Shown here: one piece after another, positions 1 through 64,000 of the stretch | Layout: every line of letters begins with the position of its first letter | Numbering within the stretch: the first letter of the stretch is position 1 | DNA from: Balanoglossus misakiensis | Taxonomy: Eukaryota; Animalia; Hemichordata | Direction of reading: 5' to 3' | Assembly: GCA_040954595.2 (NCBI GenBank) | Contig: CM082577.2 | Span: forward strand, 18,140,303 to 18,204,302 | Length of the DNA stretch: 64,000 nucleotides | Translations under genes and position numbers: made by a program | Notes under the pieces: generated by a model | Told to the model about the DNA's origin: nothing | Databases searched by the model: none | Seen by the model: the letters and a program-made list of their open reading frames with translations, nothing else

Positions 1-833
1 CAGTCAGTCAGGTAGTATGTAGGTAGCTCGATCCGTTTATATATACAAATGATCTTCATCATGACTATGTTATCACTATATGGGAGCAAAATTTTACAAA
101 TGAACAAAACTATCAGTGTACAGTCATTTGGTAATGATAACCAAAGATTTGCGTAAAAACATAGAAGTAACTAACTCATGCAGGTAATAAGGATAAATAT
201 GCACGTACTTGTTAGCCCTCTCATTCCAATTGTGTTATGGACAGCAGCAACATTTTCAAATGTGCTGTCATTAAAGTGCAATCTATGGGACACAGTCGTT
301 AATGGAATGACTAAATCCTCGTGGGCACAAACTCTGTGTTTTATTGAGAAATATCTCAGGGTTATAGTGATATCTATATGTAGCAGTAGCAGCTAGAAGT
401 GCTGGCAGAATCATATAACTTAAACATTCATCGAAAAGAGACATTGTAAGTGGCCATGTAAGCTTATGTTGCCAGTGGCCGTGCTACTGAGCTATATGCT
501 ACACTGTTGTGGATAGTGTACAGATCTGTCTATCTGGGAGTAAATTTAATTGATTGATAGGCAAACTGGCCATACATGTTGTAAATCCGTCCCTGGTATT
601 CTCATTTCTAAACCTGCAGTAATTATTGGAAAATAACTCGTGCTTCTAAAACAGCTGTGGCCAAATACAGAAAGAAATCATTTTTAAGAATTCAGTAAAT
701 TGATTTGGGCATATCTGTTTAAATGTACCTACAATTAAAGCTGTATTATATTCTTTATGGTTTACCATGGATAGCAACTGGGAAGAGTAAATGAGATAGT
801 GCGAAACAGTCTTGTCGAAAGAAGCTTGCCTAA

Positions 834-1636
834 GGCTGCATTCACAAACACCTCTGGAGGGGGGGGGCAGGAGAATTGAGGGGGGGGGATTTGAAAAAAT
901 TGAGGGTATGTAAGGGGGGGGATTTGAAATAATTTAGGGACTGAAAGGGGGGGACTTGAAAACTTTAACGACTAAATATTTATTTTGAGTCCACAAAAAT
1001 GCAGTTTCGCGCCCTTTATTTTACAAAATTTTCTAATGTGGGAGGGGGACACCCGCTCCCACACCCACCCCCTCCATTCATCAACACCTTTCAATCATTG
1101 ACTGGTTTATCTAGTGTACCAGATCAGGGGACTTGCCCCACCCCATGATAACTTTGAGCGGCGACGGTTAAATTTGTCCTCCCCAACATACCGGTAGTTG
1201 AGTTAATTTGCTTTTGCCGGGTTCATTAAAATGCAACTTTGAGCTCTGTATTTTAGAAAATTTTCTTACGTGGGAGGGGGACACCCCCTCCCAAACCCAC
1301 CCCCTTCAATTCTCGGTTTACAATGTCTCCCAACACAGAATACAAATATATGTACTTAAAAAATAAAAACAATGTTCAGTTTTAATACCCACTGATGAGG
1401 GGAAACATCAGCTTCAAATTCTTTTCATGGGAGCGCTGTTTTTCTTTTTACAAGATAGATAGGTGATGTGTTTTGCTCTGTGAAAGAAAATGGGGGGGGG
1501 GATTTCAAAATTTTGGCAGTTCGGAAGGGGGGGATTTGAAAATATTGGCAGTTCGGAAGGGGGGCGTGTGAAAATTAGCGGTAAAAAAAATTGAATTCTC
1601 CCGCCCCCCCCTCCAGAGGTGTTTGTGAATGCAGCC
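834..1636. mobile_element. PIF/Harbinger-type MITE (non-autonomous DNA transposon)
   Basis: TIRs GGCTGCATTCACAAACACCTCTGGAGGGGGGG (from 834) and CCCCCCCTCCAGAGGTGTTTGTGAATGCAGCC (to 1636). TAA flanks both sides (831-833, 1637-1639). No ORF; G-run-rich subterminal repeats. Confidence 0.85.
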
Positions 1637-4600
1637 TAACAACTACATTTCGAAAATCATTTAATTTGTCGACATAAACATGTTTCAACGTAGCTCCTAG
1701 TTCAGCCTAACCATTACCTTACATATCAAAATATCAACCGAAGAATAACCTCATTTCGATTGAGAAGATTTGCTTTGAAGCAGGTTTTTGTTCCCCCAGC
1801 AATTGGTAGTGATCAGCAAAAAGTAATTACAATTCAAAACAAAATTGGAAATATCGTGGAATACCACGTCTGTGGAAAACGTACAATACCTTGCGTGAAC
1901 ACGTGTCATATCAGATGTTATCATATTTAATTTCACGCTTATTCATACTTGTTTGTTGGTGAAATATTGTAAAATCTTTACGTTGTCGGCGCATTTTATC
2001 ACCATTGAACTTATTCAAAGCAATGTTATGGCGAAAGTTACGCAACACCGTCGACAGTAGAGTAACTAACACCATCGGCAATACCCATTGACCATTGAAT
2101 TGCAAGTTTAAAATAAAGCTACAAGCAGCGTTGGCGGGGCACAAGCGGTTCCCATGGTAACCAGCAAATGCCAAGGCTGTATCTGCTGCGGATACCAACA
2201 TATGGAAAAGTAGGTCAAAGGTCACCTGAGGTCATCCTAAATTTTGGCAAAAAGATCGGACCCCATACTAGTCTAGGTCCAATAAAAACCAGACCCCTAG
2301 CCCTATTGGTTCGCCTATAATTAGGTATGCGCATAATTAATGAGGTCTTGTGTAAGACTCCATTATGTGCTCAATCCCCCAAAAGCCAGGGCTCTAACTG
2401 CTGTGGATGCTTAGATATGTGAAAGTAGATCAAAGGTCACCCAAGGTCATCCAAAATTTGGGCATAAATTTTTGACCCCATAGTGGGCCATGTCCAACAA
2501 AAACCAGACCTCTAGCTCTATTGGTTAGCCTGGAATTAGATATGCAGAAAAATGATGTTTCAGAAATAGGTCATTGCCAAAATTACCAAAATATTTGTGT
2601 CATGTCCTGGCAGCAATGGTACCCATGTCACCAAATTCATGACTGTGGTGCTTTTACAAGAGCAGGTATGGGGAATATGCATATATAATTAGTTGTTTTA
2701 AAACTGGGTGAAAGGTCATGTGAAAATTGCCCCAAAAAATTGTGACAAGTTCCGGTCATATGATGACTCATATCCAAGAAAAGAATTTCTGTGCTGTCAA
2801 TATTTAGGCTAGAAATCAGAATTTTCATTTTTCATCGGGTTTCAGGAAATCCAATATGGCCGCCATAATGATCAACCAATCACAACGCGGTTCGCAAACT
2901 TAATAGACACGGGTTAGGTGACCACATACTCCAAATCCCGTGAATCGGTAGTTGCTGGTTCTGAAAGAGAAGATTTTTTAAGTTTTCATGAGTTTTTTCG
3001 AAAATTCAAAATGGCGGCCAAAGTTACGTGACCGCTCAGGATTTTATTGTTAAACTTTGAAGGGTAGAGGACATGTATACTACACACCAAATTTGAACCT
3101 GATAGGCCTTGTAGTTTTTGAGAAGTCGTTTAAAGGTTTTCAGAAAATCCAATATGGCCGCCAGGTCACGTGACTAATTAAATATTCACGAGCCACTGCA
3201 AGTCTACTTATTGGCCCCTATCACCCTACCAAGTTTCAGCCCCGTGGTTGCTGCGGTTTTCCAGATTCACCTGGCCGAAAATCTCGGAAGAAGAAGTTGG
3301 AACAATAAAGAAGAATTAAAGCTGCAAGCAGCATTGTCGGGGTCCAAGTGCTGATCTGGAATTATATATGCACATTATGAATGAGAAGAAAATAAATCAG
3401 GCGTTTTATCTCTTGAAATAACAAGGATGTATGTATTTTTGGTGCTGATATAGATTAAAGTAGGTCAAAGGTCACCAGAGGTCACCCAACATTTGGGCAA
3501 AAAATGTTGATCCCATACTGGTCCATGTCCAACAAAAACCAAACCTCTAGCTCTATTGGTTTGCCTGTTATAAGCTATGCACATAATTAATGAGGTCAGC
3601 AGAGGTCAAAGGGGTCATGAAAAGTAGCAAAATATTTTGATCACACACTGATCCACATGCATCAAAAACCAAACGTCTAGCCCTATAGGTTAGCCTGGAA
3701 ATAGATATGCAGAAATTATGTGTGAAAAGTAGGTCAAAGGTCATGTGAAAAATCGCCAAAAATTTGTAGCATATTGTAGTCATATAATGATTGATATCCA
3801 TGAAAAGAATTTGTATGCTATCAATTTTTAGACTAGGAAAAGGAATTTCAATTTTTCAATGCTTTTTACAAAATCCTATATGGCCGCCATAATCTTCGAC
3901 CAATCACAATGCTCTTTGCAAACTTGATAGACATCAGTGTAGTGACCATACTCCCCAAATCTTGCGACTCAGTTATTGCCTGTTCCGGAGAAGAAGATTT
4001 GTGGAGTTTTACTATGGTTTTTCGAAAATCCAATATGGCCGCCATAATCTTCGACCAATCACAATGATCTTCGCAAACTTGATAGACATCAGTTAGGTGA
4101 TCTCATACCCCAAACCCCGTGTCTCGTTTATCACCGGTTCTGGAGAAGAAGATTTTTGAAATTTAAGCCAGATTTCAGAAGAAAAAAAAATTGTAGCAAA
4201 AAAACTGCAACTTTGACAGCATAATTTCCAATTACAAAAATGATGGGCAGAAGGTAGTCTACCAGCACGCCAATTTTGAAGTCGATCTGAAGTGTAGTTT
4301 CTGAGATCTGAGATTTGCATTTTTGCAGAAAATCCAATATGGCCGCCAGGTCATGTGACTTATTAAAAATTCAAGGGTTCAATGCACGACTACTCATTGA
4401 CATTGACCACTGTAGCAAGTTTGAGAAGTGTACCAGCAGCGGTGTCTGAGATCTAGAGCGACAAAGAATTGACACAAGAATAAAGAAAGAATTAAAGCTG
4501 CAAGCAGCATTGTCGGGCCCAAGCGCTGATCCGGTATTATATATGCACAGTATGAATGAGAAGAAACAGAATGCTCCATCGGGTGTTTTATCTCATGACA

Positions 4601-6622
4601 TATATGTATTTTTGCTGCTGAAATAGAGTAAAGTAGGTCAAAGGTCACCTCAGGTCACCCAACATTTGGGCCAATTTTTTGACCCAATCTGGTCCATGTC
4701 CAACAAAAACCAAAACTCTAGCTCTATTGGTTCCCCTGTAATTAGGTATGTGCATATTTCATGAGGTCAGCTGGTGTCACAAGTGACCCAAAAATGTGGC
4801 TTTACATTTTGGTCCCATCCTGCCAAATGCCAAGGCTGTATCTGCTCTGGATGATGAGGTATGCGAAAGTAGGTCAAAGGTCACCAGAGGTCACCCAACA
4901 TTTAGGCAAAATATTTTGATCCCATGCTGGTCCATGTCCAACATAAACCAAACCTCTAGCTCTATTGGTTCGCCTGTAATTAGCTATGTACATAATTAAT
5001 GAGGTCAGCAGAGGTCAAAGGGGTCATGAAAAGTAGCAAAATATTACGATCACACACTTATCCACATGCATCAAAAACCAAACGTCTAGCTCTATAGGTT
5101 AGTCTGGAATTAGATATGCAGGAATAATAACGCGTGAAAAGTAGGTCAAAGGTCATGTGAAAAATCGCCAAAAATTTGTAACATATTTTAGTCACATGAC
5201 GATTGATATCCATAAAAAGAATTTGTATGCTATCAATTTTTAGACTAGAAAAAGGAATGTCAATTTTTCACTGCTTTTTACAAAATCCAATATGGCCGCC
5301 ATAATCTTCGACCAATCACAATGCTCTTTGCAAACTTGATAGACACCAGTGTAATGACCATACTCCCCGAATCTTGCGACTCAGTTATCGCCCGTTCTGG
5401 AGAAGAAGATTTTTGGAGTTTTACTATGGTTTTTCGAAAATCCAATATGGCCGCCATAATCTTCGACCAATCACAATGATCTTCGCAAACTTGATAGACA
5501 TCAGTTAGGTGACCACATGCCCCAAACCTTGTGTCTCGGTTATCACCGGTTCTGGAGAAGAAGATTTTTGGAATTTAAGCCAGTTTTCAGAAAAAAAATT
5601 GTAGCAAAAAAACTGCAACATTGACAGCAAAATATCCAATTACAAAAATGATGGGTAAAAGGAAGACTATCTGCACACCAAATTTGAAGACAATCTGACT
5701 TGTAGTTTCTGAGATCTGAGATTTGCATTTTTTTCAGAAAATCCAATATGGCCGCCAGGTCATGTGACTAATTAAAAATTCACAGGTTCAGTGCACGACT
5801 ACTCATTGACCCTGACAACTGTAGCAAGTTTGAGAAGTATACCTGCAGCGGTGTCTGAGATCTAGAGCATTAAAAAATGGACAGGAGAATAAAAAAAGAA
5901 AGAAAGAAAGAATTAAAGCTGCAAGCAGCATTGTCGGGGCCCAAGCTCTATTATCTGATCTGATTATTAGATATGCACATAATTAATGAGTAGAAACATA
6001 ATGCTGTGTTTTATCCCATGAAATATCAAGGTTATATCTATGTTTGGTGCTGATATAGTGTTAAACATCAAATGTCACCCAGAGGTCACCCACAATTTTG
6101 GCAGAAAATTTTGACCCATAGTGGTCCATGTCCAACAAAAACCAGACCTCTAGCCCTTTTGGTTAGCCCGGAATTAGGTATGCACTTAAATAATGAGTTA
6201 AGCAGGTGTCACAGGTGACCCAAAACTTTGGCTTTTCATTATGGCCCCATACCTCCAAACGCCAAGGCTGTATCTGCTGTGGATGTCGAGATATGCAAAA
6301 GTGGGTGAAAGGTCACCCAACATTTGGGCAAAATATTTTGACCCCATACTTTTCCATGTATAACAAAAACAAAACCTCTAGGTCTACTGGTTCATCATTA
6401 ATTAGGTATGTGCATATTTAATAAGGTCAGCAGAGGTCAAAGGGGTCATGAAAAGTACCAAAATTTTTTGATCACATACAAATCAACATACATCAAAAAC
6501 CAAACTTATAGCCCTATTGGTTAGCCTGGAATTAGATATGCACAAAAATGATGCGTCAAAAGTAGGTCAAAGGTCATTGCCAAAATTACCAAAATATTTA
6601 TAGCTTACTCTTGGCATATGAT

Positions 6623-9600
6623 TATGAAAGCCCGTTAGGGACATTTCGTAAAGGAAAAATTTTTTTTTTATCTCGTGAGCACGAGATACTAAGTCGTGAG
6701 CACGAGATACTAAGTCGTGAGCACGAGATACTAAGTCGTGCCTACGAGATACTAAGTCGTGCGCACGAGATAATTATCTCGTGCTCACGAAAAATTTCGC
6801 ATGTTATTGCAATGAACCTAAGGAGTCAAAAGCTTAACTGATCAATGCGGGAGGTTACGTGGCCAGACAGTTTTATTATTATGTATGTCACATTCAATGT
6901 CACCAGAAAGTCACTGCTAAATTTCAGACTAAGTGCTTTCCAGATCTGAGTCTCGAGCATTTCATCTCAATGTTTTGAAGAGCGGGTAATAGTTCTAAAT
7001 TTTGCTTTGCTTTGAGTTATACACTTATTAAACACTGAAACGGGTATTGGCTACGTCGCCAAATTTAGAGTTGCAGCGAATCTTTTTGGAGCCAGAAATA
7101 TCAGCTTATCACTTGCTTAAACATAAAAGATCGAAACATATGTATTCATGTCAGCGTTCCGGGCATTGTGTTTCACTCCACCGTCAATGTTTAAGAATAG
7201 CAAAATATAATAGACTTCCAGTGCTATATAATAACTGCTAACTGCATCATAGTACCGCTTCCGATCATAAGACCCCCAAACGTTTTTTGCTTGATTTGTA
7301 ATGTGTAATACATTCCTGTATCAACTCACAGGAATACACCTTATTTTAATTCTGACAAAAGAATTTGAAATGTAGGATTGTCACTCCTTTGAATTTTTTG
7401 TGAAGAACATGCTGGTTACGACGTCGCTAACGACATATTTTATTGATAGATATATGATGAAGTAGCTGGGCGCTTTCTTGGACAATTAGAAGACCATGTT
7501 GAAGACATTTCATCCATCTGTATTTATGTATAGCCAACCGGTTGATAGCTTAGGTATGATATATCGTCGGTGGCATCTGACTGGTGTTTTCGTCTGTACA
7601 ATGCATTCTTGTACAATATTCTCTTTAAATTTCACAAGCTCAGAATAAAATCGTGATATTTGCTTTCAAAGCCAACATTTCACAGTAGTTGGAACCCATG
7701 TTGAAATATAAAGGAATGGCTTCTTTCCTTTCATAATGAAAGTGAAAATCACCAAGCATCAGCAATAAAGTGTATGAAACTTCATAGTTAATAATGCCAG
7801 TGCTAAAATTACACATTCAAATAAGCATACAATTCCTGGTTGGAATGCTCTAGTCAAAGATTATTATGACAAAGCTCGCACTGATTTCTTAATCTGGAAG
7901 GATAATGGCTCCCCTAAATTTGGTCCCTTCTTTGAACTTATGCGCAGGTCCAGAGCTCAATTTAAAAGGCAATTAGCAAATTGTAAGAAGGCAGAAAAAG
8001 AAATGCACGCAAATGCCCTGGCTGTAAAATTAAAGAAAGACTCCAAGGCGTACTGGAAAGATGTCAGTAAACGTAAAGGCATTTCAATATCTCCTTCATC
8101 TATTGATGGTCATACAGTTGATGTTGAAGTGGTTAATATGTGGAAAGACCATTACGAGAATATTTTGACAAAAACTGGAAAAGAGTCCGCACCTGCTTTT
8201 ATGAACATTGAGTACTGTGATGATATGATTGTACACCATGAAGAAATTTGTGAATTAATTGAGAACCTTAAGGCAGGTGCATCGTCGGGTGTCACTTGTA
8301 CACCTGAAGTATGCGCCATACAGAGTCAGTGTTCTACTTTCCCTCTGTTTCACGGCTATTTTAATTCATGGCATTGTTCCCAAACAATTGATGACTACGG
8401 TTTTAGTTCCCATTCCAAAAAAACCCAGGTGGTGACATTTGTGACAAATCTAACTACCGTCCTGTTGCTGTTGCAACAACGATATCTAAACTGTTAGAGA
8501 GAGTTTGGTTAAATCGCTGCATGAATTGTTTAACGACTAGCGAGCACCAGTTTGGATTTAAACCAGGCCATGGTACCGATATGTCAATTTTTGTTCTTAA
8601 AGAAATTTTGAATAATTACAAGCGTTGTAACACTCCTGTTTTTGTCACCTTTATGGACGCATCCAAAGCTTTTGATTATGTTCGTCACGATATTCTCTTT
8701 GTAAAACATTTGGCGAGGGGTGTCAATCCTTATCTCATTAAGATTTTGTCGTACATGTATAGGCACCAAGATTTTGTGGTGAGATGGAATGGGTTATTTG
8801 AACCTTTTCACTAAAATAATGGGGTTAAACAGGGTGCAATTACGTCACCTATATTTTTCACAGTTTACTTTGATGATATCAGCAAAAATCTTTCCGCTCT
8901 TCCGTATGGCTGACTTGTAGGGGACTATAAGGTTAATCATTTAATTTACGCCGATGATTTAGTTATTATATCTACTGGAGCCTATGGCCAGCAGATGCTT
9001 GTTGATACATGTGGTCATTATGGCAGCAATAATTCAATTTTCTTTAATGAGAAAAAAACAGTATGTATGTTAATTCAACCAAGTATGCGCAGGCTCAGAC
9101 ACGTTCCAATTTATCTGAACGGCCGAATGCTGAATTATGTCAATGTTTGTAAATATCTTGGTCACCTTATCACTTGTGACCTTAGGGATAATGAGGACAT
9201 TCTAGCTCAAACTCGACAATTTTATGTTCGCGGTAATGCTATTATTCATGATTTTAAATGTGCGTCTATCTCTGTTAAATGTCATTTGTTTTCTGTATTT
9301 TGTGATATCCCGTATTGCTCTTACTTATGGAGTAATTTTTCTGTGTGTATTTTTAATGCAGTTAGGAGAGCTTACTCCCGGGTTTTCCGTAAATTGTCTG
9401 GTTTTAAACATTCTTTTATTCAGAGCAACAGTGCGATGTTTGTTAATCTTTCTATTTTAACTTTTGATGAAATACTCCGGAAAAAATCATTCAGCTATTT
9501 AAGCAGACTCCACCTCTCAAGTAATCCAATTGTAGCCAGTGTTTTATCACTGTCAGTGTTCTCAAATAGTGGACTTTGGAAGGTTTGGAGTAGATGATTG

Positions 9601-10460
9601 TTTTGATGTTTTTATGGTGTTGAGTTTTGTTATGGATTATTTTATATGTTCTTCACAAAAAATCCAAAGGAATGACAATCCTACACTTCAAATTCTTTTG
9701 TCGGGATTAAAATAAGGTGTATTCCTGTGAGTTGATACAGGAATGTATTACACATTACAAATCAAGCAAAAAACGTTTGGGGGTCTTATGATCGGAAGCG
9801 GTACTATGATGCAGTTAGCAGTTATTATATAGCACTGGAATTCTAGTATATTTTGTTATTCCTAAACATTGACGGTGGAGTGAAACACATTGCCCGGAAC
9901 GCTGACATGAATACATATGTTTCGATCTTTTATGTTTAAGCGAGTGATAAGCTGCTATTTCTTGCTCCAAAAAGATTCGCTGCAACTCTAAATTTGGCGA
10001 CGTAGCCAATACCCGTTTCAGTGTTTAATAAGTGTATAACTCAAAGCAAAGCAAAATTTAGAACTATTACCCACCCTTCAAAACATTGTGATGAAATGCT
10101 TGAGACTCAGATCTGGAAAGCCCTTAGTTTGAAATTTAGCAGTGACTTTCTGGTGACATTGAATGTGACATACATAATAATAAAACTGTCTGGCCACGTA
10201 ACCTCCCGCATTGATCAGTTAAGCTTTTGACTCCTTAGGTTCATTGCAATAACATGCGAAATTATTTCGTGAGCACGAGATAATTATCTCGTGCGCACGA
10301 CTTAGAATCTCGTGCTCACGACTTAGTATCTCGTGCGCACGACTTAGTATCTCGTGCGCACGACTTAGTATCTCGTGCTCACGACTTAGTATCTCGTGCT
10401 CACGACTTAGTATCTCGTGCTCACGACTTAGTATCTTGTGCTCACGAGATAAAAACATTT
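6623..10460. mobile_element. Foldback-like DNA transposon derivative with ~750-bp inverted arms (IS3EU-like left end), inserted in a HINE unit
   Basis: 6661-7410 is the reverse complement of ~9646-10460 with scattered substitutions. The arms carry 21-bp tandem units TCGTGAGCACGAGATACTAAG (5 left, 8 right). The left end TATGAAAGCCCGTTAGGGAC resembles TAYGG termini. The right tip is missing, so no TSD is visible. Confidence 0.75.
7790..9645 (+). pseudogene. Degenerate non-LTR retrotransposon ORF2 (RT and C-terminus), CR1/L2 group
   Basis: Translated motifs PGWN...W...G.P..G...ELMRRSRAQFK, NYRPVA, QFGFKPGHGT, FMDASKAFDYV, GVKQG, LIYADDLV, KYLGH across ORFs 7940-8497, 8521-8814, 8995-9597; frameshifts and stops. 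Confidence 0.9.
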
Positions 10461-12764
10461 TTTTTTGCTTTGCATTTTTGCTAGAAAGGGAATTTTTACA
10501 TTTTAATCGTTTTTCACAAAATCCAATATGGCCGCCATACTCTTCGACCAATCACATTCCTCTTCGCAAACTTGATAGACATCTTGAGAAGAAGATTTTT
10601 GAAATTTTACTAGGGTTTTTCGAAAATCCAATATGGCCACCATAATCTTCGACCAATCACAATGATCTTCGCAAACTTGATGGACCTCAGTTTGGTCACC
10701 ACATACCCCAAACCGCGTGACTCGGTTATCGCCAGTTCTGGAGAAGAAGATTTTTGAAATTTTGACCAGATTTCAGAAAAACAACTGTAGCAAAAAAACT
10801 GCAACATTGACAGCAAAATATCCAATTACAAAAATGATGGGCAGAAGGTACACTACCAGCACACCAAATCTGAAGTAAATCTGACTTGTAGTTTCTGAGA
10901 TCTGAGATTTGCATTTTTCCAGAAAATCCAATATGGCCGCCAGGTCACGTGACTAATTAAAAATTCAAGAGTTCAATGCACGACTACCCATTGACCTTGA
11001 CCACTGTAGCAAGTTTGAGAAGTGTACCTGCAGCGGTGTCTGAGATCTAGAGCGACAAAGAAATGACACAAGAATAAAGAAAGAATTAAAGCTGCAAGCA
11101 GCATTGTCGGGCCCAAGCGCTGATCTTGAATTATATATGCACAGTATGAATGAGAAAAAACAGAATTTTCTATCGTATGTATTATCTCATGGCATAACAA
11201 GGATGTGTGTATTTTGCTGCTGAAATAGGGTGAAGTAGGTGAAAGGTCACCTAAGGTCACCCAACATTTGGGCAAAAAATTTTGATCCCACACTGGTCCA
11301 TGTCCAACAAAAAACAAAACTCTAGCTCTATTGGTTCGCCTGTAATTAGGTATGTGCATATTTAATGAGGTCAGCAGGTGTCACAGGTGACTCAAAAATG
11401 TGGCTTTACATTTTGGTCCCATCCTACCAAATGCCATGGCTGTATCTGCTCTGGATGCTGAGATATGCGAAAGTAGGTCAAAGGTCACCAGAGGTCACGC
11501 AACATTTGGGCAAAAAATTTTGATCTCATACTGGTCTGTGTCCAACAAAAACCAAACCTCTAGCTCTATTGGTTCGCCTGTAATTAGCTATGCACATAAT
11601 AAATGAGGTCAGCAGAGGTCAAAGGGGTCATGAAAAGTAGCAAAATATTTTGATCACACACTAATCCACATTCATCAAAAACCAAACGTCTAGCCCTATA
11701 GGTTAGCCTGGAATTAGATATGCAGAAATACTAACGCGTGATAAGTAGGTCAAAGGTCATGTGAAAAATCGCCGAAAAATTGTAACATATTTTAGTCACA
11801 TGACGATTGATATCCATGAAAAGAATTTGTATGCTATCAATTTTTAGACTAGAAAAAGGAATTTCAATTTTTCACTGCTTTTTACAAAATCCAATATGGC
11901 CGCCATAATCTTCGACCAATCACAATGCTCTTTGCAAACTTGATAGACATCAGTGTAGTGACCATACTCCCCGAATCTTGCGACTCAGTCATCGCCCGTT
12001 CTGGAGAAGAAGATTTTTGGAGTTTAACTATGGTTTTTCTAAAATCCAATATGGCCGCCATAATCTTCGACCAATCACAATGATCTTCGCAAACTTGATA
12101 GACATCAGTTAGGTGACCACATACCCCAAACCCCGTGTCTCGGTTATCACTGGTTCTGGAGAAGAAGATTTTTGAAATTTAAGCCAGATTTCAGAAAAAA
12201 AATTGTAGCAAAAAAACTGCAACATTGACAGCAAAATTTCCAATTACAAAAATGATGGGTAGAAGGTAGTCTACCTGCATGCCAAATTTGAAGTCGATCT
12301 GACTTGTAGTTTCTGAGATCTGAGATTTGAATTTTTTCAGAAAATCCAATATGGCCGCCAGGTCACGTGACTAATTAATTATTCACAAGTCACTGCACAT
12401 CTACTCATTGACCTTGACCACTGTAGCAAGTTTGAGAAGTGTACCTGCAGTAGTTTCAGAGATCTCGTTGGCCGAAGAAATTGACACAAGAAAAAAGAAA
12501 GAAAGAAATATAGCTGCAAGCAGCGATGACGGGCCCAAGCTTAAGCCGAAGGTCAAAGGTCATAAGAGGTCACCCGAAATTTGGGCAAGAAATTTTGACC
12601 CCCATACTGGTCCGTGTCCCACAAGAACAAAATCTCTAGCCCTATTGGTTCGCCTACAATTAGGTATGCGCATAATTAATGAGATAAAGTGTAAGGCTCC
12701 ATCAGGAGTTCCATCCCTCCAAATGCCAAGGCTGTATCTGCTGTGGATGCCGAGATATGGTAAA

Positions 12765-13630
12765 GTAGGTCAAAGGTCACCTGAGGTCACCCAAAATTTG
12801 GGCAAAAAATTTTGACCCCATACTGGTCCATGGTCAGCATAAATCAAACCTCTAGCCCTATTGCTTAGCCTGGAATTAGGTATGCACATAATTAATGAGA
12901 TAAGCAGGTGTCACAGGTGACCCCAATTTTGGCTTTTCAATTTTAGTCCCAACCCTCCAAACGCCAAGTCTGTACCTGCTCTGGATGCGGAGATATAGGA
13001 AAGTAGGTCAAAGGTCACCTGAGGTCACCCAAAATTTGGGCAAGAAATTTTGACCCTATACTGGTCCATGTCCTACAAGAACGAAACCTCTAGCCCTCTT
13101 AGTTAGCCCAGAATTAGGTATGCACATAATTAATGAGATAAGCAGGTGTCACAGGTGACCCCAATTTTGGCTTTTCAATTTTAGTCCCAACCCTCCAAAC
13201 GCCAAGTCTGTACCTGCTCTGGATGCGGAGATATAGGAAAGTAGGTCAAAGGTCACCTGAGGTCACCCAAAATTTGGGCAAGAAATTTTGACCCTATACT
13301 GGTCCATGTCCTACAAGAACGAAACCTCTAGCCCTCTTAGTTAACCCAGAATTAGGTATGCACATAATTAATGAGTTAAGCAGGTGTTACAGGTGACCCC
13401 CATTTTGGCTTTTCAATTTTAGTCCCAACCCTCCAAACGCCAAGTCTGTACCTGCTCTGGATGCGGAGATATGGGAAAGTAGGTCAAAGGTCACCTGAGG
13501 TCACCCAAAATTTGGGCAAGAAATTTTGACCCTATACTGGTCCATGTCCCACAAGAACGAAACCTCTAGCCCTCTTAGTTAGCCCAGAATTAGGTATGCA
13601 CATAATTAATGAGTTAGGCAGGTGTTACAG
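12765..13630 (+). repeat. 238-bp tandem repeat (~3.6 copies) inside the innermost HINE
   Basis: GTAGGTCAAAGGTCACCTGAGG recurs at 12765, 13003, 13241 and 13479. Confidence 0.9.
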
Positions 13631-14322
13631 GTGAGCCTAAAATTGTGCCTTTTATTTTGGTGCCATTGTGCTCACTGACCAATAGACAGTCACTGTACAG
13701 GACTATTGCACAGACCAGAATTCCACAATAAGACATAGACATAGCTTAACCATAGAGGTATAATTAAAGGTATAAATTTAATAAAAAAAATAATATAAAA
13801 AAATCGGTCGATTTTTCATATCATTTTTTTTCGCTTAAAATTATTGACAAATGCTAGGCTAGCTGCACACCAAAGTTGGAGATGATCGGCCTAACAGATT
13901 TTGAGATATGTATGCATATTTATCCAAAATACGATGTGGTCATAGCTTTACTATGTAAAGTATAGGCACATGGCTTGGGCGAAAAATATGAAAAATAATA
14001 CTTAAAAATCTTCTTCTCAAAAGTGACATGGCCTTTGGCCTTGACATTTGGCATGTAGAACCCTGGCCATATGGCCCACAAAGTATCTTAACAGAATTTT
14101 GATATCTCCATTCATATGCAAATTAGGTCGATTTGAAAACTTTGCCCATATATGGTCATCAGGTCACGTGACTTATTAAACATTCACAAGGGTACTGCAC
14201 TAGCTCTCATTGGCCTGCACCATTGTGCCAAATGTGAGATTTGTAGGTTCAGCCGTTTTCAAGATCTAGCTGGACAAAAAAATGACACAAGAAGAAGAAG
14301 AAGAAGAAGAAGAAGTAGAAGA

Positions 14323-14774
14323 AAAACCCCAGTAATACCAATAGGGCCCAAGCCTGCTGGGCTTGGGCCCTAAAAACCCCAACGAAACCAATAGGGCCCA
14401 AGCGCTTGCGTGCGCTTGGGCCCTAAAGAAAGACTGAAAAATTCCAACGAAACCAATAGGGCCCAAGCGCTGCAGGCGCTTGGACCCCTAAAAACCCCAA
14501 CGAAACCAATAGGGGCCCAAGCCTGGCTTGGCTTGGGCCCTAAAAATTCCAACGAAACCAATAGGGGCCAAGCGCTGCAGGCGCTTGGACCCCTAAAAAC
14601 CCCAACGAAACCAATAGGGGCCCAAGCCTGGCTTGGCTTGGGCCCTAAAAATTCCAACGAAACCAATAGGGGCCAAGCGCTGCAGGCGCTTGGACCCCTA
14701 AAAACCCCAACGAAACCAATAAATATGCCAACAATACCAATAGGGGCACAAGCCCGATAGGCTTGTGCCCCTAA
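14323..14774 (+). repeat. Stack of eight ~52-bp HINE 3' termini, each with a GC-rich hairpin
   Basis: Units of the form AAAA(C/T)(C/T)CCAACGAAACCAATAGGG(G)CCCAAGC-loop-GCTTGG(G/A)CCC. Units 3-7 alternate between two variants (~105-bp dimer). Confidence 0.9.
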
Positions 14775-16698
14775 TTACGATAGTATTTCGCGATGTACAG
14801 CATGGATATGAAGATAAACAATGAGCAAATAGTGATACATATGATCGTTTTTTTTATGATGCAACTACATCTACCCATAATCGATTTGACATTGGTTCAG
14901 CCTTGCTGCATTTGTTAGAAGTGCCTTCACCCATGCATGTTCGAGACCCAAGTGGAATGAGCGGAATCATTTTGGTTTTACACAGCATCTACGAAAGAAC
15001 GCAGTCGGTGACAATATTCTTTGCAACACTTCACCCCAAAGCAATATCCTCATAATACGACGAGAGACTGAACTGATTAAGATAGATTGCTATGTCCTTG
15101 ACAACGTATTTTAATCGAACATTTTTTGCACAAATAATCATTTTCCACTTACGCAGACAATGGGAAGCCATTACATGAATTATATTTTCGTATCATTAAC
15201 ATCTGCAGTAGTGGAAATGTTTGCCACAATTGTTAAACGACAACCTGGTTTATAAACGCCAAGCAACAATTGAACTATCATTTTTTGTCATAAGTTTGCG
15301 ATATAAATCATTTCACGACAATTAGAAATGTTCCAAGAGGGCGGTTTTGATGTACTTCTTGTTGATTGTGTGAATATTTGGTGGACTTTTGATCATGTAT
15401 ATTTCCAGTCAAAATGACCAAAGTGAGAAACTGAAAATTAGAGACACAAATTGGCATACACTCCCCTGTTAACACCATTTTCAAAAATAGAAAACAGGCT
15501 TCCAACGTCTGTTATATTATTGAAGAGTGATCACCCTTGAACACTACAAAAGGGATAAGTTTAGATGCAACAAGATATATTTTAATAAAATTGTGAATGA
15601 AATTATCATGCAAACTTCACAAAGTACCCTTATTAGATGATAACATTCGGAATAAAGTTAAGTTTCTACTTTAAATTAATCTCTCGAAATAAGTTCGGAA
15701 AAAAACTAACAGCAGTAGAAGCAGACCTTTCGCATTAGCAACGAACAGTAGAAACAGACCTTTTGCATTAGCAACGAAACCTTCTTCATCTGAAAAAACA
15801 CTGCAGATGATACGCAGGGCAACACGTAACATATCCTTTGTGACGTACTTTGTCAGAAAGACGGGTTGCTAGGAATAAGACGGTGTTTCTTGGCTTCATC
15901 ATCTACATGCAATGAACCTGTAAATGTCATTTCAACTTTATTAACTGATACAAGATCTCCTTATCAGTTCATTGCACTCTTTTCCTTCTGGACATACATG
16001 TACAGATGACATTCTAATTTGCCCTGATTTTACAATGTGTGTTGCCCCTAGCAGTATCATGCAGGATTAGTATCAGTTTAAAGGTCTACGCTATCATTTA
16101 TACTATGAACTCTTTTCGGTGCAGAACAACAAGACTATATAATCTATGTTCTACCGCAACATATAATGTCTGTGATCGAAATAGCGATCATATCAGCATG
16201 AACTAACACAAGCACACAAATATAAATTAACGATTGAGTCAATCAAAATGACAATTCAATCATGAAATCGCTACTGTCAAAATTAACTTTTGGTGATAAA
16301 AATGCAAAGTCGATAATTCAACACTTTATCTCACTGATGGTTCACAGTTGTGATGTCACTCATAATTATAAGTTACCAGTTGTTTGGGTCTGGTGCTGTT
16401 CATGCGTCAATTTAGTGATCGACGGGCTTCTTATAGATAGTATCTCCATATAAATTCCTGCATACCTTGATTCATCGCTGATGTTTTGTGTGTCCCAGTA
16501 GAAATTAATCTCTTTTGAAATCAAGAACATCTGAAATTTACAACATTAATGATATTCTCATCAAGCAGATTTGGTAAAGAATGTCAACGGAAGCGGAAGT
16601 TCCATCGAACTTCTCGGAGAGAAATGTATCAATATAAACGATATATCTGAGGAATTAACAATTAAGCTCTAACATCTTTGGAAAGATGGGAAAGTTTA

Positions 16699-17366
16699 AA
16701 CAAGTGACCTATCGGTTAAATGAGCTCTGCTGACTTTAACAGTGAAACCTATAGCTGGGCAATGATATGAATACCCTAGGTTTTAATCATAACAATTGTA
16801 TTCTATTAAACAAAACCAAACATAGACATCACAAGTATTCAATATCCAAATTCAGCTTGATTCATTGTGCTAAAGAAAGAAAGAAAGAAAGAAAGAATTG
16901 ATTCCTAAAGAACCACATCAAAAGGAAGCACCAAGGTTCTAATTTGCATATTCATGACCCGATCATATCCAAATTAACAAAATCAGGTAGGGACACCATA
17001 ACAGACATTCCTACCAAATTTCAGCCCCATCGTACATGTAGTTAGGGAGAAGAAAATTTTTGACCAAAACTTCTATTTTTAGATCTAATTTGCATATTTA
17101 TGACCCCATCATATCCAAAGTAACAAAATCAGCTCCATTGTACATGTAGTTGTGGAGAAGAAGATTTTTACCAAAACTTCTATTTTTAGATCTAATTTGC
17201 ATATTCATGACCCCATCAAATCCAACCAAATTTCAGCTAAATATGCCAAGTTGTTTTTAAGAAGAAGATTGAAAAACCAAAAGTTGACGGACGACGGACG
17301 GACGGACGGACACTTATCAACCTACTGCTACAGCTCGGCTGACACAATTGACAGCAGAGCTAAAAA
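16699..17366 (+). mobile_element. HINE-like Helentron-associated element
   Basis: Starts AACAAG with subTIR AGCTCTGCTG. Has internal direct repeats, a (GACG)n microsatellite near 17286-17311, and a terminal hairpin AGCTCGGCTG...CAGCAGAGCT followed by an A-run. Confidence 0.75.
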
Positions 17367-17430
17367 CAGTTGTCTTATTGAATACCCATTCCGGCTCACC
17401 AAAGTTTCAAATATTCCCTTACCATTAACA

Positions 17431-17874
17431 TAGACTGTCGACAGTCCCTCGCGCCTAATGTGTATCGATACGGCGTTTCGTGCGAGGGCCGAAGGCCCGA
17501 TTCGGCGTTTTGTGGTGCGAGGGCCGTAAGGCCCGAGGGACTGTTATAGCTTGCAAGCCTTGCCTTGATATTAATTATGCATGCAGAAAATGACGTAGTA
17601 AAATTTGCATATAGGGGCGTAAATTAAGGTCACCGTGTTCATGAGTTTATGACGTATTAACTGTCAATCATTTTACAGGGGCATTTTCCCACAGTGCCCG
17701 TGTGAGGGCGAAACAAGGTATAACAGTCCCTCGGGCCACGCCCTCGGGCCTTACGGCCATCGCACCACGAAACGCCGAATCGGGCCTTCGGCCCTCAAAA
17801 GATACGGGCCTTACGGGCCTCGCACGAAACGCCGAATCGATACACATTAGGCGCGAGGGACAGTCGACAGTCTA
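17431..17874. mobile_element. hAT-type MITE
   Basis: TIRs TAGACTGTCGACAGTCCCTCGCGCCTAATGTGTATCGAT and ATCGATACACATTAGGCGCGAGGGACAGTCGACAGTCTA. Perfect 8-bp TSD CATTAACA (17423-17430, 17875-17882). Confidence 0.88.
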
Positions 17875-19615
17875 CATTAACATTTTGACGTCCTCTTTGG
17901 TCAAAATGTTAATCCGGGAAACACAGGTAACATTGAGATAGCAATCAATGTAATCCCATTACAATATCTTGAGGTTATAACGAAAATACCACAAAGTATG
18001 CACGAGGACTTTAGCACCGCGTATCGCCCGACGCGGTATTTTTGTAATAAACCTTATTATTATCCATCTAACATCTCGGTTAGTTGACACACTCACAAAA
18101 TGTTCTTCAATGCCTGAAAGTGTCCCTACAAATTGAAGATACCTTTACTGAAGGAACACATATTCAGACGGGTTGCATAGTTTGATTATACGTATTTTCA
18201 GACGACAGATTTCCATCACACAGTCGAGAGCAGTCTGGGAAGGAGTAAACTACCTCTAAAGAAGACCGAGAATGTAATTGACATAGAGGGACCCTTGTCA
18301 AATAATTACGTTACTCACATCTAAGCCGGATTTTGACTATACTTATAAACGACACTAGGCTTTAAGGCATCGTGACAGCCGTCAAATTTATGTTGTCTAA
18401 GAATCTGTAAATTTGTGAAATTCCCTTAACTGGTTTTGTATCAGTGTTATACTACTAAGTGACATCACATGCTAGTAACTACTCAACAGTGTGGTGAAAA
18501 ATGTCATAACAACAAGTGTTGCTGATAATTCTGAATTTACAACAGCCATACCCAATCAATTCAATCAGTGGTAATATTTCGCAGACCGAACAAAATATCA
18601 CGACGAACCCAAGTTTCATGTCAGAGATATTAGGCTATCTTTAAATCTGAATGCTACCAAGTCAAAGAAGGCGCAAAATGTAACTGCTGCAATGTACGTG
18701 AATTAAATGGCCAATTCATGAATTTGCGCACAAGAATTCCATTTCAAACAAATATGGCCATACATAAAACACATTACAAACAAATAAATACTCCGGCATT
18801 ATTATTATTATTATTATAATACTCCGGCATTGAAAACCACCGCGGCACAAATAAAGCAGAATGTACTTTTTAAAATTGATTCTGGCAATATTCAACGTAG
18901 TTTCATACGGTTAAACTCATAATTAGCGATCACCAACCGTGGGTTATGATGGACACATTTGAACTGTTTTGAATTTAACGAACCTCCTCGATACTGGTGC
19001 GAGATAAAAACGCAGGCACACGTGCAGTTATGTGGGAAATGGTGTATATGTTTTAACGATGTCAAATATAACATACGACTGGGTTCCGCCTATGCGCATC
19101 CCTTTACAAAGTCTAGCAAAATCACTTTGCAGAGGATGTTATACGTTGTCTACTTACCCCTGAAGATGACACTATAAATCCATCGTACGAGAACACATTA
19201 ATTGTCAGCAGAACTGAGGCTACCAAAGGGATGATACACAGCAGCAAGCAGTACCACAGTGGCTGTCACTCAATTGCACTCACAGAGGCAAATGATCTTT
19301 GGGCTTCAGTATGCTCCATGCCTTTTGATGTTTGAAAATAAATTATGCCGGGGTTGCACACTCTATGCATGTGCCTAAGATCTTGTCTATAGGTAAATAA
19401 AGGTCACTTCGATAGCCCTTGTCATTAAATCCACGCTTAATGATGGGGCGTTCTTATCATACTGTGATAAATGCTGTTCTTTTGACTGTTTCTACGTCAA
19501 ACTATCCGTCGCAAATGGAACACCAATGGGTGCGATCCTTATGGCGCACAAACTGACTAGATAATGCAGTACTTTGAAACATACGAGCGGGTTTAATTGT
19601 ACCGTCACATTAACG

Positions 19616-19670
19616 GTTTCCATGGCAACTTTCTAATGGAGTTATCATGTACCCGCAAATGTCACGTGAC
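19616..19670. promoter_or_regulatory. Candidate cis-regulatory motif pair: RFX X-box and palindromic E-box/CLEAR
   Basis: GTTTCCATGGCAAC (19616-19629) and GTCACGTGAC (19661-19670) in apparently unique sequence. Motif match only. Confidence 0.3.
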
Positions 19671-19877
19671 GTTTGAAAGAAGAGGTCAGAGAGAATAGAA
19701 ATGGAGTTGAGGGTTAGACTAGAGTACTTAATGATATCACCAGTGAATGTTTAGGCCATACTGTAATGGTAACATGAAACAGAACAAATTCTTCATTGGG
19801 CTACATAGTATACACGTTGTGAAGCTGACGAAGGTGTGAAGCTGACGTTGGTCTGACATGCGAGATCGTGGACTAGT

Positions 19878-19930
19878 CACACACACACACACACACACAC
19901 GCACTCACTCACACACACACACACACACGC
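19878..19930 (+). repeat. (CA)n microsatellite, interrupted
   Basis: Direct reading of the sequence. Confidence 0.95.
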
Positions 19931-19932
19931 AC

Positions 19933-20247
19933 GAAAATAAAACATATTTGAGACCGACCCTTAAACAAAATAAACCAGTCGAAGTATACTAAAGTAGAGC
20001 GGAATATAAATTAAGATTAACTGGAGAAAGGATAAGCGGTGTAATCTCTATAGCGCTGTTTCGTGAGTCACTGGAGTCACTCATCAAGAGACTTGACAGC
20101 TATACCCTTACTTTATATTCCGCTCTACCCTTAATAGTATCGAGTACTTTGTATCGGACCAGTCGAACCGCATACTTCGAGGGATATATATATATGAAAA
20201 AAATAATATTGACGAATTAGGGTCGGTCGCAAATATGTTTTATTTCC
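19933..20247. mobile_element. Small element with nested inverted repeats (MITE-like)
   Basis: Outer IR AAATAAAACATATTTGAGACCGACCCT / AGGGTCGGTCGCAAATATGTTTTATTT. Inner perfect 17-bp IR GTAGAGCGGAATATAAA / TTTATATTCCGCTCTAC. TSD not identified. Confidence 0.6.
20049..20104 (-). ncRNA. Degenerate type III hammerhead ribozyme-like motif
   Basis: Minus strand reads UAUAGCUGUC-AAGUCUC-UUGAUGA-GUGA...UCAC-GAAACAGCGCUAUA. It has a GUC site, core UGAUGA and GAAA, and paired stems II and III. The C3 position and stem I are defective. Confidence 0.45.
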
Positions 20248-23200
20248 TTGCAAAATTAAGGTTAGATCTTAAAAACAAATAAACTCTCATTTTTCAGTGA
20301 TCATGGACTTAAATGATTAAACTTGTTAAATATGAAAGTAGTTACCGCCCCAATTACGGGGCTATCCCGTGGATTTCTTCATTACATTTTGGCAAGTAAT
20401 AATTATGATTTTCACTCTTTATAACTGACTTGTTTGGAACCTACACACTCCCCACAACACCCTCTTAGGCACCAGATCACGTAAAACCGGACAAAACTTC
20501 AACCGTAAAAGAGGTAGTCACGTGTTACCGAATAAGATGTAACAATTCAATAACGTCACCCAATGCCTGGTACATAGTGTGACGGAGTCCATTACATAAA
20601 GTCACAAACATACGTGCACACATAAGCCTAATTTACAAGCACACATCAGTAATCGTAAGCAATGACAGACGCTTTCTAATGCGCTACCAGTCTTAAAGAA
20701 GAGAGTAGCAATTAACATTGTCTTGACTCCGTCTCTAGAAACCTTCATTCATGGATACATGGTTCCTGTTTCTTTCGCATGTCCTAGTATAATTGTGACT
20801 CAGAATTAACGCGCTTTCAATGAAGACATTATCAACATCCAACGACCCAGTAATATTTCTGCTCAAATCCTAGTGATTCGTAAAATTCTCTAAAAGAGTA
20901 TATTTGAAAACATTCTGTGAAGAGAATATGAGGCACTGATTTGCTGGCGAAACCCTACTTTTCAGCCATAATTATGTATGCAGTTATATTTCAGGGCTAG
21001 TCGAACACATTTTATATACGTGACTGAAAATGTAATAGGAACGCTATCGACGGAAACCTTAGGTCACTGGTATAATATTTCAACAACTACGGTTTCATAC
21101 ACAGCTAATTTGAGAAAAAACATTATCTTCAGTTTCCTTATGGCGGTTTTGACCATCAGATAACGCTACAACCCCTCTGCCGATATTGATTGAATCCTAA
21201 TTAAGGTAAATACCCTGGATAAGTTCAATCGGTCATAATGTCGCCACGTTGTCTGTTGTCTGCTAATAAGGAATTGAACAGCTAAAGGGCACAGCGACAG
21301 CTGTATTGATTAAGCCTTGTGTGGCTCTAGGGGTTTGAAAGGGGAAAGTACACTAGTCAACGAAACGGGGGGGGGGGGGGATTCTGTAGTCTTTGTATTC
21401 TCAGTGGTGAAATGCTTAAACATTTGTTCGACCATTTGCGACTAAAATCTGAAGAGGTGTAACCGGTATCATAGATCAACAACAGAAAACTATATGTTAC
21501 ATAAATAAAAGGCATATGAATACAAGAGAAATTGTGTCAATTACATTTGTACATCATGTTACCAGATGTATATATTATGAAGTATCATTGCATTCAGTCG
21601 AGTGTATTTTCAAGAAGATTGCAGTGGCAATAACATCAAAAACATTCAACACACTTGTCGTATAAATCCGGAACTGTGTTGGAGAAGGACTGCCAAATGA
21701 CGAATATGTTCCTCGTTGTTTTATTTAAAAACACAACACCTTAACACAAATTCTTACTTAAACGTAGGTCACATGTCACATAAAACGCTCCACTGTCAAT
21801 TTTCCATAATCGCATATCTAATAAAATGTGTGAAAATTTGAATCCCATTTCTTCTGCGATAAATTCTAAAGCCATTTGTTTATTCACTATTATAGTCATT
21901 TGAAGAGTAAAGATTGGTGTATTCGGAAATTAGTTCCCATCAGTTATCTCAGAAAGGTCAAACCTGAATACTGATGATTACATCTATTTGCAGTAGGCAA
22001 TACACACCAAATATTGCCTACGTCGGCTTGCTGTACTTCGGTATACATAACACATTTAGGAATCAAAGGTTCATTTCACTAGGTAAGTCAAAATTCAATT
22101 ATGTTGGCAACGGGTTCAACTAACCTACCTCTACGTCAGTTAACATGATACATTTGTGACATTCAATTACCATTTCATTAGCCGACATCGAACCGTGTCT
22201 TGTATACCACTGACGGAACAATAACATAAGTAAACTCAATTTATCGAGTATGCTGATAAGCAACCCTGGCGACGTGTGGTACACTCAACAAAATTCTCAC
22301 GCGATTTTTTTCTTACCATAAAGAGAATAGATACTTACGTTTTGAGTTCTGTTTTGATGCAACGCTAACTCTTATAAACAAAGTCCAAATGCATACTAAA
22401 TTTTCTGTTAGGCGACTATGTAGCAAAGTTTTATGTTGAAATATTTTATGTCATTTAACATTTTTACAAATAGTTTCTACAATAGAAGACGTAAAACGGC
22501 AGTGATAGTTGGTTGTCATAGTTACCAACACACTTAGTGAGATTAAATCGATCATGATTTGCCTTTTTTTCTATGAGTAGTGTTCAATATATCACCAGCG
22601 GTAATGGTAGATATCTGCGCTGGACTATTTCCTTGTTGGCATCATTAACTCATTTCTCTTTTTTGTTTGTTTCACAAAAGAATTCTACATTGAAATTAGT
22701 GTTCGGCCAAAACTTGTTTAATTAATCAGTAGTATTTTTTCGTGCCGTACATGATTGTAATGGATATGAGTAACAGATATGGCAAGAACATCAGAAAGTT
22801 TATTCTTGATGATGTACAGCCTGTGTATAATATGCGAAATACTGATTGGCCTCATGTAGTAATACTCTTATTTCAACTTGCACGTTTTGAGCAGGGATAC
22901 AGAATTTTGCAACTTAGGGCCTACTTCCTGCAGTTAATTGTATCAATATTTAAATAGGTAATTTTCAAAAGTAGAATGTCTGAAATTGTCTTTAAGAGTT
23001 AATCATATTTTCCCTTTGGATTTGTGTCTTTATGTAAATCATTTAACTCTGACACTTGATCTTGATTTTAAAAAAATTCTCAGGCTGTTATAACAGTGCG
23101 ATGGACAATACAAATAGCTGTAGAAATTAAGTTAGCCTCAATTCCTGAACAGAATGAATTAAAATCATTGATATTTCACAGATATGAATGCCCAACCGTA

Positions 23201-23290
23201 CGTATATTAGTTTGTCATCATTTGAGACTATACGTTTTATAGTGATGAACTAATTCGGCAATCCGACTACTCAATCCGAGACTGTCTTAA

Positions 23291-23730
23291 ACCCCGGTGC
23301 GGGGTATAAAAGACCCCCCAAATCAGTGGCGAATCTTAATGCCGTTTGACTGACAACAGACAACACCAACGATCTTGGCTCTATGAAAATCGGCCCAAAC
23401 AGGTCCAAGCATACAGAATTACACCACACAACGACAGTAGTTGGCTTTATAAACACACACAACATAAAGTTATCGACGAAAAAGTACACGAGCTTGTGAA
23501 ACAACGATGATTTGGGGAGAAATCTGGTTTCAGTGCTTTTCAGAAGCGTCCCTGGGAAGCAATAAGCACGCCATTCAAACAGCTGTCAATCGCGTGGAAG
23601 TGTAAAGTGTTCAATTTTTTTCTATGTACATGATATCAATTACACAGTCATTATGCACGACGACCACTCCCAAATAAACAACTATACAAACACACGTTAA
23701 TCCGAACCCCGGTACTTTCCGCACCGGGGT
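23291..23730. mobile_element. MITE with TTAA target duplication (piggyBac or Kolobok type)
   Basis: TIR ACCCCGGTGCGG / CCGCACCGGGGT flanked by TTAA at 23287-23290 and 23731-23734. Confidence 0.7.
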
Positions 23731-24197
23731 TTAAGGTTGTGTCTGATGTTTTAAACAACTTTTTATGTAAATTAAAATCTCTTCGTAAATGTGTAATACC
23801 CTTGTTTTGTCACTGTTGTCCATTTTAATGGTTCATGTCTATAATGTTGACGGACAAGATTCACATTTACATTAATAAAGTTTAATAATAACCGGCTTAG
23901 TTCACTAATAATACCTGTATACCTAAGTGCATATTTCCAAATTCTAGTACATATCTATAAAACCTTATCTTCTAGGGCAAGTGAGAAATCAAACGATCGA
24001 ATGATTTAGAGCTACTTTACCAGAAACACTCTTCTGTAAGACCAAAAACGAAAACCCCAAAATCAACGACAGCTTTTATCTTAATATTTAGAAGTTGCAT
24101 TTAAATTTACTGTTAGTAACAACGGCGAAACTTAAGTAACGGTTACATTTCAGGTAAAGTCATGGAAAAAAATTATATTTATTGAAAACCATTTTAG

Positions 24198-24278
24198 TTT
24201 TTTAGGTCCCATTGGTTTATACCATGGGACCTTATGGGATCGGTTGCGTCTGTCTGTCTGTCTATCTGTGTGTGTGTA

Positions 24279-24312
<34 letters not shown>

Positions 24313-25670
24313 CACATCAAAAACTTGAAAACCGCTGAGCGTATAACCTCGATATTCGGTGTGTAGATGCAGGCCAGGCTGTAGATGGGAGTTTGTTCAA
24401 ATGAAGTTGCCATTGCCAAAATATGCAAATTAGCTGGGAAAATGTGAAATTGGTCAAAACTCAAAAACTCGACAACCACTGGTCAGAGTGATTTGAAAAT
24501 TGGTATGCATGTACCTTATGTCTACCTCAAACAGTCCTGTATGTTTTGAGCTAATATTATCGATTTTCTATTTTTTATGCATTTTTTGTATTTTTCCACA
24601 TTATTGGTAAAAAAAATAGTCATTTCTGAAAGTGATAGGCCTACTTCTTTGAAATTTAGTATGAAGCTTCCTATAGGTTGTCTGAGTAACCATTGTTTTG
24701 TTCTATTTGTTGCAAAATTTGCATATTAATGATTTTGCCATTTTTGGTCAAACATTTGTTTCTTGAAAACCGCATGCCAGATTGCTTTGCAATTTGGTAG
24801 GCATGTTCCTAGGGGTAACCTTAGTAATATGTTGTTAAAAAAATGTGATATTTGCATAAATGTGTTATTGGGGAAATATTTTCCATTTTTTGTCAAAAAT
24901 TGTTTTATCTGAACTGCTTGCCACATTGCATTGAACTTTGGCAGGCATGTTCCTCGTAGTGATTGAAGTAAGATACTATACAATTTTGGTTATATTTGCA
25001 TATTTGTGTTTTTGCCACTTTTGAACAAAAAATTTCTGTGAAACTGCTTGTTGGATTGCTTTGAAATTTGTTTTTTTTCTCTGATTGCATTGAAATTTTG
25101 GATACAATTACATAACACATACATGTTTATGTGCAACTTTTATTCAATTCTGATATCAGAAATATTCAATATTTAGTGATTTGTTTGTAAGTTTCTTTGT
25201 GTTTGGTTAGCAAATCTTCTCTTAAACCAATTGTCCAGTTGTTTTGAAAGTTACTGTTTACAAGGAGTTGTTACTCCCAACTTGGACATGTTTACATAAC
25301 TTTAATAGGCCAGCTGTTACAGAGACCACCAGCTATTAAATTTTTAATTACCAGCGGCAGGTCAGTAAGCGTCTCTGTCTGTCTGTCTGTTACTCTGTCT
25401 GTTCCAGGGCTGACTGAAAGAAGTTGCTTGTCATATATGTTTGCACAGACAATTTTGGGTCAAAAATAATTTTTTCTAGCACCACTTGTAAGACTGCCAT
25501 GACACATGACAGTTTATCGGGCCTGTTCCTTGTTAATTTTTTTACATTCCATATTTCTATATTATTAGATCATATCTGCTTGCAATGTCACCTGTAATTT
25601 TTATTCTGGTGTATCCCTATTTCTGCGTAATCCTCAAATGGGACCACAGTGTCCTTGACGCTTTTGTTTT
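24198..25670 (-). mobile_element. HINE-like Helentron-associated element, apparently complete
   Basis: T-run plus hairpin AGGTCCCATTGGT...ACCATGGGACCT, adjacent (GTCT)/(GT)/(GTAT) microsatellite, subTIR ATGGGACC near the far end, terminal TTGTT. A second copy lies in the opposite orientation at 43166-44173. Confidence 0.8.
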
Positions 25671-28505
25671 CATTTAGAATTATCATCGTAAGTTATTGAG
25701 AAAAAATCGAAACATGCTTGAGATTCTTAGTGGTATCAACATTATATCATATAGCATATCTGGCAGAACATGATTCGAGAAAAATAAAACAAAATTCGTA
25801 GCTTTAAATTGTGACAGAATCGAATCTGCATGTTCGTTGAATACACAACGGCTTGCATGACTCCTGGCAGAGTATGCACTATTAACCATTGCAAACCTTT
25901 GTTTTCAAAGTAAAATCTCAGCGGAAGGAAGAGTAATACGACAACAACAAGACGAAAGTGTTGGGCACCAGATGGAAGCTCTAGAAATCGATAAACGAAG
26001 ACGAGAGATATGTAGCCGTACTATCAATTTGTGACCTGTCGGCCTTTATGCCTTCAGTTAAGTGCATCACGATTAAAGAGGATAAGGCTTGGTTTCCTCA
26101 TTTATGATTTCAAGCAGATATACCCAAGGGTAAAGCTGGATTCAACGTTGTAAATTATTTGCCATGGTTAGTCGTGGAGTATTCATGAGAGATGTACATT
26201 ATTAGTCATATCTGTCACAACAGTAACCTTTATATGGAAACAGAAAACTATCGAAAATATAGAAATCTCACAAAACAACGGGAAATGACGTTCCAATACA
26301 GTAACTGTTTTGGCACTTTAGATGGTAGAATTAACATACATGTTTTTTTTTATTTGTGAGAATACAGGTTGAATGTTAGTTGAATTTTTCCGAGAAATTA
26401 ATCAACAACATCAATGTACAATTTTGAGAGATTTAATTACTAATTTTTTTTTAAAAAGTGACTTTTTTACAATGACTTTTAGAAATTAAAATTTAATCTA
26501 AATATATCACATCTAAAAAAGCAACGTGGATTACAAAATGATGTAATACAAGTTATAAAGAGGCGGCTTTTAGCTCAATTCAATCTCGGCATTCTTCCAC
26601 TAAAACTGAAACTGGTAGATCGTCAAATGCATTTATAAAGGAAGACATGTAAAGACGCAGTCGAAAACGTGTGTTTGTTTCACTTGAAAACGTGATATAA
26701 CATAACATAACAACATGACTTAACTATGTGATGTGTATTTCAATTTTTCTCAATCAAATATTCTGGCGTCTCTGAGTTATGCATATTTGCGACTGACTCT
26801 CTTAATTTACCACAATTGCTCTAATTGTGCACAATTATTGCCTAATCAAGGTATTTTCTTTAGGCGGATATTTGCACTGCCAAAGTACATAGTGTGTGCA
26901 TGGTTTAATACATTTCCATGTGGTGAATGCACCAAGTCTCCAGAGTAAAATAAATTAGCAGTCTCATTTACTTGGTCCTTACCATCTTATTTCAGCTGTC
27001 AGGTACAAGCAACACAAGAAGACACTCGTAGTAGAATTATGTTTGTCTTATATATCTGATAAAAAATCCAGAGGAATCATGCCTTTGCAAAGGGTAAGTG
27101 GGACTTACAACCATCCCACGTGGCCTTTAAGACATAAATGATAAACGACGAAAATTCCAGCGCTGATATAGGTTTGTATTGTAACAACTGAACTACTCGT
27201 TGTAGCTCAACACAAAGCATTCCCAAGAGCATTGAAGAAAGGATATGTTGATCGTCTCTGCAGGCAAAGTCGATACTAGAGTGGTAATAAATAACCCAAC
27301 TATACTCGCTTATTTTTAAAAATCGGTTTGTGTCATACCACACAGACAAATGTAACTCAATAATATGAAGGTGGCATATTGTGATTCATAATATGGTCCA
27401 TGCAACACTTAAAGCATGACTAAAGATCCATGCGGTAAATTACGCATCGTGTATAATTAAAGCGTTTATTTTTAAATGATCATAAGCAATGTCAGATAAA
27501 ATGGAAAAATAAATTGATCACGAAACGGTTTTATTGGACTCAGAGACGGAAAAACTTAGCTTTTCTCCGCGTACTAAATTTGTCGTTGGTATTTACGTTT
27601 TGCTGTAAGGGTGGTTGACGTCGAGGAAATTGGTTATCTTCGTCATTATATTTCATGGTGGTTCTCTCAATTCTGCTTGACTGTCTGTTATGTTTTGTTT
27701 TCAGATTTGCTAAGCTACCATACCTGTACAGGCTGTCGCTGTTTTGTCTTACTTCTGTGATAGGTTGTACGATGATTTTCTGTTTGCATCCTGGTAATTT
27801 GCAATTCGCCAATTCGCTTATCTTGAAAGATAATGAATTATTGGCTCAAATAGTGTTCTTTCTTATTTCCTATTTTGCCAGATTTGTATGCCAATCTTAT
27901 CTTATCTTATAAGATTGACAAATGGACTGTACCACCTAATACACAATCCGTCGTCAAAGAATCAAATAATGACATTCAAGCAATAGGGTTATGACAAGAA
28001 TGCAATACACACGCCCAAAGTTTGTTTGTAAAACCATGGTTACACGGAAGGAGCCAGATGTTTCGTGCACGTGCGTAGTAATTGTGCGTGTCGATCCTCA
28101 TGCGATAAATGGAAACCCTTAGACCCGCAGGAAGTAAGAACCCTTTGGCTTTGTATATGGATGACGGAACACAAGTACACAATGAAGTCAAAGATTTGAC
28201 GGCCAAGAGAACAACAGATGCGGGAAACACCCGGCAGAATGGATGCGCATCTTTGAACAAGTGAGATAGCCATGTGTAGATAGGAGACAGCAATATCAAG
28301 TAATGTACACCCAGCGGTACACATATCAAGATATTATGCATGGTACATGTATAACAGTGGGCAAAGGAGGGGTAGCAATATGACAGTGAAACGGTGAAAT
28401 GACAGAAATACAACTGTCAGCGAAACATTGATATACAGTGACAGAGGTACATAAGTTAAACTGCTGTTTATACTGTGGCGGCGTATTTTAGAACTATGTT
28501 CGTGA

Positions 28506-28690
28506 TTTTAGCTCCCGTTCAAGACAGGGGGCGGGGCTTATATCGTAACGATATGTGTCTGTCTGTGTGTAATGGATATCTGAGGAACGATCAGACTTCA
28601 GCTACTTTCGGTCGACAGCTGCTATGGGATATGACAAGAACATTTAGTGGCAGGAGGTTGCATATTATTTTATTTATTTCTTTATAAATT
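28506..28690 (-). mobile_element. Short HINE-like terminal fragment
   Basis: TTTTTAGCTCCCG...CGGGGCT hairpin-like end followed by (GTCT)/(GT) repeats, as in the other HINE ends here. Confidence 0.4.
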
Positions 28691-29495
28691 CATTTATTAG
28701 GAAATCCCGGGGGACTAAGTGCCATTTACGAGTTCCTAAAATATCTTAAAAAGAACACACACAAAACGGCAAACAAGAACTCCAAATGTACAGGTCACAG
28801 AAAAATATTTACAAAAAATGCATAAAAATGTATAGAGTACCCCTATAGATGTAAATAAATAAAACTGTACTAGTCACACCGAGAAAAGCTCTGAAATATG
28901 GCGTTTCTTATGTCAGTCATAGGTTCAATAATGAGTTTCTATAAGATCAATATTTTGATCTGTGCGAATTTAATCATCATACACGAAACCCCCCTATATG
29001 ACGCGGATTTCGGTAAGACGATGCAAATGTGAAAAAGTCAGTCTACTGGCTAGTTGTACTGTGCGTGCTCCCGTATTACCATAAATTCGCCGAGTTTATG
29101 CCTTCCATTGTCATCCAATCTTACATATGATATTTAAAAAATAACTCATGTTAGCGAGGGCAATATCATGATCGAGGGATGGTGATCTCTGGCCATAATA
29201 TTGATGATGCCTGAGCCGCAGCAGGCAAACTCAAAGCAAAAAGCACACCATATTCAGGGCTAACTCAAAACGATGCAAAGATAAATTCTTACATGTTCCG
29301 GTTTATTATACAGTACCGCACAATATTTCCTGTGTTTATTGGAAAGAAAGATGGTTCGTGAATAGGTCGATGACTCCATTTTGTACGACTCCATAGCAAG
29401 CTTCTTCAGCTCATATGTGAACGAGCTCTGCATCGACGTCATTCTCTTTCACCAGAATGGGAATTTCAAAAATGTTACTGAAGGCATTAGTGTAA

Positions 29496-29774
29496 GGCCA
29501 AACAAAAAAATATGTGCTGTTCCGATTACCCGACCTACCCTAATTTTAGCCCACCGACCCTAAACTTGTTTGAGCTTGTAAACCGGAAGTAAAAGTAACG
29601 ATGTCAAATATACAACATTTATGAAAATTGTGAGAATCACGCAAGACCTTTTTACACTTTTACACTACGGCGGCCAAAGATATAAAAAATGCAAAATAAA
29701 AAAAAAATCCCTACCTACCTGCCCTATTTTTGAAAACCGTGTAATCGGAACAGCACATATTTTTTTATTTGGCC
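29496..29774. mobile_element. PIF/Harbinger-type MITE
   Basis: TIRs GGCCAAACAAAAAAATATGTGCTGTTCCGATTAC and GTAATCGGAACAGCACATATTTTTTTATTTGGCC. TAA on both sides. Confidence 0.85.
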
Positions 29775-31613
29775 TAAGCTATAGGGCGCCGATATCCCCG
29801 ATTATCGATTAACGAGGGGGTCGTGGTTAAAATATTAGATGTGTTATCGACCCCAAATCCCTGATAGTATTACAATTCCATATGCTAATTCAACCTATCT
29901 TGACCGTTTGTACTGATGAATATAAAGATGTTGTTTCTTCAATTTGACAGGTGTATTACTATATTGTATCCCGTACATACCTCAGCTGAACATTTTCTCG
30001 TCGCCCCAGGTTTTAGTAATAACCAAGACCAATACAATTTACGTCTAGGCCTAACAAGTAAAATCATGCGATTAGGTCAGACGTGTGTGTCCTACCTTTA
30101 AAGTGCTATGCTGACTGTACAGATCTTAGTATATCGGGAAATGAGGTCGTGATAATATAAGCTGAATCGAAGTTCATGCAAAATGAATACAATGAGATGG
30201 TGCAAATATTTTTACACCTATAATTTGATCACGTCTTCAATTTAATACTGCAGGCGATACTTCAATTTCCCTAAAATGAATGTACACTCTGGGAACATAC
30301 TGTGGAAACTATAGGGTACCTGCAAAGACATTCTAAAACGTAAAAACGGACTCTAGCAAGTATTTTCAATACTAAACAAAATAGTACATGATGTCATATG
30401 ACTTTTTTAATTTCCACGTATAAGAAGGGCATAACATTTGTCACGGATTGTTTTTTTTTGTAAATTCAGATAATAAATTTTGATTAGACTTAATCAGACA
30501 GAAATGTCTTTTGTATTGAATATACGTGTATAGAATAAAATTACTGTGCGATGAGGTAGAGTACGATTCGCTATCGATCATCGGATCAATGATGGAATCG
30601 TCTTAATTAACCTCTTGTTCCGTAATTATAAGTAAATCTGCAGTACACCCTCCCTGATGGCTGAATAGTACACAACAATTTGACAAGGTGTGTAATTTTA
30701 CACGATTCGGTTTAAATTATCAAGCATTTTATATGAAGACACCAAGTAACTAACGTCACAGCATCGCGCAAGACCAGCAATGTGGACATCATTCACATAC
30801 TCATAGAACACAGAACAATACGACACACTTCAACTAATTCCAGCGAGATTATGTAGTGCCAGTAAGGTGACAAGGCTATTAAACACATTTGATGGGATTT
30901 CAAGTCCATGTAATCTGCTCAATCGCACTAGCCTTGCAATATAATACCCCCTCCGATGAATTTTGGATAAATGGATGATGCCAGGTATAAACACAGTTTA
31001 ATTACACCTATTTTATGTTCAACATATACTCGTAATTGGCAACTTAAACTTCACGTACATTTGGCATGCAACTCTTATTATATAAATGTTGCATTTATTT
31101 ACAGCAATGTTATTCACTAATCCATATATTTAATTAGAAACTATATAATTGTCATAATCGGAATAGCAATGGATTTCGACGAAAATGTCATTGCGAAGAA
31201 TAATGTTGGGTTTATTTTCCGAGGCCACATTTGATATGTACACATAACATATACACAATTCGCCGTAAAGTGTATGTGTATACATCAGTCTTCAAGGTTA
31301 ATTACAATGTCATGAAAGTCATTGACCGAACTCCACCTGGTTTCCATTGAGTTAGTATTTGTCATGGTTACAGTATTGTAGGTGTTTATTGTAATAGAAA
31401 CTCTCACGATTAAATCAATTTAAAGCAAACTTTGTTTGAAAAAATCATTACCACAAACATTTCCTTGTAACTGCCACTAAAGTAAGCTCTTGTTTGAAAA
31501 GTATAGTATGTACCACTTCCTCGGATACCACCGTCGCAATGGCACGAAGTTTTATGTAAAGTGGATGTCACTATAAAATAGCAGTAAAACATCTAAGTGA
31601 GTGACTGAGAGAG

Positions 31614-31790
31614 TGATTGATTGATTGATTGATTGACACGTTAATGAGTTGGTTAGCGACTAAGTGAATAGAGAATGACTGACTGACTGACTAAATGAAT
31701 GAATGAATGAATGAATGAATGAATGAATGAATGAATGAATGAATGAATGAATGAATGAATGAATGGAGAAAGAAAGAAAGGAAGGGAGGA
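31614..31790 (+). repeat. Compound tetranucleotide microsatellite (GATT)n/(TGAC)n/(GAAT)n
   Basis: Direct reading of the sequence. Confidence 0.95.
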
Positions 31791-32352
31791 ATGAGTAGTA
31801 GGTTATGTGATTGTTCAGGTTCATGTAAATTACGTTCTCTGATTGATTGATTGAGTGAATACAATCACACGTGTACTGAATAAATCGAATTAGGTTTCAG
31901 TAATTTGACAAACGCGAAATGAAAACAGCTGAATGGTCAGCATTAACCTCGTACTTTGGTAATCCTTACCTTACGGGAAATGGAGAAATCAGTTTAGCAC
32001 CCCTTCCTAATTGGAACTGGTAGCAATAATTGTAGTCAATTTCTACCTGAACAATGCATTAACCTCCTTGGAGGCATCCTTGCGTTGTTTGCATCAACGC
32101 TGAGAAGTTTCTATCTAAATCGATTTTCTTGTATAATGATTTCGATTCATGACCGTCGTTTGTTTGGAAAGGAAAATAATCGGATTACTTGTCAACTGTT
32201 CATGGGAGACGTAAAATCCAAGGAAGAAATACGATCGAATATCAATAAATGTTCCGAATTTACAAACGTGTTTACATATGTGTATATCGGTTTATCACAC
32301 ATTTTCGTTAGATATAAAAATGATACCTCATATAAATATTGATACTACGAAC

Positions 32353-32645
32353 TGTATGTATGTATGTATGTATGTATGTATGTATGTATGTATGTATGTA
32401 TGTATGTATGTATGTATGTATGTATGTATGTATGTATGTATGTATGTATGTATGTATGTATGTATGTATGTATGTATGTATGTATGTATGTATGTATGTA
32501 TGTATGTATGTATGTATGTACATGTATGTATGTATGTATGTATGTATGTATGTATGTATGTATGTATGTATGTATGTATGTATGTATGTATGTATGTATG
32601 TATGGATGGATGGATGGATGGATGGATGGATGGATGGATGGGTGG
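32353..32645 (+). repeat. Long (TATG)n grading into (GATG)n microsatellite
   Basis: Direct reading. It explains the spurious MYVC and HTYI ORFs. Confidence 0.97.
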
Positions 32646-35285
32646 AAGGCTATTAGAGAATAGCCGGTCGCACTGAGATAATTGTCTTGACCAAGAATGC
32701 TTCGATAGACGACACATTTTTTTAAAACTCACACCAGCGTAACGAAGGTAAAGGGGGATGTAATTTGCCGCGTATTTCACTTCAACCGCCTGTCCGGCCG
32801 TGCCAACTAAGTTGTGAGTACGCAATATATATTGAAAGGAAGTGCATGATAAGATAATTATGTGTTTGCCATCTTAAAGACAGAAATACAATATATAACT
32901 TTTAAGCATTATTTTTGGAAGTAAGGTTGCGTGACCTATCGCCTTAATTAATTGAAAATCACTGAAGTCTGAGCACTGCTGTTTCTGACATGTGCACTTT
33001 AGAGATAACCATGTTTCAAAGATGAGTTATTTGTCAAGCAACTGTAGAAAAAAGTTCATGTAACCTCTTCTGTTTCTGACGTGTTCTCTTGTAGTGAAAA
33101 CGACTTTGATTTTTGAAAGTAAATGTTTCAAGTAATAAAGCAGTAATAATAGTTGTAATTAACATTCACGTTCACAGAGAATCCACGAAAGCCTCATTTT
33201 GATTGTCCCATCTCTGCAAAAGTCAGATTCGAAACACAATACGATGGCACATGGTCGTTTGGCCAGTATCAATTGGATTTCATTACCACGAGTATTTCTG
33301 AACGAGCGAATGGAAAGAGAACCAATGTATCTTCCAGACATCGTATGAATCGAATTCGACTCGGTTTCCATAGAAATCTTTGGAATTACTGTTGGTCGCG
33401 CAGACTACTTAAGTTATTCTACCAAACAGAGTTGTAGACGAAAGCGTACTTACGGAGAATCGACGTCAAACACGACATCCTTTCGCGTCGTGCACAACTT
33501 GCGACAATCGCCTAATGTACTGTTCGGATCGGAATGTCTATTCAGCGAACATGATTTCCTTACTCATCGACAACTGAGCCCATGCAGAGAACATTCTGAA
33601 CATTGATAGTATTGTAAGAGGCGGCCATATATGCACCTCATTATTTACGTGAAATGTTTCATACACCTTCAGCCACCTATACATCAAGTTAGGAAGAAAT
33701 GGTATAAATCATGGAACTGCTCATAGATACCATATCACCGATGTGACCGTCGTGTGTGACCGGCAAAACCGCGGCTGAGCCTGACTACTTGCAAGCCTGT
33801 GATGCAACAGTTCTGACACAAACATTGAGCATGTAGCTTCAGGAGATGTCTGATAGGATGGCTTGTGAGGATGAGACCTAAGAAATTAACATTTTGAAGT
33901 AAACATTTGTCTGTTAATTATCGCGCTTAGTATCTCCTAAACTTACATATTTTCTGAAAGCTTAGATATAGGAGTAGAATTCTGTAACTTCAATGTAGCG
34001 ATTGTTTACACAACTATCACGTGACAAGAAATTTAAATTGCCTCCGAAAAAAAAACGTTTAGAGATATCCGGCTGAAATTTGCGTGAATACAAGCTGTCG
34101 TAATTATCATACAAAGCGTGTTTCGGATTTCTTTTATCCAACTTAGTTTTTTTCGTAGAAAATTCTTTAAGGCGATAGACTTTGGTAATTCACCTCTCCG
34201 GACGTTTTCGCGCCATAAAAGTTTCACAACTACGACATCACAGATTATTGGTGTCCTCGTCGACAAACTACAGATGCAGAACTTATTAGTATGCAGAATC
34301 ATATGATTTGACAATCCAATTACAACATGTAATTAATCAACTAGCCAATATTCCTGCCATTCACCAAATTATATTTAAATATATTGAGTCATTCCACTCG
34401 AACATAAAAATTCAACTCTTGTAAAATACAGATACATATAACTTCCCAATATAAATGCCATTCACCCACAATGTTGGAGTAATCTGTGTTGGTGCTCACT
34501 TGAACAAGTATATCATATTTTTACACGTTTCCCGAAAATATCCGCGGATCGATTTATCGCTATATAGAGGCCTGTCCTGTGTGTACAACATGAAACGTGC
34601 CCTGTGTGTACACCTACACAAAATGAAACAGAGAGCGAATAGTAAATTTATATCCTTGAATGGCTTAGCATTTTGCACGGTACGGAACTGTTAAAGCTTC
34701 ATTCTATTTGTGTGGAATAATGGCGCGGATGTCGATTATTGGTGCAATCAAATAATGGAATAATTGATTTTCTCATATTGCTTTTAATATGGAGAACAGT
34801 GTGCCTTTTCATTGACCTTATCGCCGTGCCAACTGTAATACTAAAGTCAATTTGTCAAGATCAGCACTTTGACACAACTTGTAATTTGTTTGTAAATGTA
34901 AATAATGAACCACGAACAGTTTGGAAACCTAATTGGTGATGGTTCATTGTTAGCATGTACATTATTCAAATCTAACTATTGTTTGTGAAAGTCCTTGACA
35001 ACGTACACTAAATTGATTGAGAAAATTTATGTCAAGAGGTTTTACTCACTGACTGGAAAATCAGCTCTGATCCCTGGTTAATGTGAAATGTATTGGTATC
35101 AGGGGACAACCTGTGTGTTTTGGCCTTCTCCGAGTCCAAACAACATCGACCGAGTAAAAAGAGAGAGGACGCCATCCGATATGATAGCAAGCTTGGCAAA
35201 AAGCGTTAAGGCAATAGTATAATTACAAGCGACCTCGCGGCCAATAGAGATCCGCTGTTATGTGATGCTAATTTAATGAACCTAC

Positions 35286-35505
35286 CTTTTCGATGGACAA
35301 GGTTTACATATCCAAAATTACAATGGATGAGAGCCGCACTGGCAGACTCTTCATACTTGAGCTCCTCAGTTTTGTTCTCCTTCCACCAGTATTTCACATG
35401 TACAACAAGCTCATCTTCACATTTCGTGGTCTTCATGAACACTGTTAGTGACTCAGCAGTGCTTTGTAGAAACCTCAAAAGTGGCCAACTGTTGTTGTTT
35501 TGCAC
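35286..35505 (-). CDS. Possible internal coding exon (220 bp) of an unidentified gene
   Basis: Acceptor TTTTCAG and donor AAG|GTAGGT on the minus strand. Only one frame is open (VQNNNSWPLLRFLQ...NLVHRK). No homology recognised and the pyrimidine tract is weak. Confidence 0.25.
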
Positions 35506-36749
35506 CTGAAAAGCCACTTTTATACTCCCTTTGTCCCAACATTTTTTGCTGTGACCCCCATTCCCCCTTCAAATGGATTTGATAGATTTCAAACAAATTA
35601 TCTTCCAAGTTTAAAAAAACAAGTTTAAATCGGGAAGTGCAAAAAATTGTATCAAAGTGTATTTTAGGCAAGTTCTGTGTTTACATTAGTTTAACAGCGG
35701 TAATGATATGCGATTATTATACTAAATAAGAAAAAAATCTCAAACCTGCTAAAATAAAATATTCACCAAGTTTAGATTATATAATGGTGAAAAAATATGA
35801 CAACCCTCCCAAAATTCTTTTTTAAATGTCGTTTTACAAAGATGCTACAAAAACTGTCATAATCTTAGAGAGGTTATTGACAGAGGGCGCTTTTCAACAA
35901 ATCTGGTCGGTTTTACGTTGATTCCCCCATTTTTATTTAACAGATTAAATCTTTGGGTGTCATCGTATCAGCAGTATTAATTTCAGTATGATCAGAGAAC
36001 CTTTGTTAACGAGGTGTATGCATTCTACCTTGACAACACAATTTGAAAACGACGTGACATAATAATGAGTGTATATCAATACTGCTAGTATATAAGGTAA
36101 TTAAACATAAATTAACGGCGAGATATACATATAATTGAAAAAACAACACAATGTGATATTACCATATAAAATAAAACTATACCCCATCATAGAAATAGTA
36201 TTTTAATAGCGAGATATTATTGTTGTGCTATACCCTGCAAGATCCAGACAACAGCTTGTTATGTAACACACCCCCACCAACAACATTCATCGACAGTCAT
36301 AGATAGGCAATGACTGATCCTCTGAACTCCGCCTTGGTGTGTATATGTGACTTCAAATGGTAGCTAATACAACGGCAAACTCAATTACTCGGTATTACAA
36401 CAACAGCTTTAACGATAATGATATCACTGGGTTGTACCGGAACAAAAGAAGGGGGATGAGTGTGACCATGCATACGCTATGGTGACGAACGAGACGCTTT
36501 ATGTTACCAATGTCACTTTCGATATGCTGCAGTAAATTATTTCTACATTTATTTGTGTTTAACGGCATTTTTTGTTTTAGTTTTATGGTGTAAGACTGGA
36601 AACAGATCATAAAACTATGAGAATTCAATAGCTGTAAAGGCGAGAATACTATATATTACAACTCACTATTGTCATTGGGACGCTAGGAATAATTATAACA
36701 GCAGTATCAGCCAAAGGTCTCTTATGTATGAAAATGACATACTTTAATA

Positions 36750-37175
36750 GAACAAGGAAGACATAAGAAACTCACGAGAGAACAGACTCTGTATTTGTAA
36801 TGACGGCAGCATCGAAAATGAGTATCACTTCCTTTTGAATTGTAAACTTTACAACCCCTTAAGTTCAAAATATCTCCCTCCCCATTACACCATAAACCCC
36901 AGTATTGATAAATTTAAAACCTTGTTATCTTCACAACACAACGAAACACTGAGAAAGTTGAGTACCTACTTATTTTTTGTTTTTGAGTTGAGGAAAAAAT
37001 ACCTCGAGAGAAATTAGATTTTGATTTTTATTCGTCCTAGTACACGAATTAAGTTCTGTATATATTGTACATATTTCAAAGGTCACTGTTAATGTTAATG
37101 TAAAGCATTTTGGCACACAAGGCTGGAGGCCTGCAGTGCATTCTGAATAAATTATTATTATTATTATTATTATAA
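36750..37175 (+). mobile_element. 3' end of a 5'-truncated LINE (RTE-X/CR1-like)
   Basis: C-terminal Cys/His motif ENRLCICNDGSIENEYHFLLNCKLY, followed by a 3' UTR, AATAAA and an (ATT)n tail. Confidence 0.75.
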
Positions 37176-37699
37176 ATGACATATTTTCCTTGTATCAGAC
37201 ATGCAATCGTAGTTACAAAATGTCAATAAAATTTCAAAACGTCTCTTGTTTGTCTTCTAAATTTTAATCCACCCGATTTCGTCATATTGTTCGTGGACAC
37301 GCCAAATCTGATTGAACATTGGTAACAAACATTGCGTTCACCAAAGTTAAGCAACTACAAAACAGAGGGATGGGAGGTTGAAATGCAAACTGCTATGACA
37401 AAGTAAAAGCAGCGTGTACGAGCAGTGCCGCCTGCAAAAGTACTGAGCCACAAGGCGAAAGGTGGCCTTCCCTGATTGGCTGAAAGTTGGTCATGTGAGA
37501 GTAACTGACCAAGCGTGATTTCAACACCGCTCGAAGATCTAGTATTTAAACCACACAAAACTCAACCAGACTTTGGTGTCAGGGAGGCTTTATTTAACTA
37601 CAGAAACTCGCCACTAACTATAAATATACATATACTGCCCCAAATTCCCAATTAAAATACTATAAAGTAGAACATCAAGTAGAGGGTAAACATTTAGCA

Positions 37700-38600
37700 A
37701 ACACGTGTAGTTAATTAACCTTGAAAGTCAATGGTAAGGTCAAATATTGCAAATAAGCATCACTTTTCCAATCATCCGTGATTTCGATAACATCACTGGG
37801 AATACCACACTGCAGTGCCCTGGAAGCACCCCTCTACGTAGGCTGTGGGCTGAATAAAAGTGTGGCTGCACCCCTGATTTGCTTAAGTGAAGGCGGAGCT
37901 TAGAGCTAAATTTCCCTGGTAACAAAGGGTGGAAAGAACCATCTTTCTCAGGAAGCACAAATGCTGGGCCATCTTTGGGTACTGCAATGGAATAGGAAAA
38001 TGCACGCAGCACAGTTGTGATAGGGCACAGTGGATGTTTAGGGATTGCAAGAAGAGGGACTAACAGCTTTCTATCACGAATCTGGATAGTCTTGGTCCAA
38101 TGCAAGGTGATTGAGAGCCCCCAGTGGTGAATCACAAAAGAATTGCGAGAAAGATGTTTGGAGCTATCAAAACCCTTGACAGAGGGGGCTAAAAAGTTTG
38201 AACGTCTAAGGAGCCCAAACAGGCTGCCAGAACACTGAATCAAAAGCACTACTGAAATCTAACTGGCGATAAACTGCAAGTAGTAAGTGCCGTTCCCTTC
38301 TCCCTGGCGATTCCCTTTAAAACTAGTAACAAAAACCAATTGTCTTGCAATGGGTTGGTAAACCCACACTCTAAATGCAAAATGAGAACAATGTTCAAAT
38401 ACAGTCTAACAATGGAAAACTTAAGTCTATGAGCGAGAAATGCAGCATATCTGCAAACCATTTCTGCAGAGGCTGGAACAGGTGGGTAACCCACTAAAAT
38501 GCAAAGTTCTAAGTAAGACTTCCAGTGGGTACTGTGTGTACGCTCTGTATTGGTAGCAAATGCATTCGATCTGTATCTGGCAACTTCCAAATCAAGTTGT
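37700..38600 (-). pseudogene. Tyrosine recombinase of the Ngaro/DIRS element (frameshifted)
   Basis: SAM-like N-terminus (AFATNT...W..YL..C...YAAFLA...YL). Catalytic motifs GLLRRSN, WTKTIQ, LCP, HSLRRG, and WKSDAYLQY in a shifted frame. Confidence 0.9.
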
Positions 38601-38713
38601 GCTTCCAGCTGCTGATCTTCTGGATCTATGGGAAAAGGGCCAGCAAAGCCATTTTAGACCTATAAGCAGGTAATGAATTGTAGGTACAGATAGGGTGATA
38701 CACACCCCCTGGA

Positions 38714-38950
38714 TCAAACGGCGATAGCAAACGCAACAGCTGACCCGGCCCCATGCAGTCTAGAAATCGCATCTGGAATAGCGTTCAGTTTGCCAGGAAC
38801 ATACACTGCTTGCACAGAGAAATTGAAAACAGCAGATAACCAAAACAGTGAACGCAGGCTATCCATAATTACAGCATGTTTTGACATTCCTTTATTTATA
38901 ATATGCATGGCTGTCATATTGTCTGTATGAAGCATCACCTTGATTGAGGA
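38714..38950 (-). pseudogene. DIRS-type RNase H C-terminal part
   Basis: LHTDNMTAMHIINKG...LRSLFWLSAVFNF..QAVYVPGKLNAIPDAISR. Confidence 0.88.
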
Positions 38951-39401
38951 CATTGGCGAAGAACCCAATGAGGGAGATTACCAGCATTCGAGCAGCTGTG
39001 CGGTGGGAACCGCATGAGACTTTGAGCCCTGTAAAGTGATCGAGGGGCCATCATAGTTCACTGTGTGTAGGGTGGAAACCCCAGCCATGTATACAGTTCC
39101 AATACAGGTGGAGGGAGAAACCATTCAAGCGATTGTGGACACAGCAGCGGAAATCACACTAGTGTCTGACCAGCTGTTCGAACGCTTGGAGAGGAAACCG
39201 CCACTTATTCATGAGATGACTATGCGAGCAGCAGAACGTGAAATGGCAATGAAAAGTCTGAAGGTTGGACCACCAGGCATTAGGCAACTTGGCATTAGGC
39301 AACATGGCATTAGGCAACATGGAGTTCCAGGAACCTGCATGTGGATTTTATGAAAGAGAGGAAAGTCACGATCGACATGAACCACACTACCCTGTGCGTA
39401 G

Positions 39402-41062
39402 CTTTGTCGGAAATGACAGAGAAACCTGTCTTTGGTGTAAGAAGAATGCCGCCAAGGAAGGATTCTTCTATTCTGAAAAGGAAGGAATTCGTAAAAATGA
39501 CAGACCAAAACAAGAAGGAATTTCTCGAAAATTTCTGTGTGGCACATGTGGTATGAAGCATGGTCCAAAACAATGCCCAGCATTTGGGAAGTTGTGCTCA
39601 AAATGCAAGGGAAAGAACCACTTTGCGAAAGTTTGTAAGACGAAGCGAATACATTCCGTCGACACCGAGTATTACAACGTAGAAGATGAGCCAGAAGAAT
39701 AATTTATTGGCATGATTGGGAACCATAATGTAGTGGATGGGTGGAGCGCTGACCTAAATGTGAACGGTAACGTAATAAAATTTCGACTTGATACTGGCGC
39801 CGAAACAAACGTGCTTCCGTTGAGGATCTACTCTACTATGAAAAATAAAAACAGTCTTGAAAAGACAAATGTGATGTTGTCCATGGAGGCAAACTGAAAC
39901 CTGTTGGCAAAACTGTAATGCGATGCGTTGCTGAGAAAAAATCCGACGATATAATGTTTATGGTAGCAGATGTTACATCGCCACCTGTGATAGGCGCAAA
40001 TGATTGTGAAAGACTTAATCTTGTGCACCGAGTTATGACCGTGGATAGCGAAGCCATCTTCAATGAATATGAGGATTTATTTGAAGGTCTAGGCTGTTTT
40101 GACGGTGAGCATCATATTGTAATAGACAAGACTGTTGAACCTGTAGTCCATCCCCCGAGGAAAATACCATTCATGCTGCATGACAAAGTATTAGCTGAGC
40201 TGAAACGAATGGAAGATCTTGGTGTGATTGAGAAGGTCAATGAACCTACTGATTGGGTCAATTCCATTGTCATAGTTGAGAAAGACGATGGTCGTATACG
40301 TATATGCCTTGACCCACGTGACCTTAACAAGGTAATTAAACGTGAACACTATCACGTCCCAACAGCAGAGGAAATTACAAGTGATCTGTGTGGTGCTACT
40401 ACGTTTAGTAAACTTGACGCAAAGGATGGCTATTGGCATGTCAAATTAGACAACGAGTCTTCAAACCTGTGTACATTTAATACTCCATTTGGAAGATATA
40501 AGTACACGCGCTTGCCATTTGGGTTGAACTCGTCAGGTGAGGTATTCCAGAAGAAAATGAAAGAAGCGTTTGAAGGTTTGCCAGGTACAAATATTCATCA
40601 CCAGGAACACAGCGAAGGGATGAAATCCGTACTTCATATGGGAGAGTTGTTAAAAAGCCGGACAGATATGGCTATGATTGACGTTGATGGACTGGAACTG
40701 ATATAAACTGAAACGATTGACAAATTGACGAAATTTATATGTTTATTGTTGGATGTCGAAAAAATTATATGTTTGAGAATTTCATTAATAGTTGAATTAA
40801 TTAACGTATTAACTTATACTAAATTATTGTTGTTAATTTGTACCGAGCCGTTTGATGTGAATGTTATACAAAAAGCACTTGACAACACGCCACTTTTCTA
40901 AATTCAAATTAATCTCCAAAAACGGGGAGATGTCATGAATGCTAATCAATACTGTTACATAATACATGTATAACGTGACCAGGTGTCACTACCAACGGGA
41001 CTAGGAATAAAGCGTGGTTCATTGTTCAACGTGTCCGACTAGTCTGAGTGTCAATCATTACA
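39402..41062 (+). mobile_element. Second Gypsy element (B; Mag-like double zinc knuckle), 5'-truncated and internally deleted, with 3' LTR
   Basis: Gag CGTCGMKH...CPAFGKLCSKCKGKNHFAKVC, protease LDTGAE, RT RICLDPRDLN/LDAKDGYW/RLPFGL to ~40590. PPT AAAACGGGGAGA, then LTR TGTCATGA...AATAAA...TCATTACA (40931-41062). Confidence 0.85.
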
Positions 41063-41994
41063 GGGACCAGGAGATCCCCTTAGCATATGTTGGTAACCAT
41101 AGCGAAAGTGACAGCCACACAGAGGTACCACAAAACACAGTGATGAGAGTTATCGGGGCAATGGATACCAATCTGGCAGATTATGTGATCGAACCAGGGG
41201 TTGACTCGGGGTAATGATACCCAGAACAGTTCATTCTAGTGGTCAAGTGAATGTGATATGTTTAGTCAACCAAACCGATAAGCTCGTAGTGATCAAACAG
41301 AAGCGTAGTTAAAAGCCTGGCTGACACCAATGAACCGTGTGCTAACAATTTGCCAGGTGTCAGGGTTGTGTCCGAGCCACAGCCCACACCCAATGAGGAA
41401 CTTCCTGAATATTTACAAGAGTTGTTCACACGATCTGGTACTAACCTGACAGGGGATGACGCACAGAAATTAAAAAATATGTTGCTAGAATTTGCGGATG
41501 TATTTGCAGCAGACGAATTCGACTTGGGGAATTTCTACTGCCATAACTCATACTATAAACACAGCAGCTGCATCCCCTGTAAAGCAGCGAATGAGGCGTA
41601 CCCCAATGCGATTTGCTGATGAAGAGGAAGCTTACCTCAGGAAAATGCTCAAAACCGGACTAATGATGTTCCTAACTCGGTTTCGATGATGAGCTTGACT
41701 CCATATCAGATCGAAGATCAGTTGTTGTGGGTCCGGAGATGATTGATGAGGCCGATCCGGGCCCGTAGGGCACGCGCACATACGGGACAGGTGTGGGTGG
41801 GTACTGCGTTGGGAGTGTTGACAGCTCGAGCTTTGCGCGCTTCACGTTTCTGCTGCGTTTCCATCGTGTGTCGCTTCTCTGCTGCACGGGTACGGGCGCC
41901 AGTGGAGACTTTGCTAAGGCAAGTTGAGTGGTTGGTAGTAGTCCATGGGCCAGAGACCGAAACCCTCTCCCCTGAGGAGTTTTGCAGACATATA

Positions 41995-42720
41995 TATATT
42001 TTTGGAAAGCCTATTTATCCGGCTGTCGGAATCAGGTTGTTTGCACTCATATTAATGGTGGGTGTGGCCGTGGGAAGCTGTTGTCATGGTAACGATAGCA
42101 TCATATTTCAGGATCTGAGAAAGCTAGAGAAAAGTTTTTAAACATTCGGTCTTATAAAGTAGGGTACGGGTTATCCAATGATTACATGACCGACAAGGTC
42201 AGAGGTCAAGTTCATCTTCATAACTTGGGGTCAAAGTAAAAATTTCGCTATTTTTTGCATATCGATCATACATAGTTTTGATTTACTGGAAAACGGTTTG
42301 CTAGAGGAGGCTGTAAATTGGTCATTAGGGAGCAAGGAATATTAGCTTTAAGAAAAATAGGCCGATTTTCGTCTTTGGTTGTAATTCATATTAAAATTCT
42401 GAAACCATAACGGCGGATAGAAGATTTTGCAAAATTCCCCAAAATAAGAAACATGTTACATCTTTGCTACAAATTAAGCTTTAGATGAAATTTAAAAGTC
42501 CAGAACTTATAATGTCGGGTGCGAGCTTTTGATTGCTAACTTGAACTTTGGGGTTCAAGGTCATCCTCAAATTTCAGGTCAAAGTTACAAAATGGGCATT
42601 ATGGACTTTTGTTCAAAATGACACTTTATAATTACGGCGAGCGTTTACTACACTGTTTGGGTCTAGAATGCTATAATTTGGTATATTTTGATATTAATAT
42701 ATAAATTAGATCCCACATTT
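41995..42720. mobile_element. Probable non-autonomous DNA-element or HINE-like fragment
   Basis: Interrupts the Gypsy and carries GGTCAGAGGTCA and GGGGTCAAAG modules like the other HINEs. Ends not resolved. Confidence 0.3.
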
Positions 42721-43165
42721 ATTTTGACAGATAAGCCAATCAGTGGCTGATCTGAAGCCTGACAGTGACCATTCTGTTTTTACAAACTGTTCTATAATAT
42801 TTCCCCAGACTCTTTTTCTGTGGATCAGCAGAATAAACAGAGTAGTCTGGGTAACCGAGACTAGGTTGACCACTGTGTGATGTAGCCAGCTCCTACATTC
42901 TTACAGCATTAACAAAAGTTAGCAGAGATGTTTGAAGTTTGCAGTTGAATACACAAAATTTGACAGTAATTTTTCATTACTGTATGTTTACATTCAAACA
43001 TTAATTTTCTGTTATTCTGTCCAAAGAAGATGCCCTTCCAAGTTCCAGTATTTTCATGACAAATTGTCAAGACACTATAGTTAATTCATTATCCCCTGAG
43101 AATGCTCAGTTATTGTTTCAACTGCTGTGTTGTATACATCAATGCCATAGTTGTTGGACATCCAG

Positions 43166-44173
43166 GAGAAGATTTGCTAACCAAAAACAAAGAAACTTAC
43201 AAAAAAACTTGCTAAATATTAAATATTTCTGATATCAGAATTGAATAAAAGTTGCACATGTATGTGTTACGAAATTGTATCCTAAATTTCAAAGCAATCA
43301 GAGAAAAAACAAATTTCAAAGCAGTTTTCAAGAAAATATTTGTTCAAAAGTGGCAAAAATACAAATATGCAAATATCGCCAAAATTGTACAATATCTTAC
43401 TTCAATCAATATAAGGAACATGCCTGCCAAAGTTCAATGCAATGTGACACGCGGTTTCAGAGAAAACAATTTTTGACAAAAATTTGAAAAAATGTCCCCA
43501 ATAACACATTCATGCAAATATCATAATTATTTTAGCAACATCTTACTTGGGTTACCCCTAGGAACATGCCTACCAAATTGCAAAGCAATCTGGCATGCGG
43601 TTTAAGAAAAACAAATTGACCAAAAAAGGCAAAAATTGCTCAAAATTCTAAATTTGCAAATTTTGCAACAATTTGAACAAAACTATGGTTACTCAGACAA
43701 CCTATAGGAAGCTTTATACTAAATTTCAAAGAAGTAGGTCTATAACTCCAGAAATGAAGATTTTTTACCAATAATATGGAAAAATATAAAACAATGCATA
43801 AAAAATAGAAATTCGATAATATTAGCTCAAAACATACAGGACTGTTTGAGGTAGACATAAGATACATGCAAGCCAATTTTCAAATCAATATGACCAGTGG
43901 TTGTTGAGTGTCTGAGTTTTGACCAAATTTAGGTTTTTCCCAGCTAATTTGCATATTTTTGGCAATGACAACTTCGTTTGAACAAACTCCCATCTACAGC
44001 CCAGCATGCATCTACACACCAAATATCGAGGTTATACCCGCAGCGGTTTTCAAGTTTCTGATGTGGACGGACATACAGACATACATCCATACATCCATAC
44101 ATACATCCATCCATACATACAGACGCAACCGATCCCATAAGGTCCCATGGTACATACCAATGGGACCTAAAAA
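43166..44173 (+). mobile_element. HINE-like element, same family as 24198-25670, opposite orientation, one end missing
   Basis: Reverse-complement match to 24198-25222. (CATA/CATC) microsatellite and hairpin AGGTCCCATGGT...ACCAATGGGACCT followed by an A-run. Confidence 0.85.
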
Positions 44174-45290
44174 TGGCTTTGTACAGCTTTCTGTTGATCC
44201 ATGTTTTTTATACAAAACAAGTTGATGATGGGATGATCGTAATACTTATCTGGATAGACGTTCTTATTATTGCAGCAAGTACTGATAAATCAGTGTTGTT
44301 AAAATGAATCAAAAAAGTACTTGTGTAAGATACATGAGAAATTAGAAATGATCGACTGTAAACCAAGGTGTACTCTCTCCGAATAAAAACTTGATTGTAG
44401 TGATAAAACGCCAGCTGATTCCAGAATTTGTCGTGAAGCTGTTGGGAGTCTGATACATGTCACAGTTGGCAGTTAAACACGTCTGCAGATATTTGAAAGG
44501 TACTCTTGATTACGAGTTATGTTTCAAGACGTGTGATGATAATTTATCTTTAACGGGTTATAGTGGTGCAGATTGGGCATCATGTACAGATGATAGAGTT
44601 AGTGGATTTTGTTTTAGTCTAAAACAAGTCCTCTCATTTCGTGGAAATCAAAGAAGCAATCGACTGTCGCTATGTCCTCTTGCGAAGCAGAATATATTTC
44701 ACTAGCCGCAAATATTCAAGAAAGTATGTATTTGATCCAGTTATTGAATAATGTTGGTATTAGTGATAAGCAAGAACCAGTTTTGATTTTTGAGGACAAC
44801 CAGGTTACAATTGATTTAGTCAAAAATCCAGTCAATCAAAGGTCAAAACATATTGACAGACGTTACCATTTTATTCGTAAAGAATTATCCAGTGTTAAAG
44901 TTTTTCTGAAATATTGTCCTACAAATGACATGGTGGCTGATATAGTGACCAAGCCAGCAACGAGATGTAAATTAGACAAGTTCAGAGAGTATATCTTTGA
45001 TTAACTTTCAAACATTGTATTGAACAAATGTTTATGTTCATTACTCATGAGATCAAGTGGGGAAGTTAGAATACATATTCATGATCATTTCATTGTAATG
45101 TAAATGTCGTTATGTAATCATTGAATAGTACTGATGGATGTGACAAGCGCCCCCAATTGGTACAGTTTGTAATAAATTACCCGGATGTTACTCTCCACTC
45201 CGGCCATATTGTGAAAGGATAGTTCTGGTGTGCTGTCTTTGTCCATCCGACATTATTTCCTTCATCATGGGTGATCCCCACAACTCAACA
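44174..45290 (+). mobile_element. Ty1/Copia remnant: RT end, RNase H, PPT and 3' LTR
   Basis: GFVQ..VDPC, YSGADWA, SWKSKKQ..VAMSSCEAEY, IFEDNQ, RSKHID.RYHF, YCPTNDMVADIVTK. PPT CAAGTGGGGA and an LTR-like segment ~45064-45290 ending TCAACA. Confidence 0.88.
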
Positions 45291-45459
45291 GAGAACGCAG
45301 TTGGCGCCTAGCTACTTTAAGTGCAAGACGGCGAGGAGAGAGTGATATATTTTGTAAGTTTAATTTGCACTGACACCAGAGCAGCTGCGATATTGCACCA
45401 CCAGGAGTTGCTGGCTGTAGTGAGATTTACAACACTGTTCCGGCACTACCTACTAGGGA

Positions 45460-47122
45460 ATAAATTTGTGGTACGAACGGACCACATCTATGGCTGAGCC
45501 GTGACGGGTTTGAAATTGACTGAGGAATTCTCTGGAAGAAACCGGAAGGAAATCGGGGACAGAGGTTGGTAGTTCCCAGATCCATGTCTGGGAGATTATT
45601 GACATGAACTACACCATACCGCAGCCGCTCACCAAGGTGTCCAGAGAACTTTGGCAAGAATTCACCGGAAATACTATTGGTACCGCATGGCTGTAGACGT
45701 CCGTGAATTTATCGCAACATGTGCTGCGTGTAATCCGAATAAGAAGCCACCAGGACATGCACGGTGGCCGAATACGAAGTATCATGCAGGTTTTCCAATG
45801 GAGAGAGTCCATTTGGATTTTCTTGGACCACTGCCCGAAACAGCTAGGGGTAACCAGTATGTGATGGTAATGGTGGATCAGTTTATAAAGTGGGTGGAAT
45901 GCATTCCATCTCAGTCAGCTGAAGTGACCGCCCAAGCAGCAGTTGGAAAATTGTCTCAAGATTTGGATGTCCGTTTGAGATCTTCACTGACCAGGGCAGC
46001 AATTTGAAAATCGATTGTTCACTTCAGTATGCGGGCTGTTACAGATACATAAGGCCAGGACGACGCCGTACCGCCCTTCCGCAAACGGCCAGGTGGAACG
46101 CCAGAATAGGTCGCTGATGGACGCCGTGTGGTGTTACATAGGTAAAAACCAGGCTGAGCGCAAGTGGGACAAACATCTTCCACAGATTGCAGGGACCTTA
46201 CACACTTCAGTGAATAGGAGCACCGGTTTCGCCCCAAACCGGATAATGTTGGGACGAGGAGTGACCTGATATATGAATCCCCAGAGAAGATAGACGGCCA
46301 CTACGGGGTGTCGTTTGTTAACTTATTATTTAGCCATATTATTTGTTCAAAAGTCGTTATTTAGCATATTTATATGTATATAACTGTAGGTTTGCAAACC
46401 ATTTAAGTCCCGATAATTTATGTGTAAATAATATCAAGTCGACTCAATTATATACATAAAATGTATTTTATGCACTTTTATTTATATATAATAAATTATT
46501 TCTAATAATATAGCTAAATAGTAAGTTAACAAACGGCACCCCATAGGCCAGACTCCAGAGGAATATGTGCGTGACCTGGGGGAGGCTGTCCAACAAGCAC
46601 ACTATGTCGCCCGTACACATGTGCGGACGACAGGAGAAAATGAAGAGAGACTTCGATCTGCGTATTAATGTGCATTCGTATAAAGTAAGAGATTTCGTCT
46701 ACCTACTTGACACCGCCACTCATCGCGGGAAATGTAGGAATGTATGCCCACCGTGGAAAGGGCCGGGTGTGATAGTGACTAAACTTACACTGTATACGTA
46801 TCGTGTGAAGTTGCCGCGTAGGGTGATAACTGCTAACCACGATCGCATGAAGCTATGCGAGTCAGCTGACCTTCCCAGGTGGACCACTCGGTTTCGCAAG
46901 ACTTTGCTACAAAACGTGGAGGCCGGGAAGGGGGAAGCTCTTTCAGAGGAACCGTATTGCATATGCAGGGGGCCTGATGACGGCGAGCTCATGGCGCAGT
47001 GCAACAGCTGCTATGAATGGTTTCATTGCGCTTGTTTGGGCCTATCATCAAAGCGAGAGAAGAGTGAAGCGAAATTCCTCTGCCCTACATGCAACAGCGA
47101 GACAGATGACGACTTGGGCTAG
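45460..47122 (+). pseudogene. Gypsy integrase (H2C2, rve, GPY/F) with C-terminal PHD finger
   Basis: YYWYRM..DV..F...CAAC, ERVHLDFLGPLP...VDQF.KW, TTPYRPSANGQVER.NR, PWKGP, then YCIC-x11-CNSC-EWFHCAC-x15-CPTC in the same ORF as the GPY/F module (46565-47122). Confidence 0.88.
46302..46545. mobile_element. IS3EU-like MITE inserted in the Gypsy integrase
   Basis: TIR TACGGGGTGTCGTTTGTTAACTTA / TAAGTTAACAAACGGCACCCCATA. Flanks GGCCAC and GGCCAG give a 6-bp TSD with one mismatch (alternatively 4-bp GCCA). Removing it restores the frame EKIDGQTPEEYVRDL. Confidence 0.8.
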
Positions 47123-50049
47123 GAAGGATAGGATCTTTTCTCGTTGGGATAACTGGAGTATTCCTGTATACGAGAGGTTGATGCACCCACGGGGTAACAA
47201 CAATTTCTTTGATGAGTGACAGTTGCATTATTAATGAGCAGACTTCTAATGTTTGCTTTTTTACAAATAGCCGAGATGATGCCAATGAACGTCGGGAGAG
47301 TGAAGCTCACCGACTTATGGATCCTTTGGATTTTGCGGAGATGGCAATAGCGGCCAATCAGCCAACTGAGGTTGAGGGGTACGCTCAGGAGCAGTCTGAC
47401 CTGGCGATGAAGCGGGAGACCTCCAATGGTCATCATTCGTCAGATGAGCTCTGGAGGCGGAGTTTTCTGGAGAGTGGATGGCCAGATGCCTTCCGCCATC
47501 CGTTGAGAGCAGCGACGATAGCAGCAGACCACAACAGTTGTGGGGACGAAGCCATGTCCGCCATGAGGTCACCTCATTGGTCCATGAGTGGATGCCAGGG
47601 GGTTTAACTGATTACGGTTACGCTGAAATGCCAGCCAACTCAAGGGGTGCCAGCAACGAGGACGGACTGGGGTCCATGCTGATCCCAAGGGGATGGAGGA
47701 ACTGATGGGCAAGCCCGTAGGCGTTCCAAATAAAGACCTGTTGGTCCAGCGGAGTGGACAGGACAAGACGCCAGGTGGGGTAGTAGCGGGCCCTCGATGG
47801 TCCCAAAGAAGAGGGATTATATCAGCAGCGTCTGCTAGACTTGCCGACGCCGAGCTCGGTGACCCCGACAAAGAAAAATGTACGGGTGTTGGTGGAGGAG
47901 ACGATTGCGAGGATGCCACCGCTGCCCAAGATTCCTGTGGGCAGTAGAGCGGGAGGTCGACCTGGGGAAATCCGCGATGTGGCGACCGTACCACGACCAA
48001 TTCCGATATACAAACGTAAGATACCTTAGTCACTTGACGACGACCTTTAGCGGCCGCGTCCACTCTCAAACTAATAGTACTTTAATACCGGAAGCGGGTT
48101 AAAATCACTTCACAGCCCCTGGTTTTGGAGCCAACGCTTTCAGCAAGGTGTCTAGGTTGAAGCTTGCACGAGGCATTTCTTCACTTTTCAATATGGGTAC
48201 TGGAGGAGCACTGTGGTCAGAAGAGCTTACGTCTTTACGACGGTCCGCGCCATTGGTGAAACTTGCCATAGTCTCTGCAACAGACGTGGCCGCCATCTTG
48301 GAAGTCATGTTTTTGCCGGCACTGGCTTGACCCTGCCAAGGTTCCATCAGCTTCCAGTTGTCTGAGCTCGCCCAATGGACTGATATTCATACTAGCCATG
48401 TCGAAAGAAATGCCGTGTTTTTCTGCCCACAGATGCACCTCCAAACATGGTGTCATTGACGACAACATCAGACTTGCTGCGTCGACAGTTGGTTGTCTAC
48501 ATGACCAGTCGAAGCCATATCGACGCTGGGCTTATCCGTCACTACCACTACGTCTCTCGGTGACTAAATAGTTAAACAGATACGTAACTGTAAAAGCAAA
48601 CTGCTATGACAAAGTGAAAGCAGCGTGTTCGTTCGAGCAGTGCAGTGCCGCATTCAAAAGTACTGAGCCAAAAGGCGAAAGGTGGCCTTCCCTGATTGGC
48701 TGAAAGTTGGTCATGTGAGAGTAACTGAGTATGCGTGATTTAAACACCGCTCGAAGAGCTAGTACAATAATCACGGAAAGCGCAACTGCATCCTGCGTTC
48801 GGAACCGCCCAACTTAGTTCGGTTCATACTATCCAGGAGAGGCGGGAATTGTCGGAAGCCGGGCTAGGGGAGAGAAGGTTACACATTACCGAAACTTTAA
48901 ATGGACTGGCCAGTCTGGGAGTCATTCAGTTTGTAAACGATGAAAAACATTTGCAGAACCTCTCGGGGTTGTAGTCTTATCCTTGAAAGTGTTCAGGCGA
49001 TATTGTAAATACGACCCATCCAGTAAGAACTAGATTTAGCCTCTCTGGTAATTATTACCGAGGTCATTGACTCAATGCAAACACAATGAAGAAATGAAAT
49101 AAAAAATGATACATTGTAACAATGAAAAAAAATGTAAACATAATGAAATTAAAATGCTAATGTTAACACAATTCTTTTGGTACTAATCTCACCCCATACC
49201 CTGCCTGCATTGCCATAGTCATAACTTCCGATAATATTGTTGTATAAACACCATGACTCCGCATATGAATCTGGGCGATCATGTTTTTAAACTGGTTGAT
49301 GCTAAGCGGGAATGTGTAAACAATCAATCAAATGATGTCTCTGGCCTAAAGACTATTTTATTATTTCTTATTGTCAGACTGCGTAAATGATCGCTCGTCT
49401 CAAGACTGAGCATGCGCAATTGAGTCAACTTACAAATGTGTACTCTGAACAACAAACACCAAATTATTCCTTGTGACCAAAATACTGCCGGAGTAAAAGT
49501 TTCGTTGCTATCCACTTATTGTTATTTAGATTATTTTTGTTAAACTAAAATTATTAAACTAAAATTAAAATTAAACTAAAAAGTCACGCTCGTGAAAATC
49601 AATCGTGGTTGGACTGTGAGAAACCAATGAAAAAGTCCAGCCTTAGGAAGACTTTCCAATATATGAAGATTGCGATTATGCTGGCGAGACAGCAGCTGCG
49701 TTTGTATCCGGTCATCTTAGTTGTATATCACAAAGTCATACACATTTATATAATAACTATTTGGGGTTAATGCTAGCCAATTTATGTGCACTTCTAATCT
49801 GACTGCTCTACTAATCTGCATGATAAATGTTTCACAATGCACATGCAAACATTCTGTAATTTGAATATCTTAAAGCAATCACAAACACAGCATATGTATG
49901 TTGATCTCTATTACATGAAATTACATGTACACTAATTGGACACTCCCCCTAACAACCCAAATCTCTCCCTGTAGATGAATAAACATTTATATGCAAACTT
50001 ATATTTAAAAAATAATACTATTTATTTCCTAAAAGCTCTATACACTACT

Positions 50050-50900
50050 TCTCAGTGCTCTTTATACTACAATGAAAAAGAGAAAAAAATACACACAGAA
50101 ATCACACATATGTAACTATAACACTCGCTAAAAAGATGGGTCATAAGACGACGATTAAAAGACTCACAAGGCCAACCAAGACAGCGAGCGTCCGAAGAAA
50201 GCTCATTCCATAACACAGTGGCGCAGCAACTGAAAATGCACGATGACCATAATTTCTTTTAGTGCTCCTTTTGCCACGCCTGGTAAGATACATTTTGTTA
50301 GATGAACAGAGAGCCCGCTGAGACATATGTATATCTACCAATGATTGCAAATACTGTGGACACTCGCTTCGCATCATGTTGAACCAAAAACAGTTTTACT
50401 TTGATTCTCTCTTTCACTGGCAACCAACGAAGTTGGAAAAAAACGGGCGTGTTGTGTTGTGTTGTGTTCACATTTCTTAGTACGTGTGTTAGAAGGCGGG
50501 CGGCCGCATTCTGAACTGATTGACGTTTCGTAAGCTGGTAGTTATGATCCCTATACATTAGGTTCTTACAGTAATCCAATCGTGAGGTAACAAATGCATG
50601 TACTAATTTCTCTATGGTATCTACCGAAGAACGAATTTTACCCATTTTATACCATGCGAAAAAGGCAGATTTACTTATGTTGTTTGTTATGAATAGAACC
50701 ATTCTAATCAAGTAGCAAACCGAGATCTTTTATTGTGGTAGACGGATTGACATGGACTTTATCTTTAGACTGTCGAGGTCAGTCACGTCAGTCACTTTCG
50801 AAACGCGATGAAAAGTGAACTGGCTCAGTCGTTTTATCATTAAGGATCAGCATATTTGATTCACCAATTTACGCAAATTATCAAATTCGTACGAAATGGA
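50050..50900 (-). mobile_element. Old L2/Crack-like LINE 3' fragment
   Basis: EKLVHAFVTSRLDYC, QSVQNAAARL, TPV..QLRWLPVKERI, YGHRAFSVAAP. Confidence 0.85.
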
Positions 50901-51029
50901 ATCACGCTAGCTATCTGATTCCATCTACACACTCTAGAACAAACAAGAAGTTAACTGACAGACTCAATGATACTATTAGTTGAATCATTCGTTTGAAAAT
51001 CGTTACACAAGTGTAGCATGTTTGTCTAT

Positions 51030-51247
51030 ATGTTGTGTGACATCTAAAATGATATGGATGTGTCTGAGACTGTCATGGTGAATTTGATTGTGGGGTGGAT
51101 GTTGTTGATGTAGTTATGAAAGGTCTGTATAACGGGCATTGTCTCTGTCCAGATTGTGTTAATATCGTCTATGAAGCGGGCCCAGTCTAATGGTTTGTTT
51201 GGGCGTTTTGTTTTCTCCAAGTTACATATAAATATGTTGGCAAAACC
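51030..51247 (-). pseudogene. Penelope-like element reverse-transcriptase fragment
   Basis: Manual translation of the minus strand: FANIFICNLE...PLDWARFIDDINTIW...INNIHPTIKFTMTVSDTSISF. Not in the ORF track. Confidence 0.8.
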
Positions 51248-51870
51248 CTGTAAAAATTATTCCGCCACTAGACTAGAGACATGATAAAAGTGGTAAAAGT
51301 GCGAGCCAAAATTAAACAGGAAATGTGCTTTGATATTTATTACTATAAATAATAATATACACACAGTTTATCTTTATAAAAATACAATAAATACAAACAT
51401 TATAATGTAAAGTAAATGCACATTTCGCACGCCTGTGAAGTTTTGACTCTTAGTTGGGTGGGGGGGGGGGGGGAGTAGAACCAAAGCCTCCAAATTTCTA
51501 GAACTTCGATCCGTTTAGCTGGATTGGGAGTTATATGTATAGTGGAGAATAATGAAAAGCATGCTTTCCAGAATGGTTGACACCAATTATGTAATACTTC
51601 TATACAACCCTGCACAATTCATACCAGCTGAGAACTGATGAGGTTGGTGCCAATAATTTGTACATATGATCCGTTACAGTGATTTGTTGGCAAGTTTTTG
51701 AACTGATTTCAATATGCAAAGTAAAACATCATTAAATCTGCAAATAAGCAAATAATTCACTCATGCATATGTAATTTTGTAAGATCTATCAAAACTTTGA
51801 TCTACTCTGGTGCTGTAAATGTTTTGTTTTTTTTAAACATCTTTTTATTATCTCTTAAAGAAAAAAAAGG

Positions 51871-51925
<55 letters not shown>

Positions 51926-51968
51926 TTACAGAGTGATCTAACGCTGTGTACACGTAAACATGTGACAC

Positions 51969-54900
51969 CTACAATAAATTATGCATTCGAATTTTCAGTT
52001 CATGCTGTACAAGATTATACAAACGAGCTTTGTGTAATTCCATACAGTGAAACTTGTGAATAGACCATTTAGCAATCAAAATTAAAAGGTTCATCTCATC
52101 TAAGTTATCGTTCTTTTCAAAGCCATATACAATATTTTGCCAACTCAAAGGCTTGTGCAAGCCATACAACCTTTGTCCAATATTATCTACAATTTGCCAT
52201 ACTTCTTTGGCGATGGTACACTCAAAATAGCGATGTCGAGTTGTGTCGTCTACATTACAAAACACGCAATGGGAATTTTCTCTGATTTTCCAACGGTACA
52301 ATTTTACATTATTTATACATTTCTTATGCAAAAATTTCCAATGAAACGCTCTATTTTGTTCTCCTTTGTTACTCTGTAAGCTAATGACCAAGCATTCTTT
52401 AAATCTATAATTTGTCCGAACTCGTGCTGCCAGCTCTATGTGCTGGCTGGTTGTGCAATACGGTTTACTAAAAATCTGTACACATCTTTTGTCTTCAATT
52501 TCATTAATTTCACTTTCTTATTCTTAATTTCAATATAATTTACATTTCGACTGTATCTTTACGGGGTGGGATAATGTTCCATGCTTTTAAGACCTGTTGA
52601 TAAAAGACTGGTAATCTTGAGACAAAAGGTTCTCTTGAAATTCTACTATTTGAAAGTACATCTCTAAGAATTGAAAAATCCGAACATGGGTCAAATAAAT
52701 AAAGAGGGTAGTTCTTCCAACATGCATTTTTACAGTTTGTTAAACGCACAATCCACATAAACTTGAATGCAACCACTTTCCATTTAAAAACGGGCATGTT
52801 ACAACCTCCTTCGTTTAATGGTCCAGCTAATACATTTCTGGCCATTTTACCCAGACCCTTTGAAATAAAATTGTAAATTAACCTGTCGATTTGTTTAATA
52901 ACGCGCTCTGGTACTTCAATCATTGATGCTAGATATGATAATTGTGATAATGCAAGCGAATTCACTATCAACACTTTTCCGTAAAACGTTAAATCTCTCT
53001 TGCCCCATGAATTCAAGACTTTCTCAAATTTAGCCACTTTTGGTTCCCAATTCAACCGCTAGCATTTCAAATGATCATATCCAAACCAGACTCCAAGCGC
53101 TTTAACTGGTTGATCAGTCCATTTCAAACCCATAATATGTTTCTTACATGACCTATTTTTTACCAAGCCAAACACCTTCTGTTTTCTCTTTGTTCACTTT
53201 CAACCCAGACAACTTTTCGAAATCTTGTAATACACCAAGAACCTTTCTAATAGACTTTTCATCTTTCAGAAATAGAGTGGTATCATCGGCCATCTGCGCA
53301 ATTTTAACCACATACCTACTATAATTTTGACATGGCAATTGTATACCTTCTATATCAGGACATTGACGAATTTTACATGCCAAAACTTCCACACAAGTGA
53401 CAAAAAGCAAGGCACTTAGGGGGCATCCTTGGCGTACCCCTCTCTTCAAGGAGAAAAAATTCGACATCCACCCATTATTGATTATACAGCTTTGAACGTC
53501 AGAATAAATCACTTTCGCCCATCTTCTCAGCTCAGGGCCAAAACCAAAACTTTCTAGCGCCTGATGCATGAATTCCCAGTTAATGCAATCAAACGCCTTT
53601 TCAAAATCAACATACAGAACAGCACCAGGAATATTGTGCTTGGCGGTGTAATGATACATGTCTTCAATTAAACGTACAGTTTCACCCACAAATCTCCCTC
53701 TGATGTAACCCACCTGATCAGTATTTACAATGCTAGAAATAACTTTTGACACTCTGTCAGATAAAACCTGGGTCAAAATATTGTAATCAGTGCATAATAA
53801 TGACACCGGTCTCCATTTTTTTAAAAGCTCGGGCTCGTTTTCTTATGTAATAATGTGATAACACCTCTCTGTTGAGAGATTGACAAACTGCCATTCTGAA
53901 AAGCACTGTTAAAAGAATCAATAATCAAATTTCCCACTAATGGCCAGCAGGCACAATAAAATTCAATGGTAAAACCATCATAACCGGGGGACTTGTTCTT
54001 TTTCATTTTACGTAACACCCGGCAACACTCTTCATCGGAGATCAATCCTTCACAACTATTTCTGTCTGTCTGACTTAAATTGGGTAAACTAGCATTACTG
54101 ATGAAATCATCTAAGCTGAGGGACGTCTGCTTTTTACTGTACAATTCTACATACAAATTGACTTCTTCTTTAAAAATATCATCGAGGTCAGTGACCACCT
54201 TCCCTTCTTTTGTCATGAGTTTTACAACATTTTTCTTTGTGGCGTTCCTTTTTTCTAGGCCAAGGAAATACTTTGTGCTTTTTTCCCCCCTTTCCACCCA
54301 TCGGGCTCTTGCTCTGATTTGACAACCCTCTGCCTCTTTACTTAAAATGCTATTAAGGTCAGAGTAAGTTTTCTGAAATGCCCCATAATTTTCATCTGAT
54401 GGGAAATTACACAACAATTTCTCGCTCTGCTTTAACAGATCTTCAAGATCTTGTTTCTTACTCCGTTGCTGACGGTTTTTCTGAATGCTGTATGTTACTG
54501 TAAACTGCTTTAACGCTTCCTTGTATAAATCCCATTTCGTTTGTTTACAAGCCACATGGTTATATTTTTGCACAATTCTCAATATAAATAACCAGCTTAT
54601 TCAAATAAACATTATCTTCTAACAGACTGTTGTTGAATTTCCAGTAACCTGGACCTTTTTCATGCTTACAATAAACAAAGGAAAGCACAACAGCCATGTG
54701 ATCACTATAACTTGCAGGAATGATTTCACACAGAGTAGTACTTTTGTTAATACCATTAGACACAAGAAAAAAATCTACACGGCTTTGTGTTATAGGCCTT
54801 CTCCGCCGCCAGGTATATTGCTTAACATAAGGATGAAACTTACGCCAAATGTCGCACAAATCATACAATTGTAACAACAGTTTTTTAAAGAATGCCTTGC

Positions 54901-57153
54901 CTTGGCATCAACGCAGTCATTGTCTTTGTCACAACTAGAAAATTTGTCTAACTTTGGATCCAAAATCGTATTGAAACCGCCACAAATTACAATGTGGTCG
55001 CCATCTAACATCACTTGATTAACAAAATTACAAAGGCTAGCAAAAAAAGAAAATTTGGCAGAAGTACTGTTCGGAGCATATATATTGAAAAGACGGAGGG
55101 AAGATCCCTCTAAATCTAATTTTACACTGATAAATCTCCCAATGCTGTCTTTATGAACCTCACTAGTAGAAACAGGGATGTTATTTGAAAAAAGTATTGC
55201 AACTCCACAGCTGTGTATTGTGCCGTGGCTATATACTACCGATTTCAAAATACCTTGGAAATTCTTTGTGTTCGAGTGTTACAATAAACGTCTCCCATGA
55301 TAAGAAAAAACGTCTAAGTTCATGAAACTGAATACCGCACTTTGTTTATTTTGCAACAAAGTTACCGTTTCAAACGTTCGTAATCCCACTGTGAGATTGT
55401 CTGTAGTCTACTCTGAACCTTGTATGAGGATGTTTTGCACTGACAACCAAGGAAACTTCCTAATGATGAAGAGCAATATATCGAGTATTTAAAACGACAA
55501 ACTCATTCGATTTCATACGAAGAAATTCAACAAAAATTGGCGGAATTTTCGCAAGCAGACGTGTCTATACCCACCGTCTGTCGAACCGTCAGAAATCGTT
55601 TGTCCGACAAAACGTGGACTTAGAAAAAAATGGCGTGTTGCAAACGACGAGAGTTGTTTAGCGTGTCGAATGCTGCTCTACGAAGCTCGTAGTTACCTTC
55701 TGACCGGGACATTTACGCTTGAACGGACTGGGTTCCCCCCACTTCAGGTTGGTATATTCCTCTGAAGCAGAGACGTGAATTGCTAGTTCCGCGGGTTGCA
55801 GTGTATCCCGTCTGTTGAACTTTCTTTTGAACTTTCTTTTAGAGAATCGACGTATTGCGAAGAGAGACGATTGAGATGAAAATTAGCGGTGTAGGATATA
55901 GAGACGACGTACTAAACTGCCGTGTTGTATTCTGAATTTGTGTTGTTGAAATGAAATACAACGGAAGAGTTTGAACCGCATCGCTGTATGGACTGATAGT
56001 TTTGTGGCAAATTCGGGCGTGCGAGGCCGCCGCTAACCTTGCAGCGATCACCCGGCCGCTTGAGAACTTTCTCGACCTACGCATGAACTTGTTTGTGGCA
56101 GCAAAATATATGAACTCAGCGTGACAGGCTACATTGTTTGAAAAATAACGTCGGCGCGTCATCGCGCCCAGCGGATTTTTTTTCAGATCTGGCTTTTTCA
56201 ACGTTTGTTTGGCGTTCATGATTAGTATAAATCCATGTTCTTGTTCCGCTATTTCCATTCCGAAAACCCCAAAGTTTTAAACGTACACTTTGACTAGAAA
56301 AGGCCTCAGACACCTTCATATGCTGTCCGGCAGCCGGGGTGGGATATCCGACCGCGGTGCAGCTCAAAGTGGCGTGGAGCTGGTCATGTTGGGAGCGGTG
56401 CTGCCGGCCGGTGGATCGACGTCTTAGCCTACACTTTCATACCCACCGGCGTGCGGCAATCGGCAAGAACCCATCGGAAGGAACGCAGTCCGTTCAAGCG
56501 TAAATGTCCCGGTCAGAAGGTAACTACGAGCTTCGTAGAGCTGCATTCGACACGCTAAACAACTCTCGTCGTTTGCTACACGCCATTTTTTCCAAGTCCA
56601 CGTTTTGTCGGACAAACGATTTCTGACGGTTCGACAGACGGTGGGTATAGACACGTCTGCTTGCGAAAATTCCGCCAATTTTTGTTGAATTTCTTCGTAT
56701 GAAATCGAAGGAGTTTGTCGTTTTAAATACTCGATATATTGCTCTTCATCATTAGGAAGTTTCCTTGGTTGTCAGTGCAAAACATCCTCATACAAGGTTC
56801 AGAGTAGACTACAGACAATATCACAGTGGGATTACGCACGTTTGAAACGGTAACTTTGTTGCAAAATAAACAAAGTGCGGTATTCAGTTTCATGAACTTA
56901 GACGTTTTTTCTTATCATGGGAGACGTTTATTGTAACACTCGAACACAAAGAATTTCCAAGGTATTTTGAAATCGGTAGTAAAATGTTACCTCCCCATTC
57001 TCTATTCCATATTTTCTCATCACTCTTTTTACTATAGGTCTCTTGCAAGCAAATAATATGGAAACCTTTACTACGGCACCAATTGAAAATAAGGTTGCGT
57101 TTTGTTCTTTCTCGTATACCTCTAATGTTCAGTGTTACTATTTTACAAGCCAT
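51969..57153 (-). pseudogene. Tx1/L1 ORF2: AP endonuclease, RT and C-terminal Cys motif (frameshifts, one insertion)
   Basis: TLNIRG, CLQET, GVAILF, NIYAPN, GGFN, SDH, GYWKFN, KSPGYDG, DFEKAFD, GVRQGCPLS, MADDTT, CVFC...H.YFEC. Confidence 0.93.
55236..56979. mobile_element. TA-flanked IS630/Tc1-mariner-derived foldback element with ~495-bp inverted arms
   Basis: 55236-55730 is the reverse complement of 56487-56979. TA TSD; removing the element restores host codons GNILYSHG. Each arm translates to PRKL..EEQYIEYLKRQT.SISYEEIQQKL...VSIPTVCRTVR..L...TWT(W)KK, an IS630-like HTH. Confidence 0.82.
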
Positions 57154-57835
57154 AAATGAAAACACACACAAAAAGCAAGTATATATATATATAAATAAAC
57201 ACAGTTACTCGATTTAAGCCGATCTCGGTCTTCCCTTTACAACCGCATCGCTTCTCTGTGGATTCTCTCGCGAGTCCGAATTACTTGAAATGTTGCTGAT
57301 TGTCGAATGGGAGCTGGCAAATTCTCTTCTCTTCTTTTGGAAGTTTTCAATCGGAGTTGGCGGAGAACGTTTGTCTTTTTTTGAACTTAGTCTTGAGAAG
57401 AACCGCGTAATACCAATCCTTTTCTGTCTATAGCTATCCGGCGACCGGCAAACGTCTTCCGAAGTTGGTGACTTCACCGGTTTCTTTTCCCGCTCGTCGC
57501 CATCTTTCTTTTCCGTCGTCACTTTCTCTGGATTGGCGTGAACTACCGCAGTTGTCGTCACAAGATTCGTTGTCGACTGCGTAATGTCTTCAATAGCCAT
57601 GTCGATAATTTTTTCTGCTTCTCTGACACGCTTAGAATAACTTTCCACAAACTTGTCGACCGCTTTTTCGTTTTCAACGGTTTTCGGTTACTTCGCAGCA
57701 ATGTGACCAAAGTCTTTACAATTGTAGCATAGCTTGCCTTTTGGACAGAGACGTCCGCTGTGACCGCTTTGTTGGCAGTTGTAACATTTCATTAGTGGAC
57801 GATTCGGGCAGTGCCGTGTTTGGTGGTCTTCACCC

Positions 57836-58223
57836 TAGTCTAGAATCTATCCGTTCGTAGTCGCATTCACCCTACTACCGTCTAGGAACGCCTAACCAAA
57901 ATCTAGTAAGGCCATAAAAATGGTAATTTGAATGTGAATAGTCTCCAACTGAGCAGTCTGACGTCAGAGAAGTCAATCACTTACGTTGACCGACTACTGA
58001 TTGGCCGTTGATGGCATGACGTTGAATATTAATTATGTTTACAATGTAGCTCCGCCCCGAATGATACATAATCATGATCACGTGGTGACGCTTGACGTCA
58101 GATTGCTCAGTTGGAGACTATTCACATTCAAATTACCATTTTCATGGCCTTACTAGATTTTGGTTAGGCGTTCCTAGACGGTAGTAGGGTGAATGCGACT
58201 ACGAACGGATAGATTCTAGACTA
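57836..58223. mobile_element. MITE with ~130-bp TIRs and 9-bp TSD (Academ/MULE type)
   Basis: TAGTCTAGAATCTATCC...GGATAGATTCTAGACTA. TSD TCTTCACCC at 57827-57835 and 58224-58232. Confidence 0.9.
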
Positions 58224-58388
58224 TCTTCACCCTTGCAGTGTCGACATTCGGTTGGTTGACCGGTATAGAAAATTCTAATGGGATAAGAAATTTTCACACC
58301 GTCCTGAGTCTCCGTCTCCATCTGTACAAAGTTTGGGATTGGTTTTTTGACCGATGCCACGTAACAGAACCGATTGCCGTTGTAGTAT

Positions 58389-58943
58389 TGTGTTATTACG
58401 GGCGCGGCCGTCCTCCTTCGGACGCTCACCTCCTTCGGACGCTTCTGTGGGGGAATCAGCCACGTCCGAAGGCTGACGGCGTACATTCTCTCCATCTCCA
58501 TCTCCACCCAACATATTCATAAAGTCCGAGAGAGGTACCCGGCAGATCGTAAACCTTTCGTAGACAGAGACTTACAACAAGTTTTCCGAGTAACACAAAA
58601 TTCTGGTTTATTACTGGTCACACGTAAGAATTACACGACTCGATCCATGCTCGTTGACTCCCATCACGGATCTCTCGTTATAATAGTGTGATCTCAAATT
58701 TCACCACACCTTATTAATACGTTAGTCAAGTATTAAGTCATAAAAGGAACACGTCATCTTAATATTTCTTAAACATGAACTTAGCGCGTGATATCTCTAT
58801 CTCCTTCTGACATGTATCAATTACACAATCTTGTTTACTCTGGGTCAAGTACCTATGTCAATACTGGACTAAAATCATACAAGTGAATGACTTCTTACTT
58901 AATCATAAACAAGATCTATGATCGTTAAAACTCAATCGTGACA
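58389..58943 (-). mobile_element. Solo LTR (Gypsy-like)
   Basis: TGT...ACA termini, 4-bp TSD GTAT (58385-58388, 58944-58947), AATAAA on the minus strand near 58607-58612. Removal restores the ORF1 frame. Confidence 0.8.
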
Positions 58944-60531
58944 GTATTTTGCTCCGTCCAGTGGATCTGTGACTGTGCACCGGACAACAGCTTCCTTCTG
59001 TTCACAATACTGACTGAGAAATGCATCAGCCGTCGCATTCGTCACGTGAAATGGTACATCGTGTATTGAAATTCTCGTTTTGTCACCCTGTGGGGGACTG
59101 TACAGGTTCAATACAATGTGGATTCCTCCAATGTCGATGCCGCACAATAAGAGTTTATCTTTACACCTCTCGTCATTTGCATAAATTAACCATTGTCTTG
59201 TTCTTGGAATGTATTGCACGCCGATGATGCCGTTTTTACCAACCACCTGCTTACTGGCGTGAACGATGTCCATTTCTTTCAAACCCTGTAGTTTTTCATT
59301 GAAGATTTTGAAATATACCTTCAGATCTTCGTTCTTTAATTTTTTCTCCGAAGTTTCCGGCAGATCTTTATCCGTTGTTAGTTCTTGGGTCGCTGCCGCG
59401 GTTTTGTCACTTGTTGACTTCTGACTCTGTGGTCCCTTGGACCTGGGTGCTGGCTGCCGTCTGCTTCTCACCATGTCGACAGACAGAACGCTCAAAATCA
59501 CTCAACAGAATGGCATGAAAAATACCAAAGTCCGAGTAGAGCTTCCTTGTTGCAAAAACAACGTAATGCAACCGAGTCCACTAGGAAAATTAAATAAAAA
59601 GCGGCAAAAAAAACGAAGAAACTTGCGCTTACGTTGCACAAGCTAAGGTACATGCCACTACCTAGCGCATGTGCATTCCTCTGGTGCTGTAAATGTTTGT
59701 ATGAAAATACCTCCATTGAGTTCTTCAGAGAAAACTTGACCAATGGGCAAGCCATGTGATCATTTCTTGACAAGTTGTTCTTGAGATGTTGACCCTTGTT
59801 AGGGCCGGAGGTCGGAAACTTAGGGCAATCAATTTAGTATTCATTTACAGGAACTAAGTTTTAAATAATATAAACCTGTGTGCATCAAAAGTTCTGTAAC
59901 ATCGCTTACCAACCATTTTGAAAACTAGGCTTTATTGTCTGGTCCTTTTTATTCAAAAGAAAGCAAAAAATGACATTTTCGTTAAGTTTGGACATTGGCA
60001 AAGGCTCCTTAGTAATCCGTTTTCTTTCACAGAGCTCAATGTTCACTTTTCCTAATTCTGGTACAATATATTGAATTGGAAAAAAATAACACCTTGCCAA
60101 ATATATAATGTTCATTTCTACAATGCATTCAACAAATATTCAAGAATTCTTTTACACAACTTTTTTATTGATACAATGCCCTCGAATACTTTTGACATTT
60201 TCATTGTGATATATAACACAACAAAGAAAACAACATCACTGTGGTAGACTTGATGTAGAATCAACTTGCTGCTCAAGTATATAGACTGTACTACTGCATA
60301 AAAAAGACTCATTTATGCTTTTAAGGTTTATCTTTCCAGATACTGTAACTTGTCTCGGCAACACGCAGATGTAATTGATAAATTCAAGCAAATATTCAAT
60401 CTCACACCGACTTACTTGTGTTAATTTATTCATTGTTTGGTTTAATTCATCACCGAACGGATGACTGTCTATCATGTAATTAGGATACCTGAAAGCATTT
60501 CCGACGATGACTTAATATGGCGATAAGTGCA

Positions 60532-61095
60532 ACGAAGCACACTTCATAGACCGACATCTAATTCTAAAGGCTTGAACATGTTTAGTGGTTCTTCAATAGC
60601 CAAATCAGCGTACCGATTGTTGCAGCCTGAATTGCTAGCACAAACGAAGCACACTTCATAGACCGACATCTTATTCTTAAGCCTTGACCTAGTTTGGTTG
60701 TTCTTCAATATCCAAGTCAGCGTGTACCGATTGCAGCAGCCTGAATTTCTAGCACAAACGAAGCACACTTCATAGACCGACATCTTATTCTAAAGCCTTG
60801 ACCTAGTTTGGTTGTTCTTCAATATCCAAGTCAGCGTGTACCGATTGCAGCAGCCTGAATTGCTAGCACAAACGAAGCACACTTCATAGACCGACATCTT
60901 ATTCTTAAGCCTTGACCTAGTTTGGTTGTTCTTCAATATCCAAGTCAGTGTGTACCGATTGCAGCAGCCTGATTTACTAGCGCAAACGAAGCACACTTCA
61001 TAGACCGACATCTTATTCTTAAGCCTTGACCTAGTTTGGTTGTTCTTCAATATCCAAGTCAGCGTACTGATTTCATCTGCCAGAATTGCTAGCGG
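60532..61095 (+). repeat. ~120-bp tandem repeat, ~4.7 copies
   Basis: AACGAAGCACACTTCATAGACCGACATC recurs at ~60532, 60643, 60757, 60871, 60985. The measured spacing is ~111-114 bp and the first copy is diverged. Confidence 0.9.
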
Positions 61096-61352
61096 CTTTA
61101 CAATTGCTAGCGGCTTTACAATTTGCGTGTGTCAATGAGTGAGCCGGGCCGTGCTGCAGGCTATAAACAGACGACTAGCAACAGTGACAAGACGTTCTAT
61201 TTTGATTATTCTGAAGTGTTATCCATTTAACTGTCCTTATTGGCCTTCAACGGAAAATTTCCATATAAAATTTCAAACCCGTATAATAATAAGCATATTG
61301 TCTCAATACTTGGGTTGGAGGTTTCGCCTTTAGTTTACTTTGATTCCCAGAC

Positions 61353-61790
61353 TCATACCTCAGATCCCCGACCTTCCTGGTGTAATCCTGTTTCTTTGGT
61401 TTCATTTCCAACGGCAACAGCTGACGCACGGTATTGTCGAAATCCTACCAGAAAACACGAGAGAAGAAACACCAAACTTCCAATTACAGTCAGAACAATG
61501 CCGGATATACAGGACCCATTCCAAGGAGATATTTTCCAGTTATTTATAGAATAGCCGACAGTGAATGCCGTCATCCCAACAGTGACCAAGGTTACACCGA
61601 TGAACAGCATGCATATGATTAGCGATTTACGTTTATCTATTGACTTTTCAAAGGGACCGGGAGCACGCAGTTTCTTCCTCTGTACTATACACTCACTGTC
61701 TTTATCAACTCTTGATACCATTGGATTCCATACTTCTTGATTTCCACGCCTTTGCGAGTGCAGCGCATTCGCGGCGGCGGCGGCAGCCAT
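61353..61790 (-). CDS. Candidate host gene or first exon encoding a small two-pass membrane protein
   Basis: AAAATGGCT start context, poly-Ala N-terminus, two hydrophobic helices (LIICMLFIGVTLVTVGMTAFTVGY; ISGIVLTVIGSLVFLLSCFLVGF) with basic flanks. The end GAG|GTATGA could be a splice donor. No TE motifs. Confidence 0.55.
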   Translation of the reverse strand: MAAAAAANALHSQRRGNQEVWNPMVSRVDKDSECIVQRKKLRAPGPFEKSIDKRKSLIICMLFIGVTLVTVGMTAFTVGYSINNWKISPWNGSCISGIVLTVIGSLVFLLSCFLVGFRQYRASAVAVGNETKETGLHQEGRGSEV

Positions 61791-62219
61791 TTTCACTCAC
61801 TTAAACAAATGTCACATAAATTAACCTTACAGATTTATATCCGGTTCAAGTAGATCAAGCTATTCTATACCTTGGCTATTTTAAAAAATATTAAATGTGT
61901 AAACTTTTACGATCTGTATAAAGGTCAAATATGATTATAAAGATCAATTAATCCAGAGCCGGCCCGGATAGAGGCGATGTTTGGTAGTATTTGATTTAAT
62001 GTATTTGGGGTAGATAGGGTGTGAGTAGTGGTTACAATGAAGTGTTGTACTGAATGTTTATCAATCATCATCGAACTGGCTTTGTTATATAACATTTTAT
62101 GTAAATCGGTGCGTATAGAGTTGGATTGATGCCCAATGAAACTGTAATGATTGTGTTTATCATGTTTTTACGTGTTTATCCGTGTCTTGAGAAAAGTAAT
62201 TGTAAAAACTTTGTTTTTA

Positions 62220-64000
62220 ATGTTTTAAGTAGAATCTAACGGTAGATGGGAGTATCTCAGGCAATTGAGCTCGTTCCTATCCACACGTACTTTCGTTACT
62301 GGGCGCATTTGTTGTACTGTAATAATTCTCGGCAATAAATGAACGTGGATCACTGTTCTCGTCAGAGCCAGTGTCCTCGTCGCCGCGATTTGCCCATGCA
62401 TGAATAACAAGAATCTTCAAGCAATAACAACACAAAATTTGTACAATTTGTCTTGGGCAGTGGAAAGATTAGCGCACGGCATTGCCCGACGCGTACGCGG
62501 TGCTAATTTCCTCGTGCGTACGTTACGGTATAACCTGTTACGTCATCAACACTCAAGGAATCACATGAGACTGCACTGCGCATGTGCTGCGAGATTTTGT
62601 AGACGTAACACGTAGTGTTCGTCTACTCTCTGAACAATAGTTTATTGTTTTCAGTGTAGCTTCGCTGAAGCTTCGTCTGTTGACGTGGTCAACAACTATG
62701 GCGTCGAAGTCTAAGGCTAAAGACAGTATTTCTAAAGGCTTGAGTGGTGCAACCACTACTGAGAAAGCTAAACGACGCAAAATTGATACTGATAGTGATA
62801 AAGTGAGTGTCGCTGACGCTCCACAGGCATCCACGAGTTCCGGTGCCAGTGCAAGTGGACTCGCGTGTAGTGCAGCTGGTCAAGAACAAACCACCGACAT
62901 GGCGGCCATATTGAATTTATTGACGGCGGTAAACGATGGTCAAGGTAAGCTTACAGCCCGAATGGATAAACTCGAAGCCGAATGTTACTACGAGGGTAGT
63001 GACATGGAAGGAATTAAAAATTCGGCAGATGAGACTTGTTCTCTTGAACGTCACATTCCGGACGCGTCCGAAGTTACAGTAAATGACGACACTGCAAGTG
63101 CTGGTCACACGGAAAAGACAAGTGTCTTCAAGGACATTGCAAATAAGTTTCTTGTAAAGGAACAATGTGACGAGCCAATTGATGATGATTTCGCAGAAAT
63201 GATAAATGCGCTGTTTCGAGATGGCATTTCTGACGAGAAATATAATGACCTGGCCAAGAAATTCAATCGTCCATCAAATTGTCAAGGGCTGTCTAGTGTG
63301 AGAGTCAATCAGTTGATATGGGACATCATTCGCCCTGAAACTAGAAGTTTGGACACTAAATTCCAAGCTCTGCAGACATCACTGGTTAAGGGTGCAGTTT
63401 GTGTGACGAAAATGGTTAGTGCACTAGCCAAGTATAAAGAACGTCCATCGGACATTGACAATGCCGAGTTACAGAATTTATTAGACATTGGCACTGATTC
63501 GTTGGCATTGTTCGGCAATACCAATCGTCTTATCAACCTTCGCAGAATGGATTGTATGAAGGCCGACCTAAAGCACGATTACCTACATTTATGCTCGTCA
63601 ACAGTGCCTTATTCTGAGCTTTTGTTCGGTGATGATATCACCAAAAGAGTGAAGGACATCCAAGAAGTTAATAAGGCTGGTAACCAAATTGGTTCTTGGC
63701 AACAGCGAGGTACCTCTTACCGTGGTAGATATAGAGGGCGTGGCTTTCGATACAGAGGAAGAGGTCGTGCCAATTTTAGAGGCCAGAATGTGTCAAAAAA
63801 CTACTCACAAGGCCAGAGATACCAGGCAAAGCATCAGAAATAATGGATGATAGAAGTGCACCTTCTTCATTACCAGTAAGTACTTGTACTTCTGCAATGC
63901 AACCCATTTTTCAAGCAGGCAGACTGTAATATTTTGAACAACAATGGCGAAATCTTACTAATGACGAAAGAATTATTGATATTGCACTTCATGCACATAT
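62220..64000 (+). mobile_element. DIRS/PAT-like tyrosine-recombinase retrotransposon, 5' part (runs off the window)
   Basis: Long open gag followed by the RT-ORF start motif FQAGRL..F...W..LT.D..I at ~63905. The left boundary is approximate. Confidence 0.75.
62698..63843 (+). CDS. DIRS-type gag-like ORF1 (381 aa, open)
   Basis: RPSNC..L....VNQLIW, D.KFQALQ, RR...K..L...Y..LC, LFGDD...VKDI and an RG-rich tail, as seen in DIRS gag proteins. Confidence 0.8.
   Translation: MASKSKAKDSISKGLSGATTTEKAKRRKIDTDSDKVSVADAPQASTSSGASASGLACSAAGQEQTTDMAAILNLLTAVNDGQGKLTARMDKLEAECYYEGSDMEGIKNSADETCSLERHIPDASEVTVNDDTASAGHTEKTSVFKDIANKFLVKEQCDEPIDDDFAEMINALFRDGISDEKYNDLAKKFNRPSNCQGLSSVRVNQLIWDIIRPETRSLDTKFQALQTSLVKGAVCVTKMVSALAKYKERPSDIDNAELQNLLDIGTDSLALFGNTNRLINLRRMDCMKADLKHDYLHLCSSTVPYSELLFGDDITKRVKDIQEVNKAGNQIGSWQQRGTSYRGRYRGRGFRYRGRGRANFRGQNVSKNYSQGQRYQAKHQK

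Follow-up and report, generated by a model that had tools for sequence, protein, structure and literature searches.

A predicted H3K4-reader PHD finger ends the integrase of a clade of animal Gypsy retrotransposons and persists in a dead hemichordate copy

The choice of insertion site is understood for few retrotransposons, and the chromodomain is the one built-in histone reader with a demonstrated role, one that points to heterochromatin. The chromodomain of MAGGY targets heterochromatin marked by H3K9 methylation (PMC6673714; bioRxiv 10.1101/2021.11.30.470311), and an engineered tether made from the ING2 PHD finger shifts HIV-1 integration toward transcription starts, according to a review (PMC8149907).

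The presence of PHD fingers in retroelements is already published, and we found no description of a PHD-tipped clade from molluscs and echinoderms. The element REM1 reportedly has a PHD within its Gypsy Gag-Pol, as in Gypsy-7a_cRei of Chlamydomonas. For the PHD in the Gag-Pol of Gypsy-7a_cRei an effect on insertion has been suggested, and insertions of this element are intergenic 2.6 times more than expected by chance (PMC9940879). De Mendoza et al. (2019) describe retrotransposon PHDs as widespread (PMC6673714), and Grau-Bove et al. report the co-occurrence of PHD with reverse transcriptase (RT) and integrase domains, with cnidarian fusions that are orthologous to PYGO1/2 (10.1101/2021.11.30.470311); Supplementary Table 6 of that study may list members of the clade analyzed here without describing it as a clade. 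The Hydra DNA transposon Ginger1-9_HM has a Gypsy-like integrase with a GPY/F motif, a C-terminal PHD and a Ulp1 protease (PMC2836005), and the bdelloid LTR elements Juno and Vesta encode, downstream of pol, a third open reading frame (ORF3) that is not env and specifies a DEDDy nuclease (PMC5408684).

Our literature search (Repbase, GyDB and most subscription journals lay outside it) returned, among the papers listed, no animal Gypsy clade described as having a PHD at the integrase C terminus. The term 'PHD' is absent from the main text of one mollusc and two annelid surveys (PMC6238403, PMC8556966, PMC8220671), which define the named aquatic Gypsy clades (MolGy1-16, PolGy, LGF, CsRN1 and Mag), and from the main text of an errantivirus survey (PMC13524379); the PHD clade may already carry one of the aquatic names. 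In PMC5408684 the term occurs only in a reference title, and the preprint 10.64898/2026.05.21.726589 held nothing relevant on PHD. The Klebsormidium Gypsy-DNMT3 paper (PMC5890265) was considered as a description of a terminal PHD and set aside, the term having 0 occurrences in its main text. No paper on TatD in LTR retrotransposons was found by title and the start of the abstract.

We analyzed a stretch of 64,000 nucleotides from Balanoglossus misakiensis (the window), which is rich in repeats, has a G+C content of about 39% and looks eukaryotic; its relevant features are collected in Table 1. A preliminary description had proposed that a Gypsy integrase in this window ends in a complete C4HC3 PHD finger, just after the GPY/F module and followed by a stop, with Tyr, Met and Trp at the positions of a methyl-lysine cage and Asn in place of the usual Asp of CDxC. 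The translation of 46955-47092 (+), YCICRGPDDGELMAQCNSCYEWFHCAC...CPTC, bears out the complete finger: all eight zinc ligands are present, and the match to Pfam PF00628 covers profile positions 1-47 of 47 (35.1 bits for a cut-off of 24, E = 1.3e-8). A stop-free frame (46547-47122) is common to the finger and the C-terminal module of the integrase. The proposed placement stands with respect to this shared frame and is otherwise looser than was described, with about 30 linker residues preceding the finger and nine residues separating its last cysteine from the stop. Tyr, Met and Trp occupy the cage positions that had been named, aligned with those of Spp1, DIDO and CFP1, and the Asn is likewise there. 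The motif of the preceding module is WKGPG, which lacks the GPY/F aromatic residue, so that the GPY/F assignment is by homology (the relatives shown have WKGPG or WKGPA).

Table 1. Coordinates of features in the window and, in the last two rows, of the additional coding regions of related loci
Feature	Position	Strand	Basis
Fragment matching the pre-RT region and RT start of the PHD family	41062-41665	+	tblastn
RNase H, C-terminal part of the same pol, with stops	45237-45485	+	tblastn with intact relatives
Integrase H2C2 zinc-binding domain and DDE core	45594-46263	+	Pfam PF17921, E = 4e-14; tblastn with intact relatives
MITE with terminal inverted repeats and TA on both flanks, inserted in integrase	46304-46543	.	
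Integrase post-core helix and GPY/F-type module (WKGPG 46754-46768; HDR 46838; frameshift near 46630)	46583-46860	+	
Variable linker before the PHD, about 30 residues	46861-46954	+	top-residue frequency, pN/pS
C4HC3 PHD finger, integrase end	46955-47092	+	translation, Pfam, PDB alignment, AlphaFold/Foldseek
Methyl-lysine cage positions	Tyr 46955, Asp 46976, Met 46991, Trp 47018	+	
Asn at the CDxC position	47003	+	
pol stop codon, nine residues past the last PHD cysteine	47120-47122	+	
Full gags with N-terminal PF12836	L005:2795-5089, L009:1650-3962, L010:374-2416, L012:1743-3680, L017:705-2858		
Third ORFs with TatD domain	L005:10551-13166, L006:4373-5596, L007:2164-4578, L008:2827-6129, L009:9097-11439, L012:9115-11262, L013:6876-9671, L014:2193-4235, L017:7518-9032		

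The copy itself is dead. Searches with intact relatives (tblastn) place the C-terminal part of its integrase at 46583-47092, and the order from RNase H to integrase is kept; the zinc finger and DDE core are spread over three frames, with frameshifts near 45955 and 46000, and the three catalytic-motif residues of the core are present but in different frames. Because of these frameshifts and of the MITE inside the integrase, no working integrase is possible. The MITE (240 bases, AT-rich) is at very high copy in the source sample, with a summed contig depth of up to 6,000-16,000 versus about 45-200 alongside, and a related copy joins 46192 to 46546 across the site. Most of the RT is missing; the fragment at 41062-41665, which over 41528-41665 has 51-64% identity to PHD-bearing relatives, is possibly the 5' part of the same element, split off by later insertions and a deletion. 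We found no gag for this copy, no TatD remnant in the window (tblastn, E 0.001), no Rfam match over 44000-50000, and no direct repeat flanking the copy among the largest 20 of 35 repeat families. A second copy in the sample, about 87% alike, covers the module and the finger; over 46974-47092 it has 15 differences (5 silent and 7 changed codons, for 22 silent and 95 replacement sites), which leave the zinc ligands, Met and Trp unaltered. As a sign of selection this comparison carries little weight, because the second copy has indels of its own and both runs come from one sample.

The dead copy sits among other transposon fragments rather than in an evident promoter. A second, unrelated Gypsy fragment at 39262-40589 (+) comprises an ORF resembling a Cys-His knuckle and an RT (PF00078, E = 3.5e-13) and shares only some 30% identity with the PHD family. 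Two ORFs at 37740-38653 (-) have motifs that we take to be those of a DIRS-type tyrosine recombinase region (a Pfam scan of one of the two gave no supporting match), and a decayed fragment at 44200-45004 (+), which ends directly upstream of the Gypsy RNase H, is by its motifs presumably like a Copia RT/RNase H (with no match in Pfam). Copies of a repeat of approximately 1 kb lie in opposite orientation at 24199-25186 and 43202-44173, and two further elements have long complementary arms (97-99%), one with arms of 621 bases (6790-7410 with 9646-10266) and one with arms of about 500 bases (55234-55736 with 56480-56981). From 48113, downstream of the element, depth climbs several-fold; loose contig ends at that point indicate that a further multi-copy repeat begins there (48113-48300 and beyond).

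To avoid biasing the family toward the finger, we searched for relatives using only the integrase zinc finger and core as the query, with the PHD excluded. This search gave 472 matches, and PF00628 ends Pol in 100 of the best 120; among the other 20, five are truncated within the first part of the finger, 14 stop short of it, and only one (P0274, a gastropod gene model) continues without it. A scan of DNA with core patterns only gave 44 loci, of which ten align through the PHD, all of them with 49-65% identity; not one of the other 34, whose identity is 46% or less, does so (contig ends truncate some of them). The preliminary description had asked for an inspection of integrase-PHD architectures and had suggested that the PHD may be the trait of a Gypsy lineage; 100 of the best 120 core-selected relatives and ten of ten close loci agree with it. 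A search with the C-terminal region of one relative (P0002) found 78 proteins, 71 of them with PF00628, and is biased because its query contained the finger. The core-pattern scan also finds sister families lacking the PHD in assemblies that contain PHD-bearing ones; the complete integrases of such sisters terminate in a low-complexity tail that includes a basic motif. Most matches are nameless; the named finger-bearing hosts are the molluscs Nucella, Pinctada, Haliotis and Ostrea and the echinoderms Diadema, Lytechinus and Acanthaster, and the matches from Ptychodera, Lingula and Elysia stop before the finger.

Relatives were also sought in other collections. None was found in the viral contigs scanned, and a metagenome scan with one protein gave only four loci. 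The ESM Atlas contains an automatically named integrase/PHD cluster, and its best cluster for the family (score 0.98, 99% PHD) has Mollusca as its commonest phylum. Hits 2 and 3 in the same resource (query P0004 residues 330-497) are PHD clusters with scores of 0.91 and 0.90 and similar features, and their few recorded members are from Chlorophyta and Streptophyta; we regard them as a lead to separate PHD captures in green lineages. Loci L005-L044 come from bacterial metagenome-assembled genomes (Sedimenticola, Thiodiazotropha, Stappiaceae and others) with many gag-pol retrotransposon contigs and, since the loci encode gag-pol retrotransposons, they are most likely host DNA. Five proteins (P0022, P0231, P0232, P0235 and P0237) have the public names of bacterial integrases. 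The databases thus hold PHD-tipped Pol proteins as 'uncharacterized' host genes or as integrases of bacterial symbionts.

Trees were built on the integrase zinc finger and core, with no PHD columns, as quick trees without bootstrap; they omit 26 proteins too short to score and every second PHD-bearing database protein, and the second tree further omits the long-branch P0177 and the shorter window piece. In the first tree one branch (SH-aLRT 99) unites 68 of the 69 PHD rows with both window pieces and two rows that lack the PHD; one of the latter (P0141) nearly duplicates a PHD row, from which it diverges inside the linker. The divergent row P0139 lies just outside this branch in the first tree and inside it in the second, where all retained PHD rows fall on one side (support 77). 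The RT/integrase phylogeny suggested earlier, which we ran on the integrase, therefore assembles the PHD rows on one branch, next to PHD-less sister elements, and a single gain is the simplest reading, if less firmly so for P0139. PHD distances follow core distances (Mantel rho 0.40, a value that none of 300 permutations reached and that near-copies inflate) about as closely as do those of the GPY/F module (rho 0.42). The likely origin of the finger is a single capture, at the base of the clade, of a host finger of the Spp1/CFP1/PHF2 class.

Conservation was assessed on the 110 of 137 proteins in which both the integrase and the finger are spanned, a selection that, being made by alignment through the finger, favours conserved fingers. 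Met and Trp of the cage are present in all 110, Tyr or Phe before the first cysteine in 108, and each zinc ligand in 108-110. The acidic position of CDxC, which we take to be part of the H3R2 pocket, is Asp in 94, Glu in 10 and Asn, as in the window, in only two; the second cage position varies (Asp 55, Trp 26, Tyr 15), both Spp1 and the window having Asp. The mean frequency of the top residue in the linker is 0.33. The cage columns are spaced like T234, F241, M246, E248 and W255 of PHF13, mutation of which abolishes H3K4me3 binding (PMC4915813). Uncorrected pN/pS over 45 pairs from ten loci is 0.19 in the core, 0.32 in the PHD, 0.37 in the GPY/F module and 0.73 in the linker (values from non-independent pairs with saturated pS), indicating that the finger is under purifying selection, as is the GPY/F module; a lack of such selection had been named as grounds for abandoning the proposal. 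The PHD is thus a real feature of the whole clade, maintained by selection and seen here in a dead copy.

The best PDB sequence matches of the finger are Spp1 (E = 1e-11), DIDO, CFP1, PHF2, EBS/SHL and BPTF, with ING4, PHF8 and TAF3 ranking lower, and no Pygopus chain occurs among the 55 matches of the window finger or among the 46 of the relative P0016. An alignment-based AlphaFold model (pLDDT 87.9; a single-sequence model with pLDDT 42.6 was set aside) superimposes on the PHDs of BPTF and Spp1 at 1.0-1.8 A over about 55 columns (Foldseek), only one match reaching E 0.001 because the domain is short. Most of the top structural matches are H3K4me3 complexes; the close ones also take in complexes with H3K4me2 and, by its entry title, one of PHF2 with a VRK1 peptide. 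Sequence and predicted fold together support membership of the H3K4me3-reader class. Of the earlier label, an ING/TAF3/BPTF-type reader, the class survives on cage and fold and BPTF is among the best matches; Spp1, DIDO, CFP1 and PHF2 belong beside it, and ING and TAF3 are more distant.

Intact relatives have the Pol order PR-RT-RH-IN-PHD, and the best PDB match of P0016 is Ty3 Gag-Pol (E = 1e-102). A CCHC knuckle scores above cut-off in four of four gags scanned from PHD loci, together with PNMA or Retrotrans_gag matches. All five full gags scanned start with a helix-hairpin-helix match (PF12836), which among these five passes the cut-off only in L010; it does so also in P0063. Downstream of pol, intact relatives have a third ORF of up to 1,100 residues that ends in a TatD domain, above cut-off in all eight PHD loci having downstream sequence (two of the ten contigs end right after pol). 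Because the PHD-less sister L017 also has it, TatD is not tied to the finger. The motifs HxH and ETD, present in nine of nine TatD ORFs, and GExGLD, present in eight of nine, are presumably the main TatD motifs. TatD is also fused in an Acanthaster gene model (P0075); in a single case (P0267, residues 1065-1234) a Tpt1/KptA RNA 2'-phosphotransferase domain (E = 4e-43) occupies the interval between integrase core and PHD; and in a distant PHD-less relative an ORF with a C2H2 zinc finger lies downstream (L025:8652-9791). In two of nine regions scanned (L008 and L013), a purine tract followed by TG, some 250 bases before CA and a TGGCG start of primer-site type, suggests LTRs of about 250 bases, paired copies not being seen because the contigs look like collapsed repeats. 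A 99.7% repeat of 1,187 bases in L005 was rejected as an LTR pair or a basis for dating; it looks like an assembly overlap, since it precedes the purine tract and adjoins a gap.

On balance, we read the finger in the window as the intact tip of a dead Gypsy copy from a mollusc and echinoderm clade. The conserved PHD of this clade is a predicted reader of methylated H3K4 that probably anchors the integration complex on chromatin of the promoter type. The finger would remain on the mature integrase after Pol processing, as is expected from its being the C terminus of Pol. It very probably binds the H3 tail at K4me2/3, in a pocket of Tyr, a second residue (Asp, Trp or Tyr), Met and Trp, in the way that Spp1, CFP1 and BPTF do. 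A flexible linker would allow the finger to stay on a nucleosome as the DDE core attacks DNA in the vicinity, and insertions would then, given binding, probably concentrate in or beside H3K4me3 domains. We infer such targeting from chromoviruses and from the engineered ING2-PHD tether. Grau-Bove et al. consider that targeting active chromatin should be detrimental (10.1101/2021.11.30.470311), and the intergenic excess of Gypsy-7a_cRei neither shows nor excludes promoter targeting. We are somewhat doubtful of the larger picture, in which an old, intact animal Gypsy clade would have captured a host H3K4me3 reader for insertion at active promoters, as a mirror image of the chromoviruses, and packed it with a TatD ORF3 and a helix-hairpin-helix Gag.

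Conservation shows that the finger is needed and is silent on the step that needs it. The finger might bind methylated H3K4 without setting the insertion site, raising efficiency (for example, by keeping the complex on chromatin) or acting after integration, and De Mendoza et al. attach the same caveat to the MBD of Copia elements (PMC6673714). The position of the window copy among transposon debris also fits such a role, although as counter-evidence to targeting it is weak because dead copies persist where they are harmless. We nevertheless consider a role independent of site unlikely, given that the C-terminal position on the integrase is that of the chromovirus chromodomain, which directs integration, and that a PHD tether alone moves the integration sites of HIV-1 (PMC8149907). 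A different ligand, be it H3K4 at a lower level of methylation or a non-histone mimic of the H3 tail (a peptide from the host or encoded by the element), is a less probable reading again: the variable second cage position implies that subfamilies may differ in ligand, H3K4me2 complexes and the VRK1 peptide complex are among the close structural matches, and the binding of the VRK1 peptide by PHF2 counts against a reading of H3K4 only. However, the invariant Met and Trp with Tyr or Phe in nearly every protein form the pattern of a methyl-K4 reader, and H3K4me3 complexes dominate the top structural matches. Readers of unmodified K4 generally lack such a cage.

Sister clades integrate without any finger, which would suit a merely structural or multimerization domain whose reader surface is a relic; but Met and Trp of the cage vary no more than the zinc ligands do, with adjacent columns varying widely, and we hold this to be very improbable. 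The decay of the window copy and the unrelated insertions around it might even suggest a local accident, in which a host exon or another element was fused to a dead integrase in this genome. This has next to no probability and we reject it: 100 of the best 120 core-selected relatives and all ten close loci end in the same finger, the second copy in the sample spans module and finger, and PHD distances track those of the core. Copies without the PHD, which the preliminary description had offered as a sign of such a fusion, were looked for in the same way, and the outcome did not overturn its proposal. We retain the reading of a clade-wide predicted histone reader that probably tethers integration.

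An integrase PHD with an invariant methyl-lysine cage throughout a clade provides a direct test of the strategy opposite to that of the chromodomain. Chromosome-level assemblies are available for some hosts (contigs of 35-77 Mb), and PHD-less sister families that share an assembly with PHD-bearing ones are built-in controls. Should the clade insert at promoters, it would supply a natural equivalent of the engineered PHD tethers and, across molluscs and echinoderms, generate variation close to promoters.

Among the described systems, the cnidarian PYGO fusions are likewise animal retrotransposons with a PHD predicted to read H3K4me (10.1101/2021.11.30.470311), but they are of the Pygopus type, whereas the 55 PDB matches of the window finger include no Pygopus chain. 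Gypsy-7a_cRei differs in belonging to a green alga and in having its PHD between RNase H and integrase, according to a figure legend (PMC9940879). Ginger1-9_HM shares the Gypsy-like integrase with GPY/F motif and C-terminal PHD (PMC2836005); it differs in having terminal inverted repeats, no RT, and a PHD accompanied by Ulp1, whereas Pol in relatives of the window element includes protease, RT and RNase H. Identity with Ginger1 was rejected on the RT and RNase H found in the integrase-PHD ORF of the relatives and on the RNase H upstream in the window. Juno and Vesta resemble the intact relatives in having a non-env third ORF with a nuclease after pol, but theirs is DEDDy rather than TatD, and the main text describing them mentions no PHD (PMC5408684). 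The host PHDs of Spp1/CFP1, DIDO, PHF2/PHF8 and BPTF share the C4HC3 spacing, cage residues and predicted fold; they sit in host chromatin proteins, whereas the finger described here closes a retrotransposon Pol. Judged by the chromodomain, chromovirus identity was also rejected, chromodomain Pfam families being absent from the domain tables of the relatives and a PHD occupying the integrase C terminus instead. Chromoviruses nevertheless share the Gypsy pol order, a histone-reader fold at the integrase C terminus after a GPY/F-type module, and family-wide conservation of that fold. Their reader is a chromodomain (for H3K9me in MAGGY), here it is a PHD of the class that reads H3K4me2/3, the mark of active promoters, and by analogy the element is predicted to work like a chromovirus-type tether with a different reader.
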